From Gammaproteobacteria bacterium (lineage in GTDB: Bacteria; Pseudomonadota; Gammaproteobacteria; Nevskiales; Nevskiaceae), in NCBI GenBank assembly GCA_031396825.1, contig JANNLM010000026.1, positions 1 through 45,857 of the forward strand: a stretch of DNA of 45,857 nucleotides, read 5' to 3'. The notes beneath the pieces were generated by a model, which had not been told where the DNA came from, did no database searches, and saw nothing but the letters and a program-made list of their open reading frames with translations. Shown here in pieces: positions 1 through 45,857 of the stretch. Numbering within the stretch: position 1 is the first letter of the stretch; every line of letters starts with the position of its first letter. The position numbers and the translations under genes were made by a program.

Positions 1-25
1 GACTCTACCATTGAGCTACACCCGC
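1..25 (-). tRNA. 5' fragment of a tRNA cut by the window edge. Possibly tRNA-Gly by the common tyr-gly-thr-tuf order; the anticodon is not in the window.
   Basis: The reverse complement reads GCGGGTGTAGCTCAATGGTAGAGTC, which is an acceptor 5' arm plus a complete D-arm (GCTC / AATGGTA / GAGT). It lies 22 nt downstream of tRNA-Tyr on the same strand. Confidence 0.5.
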
Positions 26-47
26 ATCGTCCCGCGCATTCTAAAGC

Positions 48-133
48 TGGTGGAGGGAGAAGGATTCGAACCTTCGAAGGCGTAAGCCAGCAGATTTACA
101 GTCTGCCCTCGTTGACCGCTTGAGTATCCCTCC
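48..133 (-). tRNA. tRNA-Tyr (anticodon GTA), 86 nt with long variable arm and encoded CCA
   Basis: The reverse complement is GGAGGGATACTCAAGCGGTCAACGAGGGCAGACTGTAAATCTGCTGGCTTACGCCTTCGAAGGTTCGAATCCTTCTCCCTCCACCA. It has a 7-bp acceptor stem (GGAGGGA/TCCCTCC), anticodon stem-loop GCAGA-CTGTAAA-TCTGC, T-arm GAAGG-TTCGAAT-CCTTC and a class II variable arm. Confidence 0.92.
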
Positions 134-180
134 GCCGTCCCCGCTGCCGCCCGGCTGCAGGGCCGGCAAAAAGGGCGCGT

Positions 181-209
181 ATTGTCGTTTTCGACCCCCG
201 GCCCGTCAA
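181..209 (-). promoter_or_regulatory. Putative sigma70 promoter of the tRNA operon
   Basis: The minus strand reads TTGACG (204-209), a 17-nt spacer, then GACAAT (181-186). A GC-rich discriminator ACGCGCC follows, as in stringently controlled stable-RNA promoters. The element lies about 45 nt upstream of the tRNA-Tyr 5' end. Motif match only. Confidence 0.3.
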
Positions 210-225
210 GAACAAATCGCTGATT

Positions 226-2535
226 TCAGGGCTTGCTGGCTGCCGAAAACGCCCTCGTCCCACGCAGACGCAGGGCATTCCCCACCACCGAGGCCGAACT
301 CAGGCTCATGGCCAGGGCCGCGAGCATCGGCGACAGCAGGACGCCGAAGATCGGAAACAGCACGCCTGCCGCGATCGGGACCCCCAGGCCGTTGTAAATC
401 AGCGCGAATCCCAGGTTCTGCTTCATGTTCCGCACCGTGGCCTGCGACAGCTCAACCGCGCGTGCGATGCCGAGCAGATCGCCTTTCACCAGCGTGACGT
501 GCGCGCTGTTCATGGCGACGTCGGTGCCGGTGCCCATGGCGATGCCGACATCCGCGCCGGCCAGCGCGGGCGCGTCATTGATGCCATCCCCCGCCATGGC
601 CACCCTGCGGCCCTGCGCCTTGAAGTCGGCCACGAGCCTGGCCTTCCCCTCGGGCCGGATTTCGCCGTACACCTCGTCGATGCCCAGGCGTCGCGCGACG
701 GCACGTGCCGTCGTCTCGCCATCCCCGGTCGCCATGACCACCCGGATGCCAAGCGCGCGCAGCTTGTCGAGCGCCTCGGGCGTGGACGCCTTGATGGGGT
801 CGGACACCGTCACCAAGCCCGCGAGCTTCGAACCGATGGCGAGGAACATGACGCTGCCACCCTCAGCGCGCAGTTCTTCGGCGACCTTGATCAGGCCAGA
901 CACGTCCGCGCCGATCTCCTTCATCAGCGCGGTGTTGCCCAGATGCAGGCGCTGTCCTGCCACCCCACCGCGTACGCCGATACCGGTCACCGACTCGAAG
1001 TTCTCCACCGGCAGCAGCGCCAGGTTCTGCCGGCGTGCCTCCGCCACGATGGCCTCCGCCAAGGGATGTTCGCTGCCCTGATCCAGGCTGGCTGCGAGTT
1101 GCAGCACCTGTTCGGGGGTGTGGCCGCCGACGGCCTGCACGCTGTGAAAGGCAGGCTTGCCCTGCGTGAGCGTGCCGGTCTTGTCCACGATGAGGGTGTC
1201 GATGCGACGCAGCATCTCGATGGCGGCGGCATCGCGGAACAGAATGCCGGAACTCGCGGCGCGGCCGGTGGCGACCATGATCGACATCGGCGTCGCCAGT
1301 CCCAGTGCACACGGACAGGCAATGATCAGCACCGCTACCGCGTTGATGAAGCCGTAGACCCACGATGGCTCTGGCCCGAAGAAACCCCAGACCAGCAAGG
1401 TCGCGATTGCGATGCCGATCACGCCGAGCACGAACCAGAAACTCACCGCATCGGCCATGCGCTGCATCGGTGCGCGGGACCGCTGGGCCTGCGCCACCAT
1501 GTGGACGATCTGGGACAGCAAGGTGCCGGCGCCCACCTTCTCGGCACGGATCACGAGGCTGCCGTTGCCGTTGAGCGTGGCGCCGATCACCGCATCACCG
1601 GGCTTGCGATGCACCGGCAGCGGCTCGCCGGTGAGCATCGACTCATTGACATGGCTCTCGCCTTCGAGCACGACGCCATCGATCGGTACCTTCTCGCCCG
1701 GCCGCACGCGCAGCCGATCGCCCACCTGTACCTGGTCGAGTGCAACGTCCGCTTCGGTCCCATCTTCGTTCAAGCGCCGAGCCGTCTTGGGTGACAGTCC
1801 CAGCAGGGAGCGAATCGCGGCCGAAGTCTGCGAACGAGCCTTGAGCTCCAGCATCTGTCCGAGCAAGGTCAGCGATACGATGATGGCCGCCGCTTCGAAG
1901 TACACGCCGATCCGGCCGTGTGCCGCAAAGCTCGCCGGGAAAACGCCGGGCGCGAGGGTGGCCACCACGCTGTAGACATAGGCTGCGGCCACACCCAACC
2001 CGATGAGCGTAAACATGTTCGGGCTGCGGTTTCCGATCGACTGCACGCCGCGTTCGAGGAAGGGCCAGCCTGCCCACAGCACGACCGGCGTCGCCAGCAC
2101 CAGCTCCACCCAGGACTGCGCCGCCATGCTCATGAGCCCGAGCCGGTGGCCCACCATCGCCAGCATCAGCACGATCACCGACAGCGGCAGGGTCCACCAG
2201 AAACGGCGCGTGAAGTCACGCAGCTCAGGGCTTTCGTCATCACCCTCCAGGCTCGGCATCTCCGGTTCCAGCGCCATGCCGCATTTGGGGCAAGTGCCGG
2301 GACGGTCCTGACGGATTTCGGGGTGCATCGGGCAGGTGTAGACCGTTCCCGCGGGCACCGCTGCCAACGCCGCCGCGGCCTTGGGGACCAGGTATTTCGC
2401 CGGATCGGCCGCGAACTTCGTCTGGCAGCCCTGGCTACAGAAGTAGTAGGTGTGCCCCGCGTGGCGATGGGATCGAGCGGTCTTCGGGTCGACCGTCATT
2501 CCGCACACCAGGTCCTTCTGGCTGCCACTGCTCAT
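226..2535 (-). CDS. Cu(I)-exporting P1B-1-type ATPase with a YHS/TRASH-type N-terminus
   Basis: Catalytic motifs DKTGTLT, TGEP and GDGINDAP are present. TM6 carries CPC ([11 protein letters not shown]). TM7 carries N-x6-YN-x4-P ([14 protein letters not shown]). TM8 carries M-x2-SS-x5-N ([11 protein letters not shown]). The N-terminus has VCGM...[12 protein letters not shown] (YHS/TRASH) and YTCPMHPE...CPKCGM. I set the start at ATG 2535 (MSSGSQ), which makes an ATGA overlap with the stop of the upstream ORF. Confidence 0.9.
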
Positions 2536-3656
2536 GACGAGGACCCCTGAGCCGCGCCCAGGGCACCGATGAGACAGCACGCCGCGCCGACCTGAAGAGG
2601 AGCAAAGCCGCTGCCCGGCGTGCGGATGCCGACGACCTGCCCGTGAAAGACGCGCGCCGCGGCGCCGATGACCGAGCCTCTATCGGCAAAGAAGCGAACG
2701 TCGTACTTCCATTGCCGGCCATCGCGGTCGATGACCGGGTGGGGCGCGTAACGCTGGGCCAGATAGTCGTCCGCCGGCAACTCCTCCAACTTGCGACGAC
2801 TGATGCTCTTGCCCACGTACACACCGCGGCTGGAGTATCCGTCGGCAGGCTTGAACACCCATTGGTTTCGCTCGGTGTACCACTCGGGCGCGGAGCGCAC
2901 GCTCATTGGCAAGGTCTCGGCGACGCGGAACGATTGTCCGGTCGTTGCGTCCCGCGCCAGTTCGGCGTGTTTCGACCATTCGATGAAGCGCCGCTTGTCG
3001 GCGATGGCGCGATACGCCTGCGGCGACGGCGCCAGGACGGTGGTTCCCGCCGACACCGCTTGTCGCACCGCCGCGTGTTCGGGTGCGCTCAACTGGAAGT
3101 CGGTGCTGCGCCAGTAGACGCGATCAACCGGTTCGCCTGCGTGACGCAGGCGGCCGTCGCTGAAACCGAGTTCCGCGGCATCGACCACGCGAACGTCTCG
3201 CGCAAACGGTCGCAGCAACCCGGCCAGCGCGTTCATTTCGGCCAGCAAGGGTTGCGCGCCGAGTTGATCGTCCACGATCGCCACCAGGCCGGTCGCCTGC
3301 GCGTCCGGCCCCAGCAGATCGCGGCGGAACAGCGCGAGCAGTCGCTCCTCCAGCATGCCCTGCTCCCAGGCCGCGCAGCAGTCGTTGCCATGCCGGGCAG
3401 CCTGTATCGCCGTGAGTACGCCGCCTGCATTGGTATTGACCTCGATCAGGACAGGACCCTCGGGCGCGGGATGGACGTCGTAACTGAGCAACAGCGGCCT
3501 GGAGTCGGCCAGGGGGTCAGCCGCGAGGATGCGCGCCCACAGCGTTGCGATGCCTCGCGCGATGAGCTTCATCGCCGCCGCCGAGACGGGAATGGCCTGC
3601 TCGAGGATGGGCAGGCCGAAGGGGCTGGACGTCGCCGGGCTCGGGGCCGAGACCAC
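2532..3656 (-). CDS. Circularly permuted ATP-grasp amidoligase (glutathionylspermidine-synthase-like fold)
   Basis: The ATP-grasp nucleotide-site motifs occur in permuted order. The E-x-N type motif ([12 protein letters not shown]) lies N-terminal to the Lys/Gly-rich loop ([17 protein letters not shown]), LAQRYAP and KYDVRFFA. The start is uncertain. GTG 3656 overlaps the upstream stop (TAGTG); the alternative ATG 3572 gives MKLIARG. The ORF-track start at 3902 would overlap the upstream gene. Confidence 0.6.
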
Positions 3657-4120
3657 TACGCGACTCCGGTCGGCGCGACTCGCCGCGTGAGCGCGCGGGC
3701 AAGATAAAAGCTCAGCGGGAAAAGGATCAGCAATTGCGCAATCGGCAACGCCGAAATCGACGTGCCGGGCACGCGTGGCGCGGCATCGGTATACGCCCAT
3801 CGACTCGTCTGCAACGCGTAGGCCTCCACGGCGACGCCCAGGATCAGCGCCATGCCGAGGAGCGTAAACCATACGCCGGCCGACCAGGCGCGATGCGGCC
3901 ACGAAGCGCCATGAATCGCGGCCACCCCGCAGTAGGCGAGCAAGGTCAGCGCCACGTCACCGAGTGTCGCGATCAGCATCGCAGCAGTCGTCGCAGGCGC
4001 AGCGCCATGAACGAAGTAGGGCTGGCACTGCAACCACTCCCAGGCCAGATGCAACGGAGAGCTGATGAGTACGAGCGCGACCAGGAACAGAACGCGGGGT
4101 TGTACCACGCTCACCACCAC
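3656..4120 (-). CDS. Small integral membrane protein (about 4 TM), function unknown
   Basis: 154-aa ORF with four hydrophobic stretches (LFLVALVLISSPL, AAMLIATLGDVALTLLAYCGVAAI, VWFTLLGMALILGVAVEAYAL, ALPIAQLLILFPLSFYLA). A run of GTG start candidates (4120/4117/4114) overlaps the copB stop at 4111-4113. Its own stop overlaps the next start. No family recognised. Confidence 0.5.
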   Translation of the reverse strand: MVVSVVQPRVLFLVALVLISSPLHLAWEWLQCQPYFVHGAAPATTAAMLIATLGDVALTLLAYCGVAAIHGASWPHRAWSAGVWFTLLGMALILGVAVEAYALQTSRWAYTDAAPRVPGTSISALPIAQLLILFPLSFYLARALTRRVAPTGVA

Positions 4121-5049
4121 ATCCGGATGCCCGCCACGAAACGGTGTTCGTTGATCGGATCGCCTTCGGCGCGACGGCGGTCAGCGGTGCCGGCAAAGGC
4201 ACGCTCCCACACATAGCCCACGTAGGGCGCGAACTTCCGGTGCAGCTCATAGCGCAGGCGCAATCCGCCTTCGACATTGCCGAGTCCAGCGCCCAGGCCG
4301 CGCTCGTTTTCCGACTTGCTGTAGGCGTTGGCCTCGATGCTCGGCACCAGGATCAGGCGGTTGGTGAGGTGCAGGTCGTAAGCCGCCTTCGCACGCGCCG
4401 ACAGCCGCCCGTCGTCGCCCACGTAGCCGGTCGCTTCAACTTTGAACAGGAAGGGCGCCAGACCTTCTATGCCCGCGGCCAAGTACGTATGAGCGCCGGC
4501 ACCGAAGTCCTGCCGCAGCCCAAGCTGTGTTCCCCAGAACGCCGTGCAAGGGCGCCACCACAGCACCTCGCCGCTGGTGGTCGGGTCGAGTTCGCCGGGG
4601 ACCTTCAGCCCCTGTGTGCGTAGCCACAGCTTGTCCCGCGCGCCGCCGTAATTCGCTTGCGCATTCCAGGCATAACCCTCGCCCTCGTTGCCGGATACGA
4701 ACTCCAGCTCGTCGAGCAGCACCATGCCAAACACGATTTGATCGGTGGCCTCCATGCCTGGCATGCCGGTGTATTCGTAGCCCTCGGCGTAGGCGTCCGG
4801 ATCGCGTGCGTCCGGCGGCGCGGCGCCGCCTTGCATGGAACCCGTGTCCATCTTCTGCACCGGCGCGCCGGCGGCCGGTGTCGATCCCATGTCCATCCCG
4901 GCCATTGGCTCGGCCGGTGCTGCCGGGACATGCGTGTGTCCAAAGTGACTGGGTGCCGGCTCGCCTGCGGCGGCCGTGTCGAACAACGACAGCATCGCGA
5001 GGCATCCGCTCGCGGCCGCGGCGAGCCCGCTGCCGCGCTTGCGATTCAT
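4111..5049 (-). CDS. copB: Copper resistance protein B (CopB/PcoB outer-membrane protein)
   Basis: Signal peptide MNRKRGSGLAAAASGCLAMLSLFDTAAA, then a Met/His-rich N-terminal region (HFGHTHV, MAGMDMG, QKMDTGSMQG). Conserved CopB blocks follow: DPDAYAEGYEY, LLDELEF and AQANYGGARDKLWLRTQG. The start at ATG 5049 lies 8 nt after the copA stop. Confidence 0.85.
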   Translation of the reverse strand: MNRKRGSGLAAAASGCLAMLSLFDTAAAGEPAPSHFGHTHVPAAPAEPMAGMDMGSTPAAGAPVQKMDTGSMQGGAAPPDARDPDAYAEGYEYTGMPGMEATDQIVFGMVLLDELEFVSGNEGEGYAWNAQANYGGARDKLWLRTQGLKVPGELDPTTSGEVLWWRPCTAFWGTQLGLRQDFGAGAHTYLAAGIEGLAPFLFKVEATGYVGDDGRLSARAKAAYDLHLTNRLILVPSIEANAYSKSENERGLGAGLGNVEGGLRLRYELHRKFAPYVGYVWERAFAGTADRRRAEGDPINEHRFVAGIRMWW

Positions 5050-5057
5050 GCGCGCGT

Positions 5058-6761
5058 TCAGGCGACCACCACTTCGCGGAACATGCCCGCCGCCATGTGA
5101 TAGAGCAGATGGCAGTGGAACGCCCAGCGGCCGGGCGCGTCGGCGGTCACGCCAATGCTGACGCGCTGCGCCGGTTGCACCGAGACCGTGTGCTTGCGCA
5201 CCTGGAAATCGCCGCATTCCGATTCCAGTTCCATCCACATGCCGTGCAGATGCATGGGATGAATCATGTTGGTGTCGTTGGCCAGAATCAGGCGCAGCCG
5301 TTCACCACTGCGGAAGTGGATGGGTTTGGCCTCGCTGTGCCTGACGCCGTCGAACGACCACTCGTAACGCTCCATGTTGCCGGTCAGGTGCAGCTCGATG
5401 TCGCGGCCGGGCTGACGGGCATCGAGCGCGCCGCCGGGCGTGCACAGGTCGGCATAGGTCAGCACGCGCCGGCCGTTGCCGCGCAGGTTGACCCCCGGGT
5501 CGTCGAGATTGGCGCGCGGAGAATCCACGCGCATGTCGACGCCAGGACCGTATTCGCTGCGCGCGTGGCGAGTCTTCTTCGGCATCGGCGCTGCACCACC
5601 GCTGCCGCCGGCCATCGGAGCCATGTCAGCCATGGCAGCCATCGATCCCATCATGTCGGTCTCGCTGAGCCAGACCGGCGCGTCGGGCTTCGGCACTGCG
5701 GCTTCCATTCCGGCACGCGGCGCAAGTGTGCCGCGGGCGAAGCCTGTGCGATCCATGCTCTGCGCGAAGATCGTGTGGGCGCGGTCGTCCGGCATCTGCA
5801 CAATGACGTCGTAGGTTTCGCCGGGGCCGATGCGGAACTCGTCCACCTCCACCGGCTCGACGTCCTGGCCGTCGGTGCCGACGACGCTGAGCTTGAGGCC
5901 GGGGATGCGCACGTCGAAGTAGGTCGCGGTGCCGGCGCCGATGAAGCGCAACCGCACGCGCTCGCCGGCGCGGGCGATGCCGGTCCAGTTGCTCGCCGGA
6001 TTGGCGCCATTCATGAGGTAGGTGTAGGTGGCGCCCGACACGTCGCTGTAGTCGGCCGGGCTCATGCGCGTGCGGTTCCACATGACCCGTCGCTGGTGCG
6101 TGGCAGGCAGCCCGAGGCGGGACCAGTCCGCGAACAGGTCCCTGGCCGCCGGTAACCCGTAGTTGTAGTAGCTGCCCATCTTTTTCAGGTTGAGATACAC
6201 CTGCAGCGGGGCCTCGTCGGTCCAGTCGCTGAGCACCACCGTGTAGTCGCGATCAGCGCGAGTCGGCTGGGGCACGCGCGGTTCGACCACGATGGCGCCA
6301 TACAGGCCGGTCTGCTCATGTAGCGTGTGTGCGTGATACCAATAGGTACCGGTCTGGCGCAGCGTGAATCGGTAGGTGAAGGTTTCGCCGGGTGCTATGC
6401 CCGGAAAGCTGATGCCGGGCACACCATCCATGCCGGGGGGAAGGAGCAGACCGTGCCAATGCACGGCGGTCATCTCGCTCAGCCGGTTGGTCACGCGCAA
6501 GCTGATCGTGTCGCCCTCGCGAACCCGCAGCACCGGCGCGGGCACTTGCCCGTTGACAGCCGTTGCCACGCTGGCCTGCCCGGTGAAGTTCACCGGCAAT
6601 TCGGCGATATCCAGTTCGAACTCGGTGCCGCGCAGTTCGCTTTGCAAACCGCCAGCCGCCAGCAAGCGCGCAGGCCACGAAGCGAGGGCGCCCAGCGCGG
6701 CGGTTGCCACGACACCCTGCACGAAGCGACGGCGGGTGACGGGGAATGGCGGGTTGATCAT
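5058..6761 (-). CDS. copA: Copper-resistance multicopper oxidase CopA/PcoA (three-domain, Tat-exported)
   Basis: Twin-arginine signal (VTRRRFVQGVVATAALGA). Copper motifs HWHG, WYHAH, HPMHLHG and HCHLLYHMAAGM are spread over the whole 567 aa. A Met-rich insert (MMGSMAAMADMAPMAGG) is present. Confidence 0.92.
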   Translation of the reverse strand: MINPPFPVTRRRFVQGVVATAALGALASWPARLLAAGGLQSELRGTEFELDIAELPVNFTGQASVATAVNGQVPAPVLRVREGDTISLRVTNRLSEMTAVHWHGLLLPPGMDGVPGISFPGIAPGETFTYRFTLRQTGTYWYHAHTLHEQTGLYGAIVVEPRVPQPTRADRDYTVVLSDWTDEAPLQVYLNLKKMGSYYNYGLPAARDLFADWSRLGLPATHQRRVMWNRTRMSPADYSDVSGATYTYLMNGANPASNWTGIARAGERVRLRFIGAGTATYFDVRIPGLKLSVVGTDGQDVEPVEVDEFRIGPGETYDVIVQMPDDRAHTIFAQSMDRTGFARGTLAPRAGMEAAVPKPDAPVWLSETDMMGSMAAMADMAPMAGGSGGAAPMPKKTRHARSEYGPGVDMRVDSPRANLDDPGVNLRGNGRRVLTYADLCTPGGALDARQPGRDIELHLTGNMERYEWSFDGVRHSEAKPIHFRSGERLRLILANDTNMIHPMHLHGMWMELESECGDFQVRKHTVSVQPAQRVSIGVTADAPGRWAFHCHLLYHMAAGMFREVVVA

Positions 6762-6814
6762 TTGCCTGGCTTCGATCAGGCGTCGGATCAGGGCTCTGGA
6801 GCGCGGATGTCTGC

Positions 6815-7222
6815 TTACATGTGCGGCATTGCGTCGGGCATCGGCTTGGGATCGGTGCCATCAGGCGGCGGCATCCCCATCGCGTCGTCGTCCTTTTCCA
6901 TGCAACCCATGCCCATGCAGTTCTTTTTCATCGGCGGAGCGGCGGGCGGCTGGTCCATCGCCATGCCGTGGAGACGCTGAAGCTCCCGAACCTGCGCGCG
7001 CAAGGATTTGATTTCCTGCTCCAGTTGCGCGTTGGTGCGCGCCGTGACTTTTGGAGCTTTTGGAGACTTCGCTGCCGGCGCCGGGGTGCCGGGGCTGGCG
7101 GCAGGCGGGGGCATCGGAGCCATGGGCTCCATCTGTGCGTGGGCCGTGGTCACGACCACGCCAAAAGCGAGAGCAGCCGCGGCCACCTGGCTGAGGATCG
7201 TTTGCATCGAATGGATACGCAT
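6815..7222 (-). CDS. Secreted Met-rich protein with a coiled-coil segment (putative periplasmic Cu-binding protein)
   Basis: GGAG lies 8 nt upstream of ATG 7222. Signal peptide MRIHSMQTILSQVAAAALAFGVVVTTAHA. The mature part holds MEPMAPMPPP, a helical stretch (LEQEIKSLRAQVRELQRL) and a C-terminal CMGMGCMEKDDDAMGMPPPDGTDPKPMPDAMPHM. Confidence 0.55.
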   Translation of the reverse strand: MRIHSMQTILSQVAAAALAFGVVVTTAHAQMEPMAPMPPPAASPGTPAPAAKSPKAPKVTARTNAQLEQEIKSLRAQVRELQRLHGMAMDQPPAAPPMKKNCMGMGCMEKDDDAMGMPPPDGTDPKPMPDAMPHM

Positions 7223-7255
7223 TGGGGTAACTCCGGGCAAGCGGGTGAAGAAACG

Positions 7256-7579
7256 TCAGGGGGTCTTGTGCTGATGCGGCCCGAGTTCGACGGGCGCCGC
7301 CTCGTCCGAGCTATGGCAGTCCTTCATGTGTTGTGCGGGGTCCATGCCCTGCATGCCGCGCGTATGCGGCATGGGATGGTCCGTCGGTTCGTGCGCCATG
7401 CTCTCGGTGCCGGCCTTGGGCACGCAGGTGATGACGGGCAAATTGGCGTGATCGTGCAGCCTGGGGTCCATGCCTTGCATGCCGCGGGTCTGCGGCATCG
7501 GGGCTTGTCCGTCGGCGGCACAGGCCGACACGCCACAAACCAGGACCAAAGCGGCCAAGCTGAGAGTCAACTTGTTCAT
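7256..7579 (-). CDS. Secreted (probably lipoprotein) Met/His-rich protein with an internal duplicated motif
   Basis: GGAG lies 7 nt upstream of ATG 7579. Signal/lipobox MNKLTLSLAALVLVCGVSAC. The motif MPQTRGMQGMDPRLHDH is repeated as MPHTRGMQGMDPAQHMKD. The DNA-level repeats are at 7338-7375 and 7463-7501. Confidence 0.6.
   Translation of the reverse strand: MNKLTLSLAALVLVCGVSACAADGQAPMPQTRGMQGMDPRLHDHANLPVITCVPKAGTESMAHEPTDHPMPHTRGMQGMDPAQHMKDCHSSDEAAPVELGPHQHKTP
7338..7375 (-). repeat. Intragenic direct repeat, copy 1 (encodes MPHTRGMQGMDP)
   Basis: gggtccatgccctgcatgccgcgcgtatgcggcatggg here versus ggggtccatgccttgcatgccgcgggtctgcggcatcgg at 7463-7501. Confidence 0.8.
7463..7501 (-). repeat. 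Intragenic direct repeat, copy 2 (encodes MPQTRGMQGMDP)
   Basis: Near-identical to 7338-7375 with a few mismatches; the two copies are about 125 bp apart. Confidence 0.8.
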
Positions 7580-7672
7580 GAAAGCACTCCGAATGTGAGT
7601 ATTTGCAGTGGATTGCATATTTCAGGATAGGTCTGAAGTTTGGCCGCCTCTGTACGCTGCCGCGCGTACCCC

Positions 7673-8449
7673 TCAGTGATGCTTGTAAAGGCCGACTCCA
7701 ACGATGTCGTTCCAGCTTGTGGTGTTGTGGCACTCGAAACACTGATCGACACGGGCGCCCTCCTTGCCAGATACCCTCTGTGACACCATCGCAAAGTGCC
7801 CCATCAGATGACTCGGTGGCGGCTGATGACACTGCACGCAGTCCCTGGAACTGGGAGACGGATGCTGGTAACCGGGCACGACCCAGGAGGCGAATGCATG
7901 GCACTGCGCACAGTCGTTGCCGAAGCGCTTGAAGTGGGGGTCCTTGCTGTCGTGGCAGCCGGCGCAATGCAGGGCCTCGCGCGCAGTGCCGGCATCGAAC
8001 TGCTCGGGGCTCCTGATGCGCAGCCAAGTCTCCAGCGACTGGAGCGTGGCGGCGCTATCGGGGTCGCTTTGAGATGCACTTGCCAGCGTCCGTGCCCCGA
8101 CCCTGGCGAGCGCCAGATGATCCATCACCACGGGCCTGGCGCCCGCCGCCTGATGTTCGATATGGCAGGCCGAACACTCCTGCACGCTCGCGTGGAACGC
8201 CGTCGGCTGACGCCCAAGCAGTCGCTCCGCATTCGCATGGCAGCTTGTGCACTTCGCCACTGTCACACCGACGGCAGGCTCATGGCACGCGCTGCACTGG
8301 TTGCTCAGAGTGGCATGGCGCGGCGATAGCGGGCCGGGACTCACCAGTTGCCGCGCCGCCGCCGTTACTGGCGCGACGGTGCTCACGGCAAGCACCCCTG
8401 CGGTGATCAGCACCAGCATCAGCACCAGCCAAAGTGCCGCGCGCCTCAT
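7673..8449 (-). CDS. Heptahaem c-type cytochrome, N-terminally anchored or secreted
   Basis: Seven CXXCH motifs: CSACH, CTSCH, CSACH, CAGCH, CAQCH, CVQCH, CFECH. N-terminal hydrophobic segment RRAALWLVLMLVLITAGVLAV. ATG 8449 forms an ATGA overlap with the upstream stop; GTG 8458 is an alternative start. Confidence 0.8.
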   Translation of the reverse strand: MRRAALWLVLMLVLITAGVLAVSTVAPVTAAARQLVSPGPLSPRHATLSNQCSACHEPAVGVTVAKCTSCHANAERLLGRQPTAFHASVQECSACHIEHQAAGARPVVMDHLALARVGARTLASASQSDPDSAATLQSLETWLRIRSPEQFDAGTAREALHCAGCHDSKDPHFKRFGNDCAQCHAFASWVVPGYQHPSPSSRDCVQCHQPPPSHLMGHFAMVSQRVSGKEGARVDQCFECHNTTSWNDIVGVGLYKHH

Positions 8450-9189
8450 TGCAGCCACCGCAGGCCGAAGTAGATTCCCGACGCGATGTGCAGCGCAAGC
8501 AGGCCAAAGAAGGTGATGGATAGAACGATGTGCAGATTCAGCGAGCGGGCGAACCAGCGCTTGAAGAACTCATCCATGCGGATCGCATACTCGAGATCGG
8601 CCACCGACTCGGCGATGCGGGTGACCTCGGCGGTGGGGCCGTGCGCCGGCAAGTCGATCCCCAACGATGCCAGCCCTGCCATGAGGGCGGACGCCCTCGA
8701 ACGCGCGCGTATTTCCGCCGGCGCGGTCTCCAGCACGCCCCAGGCACTGTCGAGATCGCCGCGCGCGGTCTGGAGTAGCAGCAGCTTGTCCTTGATGTCG
8801 TGGCTGACGTAGGTCAGCAGATAGCGCACGGCAAGGCCGCTCACCACCACCATCAGCAACACCGCCGTCAGCGCCACGCCCAGCGGGCTGTCGAACTTGT
8901 GGCCGGTATGGATGATCGCCAGCAGCGGGCCGAAGATGCCCGCGTAAACATGCAGAGTCATCCACGACTGCATCGAGAGGTGCGGCGTGATGCGGTCGTG
9001 AATCCAGGGCACGCGCTTGACCAGTGGGTAGGCCAGCGGCACCAGCATGAGCAGCGCGCCGGCAATGCCAAATGCAGAGCCCATGCCACTGCCCGCGAAG
9101 CGCGGTGCGCGATGCAGCAGAAAGCCGAGCCAGGCGAGCAGCAGCACGCTCGCCACCCCAAGCACCACGATGCGTTCCCGCGCCTTCAT
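8446..9189 (-). CDS. 5-TM membrane protein with two His pairs (putative di-haem b electron shuttle, ferric-reductase-domain-like)
   Basis: Predicted TM3 is LHVYAGIFGPLLAIIHTGH and TM5 is LHIVLSITFFGLLALHIAS. Each carries two His exactly 14 positions apart. An amphipathic soluble insert of about 80 aa separates TM4 and TM5. ATG 9189 lies 3 nt after the upstream stop. Confidence 0.65.
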   Translation of the reverse strand: MKARERIVVLGVASVLLLAWLGFLLHRAPRFAGSGMGSAFGIAGALLMLVPLAYPLVKRVPWIHDRITPHLSMQSWMTLHVYAGIFGPLLAIIHTGHKFDSPLGVALTAVLLMVVVSGLAVRYLLTYVSHDIKDKLLLLQTARGDLDSAWGVLETAPAEIRARSRASALMAGLASLGIDLPAHGPTAEVTRIAESVADLEYAIRMDEFFKRWFARSLNLHIVLSITFFGLLALHIASGIYFGLRWLQ

Positions 9190-9192
9190 GGC

Positions 9193-11226
9193 TCAGGCCG
9201 CGACCACGCAATCGCCCTTGGGCTTGGCTTGGCAGGCAAGGATGATTCCCTTGGCCTTGTCCTCGGCATCGAGCGCGTCGTCCACCGCCATCTCGACCTC
9301 GCCGGAGGTCATCGCGACCTTGCAGACCCCGCAGGTGCCGACGCGGCAGGAGAACTCGATGCCGATGCCAAGCTCTTCAGAGAGTTCGAGAACCGTCTGG
9401 TTGGGGCGGCTTCTGGATGCCTTGTTGTTCCTGGAGAACGTCACCAAGGGGCCAGTGGCCGGCGCCACTGGGGCCGCGGCGGTGCCTGCGGCGGCGGGTT
9501 GCGGCGCGGCGGTGCCGAAATCTTCGGCCTTCACCTGTTCGGGTGGCACGCCCAGTTCAGTGAGCAGCGCCTTGACCGCTTGCATCATGACCGGAGGGCC
9601 ACAGAGATGGACACGGCGCGTCGTGAGCGCGGGCACTGCTTCCGTGAGTAGCCTTCCCGTGATGCGTCCGATGGGCCCGGCCCAGTCGGTGCCTTCCGGT
9701 TTTTCCATCGTCACGGTGACGTGAAGGTGGGGGTTGCGTTGCTGGAGTGCGAAGAGGTCTGCGGCAAAGATGAAATCAGGTGGCGCACGGCAGGCATAGA
9801 AGAAATAGATGTCGCCCGGCCAGGCGCTTTCGGTGAGGGTGCGTGCAATGCTCATCATCGGTGTGACGCCAACGCCTCCGGCGATCAGCACGATGCTGCT
9901 CGCCTCCGCACCGGTAAACGTGAACTTGCCGACCGGCCCACCGACGTCGATCACGTCGCCCACCTTGAGCAGATCATCCAGATGCCGCGACACCGCACCG
10001 CGTGGCTCGCGTTTGACGGTGATATCGACAAAGCCGCGCTGCGTTGGCGACGAGGAGATGGAGTAGGAGCGGTTCATCTTGGCGCCGCCAATCCACAGTG
10101 AGAGATTGAGAAACTGGCCGGGCAAAAACGTGAACGGCAGCAGCCCCGCGCCCGATGCAGGCAGCAGGCGCAGTGTTTTGACGCTCGGCGTTTCGACGAT
10201 GACGCTCCCAACCCGAAGCTGCCCCAGCCACTTTGCGGTGACGGGTGGAGCCACAGAGGTGGCGTCCGCGTCCGCGGCCGCAGGCTCGACTTTCTGTACT
10301 GCGCTGGCTGCGGCTGATGTATCGGCTGGTGTGTTCGGTGTGTCGTTTGGTTCCGTCGGTGGTGGCTTGCCGCTGGCCGACGGTGTCGCCGGCGGTCGGC
10401 CCGGTGGGCCGGAGAGAGGCGGTGAGGAGCCCGGCGGCAGCCCGCCAGAGCCACTTTCCAGACGCCCAAAGAGTGCAGCGGCGCGTCGCATCTTGAGGAC
10501 ATAGATGACGACCATCGCCACTGCAAAAGCGACCAGCAGCAGCATCGTGACCAGGTGAAACGCTTTGACACCGCCAGAGGTCTGTGGCGAATCCGCAGTG
10601 ATTGGCGACGCGAGATTCATCTCGCGCCTGAACCAGTCCAATGCAAGGTTGCGTGGCGCCTTGCCGTCCGACAGCACCCGTCGCGCGGCGATGCCCGCTC
10701 CCATCTGATCGAGGCCCTCGCGCATCAGGCCAAGCGCTTGCTGCATGGCGACGTTGTCGCCAGCGTGTGCCGCGCGCTCAAGCGACTCGGCGCCGGTCGC
10801 GAGTCGCGCCATGCCTTCGTCGAGCTGCTGGCTCGACAGCGCGTCGATTTCGGCGCGCATCGCAGGCGTGAGCGCAGGCAGCGTCATCAGCGAGGGATAG
10901 ATCGGTGTCTTGGCTGCGGCGGGCGGCATCATCTGGCTCATCATGTCCATCATCCCGCCCATGCCACCCGCCATCGCCGGTGCCCCGGGCGCGCCGGATG
11001 CCGCTGCGGGAGCCGCCATGGGCGCATTCGGGGCCATCCCCGCTGCAGCAGGTTGACCAGCGATTTCAGCCATCGGTGCGCCGTCCGCCACGGCCGGTGC
11101 GGCGGGTGTGCCTGCGGCGTCCGCGCCGGGGTGATGGCTCTCGTGCTCGTCTGTCGTCTGTGCGTTTGACGGAAGCGCGATGAGCGCCAACGCCACCACA
11201 ATGCTGCCGATGAGTCCTCGTTCCAT
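9193..11226 (-). CDS. Bitopic fusion protein. Order: signal peptide, Met-rich periplasmic domain, one TM, Pro-rich linker, FNR-type FAD/NAD(P)H oxidoreductase, 2Fe-2S ferredoxin.
   Basis: Start ATG 11226 (MERGLIGSIVVALALIALPSNAQ) overlaps the upstream stop as TGATG. Periplasmic part: MAGGMGGMMDMMSQMMPP plus helical repeats. TM: FHLVTMLLLVAFAVAMVVIYVL. FNR motifs: RSYSISS, LIAGGVGVTPMMS, HLCGPPVMM. Ferredoxin motif: CRVGTCGVC...ILACQ. Confidence 0.8.
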   Translation of the reverse strand: MERGLIGSIVVALALIALPSNAQTTDEHESHHPGADAAGTPAAPAVADGAPMAEIAGQPAAAGMAPNAPMAAPAAASGAPGAPAMAGGMGGMMDMMSQMMPPAAAKTPIYPSLMTLPALTPAMRAEIDALSSQQLDEGMARLATGAESLERAAHAGDNVAMQQALGLMREGLDQMGAGIAARRVLSDGKAPRNLALDWFRREMNLASPITADSPQTSGGVKAFHLVTMLLLVAFAVAMVVIYVLKMRRAAALFGRLESGSGGLPPGSSPPLSGPPGRPPATPSASGKPPPTEPNDTPNTPADTSAAASAVQKVEPAAADADATSVAPPVTAKWLGQLRVGSVIVETPSVKTLRLLPASGAGLLPFTFLPGQFLNLSLWIGGAKMNRSYSISSSPTQRGFVDITVKREPRGAVSRHLDDLLKVGDVIDVGGPVGKFTFTGAEASSIVLIAGGVGVTPMMSIARTLTESAWPGDIYFFYACRAPPDFIFAADLFALQQRNPHLHVTVTMEKPEGTDWAGPIGRITGRLLTEAVPALTTRRVHLCGPPVMMQAVKALLTELGVPPEQVKAEDFGTAAPQPAAAGTAAAPVAPATGPLVTFSRNNKASRSRPNQTVLELSEELGIGIEFSCRVGTCGVCKVAMTSGEVEMAVDDALDAEDKAKGIILACQAKPKGDCVVAA

Positions 11227-11993
11227 CACTTGCCTCTCGTTGCGTTGGTGGCCTTGGGAACCGCCGCGGGTGCGACGGTGCCAAGCAGTGCGCGACGCTG
11301 ATCGTCGGTCAGAACGCGGGCGGCCTCGCCAACCGCCCGGATGAATGCGATCCGTCGATCGCCTCTCAGTTTTTCGATGTCGCGCACCTTGGTTTTGAGC
11401 GCCATGGAGTCGGGCTGGTCGGATCCCGTGAGCAACCACAACTCCTGCTCCGCCTGATCGATCTGGCGCTGCACTGCCGCCACATCCCCCATCGACTTTT
11501 GCTTGATTCGGTTGAGAGCGACGGCCTGGTCCGTGCTCAACTTGAGCGCCGTGGAGTAGTCGAGGAAAAAGCCGGTCGCGCCGACGTGGTAGATGTGCGA
11601 GACGCCAGGAAAGCCCGGCAGGTCGGACTGCATCGTCGGCGGTGGCGACCCCGCCGCGCTCATCTTCCCCATCATTTCGCCGCAACAGCCTGCGGCCGCG
11701 GGCATGGTCATCGCGGGCGGGTTGGCCGCACCGCTCGTTGTCCTCGCATCAGCCGCCGCCATTCCGCCGGGCGGTACCCCGGTCTTGAAGTTCCGGCCTT
11801 GATGGCTCTTTTCGAGTGCAGCCTGGATCGCCGCGAGCCGCACTCTGACTTGCGCGATCCCCTGCCCGAGTTTCGCCGTCGGTGGCGTACTCATCGCGGC
11901 CACGGCAGGCCTTTCGCTTGCCAACGGCATCTCTTGAGCGAACGCACACGGCATCAGAATCAGGGTGGTCGCAACGAACAGCAGCGCGATCAT
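11226..11993 (-). CDS. Periplasmic CpxP/Spy/CnrX-like (LTxxQ-type) Met-rich heavy-metal stress protein
   Basis: Signal peptide MIALLFVATTLILMPCAFAQ. Met/Cys-rich segment PPAMTMPAAAGCCGEMMGKMSAAGSPPPTMQ. Two LTxxQ-like helices (LSTDQAVAL and LTDDQRRAL), as in the CpxP/ZraP/heavy-metal-resistance family. Confidence 0.65.
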   Translation of the reverse strand: MIALLFVATTLILMPCAFAQEMPLASERPAVAAMSTPPTAKLGQGIAQVRVRLAAIQAALEKSHQGRNFKTGVPPGGMAAADARTTSGAANPPAMTMPAAAGCCGEMMGKMSAAGSPPPTMQSDLPGFPGVSHIYHVGATGFFLDYSTALKLSTDQAVALNRIKQKSMGDVAAVQRQIDQAEQELWLLTGSDQPDSMALKTKVRDIEKLRGDRRIAFIRAVGEAARVLTDDQRRALLGTVAPAAVPKATNATRGK

Positions 11994-12117
11994 CGTGGGC
12001 TGCCTTTACCGGAGACGTTGATCGATGAATAGGCATGAACGTTACCCGCATGTCGCTCCAGCCTCTGTCCGTTAGCGCACAGAGCCCGCCCGATTGCGTT
12101 GGTACGGTCGCCGAACA

Positions 12118-13134
12118 ATGCAACTCGGCATGGTTGGACTGGGCCGGATGGGCGGCAACATGGCGCGCCGGCTGATGAAGGGCGGGCACCAGTGCGTTGT
12201 CTTCAACCGGACGCCGCAGAAGGTGGCAGATCTGGTCAGGGAGAATGCAGTCGGTGCCTCCTCTGTGGCGGAGCTCGTCAGGAAACTGCAGAAGCCGCGA
12301 GCGGTGTGGTTGATGCTGCCCGCAGGCGTCGTCGACACGTTCATCGGCGAGCTGCTGCCGCTGCTGGAGCCCGGTGACGTCCTGATTGACGGCGGCAACT
12401 CCTGCTACGTCGATGACATACGGCGCGCAAAGGAGCTCGCGCCGAAACAGATCCACTATCTGGACGTAGGGACCAGCGGCGGTGTCTGGGGATTGACCCG
12501 GGGCTACTGCATGATGATCGGTGGTGAGAAGAGCGCCGTGCAGCAGCTCGACCCCATCTTTGCCACGCTTGCGCCCGGCCACGGCGACATCGCGCGCACT
12601 GTCGGGGGTGAGAACCTCGGCGGCACATCCGAGCAGGGTTATCTCCATTGCGGGCCGAGTGGCGCCGGGCACTTCGTCAAGATGGTCCACAACGGCATCG
12701 AGTATGGCCTGATGGCAGCCTATGCCGAAGGTCTCAGCGTCTTGCGGCAAGCAAACATCGGCAAACAGCCGAACGATTCCGACGCCGAGACGACGCCACT
12801 CTTTGCGCCAGAGCACTACCAATATGATTTCAAGCTTGGGGAGATTGCCGAAGTCTGGCGGCGAGGGAGCGTCCTGGCATCCTGGCTGCTGGACCTGACG
12901 GCAGCGGCGTTGGTGAAGGACTCCAGCCTTTCGCAGTTCGACGGTCGAGTGTCTGACTCGGGCGAAGGTCGGTGGACCATCAAGGCTGCGACCGATGAAG
13001 GAGTGCCGGTGCCGGTGCTCGCTACCGCGCTTTATTCGCGCTTCGCCTCCCGAGGCGAGGCGGACTTCCAGGGCAAGGTGCTATCAGCCATGCGGTACGG
13101 ATTCGGCGGCCATCTGGAGAGGCCCCCGAAATAG
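12118..13134 (+). CDS. gnd: 6-phosphogluconate dehydrogenase (decarboxylating), short form
   Basis: MQLGMVGLGRMGGNMARRL Rossmann start. Conserved GGNSxY, DVGTSGG, YCMMIGGEK and HFVKMVHNGIEYG blocks. ATG at 12118. Confidence 0.85.
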   Translation: MQLGMVGLGRMGGNMARRLMKGGHQCVVFNRTPQKVADLVRENAVGASSVAELVRKLQKPRAVWLMLPAGVVDTFIGELLPLLEPGDVLIDGGNSCYVDDIRRAKELAPKQIHYLDVGTSGGVWGLTRGYCMMIGGEKSAVQQLDPIFATLAPGHGDIARTVGGENLGGTSEQGYLHCGPSGAGHFVKMVHNGIEYGLMAAYAEGLSVLRQANIGKQPNDSDAETTPLFAPEHYQYDFKLGEIAEVWRRGSVLASWLLDLTAAALVKDSSLSQFDGRVSDSGEGRWTIKAATDEGVPVPVLATALYSRFASRGEADFQGKVLSAMRYGFGGHLERPPK

Positions 13135-13143
13135 GCGCAGCTC

Positions 13144-14544
13144 ATGAACGATTCCCACTCCGATGCCCTCGTCTTCTTTGGGGCCACCGGCGACCTCGTC
13201 TTCAAGAAGATTGTTCCGGCACTCTACGCAATGGAGCGGCGGGGCCATCTTCAGGTGCCGGTCATCGGCGTCGCGAGGTCCGACTGGACCATCGATCGTT
13301 TCCAGGCTCGCGTCCGTGAGAGCGTTCAGAAGCACTGCGAGCTTGACGAGGCGGTGTTCGCGAAGCTCGCCAGCCGGCTTCGGTACATCAGCGGCGACTT
13401 TGGCACTTTGGCCACTCACGCCGCTCTCCGCAAGGAGCTTGGCAGCGCCGGGCACCCGCTTCACTACCTCGCAATCCCCCCCAGTGTTTTTGCGGGTGTC
13501 GTGGAAAAGCTCGGCCAGTCGGGCTGTGCCCGCGGCGCGCGCGTTGTCGTCGAAAAACCCTTCGGTCGCGACCTTGCGTCCGCGCAGGCGCTGAGCGCGA
13601 CGCTTCACTCCGTTTTCGACGAGGCGAACGTCTTTCGCATCGACCACTACCTTGGCAAGGAATCGGTGCAGAACCTGCTCGTGTTCCGTTTCGCCAACAG
13701 CTTCCTTGAGCCGTTCTGGAACCGGGACCATATTCAGAGCGTACAAATCACCATGGCCGAGAAGCCTGGCGTCGAGGGCCGTGGCAGCTTCTACGAGGAG
13801 TCCGGCGCAATTCGCGACGTGATTCAGAACCACATTCTCCAGGTCGTGGGCTTCCTCGCGATGGAGTCGCCGCTCATGGCAAGCAATCAGGCGATCCGCG
13901 ATGAACAGACAAAGGTGTTCAGGAAGATCCGTCCTTTGCGTCCGCAGGACCTGGTGCGAGGTCAGTTCCGTGGCTACAGGGAAGAGAAGGGCGTCGCGCG
14001 GGATTCCAGTGTGGAAACGTTCGCCGCCGCGCGGCTCAGCATCGACTCCTCACGATGGCAGGGCGTCCCTTTCTTCATCCGCGCGGGAAAGTACCTCCCT
14101 GCGACAATGACCGAGGTGTTGGTCATGCTGAAACAGCCCCCACTCAGCAGCCTCTGCCCCGGCCAGCCGAACTATGTGCGCTTCCGGCTGAGCCCTGACG
14201 TGACGATTGCCATCGGGGCCCGTGTGAAGCGCCCTGGCGACGAGTTGATTGGTGATCTGACGGAACTCAAGGCTGTCAGCCGCCCGCAGGCGGATGAGAT
14301 GGATGCCTACGAGCGACTCTTGACCGATGCCATGAAAGGGGACGACACGCTGTTCGCGAGTCAGGCCGGGGTCGAGGCCGCCTGGGCTGTCGTTCAACCG
14401 GTTCTGGGGTCGGTGACCCCCCTGCATGACTACCCACCCGGTTCCTGGGGCCCAGCGGAAACTGAGCAGCTCATGGCGGGACTCTGTGATTGCGACAGCC
14501 CAGTCTGGCTCCTGCCTCACGGTGAAGGCGGAGCGAGGGAGTGA
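13144..14544 (+). CDS. zwf: Glucose-6-phosphate 1-dehydrogenase
   Basis: [15 protein letters not shown] motif, the RIDHYLGKE signature, and [11 protein letters not shown]. Confidence 0.92.
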
Positions 14545-15305
14545 CTAAGCCTACGGTCATCATCGAAGAGAGCCTCGATGCGCTGACCGAGCGGGTCGCG
14601 GAGGAGTTTTCGAAACAGGCAGCGCAGGCCCTCTCCTCGAGGAAACATTTCACTTGCGTGCTCTCGGGCGGCTCCACGCCGGTGGCCCTGTATGCCTTGC
14701 TCGCGCAGACGGCCCGCTACCGCAACGGGATCGATTGGAAGAGGGTTCACTTCTTCTGGGGCGACGAGCGCCACGCAGGCCCTGACGCTCGTGAAAGCAA
14801 CTATCGGATAGCCAAGGAAGCGATGCTCTCGCCGCTTGAGATTCCATCCGGGAATGTCCACCGCATCCTCGGCGAGCTCACCAGCGCGGAAGACGCTGCG
14901 GTCGCCTATGACGAGGAGCTCGGGCGCTTCTTCGGGTTGAAGCCAGGAGCTCTCCCGCGCTTCGATTTCGTGCTGCTGGGGATGGGCGCCGACGGACACA
15001 CCGCCTCGCTCTTCCCCGGAATCCCGCAGTTGGACGATACGCGCAGGAGGGTGCTGGCCCCGTGGGTGGAGAAGCTGGCGGAATTTCGGGTCACGCTCAG
15101 CCCGCTGACGTTCAATGCCGCAGCCTGCGTGCTGTTCCTGGTTGCCGGACGGGAGAAAGCACCGACCCTGAAGGCGGTGCTCGAGGGCCCGCGCGCTCCG
15201 AACGAACTGCCGTGCCAACTCATCCAGCCCGACCGCGGGGAACTCGTGTGGGCCCTGGATCAGGCCGCGGCCAGCCAATTGAAAACCTGCCCATTGCATC
15301 AATGA
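14541..15305 (+). CDS. pgl: 6-phosphogluconolactonase
   Basis: The GTG start overlaps the zwf stop (GTGA). LSGGSTP, FWGDER and [16 protein letters not shown] motifs are present. Confidence 0.85.
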
Positions 15306-15407
15306 CGAATCGGCATAGCTATGCGCACCACCGCACCGAGGGCTTGGCGGCAACGGCCCAAGATCAGGATCGAGCATCACCATGCAAACTGAACTGGGCG
15401 TGCGCAA

Positions 15408-16781
15408 ATGGAGCTAGGGTTCTACGGCGCAACGGGCACGGTCACCGGCTCGAAGTATCTCCTGAGCACGGAGCGTTCGCGCATCCTCATTGACTGCGGA
15501 CTGTTCCAGGGCTTCAAGCAACTGCGCTTGCGCAACTGGTCAGCGCCGCCCTTCGACCCGGCGGCGCTCGACGCCGTGGTGCTGACCCACGCGCATCTCG
15601 ACCACACCGGCTACCTGCCGCTGCTGGTCAAGAACGGCTTCAAGGGGCCGGTGTACTGCACCGAGGCCACCAAGGCGTTGTGCGGCATCCTGCTTCCCGA
15701 CAGCGGCAGGTTGCAGGAGGAAGAGGCCGAGCACGCCAACCGCAACCGCCGGTCGAAGCACTCGCCCGCGCTGGCGCTCTACACGGAAGCGGACGCCCTG
15801 AAGGCGCTCGAGCAGCTGAAGCCGTGTGCTTACGACACGGCCTTCGACGCGGGCCCGGGCCTGTCGGCCAGCTTCGCCCCAGCCGGCCACATCCTCGGCT
15901 CGGCGATGATCCGCATCACGGACGGCAAGACGCGCGTCGTCTTCAGCGGCGATCTCGGCAGGCCCGTGGATTCCATCATGCGGCCGCCGGCCCCGTGCCC
16001 GGAGGCGGATTACCTCGTCATCGAGTCGACCTACGGCAACCGGCGGCACGACGCGGCCGACGCGCATGCCGAGCTTGGCAAGGTGATCCGGCGCACGGCC
16101 GAGCGTGGCGGCGTGGTCGTGATTCCCTCCTTCGCCGTCGGGCGCACGCAAAGCCTGCTCTGGTGCATCCATCGCCTGAAGGCGCAGGGCCTGATTCCCG
16201 CGACCCTGCCGGTGTACCTGAACAGCCCGATGGCGGTGAGCGTCACCGCCCTCTACCACCGTCACCGCAGCGAGCATCGCCTGACGCCGGAAGAATGTGA
16301 CGCCATGTGCCACGCCGCGCACATCGTCAATACGGTCCAGGAATCCCAGGCCTTGAACGAGCGGCACGGGCCCATGGTGATCATCGCGGGCAGCGGCATG
16401 GCCACCGGTGGGCGCGTGGTTCATCACCTCAAGGCGTTCGCGCCGGACCAGAAGAACACGATCGTGTTCGCCGGCTTCCAGGCCGGCGGCACGCGCGGCG
16501 CGGCGCTGATGGCGGGCGCCGAGACCATCAAGATCCACGGCCAGTATGTGGCCGTGCGCGCCGAAGTCGTCGCGCTCAGCAACCTGTCGGCGCACGCCGA
16601 CCAGGCCGAGATGCTGGACTGGCTGCGCCGCGCGCCCCGTGCGCCGCGCACGACCTTCATCACCCACGGCGAGCCGGCCGCCGCCGATGGCCTGCGGCTG
16701 CGAATCGCCGAGGACCTGCACTGGGACTGCCAGGTGCCGGAGTACCTGGAGCGGGTCACGCTCGACGCACCGGAGGCCTGA
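15408..16781 (+). CDS. Beta-CASP family metallo-beta-lactamase-fold (RNA-metabolising type) hydrolase
   Basis: MBL motifs HAHLDH, PAGHILGSA and SGDLG. Beta-CASP motifs A (ESTYG), B (VVHHL) and C (SAHAD). Length 457 aa. Confidence 0.8.
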   Translation: MELGFYGATGTVTGSKYLLSTERSRILIDCGLFQGFKQLRLRNWSAPPFDPAALDAVVLTHAHLDHTGYLPLLVKNGFKGPVYCTEATKALCGILLPDSGRLQEEEAEHANRNRRSKHSPALALYTEADALKALEQLKPCAYDTAFDAGPGLSASFAPAGHILGSAMIRITDGKTRVVFSGDLGRPVDSIMRPPAPCPEADYLVIESTYGNRRHDAADAHAELGKVIRRTAERGGVVVIPSFAVGRTQSLLWCIHRLKAQGLIPATLPVYLNSPMAVSVTALYHRHRSEHRLTPEECDAMCHAAHIVNTVQESQALNERHGPMVIIAGSGMATGGRVVHHLKAFAPDQKNTIVFAGFQAGGTRGAALMAGAETIKIHGQYVAVRAEVVALSNLSAHADQAEMLDWLRRAPRAPRTTFITHGEPAAADGLRLRIAEDLHWDCQVPEYLERVTLDAPEA

Positions 16782-16784
16782 TCA

Positions 16785-18275
16785 ATGCGCATTCGCCGCA
16801 TGGGCATCCACACCTACCAGGAACCTGTCGTCTACATGCGCGCGGATTGCGCCGTGTGCCGCGCCGAGGGCTTCGAGTCGCAGTCGCGCGTCAAGCTCAG
16901 CCTCAATGGCCGCTCGGTCATTGCGACGCTGAACACCGTTGATGCCGCGTTGCTCGACGCCGAGGACGCCGGCCTTTCCGATGCCGCGTGGCTGGCGCTT
17001 GGCGGCCGCACCGGCGACGAAATCACGGTGTCACACCCGGATCCGCTCGAATCGTTTTCGCACGTGCGCGCCAAGGTCTACGGCCACTCGCTCTCGGACG
17101 AGGCCTTCACCGCGATCATCGGCGACGTAGCGGCGGGGCGTTACTCGCCCCTGGAGATGGCGGCCTTCGTCACCGCTTGCGCGAGCGACGCCCTGTCCCT
17201 CGATGAGACGATCGGCCTGACGCGGGCGATGGTCGGCGCCGGTGAGCGCCTGCGCTGGCCCGCGCCCCTTGTCGTCGACAAGCATTGTGTGGGCGGCCTG
17301 CCGGGAAACCGGACCACTCCTATCGTCGTCGCCATCGTCGCCGCCAATGGCCTGACGATTCCCAAGACATCCTCACGGGCGATCACCTCGCCCGCGGGCA
17401 CGGCGGACACCATGGAGACGCTGGCGCCGGTGGACCTCGACCTCGCCACCCTGCGGCGCGTCGTCGATCGCGAAGGCGGCTGCATTGCCTGGGGCGGCGC
17501 CATGCGCCTCTCCCCCGCCGACGACATGCTGATCCGCGTCGAGCGGCCGCTGGATTTCGACAGCGAGGGGCAACTCGCCGCCTCGGTCATTTCCAAGAAG
17601 GTCGCGGCCGGCTCGACGCACGTCGTCATCGACGTGCCGGTCGGCCCGACCGCCAAGGTGCGCACGCTGACCGAGGCCGAGGCCTTGTCGCGGCGCCTGC
17701 GCGCGGTCGGCGAAGCGCTGGGCCTGGTCGTTCGGATCGTCACCACCGACGGCAGCCAGCCGGTGGGCCGCGGGATCGGGCCGGCACTCGAGGCCTTCGA
17801 CGTCGTCGCGGTGCTGCAGAACGCCGCCGATGCTCCCGCAGACCTGCGGGATCGCGCCGTGCTGCTTGCCGGACACCTGCTAGAGATCGGTGGCAAGGCT
17901 GCTACCGGCGAGGGCGCGCGCCTGGCGCTCGACACGCTCGCGGACGGAAATGCCTGGCGCAAGTTCCAGGCGATCTGCGCGGCGCAGGGCGGCATGCGCG
18001 AACCGCCGCGCGCCGCGCACCGCAAGCCTTTCACTTCCACCCTGGACGGTCAGCTCAAGGCCATCGACAACCGCCGGCTGGCGCGAATCGCGAAGCTGGC
18101 CGGCGCGCCGGCGGCGCCGGCGGCCGGCATCGAGCTGGCCGTGCGTGTCGGCGAGCGCATCTCGCGCGGCCAGCTGCTGTTCACGCTGCACGCGCAGTCG
18201 CCCGGCGAGCTCGCGTACGCCGCCGCGTTTGCGCAGGCGCATCCTGAAACCTTCGAGATCGGGGGCCTTGCATGA
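16785..18275 (+). CDS. Thymidine-phosphorylase-family protein of the AMP-phosphorylase-like clade (with N-terminal extension)
   Basis: VDKHCVGGLPGNRTTPIVVAIVAANGLTIPKTSSRAITSPAGTADTME resembles the archaeal AMP phosphorylase / 'putative thymidine phosphorylase' signature. The canonical DeoA signature would be SGRGLGHTGGTLDK. An extra N-terminal domain of about 80 aa is present; total 496 aa. Confidence 0.75.
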   Translation: MRIRRMGIHTYQEPVVYMRADCAVCRAEGFESQSRVKLSLNGRSVIATLNTVDAALLDAEDAGLSDAAWLALGGRTGDEITVSHPDPLESFSHVRAKVYGHSLSDEAFTAIIGDVAAGRYSPLEMAAFVTACASDALSLDETIGLTRAMVGAGERLRWPAPLVVDKHCVGGLPGNRTTPIVVAIVAANGLTIPKTSSRAITSPAGTADTMETLAPVDLDLATLRRVVDREGGCIAWGGAMRLSPADDMLIRVERPLDFDSEGQLAASVISKKVAAGSTHVVIDVPVGPTAKVRTLTEAEALSRRLRAVGEALGLVVRIVTTDGSQPVGRGIGPALEAFDVVAVLQNAADAPADLRDRAVLLAGHLLEIGGKAATGEGARLALDTLADGNAWRKFQAICAAQGGMREPPRAAHRKPFTSTLDGQLKAIDNRRLARIAKLAGAPAAPAAGIELAVRVGERISRGQLLFTLHAQSPGELAYAAAFAQAHPETFEIGGLA

Positions 18276-19159
18276 AGCCGCTGGTTCTCGGCCTGCCGCA
18301 CAACGAACGCCTGGTGCAAAGCCTGGTCACCTTGCTGGAGGGCGATGCGGGGACGCTGACGGTCCGGCAGTTTCCCGACGGCGAATCGTATGTGCGCGTC
18401 GAGTCGGACGTGCGCGGACGCACGGTTGTGCTGGCCTGCGGCCTGGACCGGCCGGACGCCAAGGTTCTGCCCTTGTATCTCGCGGCCCGAACGCTGCGGG
18501 ACCAGGGCGCTGCGCGCATCATCCTGGTCGCCCCTTACCTGGCCTACATGCGGCAGGACAGGATTTTTCACGAGGGCGAAGGCATCAGCGCGCGGCACTT
18601 CGCCGCCTGGCTGTCGTCCTTTGTCGACGGCATCGTGACGGTGGACCCGCACCTGCACCGCATCCACAGCCTCGCGGAGGTCTACCCGATCGCCTCGCGC
18701 GTCGTGACTGCGGCGCCCGCAATCTCGCAATGGATTCGCGAGCAGGTGCCGAAGGCCGTGCTGGTCGGCCCCGACGCCGAGAGCGAGCAGTGGGTCTCGC
18801 AGGTCGCGCGTGAGGCCGGAGCGCCCTTCGTGATCCTCGAGAAAACCCGGCGCGGTGACCGCGACGTGGAAGTGTCGGTGCCGCAGATGGCGCGCTGGAG
18901 TGAGCACACGCCGGTGCTGGTCGACGACATCATCTCCACCGCGGGCACCATGATCCAGACCGTCGGCCACTTGCGGCAGGCCGGCATGCGCGCACCGGTC
19001 TGCATCGGCGTGCATGCGATCTTCGCCGGCCCGGCTTACGAGGATCTGGTGGCCGCGGGCGGCGAGCGCATCCTGACCTGCAACACGATCGTGCACCGCT
19101 CCAACCAGATCGACGTCCACCCGCTCGTCGCCCGATCGGTGCTGAGCCTCCTCGCGTGA
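18272..19159 (+). CDS. Ribose-phosphate diphosphokinase (Prs) family paralogue
   Basis: ATGA overlap with the upstream stop. APYLAYMRQDR matches the Prs motif YxxYARQDR. VLVDDIISTAGT is the PRPP loop. Length 295 aa. Confidence 0.8.
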   Translation: MKPLVLGLPHNERLVQSLVTLLEGDAGTLTVRQFPDGESYVRVESDVRGRTVVLACGLDRPDAKVLPLYLAARTLRDQGAARIILVAPYLAYMRQDRIFHEGEGISARHFAAWLSSFVDGIVTVDPHLHRIHSLAEVYPIASRVVTAAPAISQWIREQVPKAVLVGPDAESEQWVSQVAREAGAPFVILEKTRRGDRDVEVSVPQMARWSEHTPVLVDDIISTAGTMIQTVGHLRQAGMRAPVCIGVHAIFAGPAYEDLVAAGGERILTCNTIVHRSNQIDVHPLVARSVLSLLA

Positions 19160-19235
19160 AGCGACCCCCCGTAGCCGGACTCGCTGGCCGCCCATGGCTT
19201 GCGCCAAGCAGCGTCCGGAGCGAGACTGCCTCGCG

Positions 19236-19637
19236 ATGAGCACGCTTCGTTCAGTTCTTGCGGTCTGGCTATCGTTGTCGCTGCCAACATCGGCACTGGC
19301 ATCAACAACGTCTGCGCAGCATTGCTCCCGTATGGCAGCAACCGGGGCCAGCGCAGCGGATCCCCACGCGGGGCACGACATGCAAGGCATGTCGCACGCC
19401 GAACACCAGCAGCACATGGCGAAGGTGGGCGCGGACACCAAGGTACCCGCGAACGGCTGCCAGTGCGGGTGCAACTGCATTAGCAGCCACTGCGTTTCCA
19501 GCGCTTCCGGCCTCATGAACGGGGCGTACGCCGTTGTTTCGCTGTCGGTCAACGACGGCTTGCACGCCCATGCCGGCCCCACACGCACGGCAGCGGCCCA
19601 TCATCTCGACCTCCTCCGACCTCCCAGTCTGACCTGA
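19236..19637 (+). CDS. copL: CopL-like small secreted Cys/His/Met-rich protein
   Basis: Signal peptide MSTLRSVLAVWLSLSLPTSALA. HAGHDMQGMSHAEHQQHM stretch. Cys cluster CQCGCNCISSHC. C-terminal HHLDLLRPPSL resembles the CopL-family tail (recalled from memory). Confidence 0.5.
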   Translation: MSTLRSVLAVWLSLSLPTSALASTTSAQHCSRMAATGASAADPHAGHDMQGMSHAEHQQHMAKVGADTKVPANGCQCGCNCISSHCVSSASGLMNGAYAVVSLSVNDGLHAHAGPTRTAAAHHLDLLRPPSLT

Positions 19638-19640
19638 CGT

Positions 19641-19664
19641 AAAGCCGCGCTTCGCGGCTTTTTG
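19641..19664 (+). terminator. Rho-independent terminator after the copL-like gene
   Basis: aaAGCCGCgcttcGCGGCTttttg: a 6-bp GC stem (19643-19648 / 19654-19659), a 5-nt loop and a T-run, 4 nt after the stop codon. Confidence 0.6.
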
Positions 19665-19714
19665 CTGCCGCCCCGTTTGGACGGCACGCGTTCAGGTGAA
19701 CAGACGGAGGTCCT

Positions 19715-21319
19715 GTGAGTCGCAAGCATTTTTTCACGTCAGCGGTTGCGCTGATTTTGGCAAGTGGGTGCGCCAGCCTGCCGGCGGATTTGGGTCGCGG
19801 CGACGTGGCGACCCTGCTCCAGTCGCGTGGGCAGGCGACGAATCCGGCGGATGCCGAAGCCGCGCGACGCCTGCTGGATCAACTGGGTGAGCGCCCGCTT
19901 GCCGCCAGCGATGCCGTCCAGCTCGCGCTGGTCAACAACCCTCAGCTGAAAGCTGGATACGCAAGGCTGGGCTTCGCGGCGGCGGAGGTTTATGACGCCG
20001 GGCGGCTGAGCAACCCGCGGCTGTCGGCGTCGGTGCTCTTTCCCGACGCCGGCGGCGAGGCCAATCGGGTGGGCTTCGGCCTGGCCCAGAGTTTCACCAA
20101 TCTCCTGCTGCTGCCGGCGCGCAGCCGCTTCGCCGAGGGCGAGTTCGAGCGCGTGAAACAGGACCTGGCCGCGCAGGTTCTGGGCCTGGCCGCCGACGTC
20201 GAAGCCGCGCACTACCGCCTGGCGGGCGGCTGGCAGATCGTGACGATGCGCGAGACCGTGCTCAAGGCAGCGCGGGCATCCGCCGACCTGGCGCAGCGAT
20301 TCCTGGACGCCGGCAACATCAACCGTCTGGAACTGGCGCGCGAGCAGGCTGCAGCCTCCCAGGCGCAGCTGGATCTGCTGCAAGCACAGGCCGAGGTGAC
20401 GGGGCTGCGCGGCGAGCTCAACCGTCTGATGGGACTCGCCGCTACGGAGGACCGCTGGAAAATCGCGGGAGGGTTGCCGGCACCGGTCACGAGCGAAGAT
20501 GCGTGGCCCGAGCTGCTGAAGGCGGCCGATGCGAATCGTCTTGACCTGGCCGTCGCGCGCAAGCGCGTCACGCTGTTCGCGGATGCCCTGGGCGTGACAC
20601 GCCGCTTCCGCTATCTCGGCGAGGTGGAGATCGGCGTGGAAACCGAGCGTGAGACCGACGGCTCGCGCGTGACCGGCCCGACGCTGGCGCTGGAGCTGCC
20701 GATCTTCAATCAGGGCAAGGGCCGCGCCGCCCGTGCCGAGGCCGATCTGCAACTCGCCGAAGCGGAACTGCGCGTGCTGGAGGTCGAGATCAGCAACGGC
20801 CTGCGGCGCGCATCAGCGGAGGTCGAAGCCGCCAAGACCCGCGCCGAGCATTACCGCCAGTCCCTGATCCCGCTTCGCGAGGCCATTGTCGCGCGCACGC
20901 AGGAGCAACTGAACTACATGCTGGTCGGTCAGTTCGAGATGTTACTGGTCAAGCAGCAGGAATACGACGCTTACCAGGGCTATCTGGAAGCCGTGCGCGA
21001 TTACTGGCTGGCGCGGGTGGAACTGGCGCGCGAAGTCGGCGCCCCACTCCCCAGCAGCGTACAAACCGCGGGAGAAGTGCTGGACGCCGAGGAGCTGACG
21101 CGGCCTCGAGGCGACGGCATGAAGGGCATGGACCACGACTTGCCGGGGATGGAACCGTCAGATGCCGCGCCAACAATGCCACCGCCACGCAAAGGTGAAG
21201 GACCGTCCGGCATGCCCACCGGCATGGAGTCGCACATTCCAGAACCTGCCGGCAAGTCCGATCCGGCCCCGAAGAAAACCGACCCAACAGACACGCAGCA
21301 GCACGGAGACCCTCCATGA
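19715..21319 (+). CDS. TolC/CusC/CzcC-type outer-membrane factor lipoprotein with a Met/His/Pro-rich C-terminal tail
   Basis: GGAGG lies 7 nt upstream of GTG 19715. Lipobox LILASGC. It has the two-repeat OMF architecture with coiled-coil-rich segments. The tail is GDGMKGMDHDLPGMEPSDAAPTMPPPRKGEGPSGMPTGMESHIPEP. Confidence 0.8.
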   Translation: MSRKHFFTSAVALILASGCASLPADLGRGDVATLLQSRGQATNPADAEAARRLLDQLGERPLAASDAVQLALVNNPQLKAGYARLGFAAAEVYDAGRLSNPRLSASVLFPDAGGEANRVGFGLAQSFTNLLLLPARSRFAEGEFERVKQDLAAQVLGLAADVEAAHYRLAGGWQIVTMRETVLKAARASADLAQRFLDAGNINRLELAREQAAASQAQLDLLQAQAEVTGLRGELNRLMGLAATEDRWKIAGGLPAPVTSEDAWPELLKAADANRLDLAVARKRVTLFADALGVTRRFRYLGEVEIGVETERETDGSRVTGPTLALELPIFNQGKGRAARAEADLQLAEAELRVLEVEISNGLRRASAEVEAAKTRAEHYRQSLIPLREAIVARTQEQLNYMLVGQFEMLLVKQQEYDAYQGYLEAVRDYWLARVELAREVGAPLPSSVQTAGEVLDAEELTRPRGDGMKGMDHDLPGMEPSDAAPTMPPPRKGEGPSGMPTGMESHIPEPAGKSDPAPKKTDPTDTQQHGDPP

Positions 21320-22740
21320 TCACGCGACGCAAATTGCTCTCGATGACCGGCGCCGGCGGTCTCGCCGGCCTTGGCAGTCTGTTCGCGCGCCGCGCGAGTG
21401 CCCAGCACGAAGGCCACGACATGTCGAAGATGAAGGACAAGCCGGCCCCGGAAGCGGCCGCCGCCGGCGCGGAGGCGCCGGCCCCGGCGACGGCGACCGC
21501 GCGGGGTTACACGCCGGTGCGCACGCTCAACGGCTGGACGCTGCCTTACAAGATGAAAAACGGCGTCAAGGAGTTCCACCTGGTGGCCGAGGAAGTCGAG
21601 CACGAGTTCGCGCCGGGCTGCGTCGCGAAATGCTGGGGCTACAACGGCACCACGCCGGGACCGACGATCGAGGCGGTCGAAGGCGATCGCGTGCGCATTT
21701 ACGTCACCAACCGGCTGAAAGAGCACACGACGATCCACTGGCACGGCATTTTGCTGCCGTCCGGCATGGATGGCGTCGGCGGGCTCAACCAGCCGCACAT
21801 CAAGCCCGGCGAAACCTTTGTCTACGAGTTCACGCTCAGGCAGCACGGCACGCACATGTATCACCCGCATGCCGACGAGATGGTGCAGATGGCGGTGGGC
21901 ATGATGGGGATGTTCATCATCCATCCCAAGGATAGCGAGCCGAACCGCATCGACCGCGACTACTGCTTCCTGCTGCACAACTGGGCGCTGCATCCGGGCA
22001 CCTACCGGCCCGACCCTTCGATCATGACGGACTTCGACCTGTGGACGTTCAACTCCAGGGTGTTCCCGGCGATTGACTCGATCGTCGCGCGCACCGGCGA
22101 ACGCGTGCGCATCCGCATCGGCAATCTCTCGATGCACGAGCACCCCATCCACCTGCACGGCGTGCAGTTCTGGGTGACCGGCGGCGACGGCGGGCGGCTC
22201 GCGCAAAAGCTGTGGCGGACCGAGGTCACCGAAATCGTCGGCGTCGGCCAGATGCGCGATATCGAGTTCACCGCCATTGCAGGCGACTGGGCCTTCCACT
22301 GCCACAAGTCGCATCACACGATGAACGCAATGGGCCATGGCGTCCCGAACACCATCGGCGTGGATCAGTCCGGCGTGGAAAAAACCATCCGCTCGATGCT
22401 GCCCGGCTACATGGCCATGGGCAAGGACGGCATGGCTGAGCACCAGGACCACACCAATATGGGCCATATGCAGGGCCCCGAAAACACCCTGCCGATGATG
22501 ATGGGCAAGGGCCCGTTCGGAAATCTGGAGATGGGCGGCATGTTCACCGTGGTCAAGGTGCGCGACAACCTTGCGCCCGGCGACTACCGCGATCCGGGCT
22601 GGTATCGCAATCCGAAGGGCACGGCCGCCTGGCGCACCAGCGCAGATCCCGGCTTCGGCAAACCGGTACGGCGCACGCGGCCGCCCTCATCCGAAGCGCC
22701 ACGGTCCACCCCGAAACCCAGCCCACACAGCGGCCACTAA
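21316..22740 (+). CDS. Tat-exported compact multicopper oxidase (apparently two cupredoxin domains) with a Met/His-rich C-terminal extension
   Basis: ATGA overlap with the OMF stop. Tat motif TRRKLLSM. Copper motifs HWHG (aa 141-144), HPH (183-185), HEHPIHLHG (274-282) and HCHKSHHTMNAM (328-339). About 135 aa follow the last motif, including MLPGYMAMGKDGMAEHQDHTNMGHMQGPENTLPMMMGKG. Confidence 0.85.
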   Translation: MITRRKLLSMTGAGGLAGLGSLFARRASAQHEGHDMSKMKDKPAPEAAAAGAEAPAPATATARGYTPVRTLNGWTLPYKMKNGVKEFHLVAEEVEHEFAPGCVAKCWGYNGTTPGPTIEAVEGDRVRIYVTNRLKEHTTIHWHGILLPSGMDGVGGLNQPHIKPGETFVYEFTLRQHGTHMYHPHADEMVQMAVGMMGMFIIHPKDSEPNRIDRDYCFLLHNWALHPGTYRPDPSIMTDFDLWTFNSRVFPAIDSIVARTGERVRIRIGNLSMHEHPIHLHGVQFWVTGGDGGRLAQKLWRTEVTEIVGVGQMRDIEFTAIAGDWAFHCHKSHHTMNAMGHGVPNTIGVDQSGVEKTIRSMLPGYMAMGKDGMAEHQDHTNMGHMQGPENTLPMMMGKGPFGNLEMGGMFTVVKVRDNLAPGDYRDPGWYRNPKGTAAWRTSADPGFGKPVRRTRPPSSEAPRSTPKPSPHSGH

Positions 22741-22759
22741 GGCCTGTTCAGGAGCAACC

Positions 22760-23413
22760 ATGAAAATCCTTTTAACGATTGTGCTCACCTTGCTGACCGC
22801 AGCAGCCATCGCCGCCGGCGTGATTCACGGCGGCGGCCTGACCAACTTTGCCGCCGACGAGCCGCACGCGGAGTTGATCAACGGCGTGATCGCGTTCACA
22901 CGCGAGCGCTTCATCGCCGCGCGCAGCGAGAACATCGAAGTGCCCGATCTCGACGACCCGCAAAAAATCGCCGATGGCGCCGCGCACTACGTGCCGATGT
23001 GTTCCGGCTGCCATCTGGGGCCGGGCACGCAGGACACCGAAATCCGTCGCGGTCTGTACCCGCAGCCGCCGAACCTGGCGCAGCCCGCCGGCCATGCCGG
23101 CGGCCACGACCATTCCGACATGCAGACCGCCGCCAAGCGCCAGTTCTGGATCGTCAAGCACGGCATCAAGATGACCGGCATGCCAGCCTGGGGCACGACG
23201 CACGATGACGAGGCCATCTGGGGCCTGGTGGCCTTTCTGCAGAAACTACCCGAGATGTCACCGGAGGAATTCGCCGCGTTGAGCCAAGGCGCGGGCGCCG
23301 GTTCCGCTCCCGCCGGTCATGTGGACCCGCCCGGCGCAAAGCCGCACGGCCACGGGTCCAAGCCGCCAACCGAAACAAAGAACGATCCGCACACCGATGA
23401 ACACCCGCACTGA
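22760..23413 (+). CDS. Membrane-anchored or secreted mono-haem c-type cytochrome with a His-rich tail
   Basis: AGGAG lies upstream of ATG 22760. N-terminal hydrophobic segment MKILLTIVLTLLTAAAIAAGV. One CSGCH motif. Distal Met region KMTGMPAWG. The tail is HVDPPGAKPHGHGSKPPTETKNDPHTDEHPH. Confidence 0.8.
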   Translation: MKILLTIVLTLLTAAAIAAGVIHGGGLTNFAADEPHAELINGVIAFTRERFIAARSENIEVPDLDDPQKIADGAAHYVPMCSGCHLGPGTQDTEIRRGLYPQPPNLAQPAGHAGGHDHSDMQTAAKRQFWIVKHGIKMTGMPAWGTTHDDEAIWGLVAFLQKLPEMSPEEFAALSQGAGAGSAPAGHVDPPGAKPHGHGSKPPTETKNDPHTDEHPH

Positions 23414-23431
23414 CACACCCGGAGAACATGC

Positions 23432-23932
23432 ATGAACCAGCAAAGGCAGTATCGACTGTATCCCGTTATCGGCGCGACGCTGCTTGGCCTGAGCGCAGCG
23501 GGCTGCGCGTACGACAAAGGTCAGCGTGCCGACACACACCCGCAAAATGGTTCCAACGCCGCGGGGGTGGCAGACGCCTTTGAAGCCGCCATCGTCAAGG
23601 GCGACGAGGCCACGGCGAAAACGCTGCTCGCGCCCGACGTCCTGATCTACGAATCCGGCGGCCAGGAAACGTCGCGTGACGAGTACGCCGCGCACCACAT
23701 GAAGGGCGACATGGCTTTCCTGGCGGGATCGAAGCGCGAAGTGCTGTCACGCGCCAGTGGCGGTAATGACCAGCACGCCTGGGTGACCACGCGTTCACGC
23801 ATCACCGGGCGTCACAAGGACAAGGACGTGGACATCCTCAGCACCGAAAGCATGATGCTCAAGAACACGTCCGAGGGCTGGCGCATCGTGCACATCCACT
23901 GGTCGTCGCGGCCGGCGTCGAAGGATCACTGA
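23432..23932 (+). CDS. NTF2/SnoaL-like (DUF4440-type) lipoprotein
   Basis: Lipobox LSAAGC. A fold of about 120 aa with FEAAIVKGD...LAPDVLIYESGG...GWRIVHIHWS, typical of the SnoaL/DUF4440 family. Confidence 0.55.
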   Translation: MNQQRQYRLYPVIGATLLGLSAAGCAYDKGQRADTHPQNGSNAAGVADAFEAAIVKGDEATAKTLLAPDVLIYESGGQETSRDEYAAHHMKGDMAFLAGSKREVLSRASGGNDQHAWVTTRSRITGRHKDKDVDILSTESMMLKNTSEGWRIVHIHWSSRPASKDH

Positions 23933-23946
23933 GCACAGAGGCAGCC

Positions 23947-24645
23947 ATGAACCAGCCCCAGGAACGCTACGTCCCCGCGCTCGGCTATCGCTGGCTCACG
24001 CCGCTGTATGACGATGTGGTGCGCGTCACCACGCGCGAAGCCACGTTCAAACGCGCATTGCTGGCACAGGCGCAGCTCGCGCCCGGACAGCAGGTGCTGG
24101 ACCTGGCCTGCGGCACCGCGACGCTGACGGTGGCGGCGAAGCAACAGGTTCCCGGCATTGACATCACGGGGCTCGACGGTGACCCGGCGATGCTGGAGCG
24201 GGCGCGGGCGAAAGCGCAGCGTGCCGGAGTTTCCATCACCTTTGATCAAGCGCTGTCCGACGCGATGCCGTACGCGGACGGCCGCTTCGATCGGGTGCTG
24301 ACCAGCCTGTTCTTCCACCACCTGCAGACCGGGAGCAAACGTCGCACCTTCGCCGAAATCTTCCGCGTGCTCAAGCCCGGCGGCGAATTGCACGTCGCGG
24401 ACTGGGGGCGGGCGGCCAATCCGCTGATGCGCCTCTTGTTCCTCAATATCCAACTGCTGGATGGTTTTCCCAACACCAGCGACAACGTGCGCGGCCACTT
24501 GCCAGAGTTCATGCGTGAAGCCGGCTTCACCGCAGTCGAGGATCGCCGCCGGTTCTCGACGATGTGGGGCACGCTGTCGCTTTACCACGCGGCCAAACCA
24601 CTCGCAGTCTGGCGACCTGAGGGGGCGACACCTGATGAGCACTGA
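23947..24645 (+). CDS. Class I SAM-dependent methyltransferase
   Basis: Motif I VLDLACGTATLT, acidic post-I residue (GLDGD) and motif LKPGGELHVAD. No signal peptide. Confidence 0.8.
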   Translation: MNQPQERYVPALGYRWLTPLYDDVVRVTTREATFKRALLAQAQLAPGQQVLDLACGTATLTVAAKQQVPGIDITGLDGDPAMLERARAKAQRAGVSITFDQALSDAMPYADGRFDRVLTSLFFHHLQTGSKRRTFAEIFRVLKPGGELHVADWGRAANPLMRLLFLNIQLLDGFPNTSDNVRGHLPEFMREAGFTAVEDRRRFSTMWGTLSLYHAAKPLAVWRPEGATPDEH

Positions 24646-24731
24646 CAATCCCCAGCCGCTGCGTCATCTGCACTATTTCCTGAGCAAGCAGCACGAGCAG
24701 AACGAGCGGCGCGTGTGGATGGTGATCGCGC
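24635..24731 (+). pseudogene. Possible 5' remnant of a cation-diffusion-facilitator (czcD-like) gene, cut at the xfp stop codon
   Basis: ATG 24635 opens [33 protein letters not shown]. This resembles CDF N-termini, which have a His-rich leader, then ERR-x-W/L, then the first TM. The frame then runs into antisense xfp with no further TM sequence. Only about 32 codons are informative. Confidence 0.25.
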
Positions 24732-27128
24732 TCAGCCAGCGCCCGGCCAGCGCCAGTTGCGGATCTCCGGCAGGTCCTGGCCGAACTTGTTGATGTGCAG
24801 CTTGTGCTCGACGAGCCTGGCTTCGAGCTGCCGGCGCAATGCAGCGCCCGGCGCGCCGGTCTGCGGCAGGCGGTCGATGGTGTCCATCACCAGGTGAAAG
24901 CGGTCGAGGTCGTTCAGCACCGTCATGTCAAACGCGGTGGTGACCGTGCCCTCCTCCTTGTAACCGCGCACATGAATGTTGTGGTGATTGGTGCGGCGGT
25001 ACGTCAGGCGATGGATCAGCCACGGATAGGCGTGAAACGCGAAGATCACCGGCTTGTCGCGCGTGAACAGCGCATCGAAGGCGTGGTCGGAGAGACCGTG
25101 CGGATGCTCGGTCGGCGACTGCAGGCGCATCAGGTCGACGACGTTGACCACGCGAATCTTCAGCGCCGGCAGACGCGCACGCAGGATCGAAACCGCAGCG
25201 AGCGTCTCCAGCGTCGGCACGTCGCCGCAGCAGGTCATGACCACGTCGGGCTCGCCGCCTGAATCGTTGCTGGCCCAATCCCAGACGCCGATGCCCGCGG
25301 CGCAGTGCGCGTCCGCGGCGTCCATCGCCAGCCACTGCGGCGCCGGATGCTTGCCGGCGACGATCACGTTGACGTAGTGCCGGCTGCGCAGGCAGTGGTC
25401 CATCACCGACAGCAGGCAGTTCGCATCGGGCGGCAGGTAGACACGCACGATCGCCGCCTTCTTGTTGACGACGTGATCGAGGAAGCCGGGATCCTGGTGG
25501 GTGAAGCCGTTGTGATCCTGGCGCCAGACATGCGACGCCAGCAGGTAATTCAGCGAAGCGATCTTGCGCCGCCACGGCAGCTGCGAGGTGACCTTGAGCC
25601 ACTTCGCGTGCTGGTTGAACATCGAATCGACGATGTGGATGAAGGCCTCGTAGCAATTGAAGATGCCGTGGCGCCCGGTGAGCAGGTAGCCCTCGAGCCA
25701 GCCTTCGCACTGGTGCTCGCTGAGCATTTCCATCACCCGCCCGGTCGGTGCGAGCCATTCGTCGGTCGGCAGCGTCGCCGCCTGCCACTGGCGCCGCGTC
25801 GTTTCGAACAGCGCTTCCAGGCCGTTCGACGCCGTCTCGTCGGGACCGAAGACGCGGAAGTTGCGCTGCGCTTCGTTGAGCCGGGCCACGTCACGGACGA
25901 AGCGTCCGCAGACGTGCGTGTCGCCGATGCCGGTAACGCCGGGTGCGGGCACCTCCACGGCGTAGTCGCGGAACGCCGGCATGGCAAGGTCGCGCAGCAG
26001 CAACCCGCCGTTGGCATGCGGATTCGCGCCCATGCGTCGCTTGCCTGCAGGCGCGAGTTCGGCCAGCGCGGGGATCAAGCGTCCGCGTGGGTCGAACAGT
26101 TCCTGCGGCCGGTAACTGCGCAGCCAGTCCTCCAGCAACTGCAGGTGACCGGGATGCCTGGCCGGATCCGACAGCGGCACCTGGTGCGAGCGGAACGTGC
26201 CCTCGACCTGCTTGCCGTCGACGACCTGCGGGCCGGTCCAGCCCTTCGGTGAACTCAGCACGATCATGGGCCAGCGCGGCCGGCCGACCTTGCCGTGCAC
26301 GCGCGCATCCCGCTGATGCGTCTTGATCTGCGCGACGGCGGCGTCGAGCGCCGCGGCCATCGCCTGATGCATCAGCGCGGGCTCGTGCCCTTCGACGAAG
26401 GTCGGCGTCCAGCCATAACCCCGCAGCAGTTGCTCGAGCTCTTCGTGCGTGATGCGCGCGAGGATGGCGGGACTCGCGATCTTGTAGCCGTTGAGATGCA
26501 GGATCGGCAGCACCGCGCCGTCGGTGGCCGCATCGAGGAACTTGTTCGAATGCCAGGCCGTCGCCAGCGGCCCGGTCTCCGCCTCGCCGTCGCCGATCAC
26601 GCAGGCCACGATGAGATCGGGATTGTCGAACACGGCGCCGAAGGCATGGCTCAGCGAATAGCCCAGCTCCCCGCCCTCGTGGATCGACCCGGGACACTCG
26701 GGCGAAGCGTGACTGGGAATCCCGCCTGGAAACGAGAACTGCAGGAACAGCTTCTGCAATCCGGCTTCATCCTGGCTGATGTGCGGATAGACCTCGCTGT
26801 ACGTGCCCTCGAGGTAGGTATTGGCGACGACGGCGGGGCCGCCGTGCCCGGGCCCCGAGACGTAGATCATGTCGAGGTCGTATTGGCGGATGATCCGGTT
26901 CAGGTGAACGTAGATGAAGTTTTGTCCCGGCGTCGTGCCCCAGTGGCCGAGCAGCATCGGCTTGACGTCGGCGAGCGTGAGGGGGCGCTTGAGCAGCGGG
27001 TTGTCGTAGAGATAGATCTGGCCGGCCGACAGATAATTCGCAGCCCGCCAGTAGGCATTCATCCTCGCAAGGAGGTCGGACGAGAGCGGTTGGTTCACAG
27101 TTTGTTCCTGGTCAGCAGACGGATGCAC
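24732..27128 (-). CDS. xfp: Xylulose-5-phosphate/fructose-6-phosphate phosphoketolase
   Basis: 798 aa. [40 protein letters not shown] and [13 protein letters not shown] (ThDP site) are present. Confidence 0.95.
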
Positions 27129-27130
27129 AT

Positions 27131-28336
27131 TCAGGCGCTCGGCTGAAGGCGCAGAGTCGCGCGCGCGATCATCGCCTCTTCATAAGTGCGGATCATCCGC
27201 ACCGTGACCGTACTTGCATCGGCGGAAAGGACCGCTTCGTTCTCCGTGTTGCGGCGATCGTCCAGGGCCACGCCGAGGAATCCAAGGCGCTCGCAGATGC
27301 GCTGACGGATCACCGGCGCGTTCTCGCCAACGCCGCCGGAGAAAACGAGTGTGTCGAGGCCGGCGAGGGCCGCGGCAAACGCGCCTATCGATTTGCAGAC
27401 CTGATAGCAGTAGAGGGCGATGGCCTCCGCCGCGCGAACATCGACTGCTTCGCGCGAGAGCAGATCGCGCAGGTCCGAGCTGGTCTCCGATATGCCCAGC
27501 AATCCCGATTCGTGATTCACCATGGCATGGAACGCCTCGGGGCTCATGTTCTCGCTATGCGCGAGATACCACGCAAGGCCGGGATCGAGGTCTCCGGAGC
27601 GCGTGCTCATGGGGACTCCGCCAGCCGGCGTGAATGACATCGTCGTGTCCACGCTCTGGTTGTCACGGACTGCGGCGAGGCTCGAGCCATTTCCCAGATG
27701 GGCAAGGATGACGCGGCCGCGCGATGCGTCGGGGCCTGCAACGCGCTCGAGCTCTTCCATGAGAAACGCATAGGAAAGGCCATGAAAGCCGAAGCGGCGG
27801 ATGCCTTTCTCATGGAGGCGCCGTGGGATCGGCAGAAGCTGCGCGACGCGCGGCAAGTCGCGATGAAAGGTCGTGTCGAAGCACGCCACCTGCGGGACAT
27901 CCGGCAAGCGTTGGCGAAAGCGTTCGATGAGGCCGATCGCCACCGGCAGGTGCTCGGCGCTGTAATTCTTCAACCCGCGAAGCGCTTGCAGGAGCTCATC
28001 GTCGATTCGCGCGGGTGCGCTGTGTCGCGGCCCGCCGTGCACTACACGGTGGCCCACTGCCTTGACTGCGACAAGGAGCTGGGCCTCTTCGAGCCAGTCG
28101 ATCAGCGCGGCTGCGGCGCCGCTGTGGTCGCCGGCATCGATTGCGCGACTCTGCGCGCGAGCACCGGCCGGGGCGTCGACCGCGAGCGTTGTGCCGGGAA
28201 GACCGATGCGTTCGATCTTTCCGCGGCGGCGTCGCAGCAGCGGTTCGGTCACATCGTATAACGCGAACCTGATGCTCGATGAGCCGGCATTGATCGCCAG
28301 CACGCATGCCGCATCGCCAGGCGCGTTGCGGCTCAT
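27131..28336 (-). CDS. ackA: Acetate kinase
   Basis: [34 protein letters not shown] and [10 protein letters not shown] are present. ATG 28336 forms an ATGA overlap with the upstream stop. The ackA stop lies 2 nt before the xfp start. Confidence 0.88.
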
Positions 28337-29655
28337 GCCGGCGGGGCCCCGCTGGTGAGCCACCCTCCCGAGAAACCCGCTCGCCGCAAGCCGTTGACGA
28401 TGCATGGGCTGTTTCTCATCAATCGCCATAACAACCCGCTGCGATAGTTTTCGATCATCAAAACGATCGGCCCCTGGTTGAGCCCGTAGTGCCACGGTGA
28501 GACCCACCAGCCATAGGGATTGCCGGGCTTGCCCGGGTGGGATGGATTGAAAGACGCCTTGAAGCCGTAAGAGTTGAACTGGGTCAACTTGGCCTGATGA
28601 AGGCAGTGGTGGAGCGCAGGCAGTACGATTTCGGGTGCGAATGGCAGCGACGCCACCAACGCCCACGGAGCAAGGGTGCCATCGTCGGGTCCGTACGGCA
28701 CGCCGCGCCCCACGTAATCGAACAACTGCCGCTCGACGCCGTTTACTTCGAGCGTACCGGGGCCGGGGCCTTCGCTCGAGGTGATGCCAAAGCAATGGGG
28801 GCCGTAGTCCTTGAATCTGAGTGGGTTGTCGATTGCATACTGCTGCTGCACATACGTCGCCCGCCGGCTATTCTCGAAGTAGTCGATGCCTTTCTCACGC
28901 ATGAACGCGTCCTGAATTCCGCGGAAGTCGATCCAGACGTGCGAGAGCTGATGGGTAAATAACGGCCCGGCGTAGAGATAGTCCTGTCCGTAGCAGTGCT
29001 CCCACTTGTAAGTCGAAGCCCACGCCGCGTAGCTCTCCTCGGGCAACGGATGCGTCGGCGATCCCAGCCCCAGCGCATACAGCAGCAGGGCCTCGTCGTA
29101 GCCTTCCCAACGGTAGTTGAGGAAGCCGCTTTCCGGCATCCAGCCGTGCGTCACCGTTGCACCCTGGTTCTGTGCCCATTGCCAGTCGGCGCGGCGATAG
29201 AGCGCGTCGCTAAGGGTTCGGATTTCACTCTCGTCGGCTGTGTCGGCGTCGAAATAAATCCCCGCCGTCAGGGCGCCGGCGAGCAAAAACGCGCTGTCCA
29301 CTGTCGACAGCTCGCATTGCCAGGCGCGACGGCCGGTCTGCATGTCGAGAAAATGATAGTAAAACCCCTTGTAACCGGTCGCGTCGGGTTCGGGGCCTTG
29401 GGTGCTGTTCCAGAAAAAGCGCAGCGTCGCCAGCGTTCGTTCCACCGCTGCGGCCCGCGACATGAATCCGCGTTCGACGCTTACCGGGTAACAGGCTAAC
29501 GCCAGGCCGGTAGCGGCAATGCTGGAAGGCCAATCCGCCGCGGTTTTGTCGATCACCAGCCCGTTGGCGGGATTCGTTTCATGCAAGAAGTAATCGAATG
29601 TTTCGCGCTGCAGGTTTTCAAGTTCCGCATCGACGGTCAGTTTCTCGCTGCTCAT
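28333..29655 (-). CDS. Cytoplasmic glucoamylase-like (alpha/alpha)6-barrel protein (family that contains GH144 endo-beta-1,2-glucanases)
   Basis: 440 aa with no signal peptide (MSSEKLTVDAELENLQ). Blocks GFYYHFLD, STVDSAFLLAGAL, WEGYDEALLLYALGLGS and GLNQGPIVLMIENYRSGL resemble the 'putative glucoamylase' family as I recall it. The assignment is from memory. Confidence 0.5.
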   Translation of the reverse strand: MSSEKLTVDAELENLQRETFDYFLHETNPANGLVIDKTAADWPSSIAATGLALACYPVSVERGFMSRAAAVERTLATLRFFWNSTQGPEPDATGYKGFYYHFLDMQTGRRAWQCELSTVDSAFLLAGALTAGIYFDADTADESEIRTLSDALYRRADWQWAQNQGATVTHGWMPESGFLNYRWEGYDEALLLYALGLGSPTHPLPEESYAAWASTYKWEHCYGQDYLYAGPLFTHQLSHVWIDFRGIQDAFMREKGIDYFENSRRATYVQQQYAIDNPLRFKDYGPHCFGITSSEGPGPGTLEVNGVERQLFDYVGRGVPYGPDDGTLAPWALVASLPFAPEIVLPALHHCLHQAKLTQFNSYGFKASFNPSHPGKPGNPYGWWVSPWHYGLNQGPIVLMIENYRSGLLWRLMRNSPCIVNGLRRAGFSGGWLTSGAPPA

Positions 29656-29737
29656 GATGACGTCCGGTTTGCCGGCCCCCTGTGCGAGGCTGCCGCGACG
29701 AGGGACTTCCTGATTGTCACCTCACGCCTCCGCCGAA

Positions 29738-30823
29738 TCAGCCGACCTTCTCGAACTGGGCGCTCTTCTCCGCAATGCTGGCGAGGAGCGCGTCCCAGGA
29801 TCTGCCGAACGCCGCGGCGCCATCCTTTTGGAGCTTCGTTGCCAGCGCGTCGAGGTCGACGCCCGCTTGCGTGAACCGGTCGAGCACGTCCTCGGCGTCG
29901 CCCCCGTCGTGCGGCAGCATCGCGTCGATCTCGCCGTGGTCGGCGAGTGCCAACAGCGTCTTCTCCGGGATCGTGTTGACGCAATGCGGCGCCGCCAGCG
30001 ACTCGACGTAGAGGATGTCCGACACGTTCGGATCCTTGGTGCCGGTGCTCCCCCAGAGCAGCCGTTGCGCGCGCGCGCCGACGTTGAGGAGACGCAGCCA
30101 GCGATCGGACGCGAGCAGATCGCGATACGCCTTGTAGGTGCGTTTCGCCATGGCGATGCCGAGCTGGTTGTCGAGCGCCGCGGGCCCCTTCCCGACGATT
30201 GCCGCGTCCCAGCGGCTCACGAACAATGAGGCCACCGACTCCACATGCGGATTCAGGCCCACCGCCACGCGCCGCTCGATACCCCGGATGTAGGCCTCTG
30301 CTGCCGCCAGGTAGTGCTCGCGGGAAAAGAGCAGTGTCACGTTGATCGGCACCCCCGCGAAGATCGCCTCCTCGATGGCCCGGATGCCCTCGCGCGTGCC
30401 CGGAATCTTGATGAAGAGGTTGGGCCGGGCCGCCTGCGCGTGAAGCGCTTGCGCCGCCGCAACAGTGCCCTTCGTGTCGTAGGCCAGTTTCGGCGAAACC
30501 TCGAGCGACACCCAACCGTCGACGCGGTTTGTCGCCTCGTGGATCGGACGGAAGAGATCCGCGGCGCGAACCAGGTCTTCGATCGCGAGCTCGAAAAAGA
30601 GCGCCTCGCCGGACTTGCCCGCCGCCGTCTTCTCACCGATCGCCGCGTCGTAATCGCGGCTATTCTTGATCGCCTGCTCGAATATCGTCGGGTTGGAGGT
30701 GAGGCCGGTGACGGAGAGCTCGGTGATGTAGCGCTGTAGACCGCCGCCGGCGAGGAGCGCGCGGGTAATATTGTCGAGCCAGAGACTCTGGCCGGCGGCG
30801 TGAAGCTGCTGGGTGGCTTTCAT
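29738..30823 (-). CDS. tal: Transaldolase (long form)
   Basis: GQSLWLDNITR, VTGLTSNPTIFEQAI and PNLFIKIPGT (Schiff-base Lys region) are present. Length 361 aa. Confidence 0.9.
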   Translation of the reverse strand: MKATQQLHAAGQSLWLDNITRALLAGGGLQRYITELSVTGLTSNPTIFEQAIKNSRDYDAAIGEKTAAGKSGEALFFELAIEDLVRAADLFRPIHEATNRVDGWVSLEVSPKLAYDTKGTVAAAQALHAQAARPNLFIKIPGTREGIRAIEEAIFAGVPINVTLLFSREHYLAAAEAYIRGIERRVAVGLNPHVESVASLFVSRWDAAIVGKGPAALDNQLGIAMAKRTYKAYRDLLASDRWLRLLNVGARAQRLLWGSTGTKDPNVSDILYVESLAAPHCVNTIPEKTLLALADHGEIDAMLPHDGGDAEDVLDRFTQAGVDLDALATKLQKDGAAAFGRSWDALLASIAEKSAQFEKVG

Positions 30824-30853
30824 CGTGTGTCCTCCGCCAGCGCCGCTTCGACC

Positions 30854-31237
30854 TTACTCGCGCTTACCTTCCTTGGTGTGATCCATGCCTTCCTTCATTC
30901 CCTTCTCCATCATTTCGTCAGCGTGACCAGGTCCCGGACCGGCGGCCTGCTGCTTGATCGTCATTTGGTCAACGACGTTGGCTACACCGTCGGTTCCGCG
31001 GGCTATTACGACAGCTCGTTCCTTGACGGCAGAGGTATCGACAGTTCCTGACAGGGTGACGACTCTCTTCTGCACACTGACGTTGATCGGAGCGGCCCCG
31101 ACCGATGCGTCCGCGGTGAGGTTCGTTTTGACTTTCGTGCCGATTCCGTCGTCGGTGGGGCCGCAACCCGCAGTAATGAACGCAACCGCTGCCAGTACAC
31201 CGACGAACGCACGATGTTGCTGATTCATGATTTTCAT
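30854..31237 (-). CDS. BON-domain lipoprotein (OsmY-like)
   Basis: Lipobox ITAGC. BON core INVSVQKRVVTLSGTVDTSAVKERAVVIARGTDGVANVVDQM. The tail is HADEMMEKGMKEGMDH. Confidence 0.7.
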   Translation of the reverse strand: MKIMNQQHRAFVGVLAAVAFITAGCGPTDDGIGTKVKTNLTADASVGAAPINVSVQKRVVTLSGTVDTSAVKERAVVIARGTDGVANVVDQMTIKQQAAGPGPGHADEMMEKGMKEGMDHTKEGKRE

Positions 31238-31256
31238 CTCCTTAGGCGGGACTCGA

Positions 31257-31730
31257 CTACATGTGGCCCATGGGCATCGCCGCCTGATCGCTCTGCATCA
31301 TCTGTTCCATCATCATTTGCATCATGTCCATGCGCGTTTCCATCTCGTCCTGACGCGTTTTCATGCCGTCACCCGGCATAGCACCGCTTTTCTTGTCTCC
31401 CATAGCCATGCCGCCGCCCTTCATCGCCGGGCCGCCCATGCTGCGCATCGCCTTCATGTTTTCCTGCATGAGCTGCATGTGTTCCTGCATCAGCTTCTGG
31501 CGCTCCTTCGGGTCGGTGGTCGTGGCGATCTTGTCCATCTGCTGCTGCATTTTTTTCATGTTGTCCTGCATCTTGCCCACTGGCTTGTCCATATCCATCT
31601 TCATTGCCGGCTTGGCGGGCGCGGACTTTGCCGGCGCTGGCTTTTCCATGTCCATGTTCATCTGCGCTGATGCGAGCGGCGCCGACAAGGCACAGGAAAC
31701 GATTGCGGACATCAGCACTGAGGTTTTCAT
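31257..31730 (-). CDS. Secreted, extremely Met-rich helical protein (35 Met in 157 aa)
   Basis: Signal peptide MKTSVLMSAIVSCALSAPLASA. Repeats of the type MNMDMEKP / MKMDMDKP, MQEHMQLMQENMKAM and RMDMMQMMMEQMMQ. I counted the Met residues by hand. Confidence 0.7.
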   Translation of the reverse strand: MKTSVLMSAIVSCALSAPLASAQMNMDMEKPAPAKSAPAKPAMKMDMDKPVGKMQDNMKKMQQQMDKIATTTDPKERQKLMQEHMQLMQENMKAMRSMGGPAMKGGGMAMGDKKSGAMPGDGMKTRQDEMETRMDMMQMMMEQMMQSDQAAMPMGHM

Positions 31731-31941
31731 GGCGGTCTTTACCTTTGGGGTTGGATAACTTCATGGTTCCATTGGGCGCGACGACGGATACCCTCAGTCG
31801 GCGCAACAACGCCCCGCCCCAGTGCAAGTGAGCGGGTTTAATCAGAACCAGTCTGGGCGTCGATTCCGTTCACCGTCCGTGCGCCACCGAACTTAGCGTC
31901 GTCGGAGCCCGGCATCGCTTCGTCGGATCGGCCATTGACGA

Positions 31942-34437
31942 TCAAGCGCGTGCCTTATCCGGTTGCGGGGCTGCCGCTGCGGTTGGCGTGCCCACTGGCT
32001 TCGGCGTGGCTGTCGCGTCGGACGTACCGGGCGCCGCGTTCTTGCCAGGCTGACGGATGCCTGCCAGTTTGGTGCGCTTCAGCATCAGCGCATTGATCGC
32101 CACCACGAGCGTGCTGCCGGACATTGACAGCGCCGCGACTTCGGGACTCAGTACGAACGGAAAAAAGACGCCCGCCGCGAGCGGGAAGGCGATCGCGTTA
32201 TAGCCCACCGCCCACCAGAGATTCTGGTGCATTTTTCGCAACGTTGCGCGCGAGAGTTCGATCGCGGCAACAATGTCGTACGGGTCACTCTTCATGAGCA
32301 CAACGTCGGCGCTTTCCATCGCGACGTCGGTGCCGGCGCCAATCGCAAACCCCACGTTGGCCTGCGTGAGCGCAGGCGCATCGTTGACGCCATCGCCGAC
32401 CATTCCGACTTTCTTCCCCGCAGCCTGCAGCTCCTTCACCTTGTCCGCCTTCTGACCCGGCAACACGTCGGCGAGCACGGTGTCGATACCGAGATCTGCC
32501 GCGATGCGCTTGGCGGTGGCCGCGTTGTCGCCGGTCAACATGACCACTTCGATACTCCGTTCGCGAAGTTTTGCCACCGCCGCCTTGGAGGTTGGCCTGA
32601 TCGCATCGGCGATCGCGATGAGGCCAATGACGTGCGCCGCCGGAGAGACATGGATTGCCGTGCGCCCGTCACTCTGCATGCGAGTGGCTTCGGCCTCGAG
32701 GGGGCCGAGCGCGAGTTGTTGCGTATCCATCAGCAATCGGTTGCCGAGGAACACCGTTCCGCCTGCGGTCTCGGCGCGCGCGCCCATGCCGTCGAGACTT
32801 TCGAACGCGGTCGGTGCCGCGACGGTGAGATGCGACGCCCGGCGCAGAATTGCCTGCGCGAGCGGATGGTCGGAGCCCTGCTCGACGGCGGCCGCGGCGG
32901 TCAGCAACACGTCTTCGGTGATGCCGTCTGCCGTCACGATCTCGACGACCTCGGGCTGGCCGATGGTGAGCGTGCCGGTCTTGTCGAAGACGATGACGTT
33001 CAGCTTGGTAGCGTCTTCGAGCGCCGATGCGTTCTTGAAGAGAATGCCGCGCGTCGCGCCGAGGCCCGTTCCCACCATGACTGCCATGGGCGTGGCGAGC
33101 CCGAGTGCGTCCGGGCACGCGATCACGAAGACCGTGATAGTCAGCGTCACGGCGAATAGCAGTGGCTGGCCGATCCACCAGAACCAGACGGCGAAGGTCG
33201 CAAGACCGACCACGATTGCCGCAATGACCAGCCATTGCGCGGCTTTGTCGGCCAGGAGCTGCGCCGGCGCTTTGGAGTTCTGCGCTTCCTGCACGAGCTT
33301 GACGATCTGCGCGAGCGCCGAGTCGGCCCCAACCTTCGTCGCCTTATAGCGAAAGCTGCCGCTCTTGTTGATCGTCGCGCCGATCACCGTGGAGCCCGGG
33401 CCCTTCTGCACCGGCATCGACTCGCCGGTAAGCATGGACTCGTCGACCAGCGATTCCCCGTTCTCCACGGTGCCGTCGACCGGAATCTTGTTGCCCGGCC
33501 GGATCACGACAATCTCGCCCGCCAATACCTCTGCAGTCGGCACTTCGACCTCGGCACCATTGCGGATGACGTTGGCCTTGGTCGGCGTGAGGTCCATCAG
33601 CGCCTTGATGGCGGATGATGCACCCGCGCGCGCGCGCATCTCCAGCCAGTGGCCGAGCAGGATAAAAACCAGCAGGACGGCGGCGGCTTCGAAGAACTGC
33701 CCTTCGCCCTCGAAGAAGAAAGTGGTGCCGACACTGAACAGATAGCCAGTGCCCACGCTCAACACGATCAGCGCCGCCATGCCCAGAGTCCCCTTCCTGA
33801 GCGCGCGCCAGGCTGAGACAAAGAACGGCCAGCTCGGATAAAGAATCGCGGCGCTTGCGAAGAAGAATAACCACAGGTTGAGCTCCAGCCCGAACGGTGG
33901 CGCCGGCGGTTCGAACATACCGCCCATCGGTGCGTAGACAAAGATCGGCACGGTGAAGGCCAGGCAGATCCAGAAGCGGTTGCGCATGTCGCGAACCATG
34001 GCCGGCAGATCCTTGCCGCCATGGCCCATCTCATGCGCCATATCCGCCGGCAGAGCGGGCTGCGGTTCCGGCACCGCGTGGCCCTCGTGGCCTTTGTCTG
34101 TGGGTGCGGCCGGCGCGGCGCCTGCGGGCGCTTCCGGGGCAGTTTTCGGCGCAGCGGGTGCGGGGGTTGCAGCTGGCTCGCCCGTCGCGGCGCGGCCTTC
34201 GTGACCGTCGCCCGCCGAAGCGGCGGTTGGCTCAGCGGAGTCATGCGCGCGTTGGCGCACGGCCGACTTGATATCAGCGACCTCGAGTCGGGTTTCGTCG
34301 TAGCGCACTGTGGCGCTTCCCGCAGCGAAATTTACGGTAACGCTTTCGACACCAGACACCTCGCCAATCCGCTCTTCCACTCCGTCCACGCTCAATACCG
34401 ACAGCATGTCGTGCACGTCCATAACGCTTGTTTTCAT
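31942..34437 (-). CDS. P1B-type ATPase with P1B-3 (CopB-type) TM7/TM8 signatures, a CPD TM6 motif and a cysteine-less HMA-like N-terminal domain
   Basis: DKTGTLT, TGES and GDGVNDAP are present. TM6 is [14 protein letters not shown]7 is N-x5-GYN-x4-P ([14 protein letters not shown]). TM8 is P-x6-MSxST-x5-N ([18 protein letters not shown]). The N-terminal ferredoxin-like domain has DMLSVLS where HMA domains have GMTCxxC. AGGAG lies 5 nt upstream of ATG 34437; the track start at 34440 is a GTG. Confidence 0.88.
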
Positions 34438-34465
34438 CACGTCTCCTAAACGCCGTCGTTATTCA
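34194..34465 (-). repeat. Direct repeat copy 1 (5' end of the ATPase gene plus its RBS/leader)
   Basis: Roughly 90% identical by eye over about 270 nt to 35411-35680. The match includes the Shine-Dalgarno region and about 25 nt of upstream leader. Confidence 0.85.
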
Positions 34466-34494
34466 TTTAGGGCATCCGGATTCGTGATGGCATA

Positions 34495-34749
34495 TCACCG
34501 CAGTCTCTTGCTCCAGAAGCCCGATGCGATTCCATGGATTGCGCCGAGCACAAAACCAGCGACGGTGAACAGCGTGAATCCCGTCAGAAAACCGAGGGGG
34601 CTACCGGAGATCAGCCACGGACTCGCCGGCGCCAATGCAGCAATCAGTCCGAAGGGCGGAAACAGAACATCGAAAATGACGCAAAAGACATAGGTCAAAG
34701 CCAGAGTCGTCGCCAGAGAAAACGCAGGTACTTTCCAGGAATGTGTCAT
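34495..34749 (-). CDS. Small membrane protein (84 aa, 2-3 TM), unknown function
   Basis: ATG 34749 opens MTHSWKVPAFSLATTLALTYVFCVIFDVLFPPFGLIAALAP...GFTLFTVAGFVLGAIHGIASGFW. It lies in a locally low-GC patch. Confidence 0.5.
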   Translation of the reverse strand: MTHSWKVPAFSLATTLALTYVFCVIFDVLFPPFGLIAALAPASPWLISGSPLGFLTGFTLFTVAGFVLGAIHGIASGFWSKRLR

Positions 34750-34754
34750 GACAC

Positions 34755-35135
34755 TTACATTTTGTGCTTGACGTAGCGCGCTGTATCGCGCGGACTGTCT
34801 TCCCCAACCATTTCGCACGCTGCCACGGGCGCCGCTGCGCCGGTACGCCACACCCATCCCACAGGGAGAAACCGATCTGTCTGCTTTGCGATTTCTTCCG
34901 TTGGCCGGAAGGACACTTCCAAACCAGATTCCACCTGCATGATTTCATTGGGAAGCGGCTGGAATTCACCGGTTCTCTCGTCATGTATGTGAGGCATGAA
35001 GATGCCGAGTTTGTACTCGGATAGTCTGCGAAGCATCTCCTGGACTTCTGGGAGATGGATTGCCTCCTGAGCAACACTTAACGCTTGTGGCAAACAGCCA
35101 AACGCGCTTCCTTGTGAAACATTCGCTATCGTCAT
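34755..35135 (-). CDS. Hypothetical soluble protein (126 aa), no family recognised
   Basis: Clean ORF 6 nt upstream of the next gene. Non-repetitive composition, unlike the Arg/Ala-rich spurious ORFs. It lies in the low-GC patch. Confidence 0.4.
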   Translation of the reverse strand: MTIANVSQGSAFGCLPQALSVAQEAIHLPEVQEMLRRLSEYKLGIFMPHIHDERTGEFQPLPNEIMQVESGLEVSFRPTEEIAKQTDRFLPVGWVWRTGAAAPVAACEMVGEDSPRDTARYVKHKM

Positions 35136-35246
35136 GATGCTTTTCCTGCTGAGGTGGTTGACCCTTCGAAGTGGCCAGATCGCAACAGGTGCATTCGTTT
35201 TGGAGGCCGCACCAACCTCGTTATGGGAACGGTGCGAGACATCGCC

Positions 35247-35654
35247 CTAACCTTTGACCGGCGCCGCTTTGGGTTTCGATTCGTCGCCTGCGGGAGCGGC
35301 GGGCGTGGGTGCGGCAGCGGCGGGTTTCGGCGCAGCGGGCGCGGGTGCGGCGGCCGGCGCGGCCGGGGAAGGTTTCGGTGTTGTTGACGACGCCGCGCCC
35401 GGCGCTGTGTGGCCTTCGTGGCGGTCGCCATCCGAAGCTGCGGCGGGCGCGGCAGACTCATACCCGCTTCGGCGCACGGCAGACTTGATGTCGGCAATCG
35501 CGAGTCGGGATTCGTCGTAGCGCACCGTGGCGCTTCCCGCAGCGTAATTCACGGTAACGCTTTCGACACCCGGCACCTTGCCAATCCGCTGTTCCACTCC
35601 GTCCACGCTCAATACCGACAGCATGTCGTGCACTTCCATAACGCTCGTTTTCAT
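35247..35654 (-). CDS. Stand-alone cysteine-less HMA-like domain protein with a Pro/Ala-rich tail (paralogue of the ATPase N-terminus)
   Basis: [60 protein letters not shown] matches the ATPase N-terminus [65 protein letters not shown] lies 5 nt upstream of ATG 35654. Confidence 0.7.
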   Translation of the reverse strand: MKTSVMEVHDMLSVLSVDGVEQRIGKVPGVESVTVNYAAGSATVRYDESRLAIADIKSAVRRSGYESAAPAAASDGDRHEGHTAPGAASSTTPKPSPAAPAAAPAPAAPKPAAAAPTPAAPAGDESKPKAAPVKG

Positions 35655-35680
35655 CGCATCTCCTTAACCGTCGTCATATT
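35411..35680 (-). repeat. Direct repeat copy 2 (stand-alone HMA-like gene 5' part plus RBS/leader)
   Basis: See 34194-34465; the offset between copies is about 1217 bp. Confidence 0.85.
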
Positions 35681-35877
35681 GCGATGCGGAAAGTGCGTGA
35701 CGTTGCCGGTGCCGCCGCCGCATGTCATGCCAATTACCTTGGATTGCCGGATTGCCCGCCGTGCGGAATGCTCGCGAGCAACTCTCCATGTGGAGGGTGA
35801 GTGTGGGCATCACCGAGGAGAGCGTCTGTGCGCTGACGTACGTGGCCGCGTTCGTGCGGCAGGTCGAGCCCATCGAT

Positions 35878-38800
35878 TCACATCCTCAGTTCGACCGCGT
35901 GCGGCCGGCCATCGTTGACCAGCTGGACGACGCGGCCCGGTTGCGGGACGCCATCGACGGTCAAGCGACCGCCATCGGCGTCATGCGCCTTGCGCACCGT
36001 GATCGTGTAGACCGTCTCCTGGAATCGATAGTCGAGTTCGAATGAAGTCCACTCCGTCGGCATGCAGGGATTGAGGTGCAGGCGATCCGCTTCGCGCCGA
36101 AGTCCGAGCAGCGATTCCAGGATCAGTCGATACATCCAGCCGGCCGAGCCGGTGTACCAGGTCCAGCCGGCGCGACCGGTGTGCGGCGGCATGGCGTAGA
36201 CGTCAGCCGCGACCACGTAGGGCTCGGAGCGATACGTCGCGACGCCTTGTGGCGTGCGCGTGTGGTTGACCGGGTTGATCAGCGCGAGCAGTTCCCAGGC
36301 GCGGCGGCTATCGCCAAGACGGGCGAAGGCCATCGCGGCCCACACCGCTGCGTGCGTGTATTGCCCGCCGTTTTCGCGCACGCCGGGAACGTAGCCGCGG
36401 ATGTAGCCGGGATTCAGGTTCGACGTGTCGAACGGCGGGTCGAGCAGCTGCACCAGCCCGGCGTCGCGGCGAACCAGCCGTCGGTCCAGCGCGTCCATCG
36501 CCGTGCGCGAGCGCTCGCCGTCGCCCGCGCCGGACAGCACCGACCAGCTCTGCGCGATGGAGTCGATCTGGCATTCGGCGTTGGACGCCGTGCCCAGCAG
36601 CGTGCCGTCGTCGAACCAGGCGCGGCGATACCAGCCGCCGTCCCAGGCGTGCAGCTCCAGATTGTTGCGCAGGGCGGCCGCTTCTTTTTCGCAGCGCTCG
36701 ACGAACTCGGGATCGCCGTGGATCGCGGCAAGCCTGGCGAATGACGACAGGACTTCATGGAGAAAGAATCCGAGCCAGACGCTCTCGCCGCGGCCGTGAA
36801 TGCCGACCAGATTCATGCCGTCGTTCCAGTCGCCCGATCCCATCAGCGGCAGGCCGTGCTCGCCGTAGCGCAGGCCGTGCAGGATCGCGCGCACGCAGTG
36901 CTGGTACAGGCTCGCCGTTGCAGCGGAACGACCGGGCTGGTCGTAGTACGACTCCTCCTGGCCGCCCAGCGCGCGGCCCTCGAGGAAGTGCACGTTCTCG
37001 TCGAGCACGCCCGTGTCGCCGGTGGTAAGCACGTAGCGGCACGCCGCCAGCGGCAGCCACAGATAGTCGTCCGAGCAGCGTGTGCGCACGCCGCGGCCGG
37101 ACGGCGGATGCCACCAGTGCTGGACGTCGCCTTCCGAGTACTGGCGTCCGGCGCAGAGCAGCATCTGCTCGCGCAGCAGCCGCGGCTCGGCGTGCACCAG
37201 CGCCATCGCGTCCTGCAGCTGGTCGCGGAACCCGAATGCGCCACCGGACTGGTTGAAGCCGCTGCGCGCCCACATCCGGCAGGCCAGCGCCTGGTAAACC
37301 AGCCAGCCGTTGGCCAGCACGTCGAGCGCCGGATCGGGCGTGTGCACCTGGACGGCGCCGAGCGTGTGCTTCCAGAAGCGCCGGACTTTTTCGAGCGAGC
37401 TGCGTGCCGAGCCCGACTTGCGCAGCCGCTGCGCCAGCTCGCGCGCATGGCCGAGAGTGCGCCCAACGCCGAGACGGAAGATGATCTCGCGCTCCTGGCC
37501 GTCCGCCAGGTCAAACGGAACCTGGATTGCCGCGCAGGGATCCAGCCCCGCGCCGACGCGGCTGGAGAGCCGCGACCGTGTCATCGCATCGGGCGTTGCC
37601 GGCGCGCTGTTGCGGCCGAGGAACTCGGCGCGGTCGCCGGTCAGCGTGCGCGACAAATCGTCGACGTCGAAGAACGCGACGCGTTCTGCGAACTCGGTGT
37701 TGTAGACGTTGCGCGCGAACAGCGCGCCACTCGCCGCATCGATCTCGGTCACCACGTGCATCGCGCACTTCGGGCGCAGGTCGCCGAGCACCCATTCGAC
37801 GTAGCCGGTCGCCGAAAGCCGCCGCGCGCGGCCCGAGCCGTTGCGCACTTTCAGCACGGAGAATTTCACCGACTCCTCGAGGTCGACATACACCCACAGC
37901 TCCGAGCGGATGCCGCCCGTCGTGTGCTCGAACACGCTGTAGCCGAAGCCGTGACGCGTGACGTAGGGCATCGCGCCGCGGCTCGGCAGCGGCGTCGGCG
38001 ACCAGAAGTGCCCGCTCTCCTCGTCGCGCAGGTACATGGCCTCGCCACCCGCGGCGCCGACCGGGTCGTCGCTCCATGGCGTCAGCCGGAATTCGTGGGC
38101 GTTCTCGCTCCAGGTGTAGGCCTGGCCGCTCTCGGAGATCACCGTGCCGAAATGCGGATTGGCGAGCACGTTGACCCAGGGCACCGGCGTCATCCGCGAT
38201 TGCGCGGTGGCGATGACATACTCGCTGCCGTCGCGGGTGAATCCGCCAAAGTCGTTGCCGAGCACCAGGTCCGGCTGCGCCGCATCGGGCGACGCCGCCG
38301 GTTCGGCGCGATGCTCGCGCGTCGTCGCCAGCCGCGTGACGCGCTTGTCCGCAATGGCACGCTGGCTGATCTGCTCGGCCAGGGTGCCACCGCCGTCGGT
38401 GATGATGGCGCGCGCGACCGCCTGCAGCAGGATGCGGTCCTCGCCGGAGATCTGCTCGCCGGAGCGCACGAAGACGCCGCCGGGGCGATCGATGACATGC
38501 GCCTCGGGGCCGCCCGCGATCAGGCCCATGATCTGGTCCTGCAATCGCTGGCGATAGCTGGCGTGATCCTCGTTCCAGATCACCAGGTCGACGGCGAGGC
38601 CCTTGGAGCGCCAGTACGCGTGGCACCGGATCATCTGGCGGACGAGATCGATGTTGGCGATGTCGGCGATCTTCAGCAGCACGATCGGCAGGTCGCCGGA
38701 GATTGCGTAACCCCAGAGGCCGGATTGGCCGCGCCGGTTCTGCGTCAGCACGCCAGCGTCCGCGCGCAGCGCGGCGTGGGCGTAGAGGACGGCGCCGGCG

Positions 38801-41800
38801 AGACGCCGATAGAGGTGCGCGTCGGTCTCGGAGACGTTGATCTGGCGCAGCGCCACGCTGCCGTGGGTCCAGGCCAGGTCGAACACGCGGCTGGCGAGAT
38901 GACGGTCCTGGTATCTCTCGACCAGCGTCATGCACGCGGCGCGGCTGGGCGCGGCGCCCGAAATCCAATCGAGCGTCGCGGATTGACCGGGCTCGAGCGT
39001 CAGCCGGCAACGGATGGCGGCAACCGGGTCGAGCACCGAGCCGGCGCTTCCCGACAAGGCTGCGTTTGCATGCAGAGCGTGAGGCCGGGCCACGCTGTGG
39101 CCGCGGCCGATGAAGCGCATGCGATCGGTTTCGTAGGACACCTCGCCGATGTCGGTGCCGTTGGGAGCGAGCAGGTGGAACATCCACGGCGTCGGATCGT
39201 GGACCGAGCGCGGGCGGCGCGTGCACAGGATTGCGCGCAGTGTGTCGATGACCTCGGTTTGAACGAACAGGTTGCCGAACGCGGTCTGGATCGCATCCGC
39301 GGCCGGCGGCGCGAGCACGACTTCGGCGTAGCTGGTGATCTCGATCGTGCGGCGCACGCGGCCGTGGTTGGTGATGCGCAGACGGCGCAGTTCGATGTCG
39401 TCTTCCGGCGAAACGACGATCTCGGTGTACGTCTCATAGTCGTGATCGCGGCGGCGATATTCAGCGCGCCCTTCGGAGAACATCGCTTCGTAGCTGTCGG
39501 CGCGCTTGCACGTCGGCTGGTGCGCTGCGGACCAGACTTCGCTGCTGGCGATGTCGCGCAGGTAGATGAACGTCCCCCAGTTGTCGCAGGTGCTGTCCTC
39601 GCGCCAGCGCGTGATCGCCAGATCGTTCCAGCGGCTGTAGCCGCCGCCGGCGTTGGTAACCATGACGTGGTAGCGGCCGTTGGACAGCAATTGCACTTCC
39701 GGCGCCGGCGTGTGTGAGCCGATCGGCGCCTGCGCCGAGCCTTCGGGACCCTCGAACAACGGTCCGCCTTCGGCATGCGCGGAGATGCCCTTGTTGAACA
39801 CGGAGGTGTCGGGGATGCGCTCCTGCAGCAGCGGCAGCGTTGCCTGGAACAGCGGCGCGGCCTCGAAGCGGCGCTGCATCGGCCGCCGCAGCAGCAGGTG
39901 GGCGAGCGACAGAAGGTTCATGCCCTGGTGATGCGCCATGAATGACTGCACGACGACACGGGTCTGACCGCGCGGCAGGCGCGCGGGCGTGTAGTCAACG
40001 GCCTCAAAGAAGCCGAAGCGCCCTTCCAGTCCTTCCTCGCTCAGTCGGCGCAGGTTGGTGCAGGCTGCCGCCGGCGCCACCATCAACGCGAGGACACTCG
40101 CATACGGCGCGATGACGAGATTGTCTCCCAGCCCGCGCTGCAGCCCGAGCCCCGGCACGCCGAACGCGCGGTACTGGTAGTTGAATGCAGCATCGACGGT
40201 CGCGTAGCCGGACTCCGAGATGCCCCACGGCAATCCGCACTGGTCGCCGTAGGCGATCTGGCGCGCGACTGCGGCCTGGCAGGTCTGATCGAGCAAGGTG
40301 CCTTCATAGGCCGGCATCACCAGCAGCGGCATCAGGTACTCGAACATCGAGCCGCTCCACGACAGCAGCACCGGCCTGCCCTCGGCGATCGTCAGCAGGC
40401 GGCCGAGAGCGAACCAGCTCTCCTGTGGCAACTGGCCCTGGGCGACGGCGACGAAGATGCACAACCGCGCCTCGGAGGCGAGCAGGTCGTAGAAACTGGC
40501 GTCGCGCCGCGAATCGTCGACGTTGTAGCCGATCGCCAGCAGGTGGCGCGTGCGGTCGTAGAGGAACTCGTACTCCATCGTCGCGAATCCGGTGGCCTGC
40601 AGGACCAGGCGTTCGCTTTGCGCGAGGCGCTCGAGCGCGTGGTCGCGTCCGTCAACCAGGCTTTCGCGCAAGCCGACCAGCCAGGCGTGTTCGGCCGGCG
40701 TCGCGCGTTCCAGCAAGCGCGCATCGATGGCGAGCAGCATCTCGCCGGCGCGCGGCGCCAACTCACGCAGGCTGGGAACGCCGCCGAAATCGGCGAAGCG
40801 ATCAAGCCCTTCCGGCGCGGCGGGCAGGAACAGCCAGGGTGTCAGCCATCGGAACTCGTCCAGCGCGGCGCGCGCCTGCCGCGCGAATGCCTCGATCCAC
40901 ATGCCGGCGTCGTTGGCAGACGGATCGGCGCTGGCCAGCGCTGCAGCGCTGGCCTCGATCGGTGCGAGCGACTGCACGATGGCCGGCAGCGTCGACGATG
41001 GCTGTGCGCAGGCAGCGCTCAGCAAGGCCTGCGCTTCGGCGACGTCCGGCGTTGGCGGAACAAGTTCGGCGAGAATGGCAAACGTATCGAGCAGTCCGTC
41101 GAACAGCCGCGTTCCGCCGATGGCCTGTTCCGGCAGCACTTCCAGCGCGGTACGCAGCGTCAGCACATGACCGGCGAGATTGCCGCTGTCGACCGACGAC
41201 ACGTAGCGCGGCGGCAGCGGCTGCAGTGAGCGCGTGTCGTACCAGTTGTAGAAATGTCCCCGATGCCGCGGCAACTGCGCCAGCGTATCGAACGCCGCGG
41301 CGGTGCGCTCGATGAAGACGCCGGCGGAGATGAAGCCGAAGTCGCAGGCCGACAGGTTCGCCAGCAACGATAGTCCGACGTTGGTGGGCGACGTGCGATG
41401 GGCGATCACCGCAGCGGGCTGTTCCTGGACGTTGTCCGGCGGCAGCCAATGCTCGCCGGCGACGGCGAAGCGGTCGAAGAAGGCCCAGGTCTTGCGCGCG
41501 ATCCTGCGCAGGAACAGGACCTGCTCCGCGCTCAGGGTTTCTTCGCGGCGTGCCAGCGGCCGGCTGAGCCACCAGGCGATGGCCGGCGCGACCAGCCACA
41601 GTCCGAGGATCGGCAACACCGCGGCGAGCGCATCCAGACCCGGCTGCATCACGGCGGCGATTGCAGCAGCCGCGGCGGCGCCGGGTGCAATCCACATCGC
41701 GCGATACGACGCGACGACGCCCGCCTCGGCCTGACCGGCATGTCGCGCACCGTTTTCCGAGGCGCGCCAATCCAGCAGCCGGCGCTGCGTGAACAGCGTG

Positions 41801-44577
41801 CGCCAGGTGGTTCTCACGACGGCGTCGAGGCTGAACAGCGCCTCGAACGGCAGGCAGGCGATCCTCAGTCCGGCCTGGGCAAAGCCTCGTCCGGCGGCGT
41901 ACACGACGGTGGTGAGGTGCTGCGTGAGGCGCACGTCCTGCGGCCTGCGGAAAATGGCCACCACGGCGATCACGCACGGCGGCATCACGACGGCGCCGAT
42001 CGCGCACAGCGTCCACAACCAGGGGTGTGGCAAGGCGAACCAGCCGAGCATCAGCAGCAACAGCAATGCCACGGGCGCCAGGCAGCGCCGCAGGTTGTCG
42101 AAGATCTTCCAGCGTGACAACGCCGACAACGGGTTCGCCCGGCTGCCACCGTCGGGACCCGGCACGCGCGGCAGCATCCAGCTGGCGATCTGCCAGTCGC
42201 CGCGGATCCAGCGGCGCTGCCGGTCGACGTCGGCGAGGTAGCGGCCCGGGTACTGCTCGAACAGGTGCACGTCGCTGAGCAATCCGGAGCGCGCGTAGCA
42301 GCCTTCGAGCAAGTCGTGGCTGAGGATGCGGTTTTCCGGTAACTGCCCGCTGAGCGATTGCTCGAAGGCGTCGACGTCGTAGATGCCCTTGCCGATGAAC
42401 GAGCCTTCGTCGAACACGTCTTGATACACGTCCGACGCCGAGCGCGTGTACGGATCGATGCCAGGTTCGCCGCCGCACAGTCGCGCATAGCGCGAGCGAT
42501 TCACTCCGGACAGGCTCGCGGCGATGCGCGGCTGCAGGATCCCGTAGCCGGCGGTGACGCGCTGGAGTCCAGGGTCGTAGCACGGACGGTTGAGCGGGTG
42601 CGCCATCGTGCCGATCAGCTGGCGCGCGGCGTCGCGCGGCAACAGCGTGTCGGTATCCAGCGTGATGACATATCTGACCGTGGCCAGCGCCTGTACGTCG
42701 CCGACGACGAGCGAGAAGCGGTCGTAGCCGCCGCCGCGCAACGCCGCATTCAGGGCGGCGAGCTTGCCGCGCTTGCGCTCGTAGCCCATCCATACGCGGT
42801 CGACCGGATTCCAGTGTCGCGGCCGATGCAGCAGGAAGAACAGATCGTCGCCGCCGGCGGCGTATTTGCGGTTCAGCTTCTCGATCCCGTTTCGCGCCTG
42901 CAGTAGCAGCGCCTCGTCTTCGGCCTGCGCCGGTTCGAGCGCATCGCGAAAGTCGGTGAGCAAGGCGAAGAACAAGTGGCTATCCCGGTTGCCAAGAAAG
43001 CGGACTTCAAGCGCCTCGAGCAGGGCCGCCACGCTCTGTGAACTGTCGAGCAGCGTCGGAATCGCCACCAGCGAGCACACCTCCGCCGGCAGTCCGCGCG
43101 AGTAGTCCATGCGCGGCAGGCGTTGCGGCGCCGTCAGTAGCGTGGAAAGCCAGTTCACCAGCAAGGACGCCGGCTGACTCGCCGCCAGCAGCAACAGGCA
43201 GCCGAGCAGGACGAAGCGCCAGCCGTCGACGCCATCCAGACGGGCATGCCCCAGCACCAGGCCGGCGAAAACCATCGTGATCAGCGCAATCGATCCGATG
43301 TGGAGTGCCAGCGGGGCGCGGCCCAGCCGGCGGCGCGCCCGCTGCAGAAGAGGAATGCGGGCACCCACCGCCTGCTCCAGCAGCGGCAACCCGCGGTCGA
43401 TGAGGAAGTAGCCGACGTGTGCAGTGCGCGCATCATCGGCATGGACGGCGGCGCTGCGCTGCGCGAGATCGACGGCCGCGCGCGCCACTTCGACCTCGGA
43501 GCGGCGGCTGGCTTTGGCGAGCCGGGCGACGACGTGGCGGTAGCGATCGCGCGTCGCGAAATCCATTTCGCCGTACACCCTCGCCGCCAGCAGGGCCTGC
43601 TCCACCAGGCTCATGCTCTCGACGAAGCTGTGCCAGTCCATCGCGCCGAGGAAGCGCAGGCTGCCGATGCTGTTGCTGATCGACACCTGGTCCGCCGCCT
43701 GCTGCTGGTTTTCCGACGCCACCAGTTGCGCGATGGTGAGGCTCGATTCGGCGAGGCGCTGCTCGATCCAGGTCAGCGGCAAGGCCAGCGCCGGACCGTG
43801 CCCCTGCAGGCGGCGCGCGAGCTCGGCGACGAATGCGCTCACCATCGGCGGGATCGATCGGGCCATGTCCGCGATCACCAGGATCAGGCTCTTGGGATCG
43901 CTCTCGGCGATCTCGATCATCTGGTTGGCCCAGTCCTGCGCCAGGTGCCGATGGTGGCCCGCCGCGGTGATGCGCGCGGCGACGCGGCGCAGATTTTCGA
44001 TCAAGGCCAGGCGCAGCATGATCGGAATCGCCCACAGCTCGCCGAGCGTGAGCGGAGTGACGGTCTGGTACGCGGTGACGAAGCGGATGAGGGATTCCGC
44101 ATCCACGCGTCCATCGCCATGCGAGATCGCCTCCAGGGCGAGGTCGTAGACGCGCGGCAATCCGGCCGACGGCGTTGCGGCGAGCGTCGGCAGCTCGCGG
44201 CTATAGCCGATCGGCAGATGCCTTCGCGCCGTGCGGATCTGCTCCTCGATGAGGTAGAAGTTGTCGAGCAACCACTCGCCCGCAGGGGAGATCCGGCCCT
44301 TGGTCTCGACCCGCGCCGTCAGCAGGCGGCAGGTTTCGGTGAGGATCTGCTCGTTGTCGGCAAGTCGCCTGAGCAGGCGATCGCGCGAGCCGAAACCGGC
44401 GAGGACATGCGCTCCAGCGAGGGCGCGGCCGTGGTGCTGCATCTGGTCGGCGCTGAACAGTTCGGCGCGCAGCGGCGTCTCGCCGACGGCATCGAATTCG
44501 CCGCGCCGTTTCCACGCCTCGCTCAACCGCGAGCGTGCGATCCGGATGAACGCCCGCAACCGTCGGTGTCGGCTCAT
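35878..44577 (-). CDS. ndvB: Cyclic beta-1,2-glucan synthase (NdvB/ChvB/Cgs)
   Basis: Single 2899-aa ORF. An N-terminal multi-TM region precedes a glycosyltransferase core (VRYVITLDTDTLLPRDAARQLIGTMAHPLNRP). A central cyclisation region and a C-terminal GH94 phosphorylase-like region follow. Size and domain order match Cgs/NdvB. Confidence 0.93.
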   Translation of the reverse strand: MSRHRRLRAFIRIARSRLSEAWKRRGEFDAVGETPLRAELFSADQMQHHGRALAGAHVLAGFGSRDRLLRRLADNEQILTETCRLLTARVETKGRISPAGEWLLDNFYLIEEQIRTARRHLPIGYSRELPTLAATPSAGLPRVYDLALEAISHGDGRVDAESLIRFVTAYQTVTPLTLGELWAIPIMLRLALIENLRRVAARITAAGHHRHLAQDWANQMIEIAESDPKSLILVIADMARSIPPMVSAFVAELARRLQGHGPALALPLTWIEQRLAESSLTIAQLVASENQQQAADQVSISNSIGSLRFLGAMDWHSFVESMSLVEQALLAARVYGEMDFATRDRYRHVVARLAKASRRSEVEVARAAVDLAQRSAAVHADDARTAHVGYFLIDRGLPLLEQAVGARIPLLQRARRRLGRAPLALHIGSIALITMVFAGLVLGHARLDGVDGWRFVLLGCLLLLAASQPASLLVNWLSTLLTAPQRLPRMDYSRGLPAEVCSLVAIPTLLDSSQSVAALLEALEVRFLGNRDSHLFFALLTDFRDALEPAQAEDEALLLQARNGIEKLNRKYAAGGDDLFFLLHRPRHWNPVDRVWMGYERKRGKLAALNAALRGGGYDRFSLVVGDVQALATVRYVITLDTDTLLPRDAARQLIGTMAHPLNRPCYDPGLQRVTAGYGILQPRIAASLSGVNRSRYARLCGGEPGIDPYTRSASDVYQDVFDEGSFIGKGIYDVDAFEQSLSGQLPENRILSHDLLEGCYARSGLLSDVHLFEQYPGRYLADVDRQRRWIRGDWQIASWMLPRVPGPDGGSRANPLSALSRWKIFDNLRRCLAPVALLLLLMLGWFALPHPWLWTLCAIGAVVMPPCVIAVVAIFRRPQDVRLTQHLTTVVYAAGRGFAQAGLRIACLPFEALFSLDAVVRTTWRTLFTQRRLLDWRASENGARHAGQAEAGVVASYRAMWIAPGAAAAAAIAAVMQPGLDALAAVLPILGLWLVAPAIAWWLSRPLARREETLSAEQVLFLRRIARKTWAFFDRFAVAGEHWLPPDNVQEQPAAVIAHRTSPTNVGLSLLANLSACDFGFISAGVFIERTAAAFDTLAQLPRHRGHFYNWYDTRSLQPLPPRYVSSVDSGNLAGHVLTLRTALEVLPEQAIGGTRLFDGLLDTFAILAELVPPTPDVAEAQALLSAACAQPSSTLPAIVQSLAPIEASAAALASADPSANDAGMWIEAFARQARAALDEFRWLTPWLFLPAAPEGLDRFADFGGVPSLRELAPRAGEMLLAIDARLLERATPAEHAWLVGLRESLVDGRDHALERLAQSERLVLQATGFATMEYEFLYDRTRHLLAIGYNVDDSRRDASFYDLLASEARLCIFVAVAQGQLPQESWFALGRLLTIAEGRPVLLSWSGSMFEYLMPLLVMPAYEGTLLDQTCQAAVARQIAYGDQCGLPWGISESGYATVDAAFNYQYRAFGVPGLGLQRGLGDNLVIAPYASVLALMVAPAAACTNLRRLSEEGLEGRFGFFEAVDYTPARLPRGQTRVVVQSFMAHHQGMNLLSLAHLLLRRPMQRRFEAAPLFQATLPLLQERIPDTSVFNKGISAHAEGGPLFEGPEGSAQAPIGSHTPAPEVQLLSNGRYHVMVTNAGGGYSRWNDLAITRWREDSTCDNWGTFIYLRDIASSEVWSAAHQPTCKRADSYEAMFSEGRAEYRRRDHDYETYTEIVVSPEDDIELRRLRITNHGRVRRTIEITSYAEVVLAPPAADAIQTAFGNLFVQTEVIDTLRAILCTRRPRSVHDPTPWMFHLLAPNGTDIGEVSYETDRMRFIGRGHSVARPHALHANAALSGSAGSVLDPVAAIRCRLTLEPGQSATLDWISGAAPSRAACMTLVERYQDRHLASRVFDLAWTHGSVALRQINVSETDAHLYRRLAGAVLYAHAALRADAGVLTQNRRGQSGLWGYAISGDLPIVLLKIADIANIDLVRQMIRCHAYWRSKGLAVDLVIWNEDHASYRQRLQDQIMGLIAGGPEAHVIDRPGGVFVRSGEQISGEDRILLQAVARAIITDGGGTLAEQISQRAIADKRVTRLATTREHRAEPAASPDAAQPDLVLGNDFGGFTRDGSEYVIATAQSRMTPVPWVNVLANPHFGTVISESGQAYTWSENAHEFRLTPWSDDPVGAAGGEAMYLRDEESGHFWSPTPLPSRGAMPYVTRHGFGYSVFEHTTGGIRSELWVYVDLEESVKFSVLKVRNGSGRARRLSATGYVEWVLGDLRPKCAMHVVTEIDAASGALFARNVYNTEFAERVAFFDVDDLSRTLTGDRAEFLGRNSAPATPDAMTRSRLSSRVGAGLDPCAAIQVPFDLADGQEREIIFRLGVGRTLGHARELAQRLRKSGSARSSLEKVRRFWKHTLGAVQVHTPDPALDVLANGWLVYQALACRMWARSGFNQSGGAFGFRDQLQDAMALVHAEPRLLREQMLLCAGRQYSEGDVQHWWHPPSGRGVRTRCSDDYLWLPLAACRYVLTTGDTGVLDENVHFLEGRALGGQEESYYDQPGRSAATASLYQHCVRAILHGLRYGEHGLPLMGSGDWNDGMNLVGIHGRGESVWLGFFLHEVLSSFARLAAIHGDPEFVERCEKEAAALRNNLELHAWDGGWYRRAWFDDGTLLGTASNAECQIDSIAQSWSVLSGAGDGERSRTAMDALDRRLVRRDAGLVQLLDPPFDTSNLNPGYIRGYVPGVRENGGQYTHAAVWAAMAFARLGDSRRAWELLALINPVNHTRTPQGVATYRSEPYVVAADVYAMPPHTGRAGWTWYTGSAGWMYRLILESLLGLRREADRLHLNPCMPTEWTSFELDYRFQETVYTITVRKAHDADGGRLTVDGVPQPGRVVQLVNDGRPHAVELRM

Positions 44578-44828
44578 GCAGCCTGCCGCGATCGAGGGAG
44601 GTTGATGGTGCTCATTGCGTGACCCATGGCTGGAAGAGGACCTGGGCCAGGCCCGCCGGGGCTCTGTGCATCATCCGCAGCGGCGCGATCGATCTCAGTA
44701 CGTCAGCACACACATGCGTCGTCTGGGAAAGCTGGGCGCTTTGAGGGCCAAGGAAGCTTAGGGTTTCCCTGCTCGCTTCCTGATATATCTCGTATGTTGC
44801 GTCGCAACAAACGACCTGTTTGCCCGCT

Positions 44829-45857
44829 CTAAGTCCCCCGCGGCTTGGCCCGACGTGTGGGCGCTGCCGTCACCGGATCGTCCGGCCAGGGATGCCGGGG
44901 ATAGCGGCCTTTCATGTCCTTCTTCACATCGAGATAGCCACGCGTCCAGAACCCCGCCAGGTCCTGAGTGACCGCCACCGGCTTCTGCCCCGGCGACAGC
45001 AGGTGCAGCACGACCTTGGTGCGGCCGTCGTTGACCGCCGGCGTGTCGCGGCAACCAAACATCTCCTGCAACTTCACCTCCAGCGCCGGCGCATTGGGCG
45101 GCTGGTACGACAGCCGGATACGCGAGCCGGTCGGCACCGTGACGTGCGTGGGGGCAAGCCGCTCGAGTTTCTGCCGCGTGGCGTAATCGAAGCGGGTGTT
45201 CAGTATTTCGAGCAGGTCGAGCCGGTCGAAATGAGCGCGCCGCGTGACGCCATCGAGATACGGCACCAGCCATTGATCGAGCGTCGCCAGCAGCGTGGCG
45301 TCCGCAACGTCCGGCCAGGTTTCGGTTTCGCGCCAGAGGCGCAAGGACTGCACGCGCGCCTGCCATTGCCGCGCCTCGTCGCTCCACGGCAGCGCGCCCA
45401 GCCCCATCTGGCGGATGCCGTCCAGCATCGCCGCGCGCACGGCCTCACCCGACTCGGAGCGTCGATCGCGACGGCCGAGCACGATGGCGCCCAGCCGCGT
45501 CTGCTCTTCGGCCACGACCGCTTCCGCCTGCGCGTCCCAGCGCACCACCGTTTCGCTGCGGATGCGCGCGGCGTGGTCGCGCTCGACGTCCGCAAACGCG
45601 ATCGGCGCGGCCAGCCGGATTTTTCTCGGCGAAGCCGGATCCCAGTGCGCGATGGCGAGCCACTCGCTCGCCGCCAGCGGATCCCTGTCGGACAGGCGCG
45701 CTTCGCCGCCGTCCTCGCACAGGTACGCGGTGGTCAAGCCGGCCCGGCGGCGCGCGATGCGCTCCGGAAACGCCCAGGCGATGGCGCGGCCCAGCTCGTT
45801 TTCATCGGGACGGCCCTCGCCCTCGACCTCCAGCATCCGCAGCAACTGGCGCACCGA
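44829..45857 (-). CDS. hrpB: ATP-dependent RNA helicase HrpB, C-terminal part (gene continues beyond the window)
   Basis: The ORF is open to the window edge. The C-terminal block QDLAGFWTRGYLDVKKDMKGRYPRHPWPDDP is the conserved HrpB C-terminal domain signature. Confidence 0.85.
   Translation of the reverse strand, partial: SVRQLLRMLEVEGEGRPDENELGRAIAWAFPERIARRRAGLTTAYLCEDGGEARLSDRDPLAASEWLAIAHWDPASPRKIRLAAPIAFADVERDHAARIRSETVVRWDAQAEAVVAEEQTRLGAIVLGRRDRRSESGEAVRAAMLDGIRQMGLGALPWSDEARQWQARVQSLRLWRETETWPDVADATLLATLDQWLVPYLDGVTRRAHFDRLDLLEILNTRFDYATRQKLERLAPTHVTVPTGSRIRLSYQPPNAPALEVKLQEMFGCRDTPAVNDGRTKVVLHLLSPGQKPVAVTQDLAGFWTRGYLDVKKDMKGRYPRHPWPDDPVTAAPTRRAKPRGT

Follow-up and report, generated by a model that had tools for sequence, protein, structure and literature searches.

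A conserved reductase–cytochrome gene triad beside copAB: a candidate conduit for NADPH electrons to the periplasm, probably for handling copper

The window analysed here is a 45,857-nt stretch of DNA from a gammaproteobacterium of the Nevskiaceae, in which six minus-strand open reading frames, g1 to g6, precede copA and copB (Table 1). An ORF check found all six at the coordinates originally claimed, and their junctions were confirmed: g1 and g2 share one nucleotide in TGATG at 11226, g2 and g3 are joined by TGAgccATG at 9189–9195, and g3 and g4 overlap by 4 nt in ATGA at 8446–8449. The remaining gaps are ~54–93 nt (g4–g5), 15–48 nt (g5–g6) and 53 nt (g6–copA), and copB starts 8 nt past copA. 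From this spacing, co-transcription of g1–g6 with copAB is plausible. A search that included a promoter/terminator scan revealed neither a regulator nor a promoter of the copper-responsive kind.

Table 1. Features of the locus and the basis of their assignment
Feature	Position	Strand	Description	Basis
g1	11226..11993	-	255 aa; secreted Met-rich, CpxP/Spy/ZraP-like C-terminal domain	PF13801 + N-terminal hydrophobic segment
g2 N-module	10495..11226	-	signal peptide 11158-11226, periplasmic Met/His domain 10561-11157, one TM 10495-10560	hydropathy
g2 C-module	9193..10221	-	cytoplasmic FNR-type FAD/NAD(P)H reductase 9502-10221 + plant-type 2Fe-2S 9196-9444	Pfam
g3	8446..9189	-	247 aa; 5-helix membrane protein, candidate di-haem cytochrome b	conserved His
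g3 His codons	H80 8950-8952, H94 8908-8910, H220 8530-8532, H234 8488-8490	-		
g4	7673..8449	-	258 aa; heptahaem cytochrome c, N-terminal signal or anchor	CXXCH + Pfam
g5	7256..7618	-	small Met/His-rich probable lipoprotein; lineage-specific accessory	composition, VSAC lipobox
g6	6815..7222	-	small secreted Met-rich protein; lineage-specific accessory	11.9% Met
copA	5058..6761	-	Tat-exported copper-resistance multicopper oxidase	TIGR01480 805 bits, cut-off 479; three Cu-oxidase domains
copB	4111..5049	-	outer-membrane copper resistance protein B	PF05275, 232.7 bits
gnd-like 6PGDH	12094-13134	+	divergent from g1	Pfam
zwf G6PD	13144-14544	+	divergent from g1	Pfam
pgl	14541-15305	+	divergent from g1	Pfam
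Cu-type P1B ATPase, YHS + HMBD domains	226..2580	-	downstream end, same-strand string	Pfam

The reductase half of g2 is well defined. Its FNR and 2Fe–2S modules, predicted at the outset, match FAD_binding_6 (PF00970), NAD_binding_1 (PF00175) and Fer2 (PF00111) at residues 366–670, all well over cut-off, and there is also a weak match to the ferric-reductase-type NAD_binding_6 (PF08030). The motifs RSYSIS, GGVGVTP and CGPP and the cysteines C627/C632/C635/C665 are kept in at least 90% of 60 orthologues. This C-module reaches 217 bits against the GbcB model and 189 bits against the Hcr model of NCBIfam, and it misses every equivalog cut-off, whether for GbcB, Hcr or PaaE. Hydropathy and AF2 helices support the bitopic topology, with an N-terminal segment and one internal TM helix (residues 223–244); by hydropathy, FNR-Fer2 lies on the cytoplasmic side of the membrane and the Met/His domain on the periplasmic side.

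The N-module of g2 was modelled by AF2 with a confident helical hairpin (121–202) followed by a TM helix (222–257), and no relative was found in Pfam or the PDB. It retains an EHxxHHP motif and a Met cluster. Nine residues are invariant in 53 sequences (H32, M99, M100, Y110, P117, R124, H224, L231 and F234), while H28, H31, M96, M114, M228, M238 and Y242 are present in at least 96% of them, and the metal-type residues are also retained in distant plasmid clades. A single gene encodes the N- and C-modules in 37 loci, whereas in about 18 of 60 loci the N-module is a gene of its own with a 4-nt overlap.

Five helical membrane segments in g3 are supported by both hydropathy and AF2 helices. The two His pairs, H80/H94 and H220/H234, are 14 residues apart within each pair as predicted, and none of the four residues varies among 66 orthologues or among 31 distant relatives with identities as low as 25%. 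g3 itself has no Pfam match at threshold, its AF2 model is poor (pLDDT 70, pTM 0.49), and a Foldseek search returned no match. Its 1949 homologues are all ~247 aa long and all unnamed. Among 32 relatives, 15 match DUF4405, 11 Ni_hydr_CYTB and 9 Ferric_reduct, and the families matched by diverse relatives are di-haem cytochrome b families only. We infer that g3 binds haem b.

The seven CXXCH motifs of g4 were confirmed, with Cytochrome_C7 (PF14522) and Cytochrom_c3_2 (PF14537) over cut-off, and their spacing is the same in 61 of 63 orthologues. Seven additional His residues (H45, 86, 99, 111, 172, 196 and 214) are invariant, implying that the g4 haems are bis-His ligated. No PDB relative of g4 was found, nor any sequence relationship to solved multihaem structures.

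The accessory proteins are less uniform. The Pfam match of g1 to Metal_resist (PF13801) is marginal, its 30.9 bits barely exceeding the cut-off of 29.2. Hydropathy and AF2 helices support a signal or anchor at the N-terminus of g1, g2, g4, g5 and g6. g5 and g6 were first described as two secreted Met/His-rich proteins. g6 is secreted and Met-rich; g5, which contains 8.3% Met and 8.3% His against a background of ~2.8% and carries the TRGMQGMDP motif in duplicate, is probably a lipoprotein, as judged from its VSAC lipobox. In the locus comparison, homologues of g5 were confined to Nevskiales loci (L005, L016 and L047) and those of g6 to L005, L016 and L017. Because their homologues are limited to close Nevskiales relatives, g5 and g6 fall outside the conserved unit.

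That unit is g2–g3–g4, joined by g1 in ~60% of loci (of 53 loci with room, 31 have a g1 homologue upstream of g2). The six-gene system originally proposed is thus larger than what is conserved: the three core genes do travel together, but g5 and g6 are lineage-specific. g2 and g3 are adjacent in 67/67 loci and g3 and g4 in 63/63 with room; all loci with room, from more than eight phyla, keep the three genes side by side and collinear, with start/stop overlaps in the window and at other loci. The triad is also present on 54 plasmids. The pattern is far beyond chance: more than 60 orthologues show little or no variation in the four His and the seven CXXCH. In a distant clade, the triad adjoins a [NiFe] hydrogenase rather than copAB. 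On Alteromonas pAM1A3 it lies directly upstream of hynD-hupH-hynSL-hyp, where Orf1 and Cyt, preceded by a g2-like gene, are distantly related to g3 and g4 (36% identity) and all motifs are kept. Orf1 and Cyt were cloned from Alteromonas macleodii upstream of hynSL, with function unassigned (PMC3102683). No characterised pathway in the literature or NCBIfam claims these genes, and no published description of the module was found in the literature; the gene set is widely shared in copper-resistance islands, yet unstudied.

The expectation that the triad heads copAB holds in the window and at 24 of 67 loci, where a full-length copA within 10 kb lies downstream on the same strand, but not always: eight more loci have it elsewhere or on the opposite strand (32/67 overall), and among 29 loci with full flanks, 20 have a full-length copA within 10 kb and nine lack copAB. 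copA follows g4 immediately (within 150 nt) in 8 loci. The copA-type MCO cluster is represented in 43 loci; 27 have copB and 20 a P-type ATPase. For the Cu-type P1B ATPase of the window, 21 of 67 loci have a homologue within 10 kb. A second association is with zwf, found within 10 kb in 15/67 loci. In L077, gnd-zwf-g1-g2-g3-g4 form one string with 4-nt overlaps, g1 overlapping both zwf and g2. The gnd-like gene, zwf and pgl are candidates for a dedicated NADPH supply; absent from the earlier reading, they are the strongest added support for an electron chain. YHS, a metal-binding domain, is fused to G6PD in several loci, and such fusions directly follow g4 in L025, L038, L049 and L076. The neighbourhood also carries genes of low-oxygen type (acetate kinase, Zn-ADH and beta-CASP RNase); the window and related loci together hold phosphoketolase, acetate kinase, transaldolase, Zn-ADH, CBS/BON/DUF302 proteins and a beta-CASP RNase.

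The proposed chain resembles, in logic, the NOX/FRE ferric-reductase-domain flavocytochromes of the FRD superfamily, which combine Ferric_reduct, FAD_binding_8 and NAD_binding_6 (PMC3591440). There, cytoplasmic NAD(P)H reduces a flavin, then two stacked bis-His haems b on helices 3 and 5, and finally an external acceptor, which in FRE is a metal ion. The NOX/FRE likeness originally proposed for g3 stands as regards the His spacing and the weak Ferric_reduct matches of some relatives, to which g2 adds its weak NAD_binding_6 match. However, g3 was rejected as a bona fide member, as it has five TM segments instead of six and no Pfam match at threshold, Ferric_reduct included, and a plant-type 2Fe–2S step, absent from NOX, lies between flavin and haem. 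The triad further differs in its split polypeptides, in the heptahaem cytochrome c that would prolong the wire, and in a reductase bearing its own periplasmic Met/His domain. MsrQ (YedZ) is a bacterial FRD-type haem b membrane protein taking electrons from a separate cytoplasmic flavin reductase, Fre, to periplasmic MsrP (see PMC12525009). The arrangement is similar, with a separate FNR-like NAD(P)H reductase feeding a membrane haem b and then a periplasmic partner, for the purpose of stress repair in the MsrQ case. However, the triad has a multihaem cytochrome where MsrQ has a molybdoenzyme, and an MsrP gene is absent; YedZ/STEAP proteins have Arg in place of the first canonical haem-binding His (PMC3591440), whereas g3 retains all four His.

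The g2 C-module shares with PaaE, Hcr and GbcB the order FAD_binding_6, NAD_binding_1 and C-terminal plant-type Fer2, but g2 is membrane-tethered, has a periplasmic domain and is paired with cytochromes, not with an oxygenase or hybrid-cluster protein. Geobacter CbcL/CbcBA and NapC/CymA-type systems pass electrons to metals from a membrane b-type or anchored cytochrome via periplasmic multihaem c. They share with the triad the coupling of a membrane cytochrome to a periplasmic multihaem c, but they oxidise quinol, whereas the triad has an NAD(P)H-FAD-2Fe–2S input and no recognisable quinol site. As in copABCD/pcoABCDE, canonical copA and copB are accompanied by Met-rich periplasmic proteins; in contrast to those operons, no CopC or CopD family match was found among the scanned ORFs next to copAB. 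No counterpart of the redox triad with its NADPH-supply genes was found in the literature on cop, pco, cus or cue systems.

The original prediction of an electron chain is supported, every in-silico refutation test run having come out in its favour. We give roughly even chances to the reading that g2–g3–g4, with or without g1, form an NADPH-driven outward conduit for copper handling, with periplasmic Cu(II) reduction as the likely reaction; the triad would then probably be a periplasmic cupric reductase. Electrons from cytoplasmic NADPH, presumably preferred over NADH and partly supplied by the co-encoded G6PD and 6PGDH, would enter the FAD of the g2 FNR module, and pass to its 2Fe–2S cluster, to a transmembrane stack of two bis-His haems b in g3, and to the seven periplasmic haems c of g4, likewise bis-His, through presumed subunit contacts. 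These four modules would bypass the quinone pool. The periplasmic Met/His domain, tethered to or co-translated with the reductase, may bind copper, its EHxxHH motif suiting Cu(II) and its Met cluster Cu(I), and with g1 may present or receive the metal. Reduction of Cu(II) to Cu(I) would most likely take place on or close to g4 and the N-domain of g2, after which Cu(I) could be held by the Met-rich g1, g5 and g6 or handed to Cu(I)-specific machinery, the conduit working beside CopA, CopB and the P-type ATPase. However, Cu(I) would be made beside a Cu(I)-oxidising MCO, which looks futile unless time, oxygen level or place keeps the two steps apart, and the lack of copAB within 10 kb in about one-third of the full-flank loci counts against a copper role. 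The Alteromonas clade lies beside a hydrogenase and therefore the conduit may be generic; given the low-oxygen-type neighbours, a redox-balancing role would fit.

The same conduit could instead reduce an oxygen-derived acceptor. As an antioxidant or oxidase system under copper stress, it would use g4 to deliver NADPH electrons to H2O2 or superoxide in the periplasm, or else to CopA's type-1 copper. Some copper-defence operons do detoxify peroxide at the expense of NADPH, e.g., Bordetella copZ-prxgrx-gorB, and the tight linkage to the O2-reducing MCO CopA and the co-encoded NADPH supply would agree. We nevertheless consider this unlikely: all seven g4 haems appear to be bis-His without an open coordination site, unlike those of a typical peroxidase, searches against Pfam and NCBIfam gave no domain of peroxidase type, and the conserved copper-type Met/His motifs of the g2 N-module are left unexplained. 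Those motifs, together with the YHS-G6PD fusions, connect the module as such with a soft metal, and also speak against generic low-oxygen disposal, in which excess NAD(P)H from the fermentation of glucan and pentose phosphates would go to whatever oxidant is present in the periplasm or outside the cell (e.g., Fe(III), Mn(IV), Cu(II) or humics), with the copper genes as mere neighbours. Such disposal draws on the fermentation-type genes listed above, on a gene content resembling the Burkholderia lxa low-oxygen locus (PMC3721108), on the mobility of the module (54 plasmids) and on the nine of 29 loci lacking copAB. With no outer-membrane porin-cytochrome partner seen and copA no more than 70 nt behind g4 in 8 loci, it too seems improbable.

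Inward flow, from a periplasmic donor through g4, g3 and the 2Fe–2S/FAD modules to cytoplasmic NAD(P)H, appears very unlikely. FNR-type modules are reversible in principle, and the clearest candidate donor would be H2 via the HynSL hydrogenase adjacent to the Alteromonas triad, the H2/H+ couple being reducing enough for NAD(P)+ reduction. However, the copper clade encodes no low-potential periplasmic donor, Cu(I) oxidation cannot drive NADP+ reduction, and the co-encoded G6PD and 6PGDH produce NADPH instead of consuming it. HynSL is, moreover, active in E. coli without Orf1 and Cyt, which are dispensable there (PMC3102683). That unrelated redox genes have come together by chance is scarcely credible, being already contradicted by the adjacency (67/67 and 63/63) across phyla, the overlapping stop/start codons and the fusion/split variants.

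The six genes located by the original prediction, from the Met-rich g1 to the small secreted proteins g5 and g6, were recovered in place and form, together with copA and copB, an eight-gene minus-strand string running from 11993 down to 4111. The junctions quoted at that time are exact, i.e., TGATG between g1 and g2, TGAgccATG between g2 and g3, and ATGA between g3 and g4. Below g4, the intergenic gaps are 15-93 nt, with a gap of 8 nt between copA and copB. Hydropathy points to N-terminal signal or anchor segments in g1, g2, g4, g5 and g6, and a promoter and terminator scan gave nothing exceeding shuffled controls. The Pfam Metal_resist match of g1 is marginal (30.9 vs. a cut-off of 29.2 bits), and against the NCBIfam ZraP equivalog g1 is below cut-off (13.9 vs. 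200 bits). The copA product matches TIGR01480 (805.5 vs. 479 bits, NCBIfam) and that of copB matches PF05275 (232.7 vs. 27 bits, Pfam); no CopC or CopD match was found beside copAB among the window ORFs scanned with Pfam. Two conserved genes without a Pfam family (2532-4120, minus strand) come after copB.

Features of the window and YHS-G6PD genes at other loci carrying the module
Feature	Position	Strand	Length	Remark
g1	11226-11993	-	255 aa	
g2	9193-11226	-	677 aa	
g3	8446-9189	-	247 aa	
g4	7673-8449	-	258 aa	
g5	7256-7618	-	120 aa	
g6	6815-7222	-	135 aa	
copA	5058-6761	-	567 aa	
copB	4111-5049	-	312 aa	
4-TM protein	3656-4120	-	154 aa	no Pfam family
ORF	2532-3902	-	up to 456 aa	no Pfam family; post-copB homologues in L005, L017, L012, L052
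P1B-type Cu ATPase	226-2580	-		YHS + HMBD N-terminal domains
P1B-type ATPase	31942-34440	-		HMA domain
OEP outer-membrane efflux protein + SnoaL/DUF4440 protein	within 19715-23932	+		
Two-domain multicopper oxidase	21316-22740	+		
Cytochrome c	22571-23413	+		
Phosphoketolase	24732-27128	-		
Acetate kinase	27131-28795	-		
PF10091 'glycoamylase'	28333-29655	-		
Transaldolase	29738-30823	-		
YHS-G6PD	L025:8336-9940			
YHS-G6PD	L038:6184-7794			
YHS-G6PD	L049:13913-15532			
YHS-G6PD	L076:5661-7265			

The candidate di-haem cytochrome b, g3, has 1,949 homologues in a 90%-clustered protein database (E ≤ 1e-3), nearly all of which are 247 aa long and unnamed. Scanning one genome per species yielded 67 loci that carry the region of the g2-g3-g4 triad. 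The closest of these belong to Nevskiales (76-82% identity), which makes a Nevskiales gammaproteobacterium the probable source of the window, and the others to Methylococcales, Burkholderiales, Myxococcota, Planctomycetota, Verrucomicrobiota, Acidobacteriota, Elusimicrobiota and others, covering more than eight phyla. Identity is typically 65-75% even between phyla, which indicates horizontal spread. By tblastn, the C-terminal module of g2 lies directly upstream of g3 in 67/67 loci, g4 lies directly downstream of g3 in 63/63 loci with room for it, and a g1 homologue is found upstream in 31/53 loci. These counts define the core as g2-g3-g4, often joined by g1. Of the six genes listed originally, this core is widely conserved but g5 and g6 are not, since tblastn with the window proteins found homologues of these two in a few Nevskiales loci only. 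Called genes in Methylobacter and Hydrocarboniphaga contigs show the same order.

Plasmids carry the module as well: it was found in 54 plasmid records, of which 27 are conjugative, with hosts including Sphingobium, Alteromonas, Legionella, Bradyrhizobium BTAi1, Variovorax, Methylocystis and Spirosoma. These plasmid copies travel with metal-resistance genes and are annotated as "hypothetical", "iron reductase", "2Fe-2S cluster-binding" or "cytochrome c3 family". Isolates carrying the module are found in Variovorax, Methylotenera, Pseudoduganella, Legionella, Sphingobium, Alteromonas and Bradyrhizobium. Three g3-family copies lie on plasmid pBBta01 of Bradyrhizobium sp. BTAi1 (locus L075), where an IS3 insertion in g2 truncates one triad, a Spy/CpxP-family gene precedes another, and glycogen-debranching and DUF3141 genes lie between the triad copies.

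Among the 29 fully flanked loci, 20 have full-length copA no more than 10 kb from the triad, and 19 have copB there. Full-length copA is present in 32 loci and lies downstream on the same strand in 24 of them; its distance from g4 is at most 150 nt in 8 of these 24 and at most 1 kb in 13. Clustering the ORFs of the 67 loci gave counts of 43 for copA-type multicopper oxidase, 27 for copB and 20 for Cu-type P-ATPase. A MerR-type regulator was considered as a general regulator and rejected, being a neighbour in only 4 loci. The window itself holds two P1B-type ATPase genes, both on the minus strand, and its plus-strand stretch 19715-23932 resembles a second copper/redox cluster, the same set of OEP, multicopper oxidase, cytochrome and SnoaL genes being seen at another locus (L004, 16783-20744).

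The cytoplasmic FNR and plant-type 2Fe-2S domains foreseen for g2 were found by Pfam within residues 366-670, where FAD_binding_6 (56.9 bits), NAD_binding_1 (69.3 bits) and Fer2 (54.4 bits) all exceed their cut-offs, in addition to a weak match to NAD_binding_6 of the ferric-reductase type. The motifs of the FNR/plant-type ferredoxin class (PaaE/Hcr/GbcB), i.e., RxYS, GxGxxP and Cx4Cx2C...C, are present, and RSYSIS, GGVGVTP, CGPP and the four 2Fe-2S Cys are kept in at least 90% of 60 g2 orthologues. In NCBIfam, g2 falls below the equivalog cut-offs of GbcB (216.8 vs. 500 bits), Hcr (189 vs. 383 bits) and PaaE (168 vs. 421 bits). A conserved C479-R480 resembles the NADPH-type motifs of NOX and CPR, which we take as a lead only. 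The bitopic layout agrees with hydropathy, which gives one internal TM segment at residues 223-244 and thereby places the Met-rich N-terminal domain outside and FNR-Fer2 inside. The protein is fused, as in the window, in 37 loci, and in about 18 of 60 loci (Verrucomicrobiota, Planctomycetota, some Myxococcota and Acidobacteriota) it is split into two genes with a 4-nt overlap, encoding a bitopic N-module of 265-395 aa and a soluble FNR-Fer2 protein of about 360 aa. This split-or-fused pattern argues that both parts are functionally tied.

The N-module of g2 (g2N) has no Pfam or PDB relative, the PDB profile search giving nothing meaningful; its AF2 model is confident in the helical hairpin 121-202 and the TM helix only, and a Foldseek search with it was uninformative. 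Over 53 sequences, an E-H-x-x-H-H-P motif (H28, H31, H32) follows right behind the signal peptide, a Met cluster comprises M96, M99, M100 and M114, and the TM helix has a conserved face of H224, M228, L231, F234, M238 and Y242. H32, M99, M100 and H224 are invariant, and the remaining His and Met named here are conserved in at least 96%. The motifs extend to distant plasmid clades (Alteromonas, Legionella, Sphingomonas). Sites for Cu(II) and Cu(I) are usually marked by His-rich and Met-rich motifs, respectively, and those of g2N would be candidate copper sites. Kinship of g2N with the CpxP/Metal_resist domain of g1 was rejected (hhalign probability 3%); each carries an LTxxQ-like "LT(P)EQ" stretch, which is a lead only.

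Both AF2 and hydropathy give g3 the five helices expected of it, with H80 and H94 on the third and H220 and H234 on the fifth, i.e., a spacing of 14 and 14. In NOX, the spacing of the His pairs is 14 and 13. H26, H80, H94, H97, H220 and H234 are invariant over 66 orthologues, and in 31 representatives reaching down to 25% identity only the four predicted TM ligands, H80, H94, H220 and H234, stay invariant among His, as do K58, G118, G242 and W245. Two bis-His haems stacked through the membrane would be expected to give such a pattern. The claimed likeness to NOX/FRE therefore stands as far as the two His pairs on helices 3 and 5 are concerned, but membership of Ferric_reduct fails, as g3 of the window has no PF01794 match at E ≤ 0.1 and nothing at Pfam threshold. 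Among 32 diverse g3 relatives, weak Ferric_reduct matches occur in 9 (best E 0.0026), DUF4405 matches in 15 (best 2e-4; 13.7 bits for the window g3 itself) and Ni_hydr_CYTB (PF01292) matches in 11 (best 2.4e-5). These are the only recurrent families and all are di-haem b, suggesting kinship at superfamily level rather than membership. NCBIfam has no model for g3. The AF2 model, built with 36 homologues, is poor (pLDDT 70, pTM 0.49), Foldseek against the PDB returned generic long-helix matches with no fold assigned, and PDB profile searches gave nothing meaningful, the putative ferric reductase 5o0t appearing only at E 1.3. One g3 homologue of 545 aa (P0126) has a C-terminal extension of about 290 aa, presumably DUF547-like. 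Another family member, P0176, looked like a natural fusion of FNR-Fer2 to g3; its linker resembles frameshifted translation, and it is not taken as evidence.

The seven CXXCH motifs counted earlier in the cytochrome g4 keep a fixed spacing in 61 of 63 orthologues, and exactly seven further His are invariant. Together, these imply seven bis-His electron-transfer haems and no open catalytic site. The protein matches Cytochrome_C7 (32.2 vs. 24.8 bits) and c3_2 (31.1 vs. 25 bits) in Pfam; its sole NCBIfam match is below cut-off, and a PDB profile search gave nothing meaningful.

Divergent from g1, the window carries genes for a gnd-like 6PGDH, zwf and pgl (12094-15305, plus strand). In 15/67 loci from several phyla, the triad has a zwf gene no further than 10 kb away; fewer than one such locus is estimated by chance. 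At locus L077, gnd-zwf-g1-g2-g3-g4 form one string with 4-nt overlaps at zwf/g1, g1/g2 and g3/g4, after which come copA, copB and an ATPase. The G6PD adjoining g4 has an N-terminal YHS domain at four loci (L076 and, from Verrucomicrobiota, L025, L038 and L049); this domain is common to these G6PDs and the copper ATPase of the window. We have not seen this YHS-G6PD architecture described; the fusion suggests metal-regulated NADPH production.

The observed domains, ligand conservation, hydropathy-based topology and gene linkage, including that to copAB and zwf, outline a conduit in which electrons would pass from NADPH through FAD and 2Fe-2S of g2 in the cytoplasm to the inner and outer haem b of g3, and on to the seven haems c of g4 in the periplasm. 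We infer haem b binding by g3, the subunit contacts, the outward direction and the acceptor and, from the G6PD/6PGDH linkage, specificity for NADPH. The favoured acceptor reaction is Cu(II) to Cu(I), because the periplasmic domain borne by the reductase itself is of copper type, Met-rich proteins (g1, g5 and g6) are its partners, and Met-rich binders and the P1B/Cus machinery handle copper as Cu(I) only. The wire would bring reducing power directly to the periplasm, independently of the respiratory chain, and would set the balance of Cu(II) and Cu(I) at the Met/His domain that the reductase itself carries, while a copper-sensing G6PD, YHS-fused in some lineages, would switch on NADPH production. 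That the whole constitutes a previously unrecognised, mobile, self-powered copper defence, leading from copper-sensing G6PD via NADPH and an FNR/2Fe-2S/di-haem b/heptahaem c wire to periplasmic Cu(II)/Cu(I) control, is a tentative proposal that we consider possible but rather unlikely. The main difficulty for Cu(II) reduction is an apparent futile cycle with CopA, an oxidiser of Cu(I); conduit and CopA may work at differing oxygen levels or on separate pools.

The acceptor could instead be oxygen-derived (H2O2 or O2) or CopA, against which stand the all-bis-His haems of g4 and the copper motifs of g2N. These motifs, with the other Met/His and YHS features of the module, point to metal and hence away from generic NAD(P)H disposal in low-oxygen persistence, a reading favoured by the acetate kinase, Zn-ADH and metal-dependent RNase that the island shares with the Burkholderia lxa locus (PMC3721108). 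The MsrQ-like repair of oxidised Met put forward originally is rejected, a molybdoenzyme partner of the MsrPQ type being present in no locus. Chance gathering of the genes is excluded by the linkage data.

Inward electron flow is thermodynamically possible from H2, and on the Alteromonas plasmid pAM1A3 a triad 36% identical to the present one immediately precedes the genes of the HynSL [NiFe] hydrogenase; however, Cu(I) is thermodynamically unable to drive inward flow. At this locus (L072, Alteromonas macleodii, 6288-13786), g1-like, g2, g3 and g4 genes precede HynSL and hyp genes, and the module may be a redox partner of the hydrogenase. Weyman et al. named its g3- and g4-like genes "Orf1" and "Cyt", gave them no function and reported that hydrogenase activity in E. 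coli did not need them (PMC3102683).

A literature search found no account of such a system beyond Alteromonas Orf1/Cyt, in agreement with the original prediction that none had been characterised, and the module would belong to the known kind of transmembrane NAD(P)H-dependent metalloreductases. Its working logic is like that of NOX/FRE and MsrQ-Fre. However, the NOX/FRE/YedZ (FRD) superfamily has a six-TM domain, whereas g3 has five helices, and the long NOX/FRE forms carry the FAD/NADPH dehydrogenase fused C-terminally, whereas here it is a separate protein with its own TM helix and an extra 2Fe-2S cluster. The conduit also adds g4, a heptahaem c of a type known from metal reducers that depend on quinol.

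To our knowledge, it has not been settled how the oxidation state of copper is controlled in the Gram-negative periplasm. Cu(I) is all that Cus pumps, Met-rich chaperones and P-type ATPases can handle, whereas oxic environments supply Cu(II), and the known periplasmic enzyme, a multicopper oxidase, works in the oxidising direction only and depends on O2. If the module does reduce Cu(II), such a wire, fed by NADPH, would provide the reductive half that the copper cycle lacks. Among bacteria, it would then be the first NADPH-dependent cupric reductase of the periplasm, a functional counterpart of the eukaryotic FRE and STEAP metalloreductases, and a rare bacterial export of reducing power without the quinone pool. 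The module is of interest for being widespread, mobile and, since cultured hosts exist, directly testable in them; its abundance and its presence on conjugative plasmids with metal-resistance genes bear on metal co-selection, bioremediation and copper-based antimicrobials.

Carbon-metabolism genes also recur beside the triad. PF10091 "glycoamylase" genes occur in 13 loci, often directly after g4, a CBM48 protein in 11 and Zn-ADH in 8; in further loci and plasmids (L001, L006, L074), PF10091, CBM48, ROK and phosphoketolase genes likewise accompany the triad. The window has a carbon-metabolism cluster of its own (24732-30823, minus strand), in which the ORFs listed for acetate kinase and glycoamylase overlap, meaning that one of the two starts lies too far upstream. 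A plus-strand trio at 15408-19159, encoding a beta-CASP metallo-beta-lactamase RNase, a thymidine-phosphorylase-like and a PRPP-synthetase-like protein, recurs by the triad in L047 and L071. Further along the window (35878-44577, minus strand), a 2,899-aa ORF combines GH94 supersandwich and catalytic domains with a PF10091 domain, an architecture that marks it as a predicted Cgs/NdvB-type cyclic beta-1,2-glucan synthase. For the PF10091 genes by the triad, the substrate may thus be periplasmic beta-1,2-glucans and not glycogen.

Follow-up and report, generated by a model that had tools for sequence, protein, structure and literature searches.

Plain ribose-phosphate diphosphokinases (Prs) act on ribose-5-phosphate and not on ribose-1,5-bisphosphate (R15P); the kinase PhnN converts R15P to PRPP, and NadC is a consumer of PRPP. 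As Hove-Jensen et al. reportedly found in 2003, PhnN of E. coli is able to supply PRPP for NAD synthesis. In T. kodakarensis (Tk), the AMP/NMP phosphorylase (AMPpase) phosphorolyses AMP, CMP, and UMP to R15P (PMC9700705). In Bradyrhizobium diazoefficiens, published data assign a FixK2 box to bll3117-bll3116-bll3115, whose expression drops by 6.6- to 30.6-fold when fixK2 is mutated, and published omics record induction of the three genes in microoxia at both the RNA and the protein level.

The window, i.e., the whole stretch of 45,857 nucleotides analysed here, contains a trio of the same product types. Judged from its sequence, the most likely role of this trio is to recycle sugar-phosphate from RNA nucleotides. 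That it forms a phosphoribosyl-salvage operon for stress or low-oxygen conditions is our tentative reading, with a probability of roughly 0.45.

Layout and conservation of the three-gene unit

The ORF scan of the window gives three successive ORFs, listed with their junctions and signatures:

15408–16781, + strand: predicted beta-CASP metallo-beta-lactamase-fold nuclease, 457 aa, TTHA0252 type (Pfam, TTHA0252 match)
16779–16787, + strand: junction of the beta-CASP and thymidine-phosphorylase-like (TP-like) genes, TGA (16779–16781), TCA, and ATG at 16785, a 3-nt gap
16785–18275, + strand: AMP/NMP-phosphorylase-like protein with a thymidine-phosphorylase fold (the TP-like protein), 496 aa, TIGR02645/NF003338 family (profile scores, 4GA5 match)
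16785–17060, + strand: N-terminal extra domain of the TP-like protein, ~90 aa, beta-rich (AF2 secondary structure, 4GA5 alignment)
17292–17408, + strand: active-site signatures of the TP-like protein, GGLPGN at 17292–17309 and KTSSRAITSPAGTAD at 17364–17408 (alignment to Tk AMPpase and PyNP)
18272–18275, + strand: junction of the TP-like and Prs-like genes, ATGA start/stop overlap
18272–19159, + strand: Prs-like ribose-phosphate diphosphokinase, 295 aa, PRK07199 subfamily, class III-like (profile score, structure relatives)

Both junctions were read directly and are as the original prediction described them. The ATGA overlap is predicted to couple translation of the TP-like and Prs-like genes, and a 4-nt or 1-nt overlap is possible at this junction in 38 of 51 related loci and at the beta-CASP/TP-like junction in 34 of 44. 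The GC3 of the trio (0.87–0.91) lies at the top of the region. The trio appears to be a tightly coupled unit and a putative single operon, and its arrangement is far beyond chance because it is found again in dozens of unrelated genomes.

Neighbours were scanned in 80 related loci; the counts of co-occurrence within 10 kb use 62 related loci with adequate flanks. A Prs-like gene lies within this distance of the TP-like gene in 54 of the 62 (87%) and a beta-CASP gene in 47 (76%); only two TP-like genes are without either partner. A contig bearing T9SS-type (Por_Secre_tail) genes still has the full trio at 50% identity, and the TP-Prs pair is preserved at 45%. Plasmid records hold the TP-like gene 126 times and the Prs-like gene 112 times with the same genus profile; the trio is a conserved module carried on more than 110 plasmids.

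The first protein contains the Pfam domains Lactamase_B, Beta-Casp, and RMMBL, and its best solved relative is the T. thermophilus RNase TTHA0252 (261 bits). Its motifs THAH.DH and SaHAD are at least 95% conserved among 36 orthologues. The gene is the most separable member of the trio, and both C. metallidurans CH34 and Bradyrhizobium BTAi1 have it without the others.

An AMP-phosphorylase-like enzyme with probable PRPP-side partners

The TP-like protein combines the Pfam domains Glycos_trans_3N, Glycos_transf_3, and PYNP_C. It scores 679 bits against NF003338 (cut-off 434) and 594 bits against TIGR02645 (cut-off 434.6), and by profile it is a member of TIGR02645/PRK04350. The score of 465 bits against TIGR03327 (AMP_phos) lies under the AMPpase equivalog cut-off of 535, a point missing from the original prediction. 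DeoA and PyNP were rejected as identities, the model scores lying far under their cut-offs (139 vs 571 and 190 vs 409).

The best structure match is 4GA5, at 328 bits, compared with at most 135 bits for PyNP/TP. GGLPGN (residues 170–175) and KTSSRAITSPAGTAD (residues 194–208) agree with GGVPGN and KTSSRAITSAAGTAD of Tk AMPpase and differ in the alignment from GGVGD and KMSGRGLGHTGGT of PyNP/TP, as had been noticed at the outset; both signatures are at least 95% conserved among 70 orthologues. The N-terminal extra domain, likewise anticipated, gave no sequence match when searched alone against the PDB. It carries a CxxC at 16848–16859, with C25 invariant and C22 conserved to at least 70%. In the Foldseek superposition, the AF2 model (pLDDT 91) covers full-length 4GA5, N-domain included, with a TM of 0.88 over 498 columns, whereas PyNP and TP structures align over ~430 columns with a TM of ~0.70. 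An AMPpase-like rather than DeoA-like enzyme is thereby supported by sequence and by model.

The third protein, with the Pfam domains Pribosyltran_N and Pribosyltran, scores 410 bits against NF005537 (cut-off 322), and both flanking proteins belong to the families first proposed for them. Among solved structures, those of the archaeal class III enzymes (1U9Y, 4TWB, and 3LPN) match it best. The motifs FPDGE, RQD, DPHLH, K.R, and DDIxS..T are kept, and the catalytic motifs are at least 95% conserved in orthologues. This retention of every canonical catalytic motif, together with the PGAP names 'thymidine phosphorylase family protein', 'ribose-phosphate pyrophosphokinase', and 'MBL fold metallo-hydrolase', would suit ordinary redundancy, in which an MBL hydrolase, unrelated to the other two, merely travels with a pyrimidine/thymidine nucleoside phosphorylase and a spare PRPP synthase. 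Such an explanation is extremely improbable given the low DeoA/PyNP scores, the AMPpase-type motifs in place of DeoA-type ones, and the AMPpase N-domain; moreover, coupling across phyla and fusions with PhnN and Prs are unexpected for unrelated genes.

These fusions occur among the best 150 family representatives, 14 of which are PhnN::TP-like fusions in a sister clade and one a PRK07199-Prs::TP-like fusion. The PhnN part scores 184–208 bits against TIGR02322 (cut-off 156), and the PhnN::TP-like fusions are situated directly downstream of NadC. Links to PhnN, NadC, and Prs appear to tie the TP-like family to R15P and PRPP, and judging from the fusions, the ribose bisphosphate probably goes to PRPP and not straight into the pentose-phosphate pathway. 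The sister clade, placed by an NJ tree without support values, is only 40–48% identical to the window protein, and the transfer of function to the latter is therefore inferential. PhnN, R15P isomerase, and RuBisCO are absent from the window and from the 80 related loci; in the window, no scanned ORF matched the R15P-isomerase family and the RuBisCO large-subunit signature had no match, as originally stated.

Oxygen, carbon, and copper contexts

Fnr-type boxes lie upstream of the trio in 12 of 37 non-redundant loci against ~3.7 expected; the window itself has none. Together with the FixK2-dependent, microoxia-induced genes of B. diazoefficiens, they bear out the low-oxygen link envisaged for the trio. 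Low-oxygen induction would also fit an adenylate or energy-charge control separate from RNA, in which AMP removal by the AMPpase-like enzyme draws adenylate kinase in the direction of ATP once respiration fails, the Prs-like enzyme replenishes the pool during recovery, and the beta-CASP protein is separately regulatory. AMP nucleosidase removes AMP in E. coli. AMP is both a Prs product and an AMPpase substrate, PPK2 stands in the gene string of the trio on an Acidovorax plasmid, and around a quarter of loci do without the beta-CASP gene, which elsewhere occurs alone. We nevertheless consider energy-charge control quite unlikely, because most loci have the beta-CASP gene immediately upstream with potential translational coupling, the Tk homologue accepts CMP and UMP besides AMP, and the NadC-linked fusions indicate a broader role in ribotides and PRPP.

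The context genes around the trio, by family matches, are as follows:

12094–15305, + strand: gnd-like, zwf, and pgl, immediately upstream of the trio, context only, outside the conserved module
24732–27128, − strand: canonical xfp (Pfam; signatures EGGELGY and GDGE present)
27131–about 28360, − strand: ackA (Pfam), context only
28333–29655, − strand: GH144-like 'glucoamylase' (Pfam), context only
29738–30823, − strand: tal (Pfam), context only, closing the block 24732–30823

From this position, which is as first reported, a route was proposed that feeds the ribose of RNA or nucleotides into the pentose-phosphate pathway and on to phosphoketolase and acetate kinase, the Prs-like enzyme running in reverse or otherwise turning the bisphosphate into ribose-5-phosphate; in energy starvation it might conceivably yield ATP by substrate-level phosphorylation. 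In B. diazoefficiens, the phosphoketolase/acetate-kinase operon belongs to the same FixK2 regulon as the trio. A divergent phosphoketolase-family gene is found in about 13–15 of the 80 loci, an acetate kinase gene in 7, and a type II GAPDH gene in 10. In several loci such genes are translationally coupled into the trio operon, the phosphoketolase-family gene overlapping by 4 nt at L031, L060, L068, and L070. PFOR and alcohol dehydrogenase genes adjoin the trio on a Phenylobacterium plasmid, and a CPR genome has acetate genes close to AMPpase (PMC5113843).

The gnd-zwf-pgl and tal part of the proposal is not supported, however: these genes adjoin the trio in none of the 80 loci and are missing in its nearest relatives (73% identity), so that the link is peculiar to this contig. 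The GC3 of gnd-zwf-pgl is ~0.1 below that of the trio. The 102-nt gap between pgl and the beta-CASP gene gave no terminator match. Co-occurrence with xfp and ackA holds for a minority only, ~80% of loci being without a phosphoketolase-family gene within 10 kb, and the XFP-like protein of related loci scores 124 against phosphoketolase cut-offs of at least 777, with altered signatures. PhnN and NadC as fusion or neighbour partners point to PRPP use rather than catabolism, and no enzyme was identified for R15P to pentose monophosphate. The acetyl-phosphate route keeps the AMPpase-like enzyme, the FixK2 link, and the occasional xfp and ackA, but as the main function it is unlikely.

Copper-resistance neighbours and plasmid carriage form a context absent from the original prediction. 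Copper-resistance genes are the dominant conserved neighbours in the 80 loci, with a YHS/HMBD P-type (P1B) ATPase within 10 kb in 34 and multicopper oxidase, CusCBAF, MerR, DUF2933, and ICMT recurring. The association is repeated in the nearest relatives and in the 50%-identical relative, which is flanked by CusA/CusB-type genes, and the window itself is a cop island. An alternative is that the trio is cargo of copper-resistance islands and serves to handle some effect of copper intoxication, the conserved CxxC of the N-domain switching in response to metal or redox state. This is very unlikely: the nearest relatives have the ATPase/MerR pair convergent to the trio rather than co-transcribed, the association may come from stress cargo being selected together on plasmids and ICEs, and regulation in Bradyrhizobium is by oxygen.

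Proposed salvage route and comparison with known systems

We infer all enzymatic steps of the phosphoribosyl-salvage route. By homology, the TTHA0252-type beta-CASP nuclease would degrade RNA to 5'-nucleoside monophosphates. Homology, structure, and fusion partners suggest that the AMPpase-like enzyme then converts NMP and Pi to base and R15P. In the least certain step, the phosphoribosyl unit would re-enter the pool of PRPP and ribose-5-phosphate. The partner on the PRPP side would be the class III-like Prs, probably a catalytically normal PRPP synthase without class I allosteric control. By keeping PRPP available at low energy charge, it may allow released bases and NAD precursors to be re-ribosylated, and surplus pentose phosphate could be fermented to acetyl phosphate if acetate kinase and a phosphoketolase-family enzyme are also encoded. 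The route is favoured because of the coupling of the trio, its plasmid reciprocity, the AMPpase identity, the fusions, motif conservation, and FixK2/Fnr regulation. It is weakened because the TP-like protein is under the AMPpase cut-off, fusions occur only in the sister clade, the window and the 80 loci contain no R15P-consuming enzyme, the beta-CASP gene is separable, and the window is without an Fnr box.

The literature searched contained no published biochemistry for the trio or its bacterial TP-like clade, in agreement with the original view of it as uncharacterised. The bll3117-3115 genes, likewise one predicted operon and the source of the only expression data in that literature, appear only in omics tables without an assigned function; their order is TP-Prs-MBL, compared with MBL-TP-Prs in the window, and the beta-CASP type of their 'MBL fold' gene is presumed only from the shared PGAP product name. 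TTHA0252 has the same domain set and metal-binding motifs as the window nuclease, whose RNase role is predicted; to our knowledge, no operon link of TTHA0252 to nucleotide phosphorylases has been described.

Class III PRPP synthases (M. jannaschii 1U9Y, S. solfataricus 4TWB) are likewise short (~290 aa) and possess all catalytic motifs. The window protein, however, belongs to the bacterial PRK07199 subfamily and is an extra copy on mobile elements, always paired with a TP-like gene. PhnN forms PRPP from ATP, as Prs does, and as a fused partner suggests R15P to PRPP as the downstream step of the sister branch; in the window and all 80 loci, a Prs-family enzyme of unrelated fold, with ribose-5-phosphate as its substrate, holds the partner position instead.

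The Tk AMP/NMP phosphorylase (PDB 4GA4/4GA5/4GA6) shares with the TP-like protein 38–42% identity, the fold with the N-terminal extra domain, the signatures GG[VL]PGN[KR]T and KTSSRAITS.AGTAD, and probably the reaction, but the window protein has an N-domain of divergent sequence with the CxxC. Compared with the archaeal/CPR pentose-bisphosphate (AMP) pathway, the window enzyme is bacterial, its family is plasmid-borne, and its gene is coupled to those for a Prs-like kinase and a beta-CASP nuclease, with neither R15P isomerase nor RuBisCO nearby. Our verdict, on sequence grounds, is that the trio probably represents a novel bacterial version of the NMP-phosphorylase route known from archaea.

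Organisation of the three genes and their products

The trio comprises a beta-CASP nuclease gene, a gene for a thymidine-phosphorylase-fold (TP-like) protein and a Prs-like gene.

15408–16781, +: beta-CASP nuclease ORF, 457 aa (ORF scan; Pfam Lactamase_B, Beta-Casp and RMMBL)
16785–18275, +: TP-like ORF, 496 aa (ORF scan; NF003338/TIGR02645)
18272–19159, +: Prs-like ORF, 295 aa (ORF scan; PRK07199-type ribose-phosphate diphosphokinase)

The ORF scan and direct reading match the coordinates and both junctions of the original prediction exactly: the sequence TGA-TCA-ATG joins the beta-CASP and TP-like genes, and an ATGA overlap joins the TP-like and Prs-like genes. In the window (45.9 kb, ~66% GC), the third-position GC of the trio is 0.87–0.91, at the top of the region and ~0.1 higher than that of gnd-zwf-pgl, and neither a sigma-70 promoter nor a terminator was found between pgl and the trio. 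The closest named relatives of the gene of interest are found in Nevskiaceae and Solimonas, and a plasmid megablast with the trio gave zero matches; hence, no near relative of the contig has been sequenced. Riboswitches were found neither in the window nor in six loci. An anti-phage defence system was also considered and rejected, the PADLOC models giving all three proteins only partial matches of 14–16 bits (E = 0.001–0.003).

The TP-like protein exceeds the cut-offs of NF003338 (679.3 bits against 434) and of TIGR02645, the 'putative thymidine phosphorylase' family PRK04350 (594.2 against 434.6), but falls below that of the AMP phosphorylase (AMPpase) equivalog TIGR03327 (465.4 against 535), which places it in an uncharacterised sister family rather than in the characterised AMPpase family. 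The DeoA/Pdp models are far from reached (TIGR02643, 139 against 571; TIGR02644, 190 against 409; NF004490, 193 against 269). By far the best solved relative is the AMPpase of Thermococcus kodakarensis (Tk; 4GA4/5/6) with 328 bits, whereas every pyrimidine-nucleoside phosphorylase (PyNP) or thymidine phosphorylase (TP) scores at most 135 bits. The active-site motifs HCVGGLPGNRT and KTSSRAITSPAGTAD correspond to HSIGGVPGNKT and KTSSRAITSAAGTAD in the Tk AMPpase and to HSTGGVGD and KMSGRGLGHTGGT in PyNP, so the alignment agrees with the predicted AMPpase-type, and not DeoA-type, signature. The archaeal AMPpase phosphorolyses AMP, CMP and UMP to ribose-1,5-bisphosphate (R15P) (PMC9700705).

The AF2 model of the TP-like protein (pLDDT 91.3) superposes on the full-length 4GA5_A with a TM of 0.88 over 498 columns, compared with ~0.70 over only ~430 columns for PyNP/TP and ~0.5 for TrpD. 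The modelled superposition covers both the TP fold and the N-terminal extra domain that had been predicted, so this domain is common to both enzymes; by sequence, the N-domain alone has no match in the PDB. The N-domain also holds a conserved CxxC motif (DCxVCR; residues 22–25, window 16848–16859), in which C25 never varies and C22 is conserved to at least 70%. The motif is not seen in the alignment to AMPpase, which begins only at residue 73. A role as a metal or redox site is conceivable, an intriguing option in the context of a copper island.

Both flanking enzymes also belong to the families originally assigned to them. The beta-CASP protein contains MBL, beta-CASP and RMMBL domains with the metal-binding motifs THAHLDH and SAHAD conserved, and its nearest relative is the Thermus RNase TTHA0252 (2DKF, 261 bits); judged from homology only, it may be an RNase yielding 5'-NMPs. 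The Prs-like protein exceeds the cut-offs of NF005537 (410.5 bits against 322) and TIGR01251 (193 against 113) and keeps every catalytic motif, including the FxDGE flag, RQD, PH, the flexible-loop K.R and the DDIxxTxGT ribose-5-P loop. Its nearest solved relatives are the archaeal class III PRPP synthases 1U9Y, 4TWB and 3LPN, and no feature favouring altered chemistry was found in its sequence. In each of the three proteins, the catalytic motifs show at least 95% conservation over 36–70 orthologues.

Conservation, mobility and genomic neighbourhood

With one genome taken per species, the locus scan gave no fewer than 598 loci. Its top 80, the closest relatives, derive from Alpha-, Beta- and Gammaproteobacteria and from MAGs labelled Gemmatimonadota, Planctomycetota, Acidobacteriota, Myxococcota and Bacteroidota. 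Among them are several copies of a single element (L020/21/22/26/29 and L033/37/42), and the gene calls in the compared loci are heuristic. Co-occurrence with the TP-like gene was counted over a distance of 10 kb in the 62 loci whose flanks reach 3 kb or more on both sides. A Prs-like gene is present in 54/62, a beta-CASP gene in 47/62, both in 41/62 and neither in 2/62. Overlaps of 4 or 1 nt are possible at 38 of 51 TP–Prs junctions and at 34 of 44 beta-CASP–TP junctions. A distant relative with 50% identity retains the full trio on a contig with T9SS-type (Por_Secre_tail) genes, another with 45% identity keeps the TP–Prs pair, and a relative close to the Tk AMPpase is a stand-alone gene.

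Plasmid records with the TP-like gene number 126, of which 49 are conjugative; 112 contain the Prs-like gene, and the genus profiles of the two sets agree. One Criblamydia and one Pontibacter plasmid are included. The beta-CASP family is wider (220 plasmids), and in Cupriavidus metallidurans CH34 and Bradyrhizobium BTAi1 the gene exists without its TP-like or Prs-like partner, adjoining a Crp/Fnr regulator in CH34. On the plasmid of Bradyrhizobium sp. BTAi1 (L087 6877–9359), the lone beta-CASP gene is divergent to a TIGR00730 (LOG-type) gene, with glgA nearby. The TIGR00730 family includes NMP nucleosidases (PpnN-type); if this member is one, the pair would be a hydrolytic analogue of the RNase and NMP-phosphorylase pairing.

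Recurrent neighbours of the TP-like gene in the 80 loci, found by unbiased clustering of all neighbouring ORFs
YHS/HMBD copper P-type ATPase: 34/80
ICMT-like methyltransferase: 19/80
Phosphoketolase-family cluster: 17/80 (~13–15 divergent members, 2 canonical xfp)
DUF6629: 12/80
Multicopper oxidase: 11/80
MFS transporter: 10/80
Type II (archaeal-type) GAPDH: 10/80
Hsp20: 8/80
MerR: 8/80
UbiB: 8/80
Crp/Fnr regulator: 6/80

Further recurrent neighbours are CusCBAF components, DUF2933 and MgtC. The link originally drawn between the trio and gnd-zwf-pgl/tal is not conserved: these genes adjoin the trio in 0/80 loci and are missing from the 73%-identical Nevskiaceae loci, and the gnd-zwf-pgl adjacency in the window is incidental. 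The window is a cop island with sugar-phosphate genes in between.

226–2580, 4111–6761, 19194–22740, 31942–34440 and 35247–35654: copper-resistance mosaic

The mosaic includes two P1B-ATPases (YHS/HMBD type and HMA type), CopA/CopB, a CopL-like ORF, an outer-membrane factor, a multicopper oxidase and a CopZ-like HMA protein. Two proteins of ~455 aa and ~160 aa (2532–3902 and 3656–4120, both on the reverse strand) have no Pfam or NCBIfam match and recur beside the YHS-type Cu-ATPase (clusters c32 and c20; L049, L039 and others); they are unannotated metal-island components. At the left edge, a tRNA-Tyr gene (48–133, reverse strand) adjoins the Cu-ATPase, and in the nearest relative, L083, a tRNA-Ser gene (15375–15464, reverse strand) lies beside MerR and Cu-ATPase genes, making these tRNA genes possible island integration sites.

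Elsewhere on the contig, a 2899-aa ORF (35878–44577, reverse strand) contains GH94 supersandwich and catalytic domains with a weak GT2 match, and is thus of the cyclic beta-1,2-glucan synthase (NdvB/Cgs) type. A 'putative glucoamylase' (PF10091) gene is located between ackA and tal (28333–29655, reverse strand), and the two together hint at a glucan-to-phosphoketolase route. An 830-aa ORF (9193–11685, reverse strand) has family matches in its C-terminal 340 aa only (FAD/NAD-binding reductase and 2Fe-2S domain), and the N-terminal 490 aa probably reflect a start codon placed too far upstream, or else a distinct gene that was not recognised.

The divergent phosphoketolase-family gene is often situated inside the trio operon.

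L073 12481–14886, L031 12615–15029, L068 6208–8595, ~12 other loci and the Acidovorax plasmid L081 20497–22917: divergent phosphoketolase-family gene

Its product, of ~800 aa, is 24% identical to the Xfp of the window, scores 124 bits against cut-offs of at least 777, carries the altered signatures EGGYLGF and SDGAFEE, and is named 'xylulose 5-phosphate 3-epimerase' by PGAP. In L031, L060, L068 and L070, the gene shares 4-nt overlaps with trio genes, in some cases together with an acetate kinase gene. The original prediction of an ATP-yielding ribose fermentation survives as a plausible outlet in the minority of loci with phosphoketolase-family, acetate kinase or GAPDH genes, but is not supported as the defining purpose of the module.

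The type II phosphorylating GAPDH (NF003251, 446 bits; L020 15999–17054 and nine other loci; L081 18020–19063) is the third 'archaeal-type' enzyme of the same islands, beside the AMPpase-like protein and the class III-like Prs. On the Acidovorax plasmid, a same-strand string runs through MerR, PPK2, P-type ATPase, MFS, LemA, TPM, TPM, MBL, TP and Prs on to the type II GAPDH, and on a Phenylobacterium plasmid the trio adjoins PFOR and alcohol dehydrogenase genes in a long same-strand string.

In Bradyrhizobium diazoefficiens, the same three products are assigned to adjacent genes in two published studies. Under microoxic versus oxic conditions, the protein log2 FC is 2.9 for bll3115 (MBL fold), 4.4 for bll3116 (Prs) and 2.1 for bll3117 (TP family), with transcript FCs of 15.4, 7.7 and 5.1, respectively (PMC6515984). 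Furthermore, bll3117-bll3116-bll3115 are predicted to form an operon, whose FixK2 box, ATGATCTGGGTCAA, lies at −74; bll3117 is down 6.6-fold and bll3115 30.6-fold in the fixK2 mutant, and the table with these values also lists the phosphoketolase/acetate kinase operon bll2518-bll2517 (PMC9104804). Of 37 non-redundant loci, 12 have an Fnr/FixK-type box 5' of the beta-CASP gene; the expectation, derived from real sequence of these loci, is ~3.7. The window contains no such box.

Fusions to PhnN in the sister clade

A search of 1.84 billion cluster representatives yielded the best 150 family members, among which 14 are fusions of PhnN, the kinase converting R15P to PRPP, to the TP-like protein, and one, P0135, is the sole PRK07199-Prs::TP-like fusion.

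Representatives P0165–P0260; L089 10001–12154; L090 9965–12091; L092/L093 8001–10064: PhnN::TP-like fusions, ~600 and ~685 aa

The N-terminal extension of ~185 aa scores 184–208 bits with the PhnN equivalog (cut-off 156) and has intact P-loops, and PGAP labels the whole fusion simply 'PhnN'. In four independent loci, a NadC-type quinolinate phosphoribosyltransferase gene lies 3–32 nt upstream of the fusion, with TRAP or TTT transporter and MarR/FRG genes alongside. These four loci contain no Prs-like or beta-CASP gene, and the window and the 80 loci contain no PhnN or NadC gene. The NadC and PhnN-fusion locus looks like a PRPP-regenerating or quinolinate-utilisation cassette.

In an NJ tree (no support values), the PhnN fusions form their own clade adjoining that of the window, P0135 falls beside the window clade, the Tk AMPpase is more basal and PyNP lies far outside. 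R15P is the only known substrate of the PhnN kinase. The fusion is the strongest available indication that the TP-like family makes R15P and that its destination in bacteria is PRPP.

In addition, seven AMPpase-family representatives (P0162, P0177, P0187, P0207, P0209, P0238 and P0270) reach 912–1017 aa through an insertion of 430–500 aa in the active site, at GG.PGN...KTSS; in P0162, the one scanned, the insertion matches intein models and TIGR03327 gives 561 bits, over the AMPpase cut-off.

A phosphoribosyl-salvage reading and the archaeal route

The best-supported reading of the trio is a phosphoribosyl-salvage module, expressed at limiting oxygen in Bradyrhizobium and carried on mobile elements with copper-resistance genes. 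RNA would be degraded to 5'-NMPs, the NMPs would be phosphorolysed to base and R15P, and the Prs-like enzyme would act as the PRPP-side partner. For the TP-like protein, the predicted reaction NMP + Pi → base + R15P is indirectly supported by the PhnN fusions of the sister clade.

The weak point of the salvage reading is the step between R15P and the Prs substrate. Near the trio there is no PhnN, R15P isomerase or RuBisCO, although an AMPpase would be expected to co-occur with the isomerase and a type III RuBisCO. A nearby RuBisCO was rejected by signature search, the large-subunit signature being absent from the window, as originally stated, and from the 80 loci (±10 kb); the R15P-isomerase family is likewise not among the recurrent neighbours of these loci (family matches, ±10 kb). 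The Prs-like enzyme is possibly a plain unregulated PRPP synthase, or runs in reverse, or acts on R15P itself. A far-reaching version of the last possibility, which we consider quite unlikely, is that it does the work of PhnN. It would be a kinase (R15P + ATP → PRPP + ADP), or else a phosphotransferase that carries out the Prs reaction one phosphate short (R15P + AMP ↔ ribose-5-P + ADP). The three enzymes of the trio would then make up a RuBisCO-independent bacterial 'pentose-bisphosphate shunt' conserving the N-glycosidic bond energy of RNA nucleotides in anoxic dormancy and spread between phyla on plasmids and ICEs with copper resistance.

In the literature searched, the trio genes are confined to omics tables, where they bear generic names, with no biochemistry of any bacterial member, and no bacterial NMP phosphorylase, R15P/PRPP link or copper or anaerobic expression data were found beyond the two Bradyrhizobium papers. 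A 2026 PRPS-class preprint ties no PRPS class to TP-like genes, and the paper on the B. cenocepacia lxa low-oxygen locus leaves the trio genes unmentioned.

If the salvage reading holds, many Proteobacteria, including rhizobia, Legionella, Ralstonia, Cupriavidus and Achromobacter, would possess an unrecognised route from RNA and nucleotides to PRPP and the pentose-phosphate pool, and three very common 'family protein' annotations would gain functions. Such a route, low-oxygen-induced in Bradyrhizobium and travelling with copper resistance, would thereby be a candidate for how aerobes keep nucleotides, NAD and energy in hypoxic persistence.

NMP phosphorolysis to R15P is regarded as a speciality of archaea (and CPR) tied to RuBisCO. 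The large bacterial branch of the same enzyme comprises at least 8000 sequences, at least 598 species-level loci and more than 110 plasmids, and the trio is taken here for a bacterial counterpart of the archaeal NMP-phosphorylase route. Unlike the archaeal AMPpase route, the bacterial branch is wired to a PRPP synthase and an RNase or, in the sister clade, fused to PhnN beside NadC.

Follow-up and report, generated by a model that had tools for sequence, protein, structure and literature searches.

The selectivity rules for P1B ATPases rest on a handful of residues in transmembrane helices TM6–TM8. Zinc and cadmium pumps are recognized by CPC in TM6, a lysine in TM7 and an aspartate in TM8, and cobalt pumps by SPC and HEGST. 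A carboxylate is a poor ligand for Cu(I), and P2 pumps bear a cation-binding glutamate (PEGL) at the position matching Asp444 of the pump described here. His-rich N termini of CopB pumps were formerly read as evidence of Cu(II) transport; later work on Sphaerobacter CopB reportedly found Cu(I). The P1B-3 signature, N-x5-GYN-x4-P in TM7 and P-x6-MSxST-x5-N in TM8, follows Arguello 2003.

TM6–TM8 polymorphisms of Cu-ATPases were tabulated by Cubillas et al. [quoted passage not shown] Theirs was a sequence survey that gave no substrate, Cys-less HMA cassette, island or spread beyond Rhizobiales. Here we describe a pump that joins this branch, encoded in 45,857 nucleotides of a contig from a member of the Nevskiaceae (JANNLM010000026.1, assembly GCA_031396825.1); the whole stretch is called the window below. 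An initial annotation, made from the letters alone, had allowed that CPD homologues might already be characterized. They have been described, as above, and the literature searched contained no characterized CPD pump and no biochemical assay of one. The branch is large, mobile and strictly conserved, has a carboxylate at a key position and is a case that bears on the selectivity rules.

An intact P1B ATPase of the CopB lineage

The pump gene (Table 1) encodes an intact P1B ATPase. Its open reading frame (31942..34440, minus strand) has a GTG at 34440, and homologues begin at the ATG at 34437; the protein is 831 aa long from this ATG, or 832 with the alternative GTG, and residue numbers are those of the window's pump protein (P0001). 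The catalytic motifs DKTGT, TGES, HP and GDGVNDAP are all intact, and the whole protein holds only two cysteines, 159 and 442. It is identified as a P1B ATPase by the CPx-type motif that TM6 bears N-terminal to DKTGT and by 608.9 bits against TIGR01525 (cut-off 346), and 597.2 bits against the copper subfamily model TIGR01511 (cut-off 397), with branching inside the copper clade, place it in the copper-type radiation of CopA and CopB. It failed the ZntA models by far (NF033775, 328 bits against a cut-off of 1240) and has neither the TM7 lysine nor the TM8 aspartate of P1B-2 (ZntA/CadA) pumps; the cobalt signature (SPC, HEGST) is likewise absent from its sequence.

Table 1. The pump, its motifs and its neighbours in the window
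Feature	Position	Strand	Details
Separate CPC-type P1B pump	226..2580	(-)	YHS and HMBD N-terminal domains; outside the operon
Co-directional string: BON, transaldolase (tal), glycoamylase-family, acetate kinase (ackA), phosphoketolase (xfp)	24732..31237	(-)	
Secreted Met-rich protein, downstream of pump	31257..31730	(-)	from sequence
CPD-type P1B ATPase gene	31942..34437	(-)	E1-E2_ATPase, Hydrolase and HMA domains
TM8, P-x6-MSxST-x5-N (here MSGST)	32092..32145	(-)	residues 766-783; from sequence
TM7, N-x5-GYN-x4-P	32182..32223	(-)	residues 740-753; from sequence
DKTGT phosphorylation motif	32971..32985	(-)	from sequence
TM6	33088..33123	(-)	residues 440-451; Cys442, Pro443, Asp444 (codon GAC, 33111-33109)
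Pre-TM-A platform segment with Met148	33970..34005	(-)	kept in CPD pumps, similar in CPH pumps
Linker with three short H-E-x(1-2)-H motifs	34015..34212	(-)	from sequence; GDGHEGR (residues 77-83, 34192-34212), KGHEGHA (116-122, 34075-34095), MAHEMGHGG (134-142, 34015-34041)
Cys-free HMA-like domain	34252..34422	(-)	residues 7-63; PF00403, E 3e-10; 120/120 close homologues; MLSVLSV at 34387-34407
84-aa two-TM protein, directly upstream of pump	34495..34749	(-)	weak DUF5676 match, E 0.063, below cut-off
126-aa soluble protein, no known family	34755..35135	(-)	invariant MPHxHD, CEM and H-x-M; C terminus mostly KHKM
Stand-alone Cys-less HMA paralogue, 135 aa	35247..35654	(-)	HEGH tail motif; 67% identical to pump N terminus

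With E. coli ZntA as the root, the tree groups CPD and CPH (CopB-type) pumps in one clade with support of 100 inside the copper-type P1B radiation; the CPH pump from a Staphylococcus plasmid and the CPD pump of N. hamburgensis are at their expected positions. L404, A408, G412 and P720 are common to CPD and CPH pumps and are not found in CPC pumps. The phylogeny against P1B subfamilies, for which the initial annotation had called, thus upholds its assignment of the pump to the P1B-3 (CopB) lineage, as do these four residues and the TM7 and TM8 signatures.

The CopB/TcrB pumps (formerly P1B-3, CPH; plasmids of Staphylococcus, Enterococcus and Listeria; A. fulgidus CopB N-domain, 3skx) share with the window pump this clade, GYN in TM7, MSxST in TM8, a His-containing segment before TM-A and very few cysteines (the median among CopB pumps in general is 1). 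They differ from it in TM6, where the window pump has Asp for His, and at the N terminus, where it has a Cys-less HMA-fold domain instead of a long His-rich tail; moreover, its E251, D333, P496 and M716 agree with CopA rather than CopB. CopA pumps (P1B-1, CPC; A. fulgidus, L. pneumophila and E. coli) supply the best solved-structure matches (E 3e-157 for A. fulgidus 3j09, the best, to 7e-151; L. pneumophila is 3rfu) and are built alike overall, with the same entry residues and catalytic motifs, but form a separate clade and have CPC in TM6, CxxC in the HMA domain and MxxSS in TM8, against CPD, MLSVLSV and MSGST here. With group VIc the pump shares CPD in TM6, few N-terminal His and YN-x4-P in TM7 (PMC5552934), and at 63–64.5% identity it clusters with the plasmid pumps of N. 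hamburgensis and X. autotrophicus. The N. hamburgensis X14 plasmid-2 pump, which is 63% identical and shares the window pump's strongly supported clade, likewise has a phosphoketolase gene nearby. The TM8 motif listed for group VIc is MSGSS (PMC5552934), as opposed to MSGST in the window pump.

A thiol-free N-terminal cassette

The HMA domain without cysteines and the HEG(H) repeats GDGHEGR and KGHEGHA, both pointed out in the initial annotation, are present; MLSVLSV stands where the consensus has MTCxxC. A third motif, MAHEMGHGG, had been missed and is near-invariant, and the HEGH and HEMGH motifs are conserved. An HMA fold followed by just three short motifs departs from the P1B-3/CopB pattern of a His-rich N terminus without an HMA fold. 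Since Ca-type P2 pumps carry this cassette as a fusion too, the lack of cysteines in its HMA domain says little about the substrate or the membrane site. The cassette would most likely serve in regulation or docking rather than in setting selectivity.

The membrane metal site

TM6 carries CPD instead of the CPH of P1B-3 pumps, and TM7 and TM8 keep the P1B-3 signature in full, with the same pattern in the CPH consensus. Copper-site and entry residues other than 444 are kept. By homology, the pump would follow the usual P-type cycle and move copper out of the cytoplasm: the metal would arrive at a membrane entry of Met148, Glu251 and Asp398, with Met148 as the putative entry methionine by analogy with published work on LpCopA, and would then occupy a site built from Cys442 and Asp444 (TM6), Tyr747/Asn748 (TM7) and Met773/Ser774/Ser776 (TM8), to be released into the periplasm after phosphorylation of the DKTGT aspartate. 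In place of the CopB histidine or the second CopA cysteine, Asp444 would offer an anionic oxygen ligand and leave the site with a single thiol.

Genomic context of the pump

The stand-alone HMA paralogue is the first gene of an apparent four-gene operon. The 126-aa protein occurs in 24 of 83 related loci, mostly directly upstream of the pump; it belongs to no family in Pfam, NCBIfam or PHROGs, and its AlphaFold2 model (pLDDT 60.7) was too low in confidence for a fold search. In other loci the pump has DUF5676 genes nearby. The secreted Met-rich protein matches no Pfam family and is present in only about 5 of the 83 loci. The 21 regions upstream of the stand-alone HMA gene keep a ribosome-binding leader only, with no shared operator, and a sigma-70 promoter scan of 30800–36000 found none.

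We surveyed the 83 related loci by tblastn, 63 of them long. Among the long loci, 51 carry energy or stress genes and 47 carry copper-type accessories (CopZ-like, multicopper oxidase, CusA, DUF2933 and ICMT), a count whose CopZ-like part may include cross-matches to Cys-less HMA genes. DUF2933 and ICMT are companions of copper-induced merR-copA clusters (PMC8478169). The recurrent unit is a mosaic island of energy-reserve and stress genes (phosphoketolase, acetate kinase, glycoamylase and PPK2) with copper accessories, and the window's pump is carried in such an island. Its association with copper genes could reflect mere shared residence on metal-resistance plasmids or islands. Xfp, AckA and glycoamylase (named from PF10091 matches to homologues in related loci) adjoin the pump in other phyla too, so that the stress/phosphoketolase setting assigned to the gene by the initial annotation recurs. 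That this setting stands in place of a cop operon holds for the co-directional string from BON to xfp and less so for the window as a whole, which also contains a copA/copB multicopper-oxidase cluster, a second oxidase/OMF cluster and a CPC pump. With this CPC pump the window encodes canonical Cu export too, and the genome has two CPC pumps besides the CPD pump.

In a sister CPD subclade, the pump on plasmid pRHL3 of Rhodococcus jostii RHA1 (50% identity, HMA also Cys-less) adjoins a putative copper repressor of the CsoR/RicR type, most like RicR (E 1.6e-40, below the model's cut-off) and with an apparent C-H-C pattern; a CopZ-like protein, DUF305 and a multicopper oxidase lie beside the same pump. 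Loci of the window's own CPD subclade had no copper sensor gene adjoining the pump.

The gene content resembles that of the lxa locus, in which stress proteins, a metal-dependent RNase and sugar-kinase genes accompany a cation-transporting P-type ATPase (BCAM0318); the window's counterparts are a beta-CASP RNase, phosphoketolase, acetate kinase and a BON protein. The likeness lies in gene content alone, and the window differs in having no FNR/Anr box (TTGAT-N4-ATCAA, up to one mismatch). Across 1.4 Mb of related loci the box search gave 78 sites against about 14 in shuffles, only one of them upstream of a pump; with none in the window, this is no usable evidence for low-oxygen control. A literature search for an island with phosphoketolase, PPK2, USP and a P-type ATPase returned nothing relevant.

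Probable copper export and its alternatives

The reading we favour, at a little better than an even chance, is that this CopB-lineage pump is an accessory exporter for copper and binds it at a Cys/Asp/Met site. This reading draws on the placement of the CPD and CPH clade in the copper radiation, the TIGR01511 score and the kept site and entry residues; on the CsoR/RicR-type regulator, CopZ-like protein, DUF305 and multicopper oxidase of the sister subclade; and on the copper accessories of the 47 long loci, the window's two multicopper-oxidase clusters and the Met-rich secreted protein just downstream. The carboxylate at 444, N-terminal motifs of His/Glu rather than Cys and the lack of an adjoining copper sensor speak against it, as do the two CPC pumps of the genome and the energy or stress genes of 51 long loci. 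From the CPD site and the Cys-less HMA domain the initial annotation had argued against classical Cu(I) handling. We consider that case overstated, given the kept residues, the neighbours of the sister pump and the occurrence of the HMA cassette on Ca-type P2 pumps; CopB pumps, too, are Cys-poor and yet are published copper pumps.

It is possible, although we would not call it probable, that the Cys/Asp/Met site has shifted in selectivity and that the pump exports either Cu(II) or one of the harder divalent ions Zn, Cd, Pb, Co, Ni, Fe(II) and Mn, perhaps with proton counter-transport through Asp444 and with the His/Glu motifs of the HMA cassette delivering or sensing the metal. Such a shift would suit the invariance of Asp444 across the CPD radiation, down to 48–51% identity, and the charges of the site, where an anionic cysteine plus an anionic aspartate would neutralize a divalent ion; the conserved HEGH and HEMGH motifs, the thiol-free HMA domain and its presence on Ca-type P2 pumps point the same way, as does the missing copper sensor. 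The two CPC pumps make a distinct role for the CPD pump plausible. Yet Cys442 and Met773, both soft ligands, are strictly conserved, the zinc/cadmium and cobalt signatures are absent and the ZntA models fail, the pump branches inside the copper pumps and the sister CPD pump has its CsoR/RicR-like regulator; moreover, the Cu(II) once read from His-rich CopB N termini reportedly gave way to Cu(I) in the work on Sphaerobacter CopB. We advance as a tentative idea that CPD pumps form a functionally distinct P1B subgroup, differing in ion, valence or proton coupling; in the window's subclade the pump would be under the control of a portable Cys-less HMA/HEGH cassette, present also as a stand-alone protein and on Ca-type P2 pumps, and all of this would belong to an energy-reserve/stress island that moves across phyla.

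We think it unlikely that the pump is instead a low-flux metallation pump of the FixI/CopA2 type. Such a pump would not detoxify but would load cuproenzymes of the periplasm or membrane (multicopper oxidases, oxidases) with copper when the cell is under stress or surviving at low oxygen. This proposal proceeds by analogy and fits the two CPC pumps already in the genome, the multicopper oxidases and c-type cytochromes of the window and a gene that sits in an energy-reserve/stress island and not under a copper sensor; against it, there is no cbb3 oxidase context (fixNOQP/fixGHIS) and no consistent cuproenzyme partner, a multicopper-oxidase query from related loci having matched only 6 of the 83.

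Were Cu(I) the substrate, one thiol and a carboxylate would suffice, and the site might, speculatively, be an oxidation-resistant design; were it another ion, thousands of 'copper ATPases' in soil, sediment and plasmid genomes would be misannotated.

Conservation and spread of the CPD motif

TM6 with CPD, Asp replacing the His or second Cys as the initial annotation had read it, has the same sequence in 120 of 120 homologues at 74–92% identity, each of them with a Cys-less HMA domain, and occurs on plasmids of cultured strains. Contigs of four sediment metagenome runs had no alternative letter at the Asp444 codon. Sequencing or assembly error, raised as a caveat in the initial annotation, and decay to a pseudogene are ruled out by these data, by the whole catalytic motifs and by very high conservation over the entire protein, the probability left to them being negligible and their one point of support the origin of the window in a fragmented metagenome-assembled genome of 366 contigs.

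Copies 66–92% identical are present in at least 577 species genomes of many phyla, and also on plasmids of cultured strains. CPD marks a branch of the CopB family that is widespread and has spread horizontally. Among 40 relatives of the window's genome, just 1 has the pump, which is an accessory, horizontally acquired gene in this genome. Cultured carriers include Polaromonas naphthalenivorans CJ2, N. hamburgensis X14 and R. jostii RHA1, and their existence opens the substrate question to direct test. Fragments 88–99% alike are present in three soil runs labelled RNA-Seq.

Identity and lineage of the CPD pump

The pump gene encodes a P1B ATPase with E1-E2 ATPase, HAD hydrolase and HMA domains, in which the catalytic motifs DKTGT, TGES, HP and GDGVNDAP are all intact. 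The TM6 metal motif reads CPD, with Asp444 encoded by GAC (33111-33109). There are only two cysteines, Cys159 and Cys442, and the HMA domain has MLSVLSV where HMA has MTCxxC. All motifs listed in the initial annotation (TM6, TM7, TM8, MLSVLSV, GDGHEGR and KGHEGHA) were found where it had placed them, and a third His/Glu motif, MAHEMGHGG, near-invariant in the family, lies directly ahead of the first membrane helix. The start used by homologues is the ATG at 34437, as initially annotated. Its NCBIfam scores exceeded the cut-offs of the heavy-metal model TIGR01525 (608.9 bits against 346) and of the copper subfamily model TIGR01511 (597.2 bits against 397), and fell far short of those of the ZntA models. 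The closest solved structures are the CopA proteins of A. fulgidus (E 3e-157) and L. pneumophila, with the nucleotide-binding domain of A. fulgidus CopB as a further match.

Among 1.84 billion cluster representatives searched, the best 150 matches, classified by TM6 motif, comprised 131 CPC, 8 CPH (CopB-type) and 7 CPD proteins, the remainder being fragments. A FastTree phylogeny of 146 sequences united CPD and CPH proteins in one clade (support 100), separate from every CPC protein. An IQ-TREE phylogeny of 49 sequences, obtained by quick search with no bootstrapping and with E. coli ZntA as the root, recovered the same clade (SH-aLRT 100) within the copper-type radiation. In this tree, the CPH group, which contains a Staphylococcus plasmid pump, was monophyletic, and two deep CPD lineages diverged ahead of it with weak support. 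The query clustered with pumps from Nitrobacter hamburgensis X14 plasmid 2 and Polaromonas naphthalenivorans pPNAP02; the pump of Rhodococcus jostii RHA1 pRHL3 was a more distant member of its group. Column comparison identified L404, A408, G412 and P720 as common to CPD and CPH but not CPC proteins, and position 444 as the sole site residue separating the three groups (D, H or C, invariant within each). The two trees and the shared columns support the original CopB-type classification.

TM6 was identical to that of the query in 120/120 best homologues from a large protein collection (74-92% identity; mainly soil and sediment metagenomes), and the HMA start was Cys-less in those inspected. No other letters were seen at the Asp444 codon in contigs from four sediment metagenome runs aligned to the region, and CPD was also read in plasmid copies from cultured strains. 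We conclude that the pump is of CPD type, as first observed, and that sequencing error, which the initial annotation had allowed for, is ruled out. In the sediment runs, summed contig depth rises from about 10 to thousands at 32960-33000 and 33108-33140, coinciding with the DKTGT and TM6 coding words; these exact DNA words are evidently common to many co-resident organisms.

In the literature searched, Cubillas et al. [quoted passage not shown] We found no functional tests of CPD pumps. The possibility that CPD homologues were already characterized thus holds for description but, as far as found, not for function, and the pump is a new member of the subtype described in 2017. To that description we add a cross-phylum mobile island, conserved operon partners and a portable Cys-less HMA cassette.

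A portable Cys-less HMA cassette

The cassette occurs in three forms: as the pump N-terminus, as a stand-alone protein and fused to P2-type ATPases carrying (I/V)PEGL and DKTGT. The fusions lie next to CPD pumps at three related loci from different organisms; the HMA module is N-terminal, with a GHEGH tail in two of the three. Relatives of the P2-type pump at locus L001 are annotated as Ca2+ pumps in the sources, and an HMA domain was found in 0/119 of its closest relatives, indicating that the fusions are sporadic. It has therefore passed between pumps that belong to different ion classes. Such mobility fits a regulatory or docking role, and the lack of cysteines tells little about the membrane-site substrate.

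Features of the pump locus and related loci (window positions unless a locus or contig is named)
Feature	Position	Strand	Remark
Operon gene 1, stand-alone Cys-less HMA paralogue	35247-35654		Counterpart of fused HMA module
Operon gene 2, 126-aa soluble protein	34755-35135	-	No match in Pfam, NCBIfam or PHROGs
Operon gene 3, 84-aa two-TM protein
Operon gene 4, CPD P1B ATPase	31942..34440	-	831-832 residues; possible start GTG 34440
Pump N-terminal HMA module	34252-34422		Counterpart of fused HMA module
Met-rich secreted protein	31257-31730	-	Directly downstream of pump
HMA-P2 ATPase fusion	L001:5798-8896	-	Next to CPD pump
HMA-P2 ATPase fusion	L008:6457-9654	+	Next to CPD pump
HMA-P2 ATPase fusion	L023:19687-22422	+	Next to CPD pump
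CPC-type P1B pump, YHS and HMBD domains	226-2580	-	HMBD-type N-terminus in place of HMA
Third P1B pump of genome, CPC	C107:636-2681		HMBD-type N-terminus in place of HMA
Island around the pump	24732-35654
2899-aa ORF	35878-44577	-	Ends 220 nt upstream of operon

Candidate substrate

The pump most likely functions in accessory copper export, as a CopB-lineage protein with a Cys/Asp/Met site, a reading that we hold to be somewhat probable. Arguing for copper are the lineage, the copper-subfamily model, the retained site residues (Cys442, Tyr747/Asn748, Met773 and the TM8 serines) and entry residues (Met148, Glu251 and Asp398), the flanking copper accessories and the context of the sister CPD subclade. 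There, the R. jostii RHA1 pump likewise has a Cys-less HMA; it adjoins a regulator whose best match is the copper repressor RicR (E 1.6e-40, under the model cut-off), with what we read as a C-H-C pattern, and its locus also encodes a CopZ-like protein, a DUF305 protein and a multicopper oxidase. Against simple Cu(I) transport stand the carboxylate, a hard ligand, the His/Glu motifs, the fact that the genome encodes two further copper pumps and the finding that no copper sensor gene adjoins pumps of the query's subclade. A changed ion, valence or coupling is a less probable but live alternative. Median cysteine counts of 1 for CPH, 2 for CPD and 6 for CPC proteins indicate that few cysteines are no peculiarity of CPD pumps. 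The earlier argument against classical thiolate-based Cu(I) handling is neither supported nor refuted.

Operon partners and a mosaic island

The pump gene is the fourth and final gene of an apparent four-gene operon. The gene for the 126-aa protein occurs in 24/83 related loci, in most of them shortly upstream of the pump; its product has the invariant motifs MPHxHD, CEM and, at the C-terminus, H-x-M (mostly KHKM), which look like metal ligands. It had no family match in Pfam, NCBIfam or PHROGs, and its AlphaFold2 model is poor (pLDDT 60.7). Same-strand genes downstream encode the Met-rich secreted protein, BON, transaldolase, glycoamylase-family (named from PF10091 matches on homologues in related loci), acetate kinase and phosphoketolase proteins. 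Homologues of the Met-rich protein occur in only about 5/83 loci, so it is no fixed partner. The window also encodes a copA/copB-type multicopper-oxidase cluster and a second oxidase/outer-membrane-factor cluster. In the genome search, the match to the pump on contig C107 contained one TAG, but ORF listing gave an intact 716-aa frame.

We surveyed the 63 related loci that spanned 12 kb or more. One or more energy-reserve or stress genes (phosphoketolase, acetate kinase, glycoamylase, PPK2, USP, cyclopropane-fatty-acid synthase or LemA/TPM) were present in 51/63, one or more copper-type accessories (CopZ-like, multicopper oxidase, CusA, DUF2933 or ICMT-like methyltransferase) in 47/63 and both in 40/63, although the CopZ-like count may contain cross-matches to Cys-less HMA genes. 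The same mixture occurs on plasmids of cultured strains (pPNAP02, P. fluorescens pG20 and N. hamburgensis plasmid 2). The gene had been assigned to a stress string and not to a cop operon; the string is borne out but the exclusion is not, and the locus is a mosaic in which stress/energy and copper genes travel together. DUF2933 and an ICMT-like gene are also companions in copper-induced merR-copA clusters (PMC8478169).

The island is found in many phyla and on plasmids (L002, L017, L088, L092 and other loci), with transaldolase, a glycogen-debranching-like enzyme and DUF6629 as further genes; no paper treating it as a unit was found in the literature searched. It is often located among other metal-resistance modules. 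Several pump flanks (loci L073, L079 and L045) encode small MerR-family regulators, presumably resembling the mercury-type Tn501 MerR, and apparently CopR/CusR-like response regulators of the OmpR family. The 2899-aa ORF upstream of the operon looks like a cyclic-glucan-synthase/glycoside-phosphorylase-type protein and had two partial but no full-length matches among the 83 related loci.

Expression and spread

Three soil runs labelled RNA-Seq contained many contigs 88-99% alike along conserved parts of the pump gene, so close relatives are apparently transcribed in soil; carry-over of DNA is possible, and no inducing condition is indicated. When prokaryotes were scanned with a single genome for each species, at least 577 genomes encoded a relative. 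In the 80 best of these, copies were 66-92% identical, and the hosts were Alpha-, Beta- and Gammaproteobacteria, Acidobacteriota, Gemmatimonadota, Myxococcota, Bacteroidota, Bdellovibrio, Omnitrophota and others. Among plasmid records, 27 carried copies with at least 60% identity, and only 1/40 relatives of the source genome (genus, family and order level) carried the pump. This wide cross-phylum and plasmid occurrence, together with rarity among close relatives, indicates repeated horizontal transfer.
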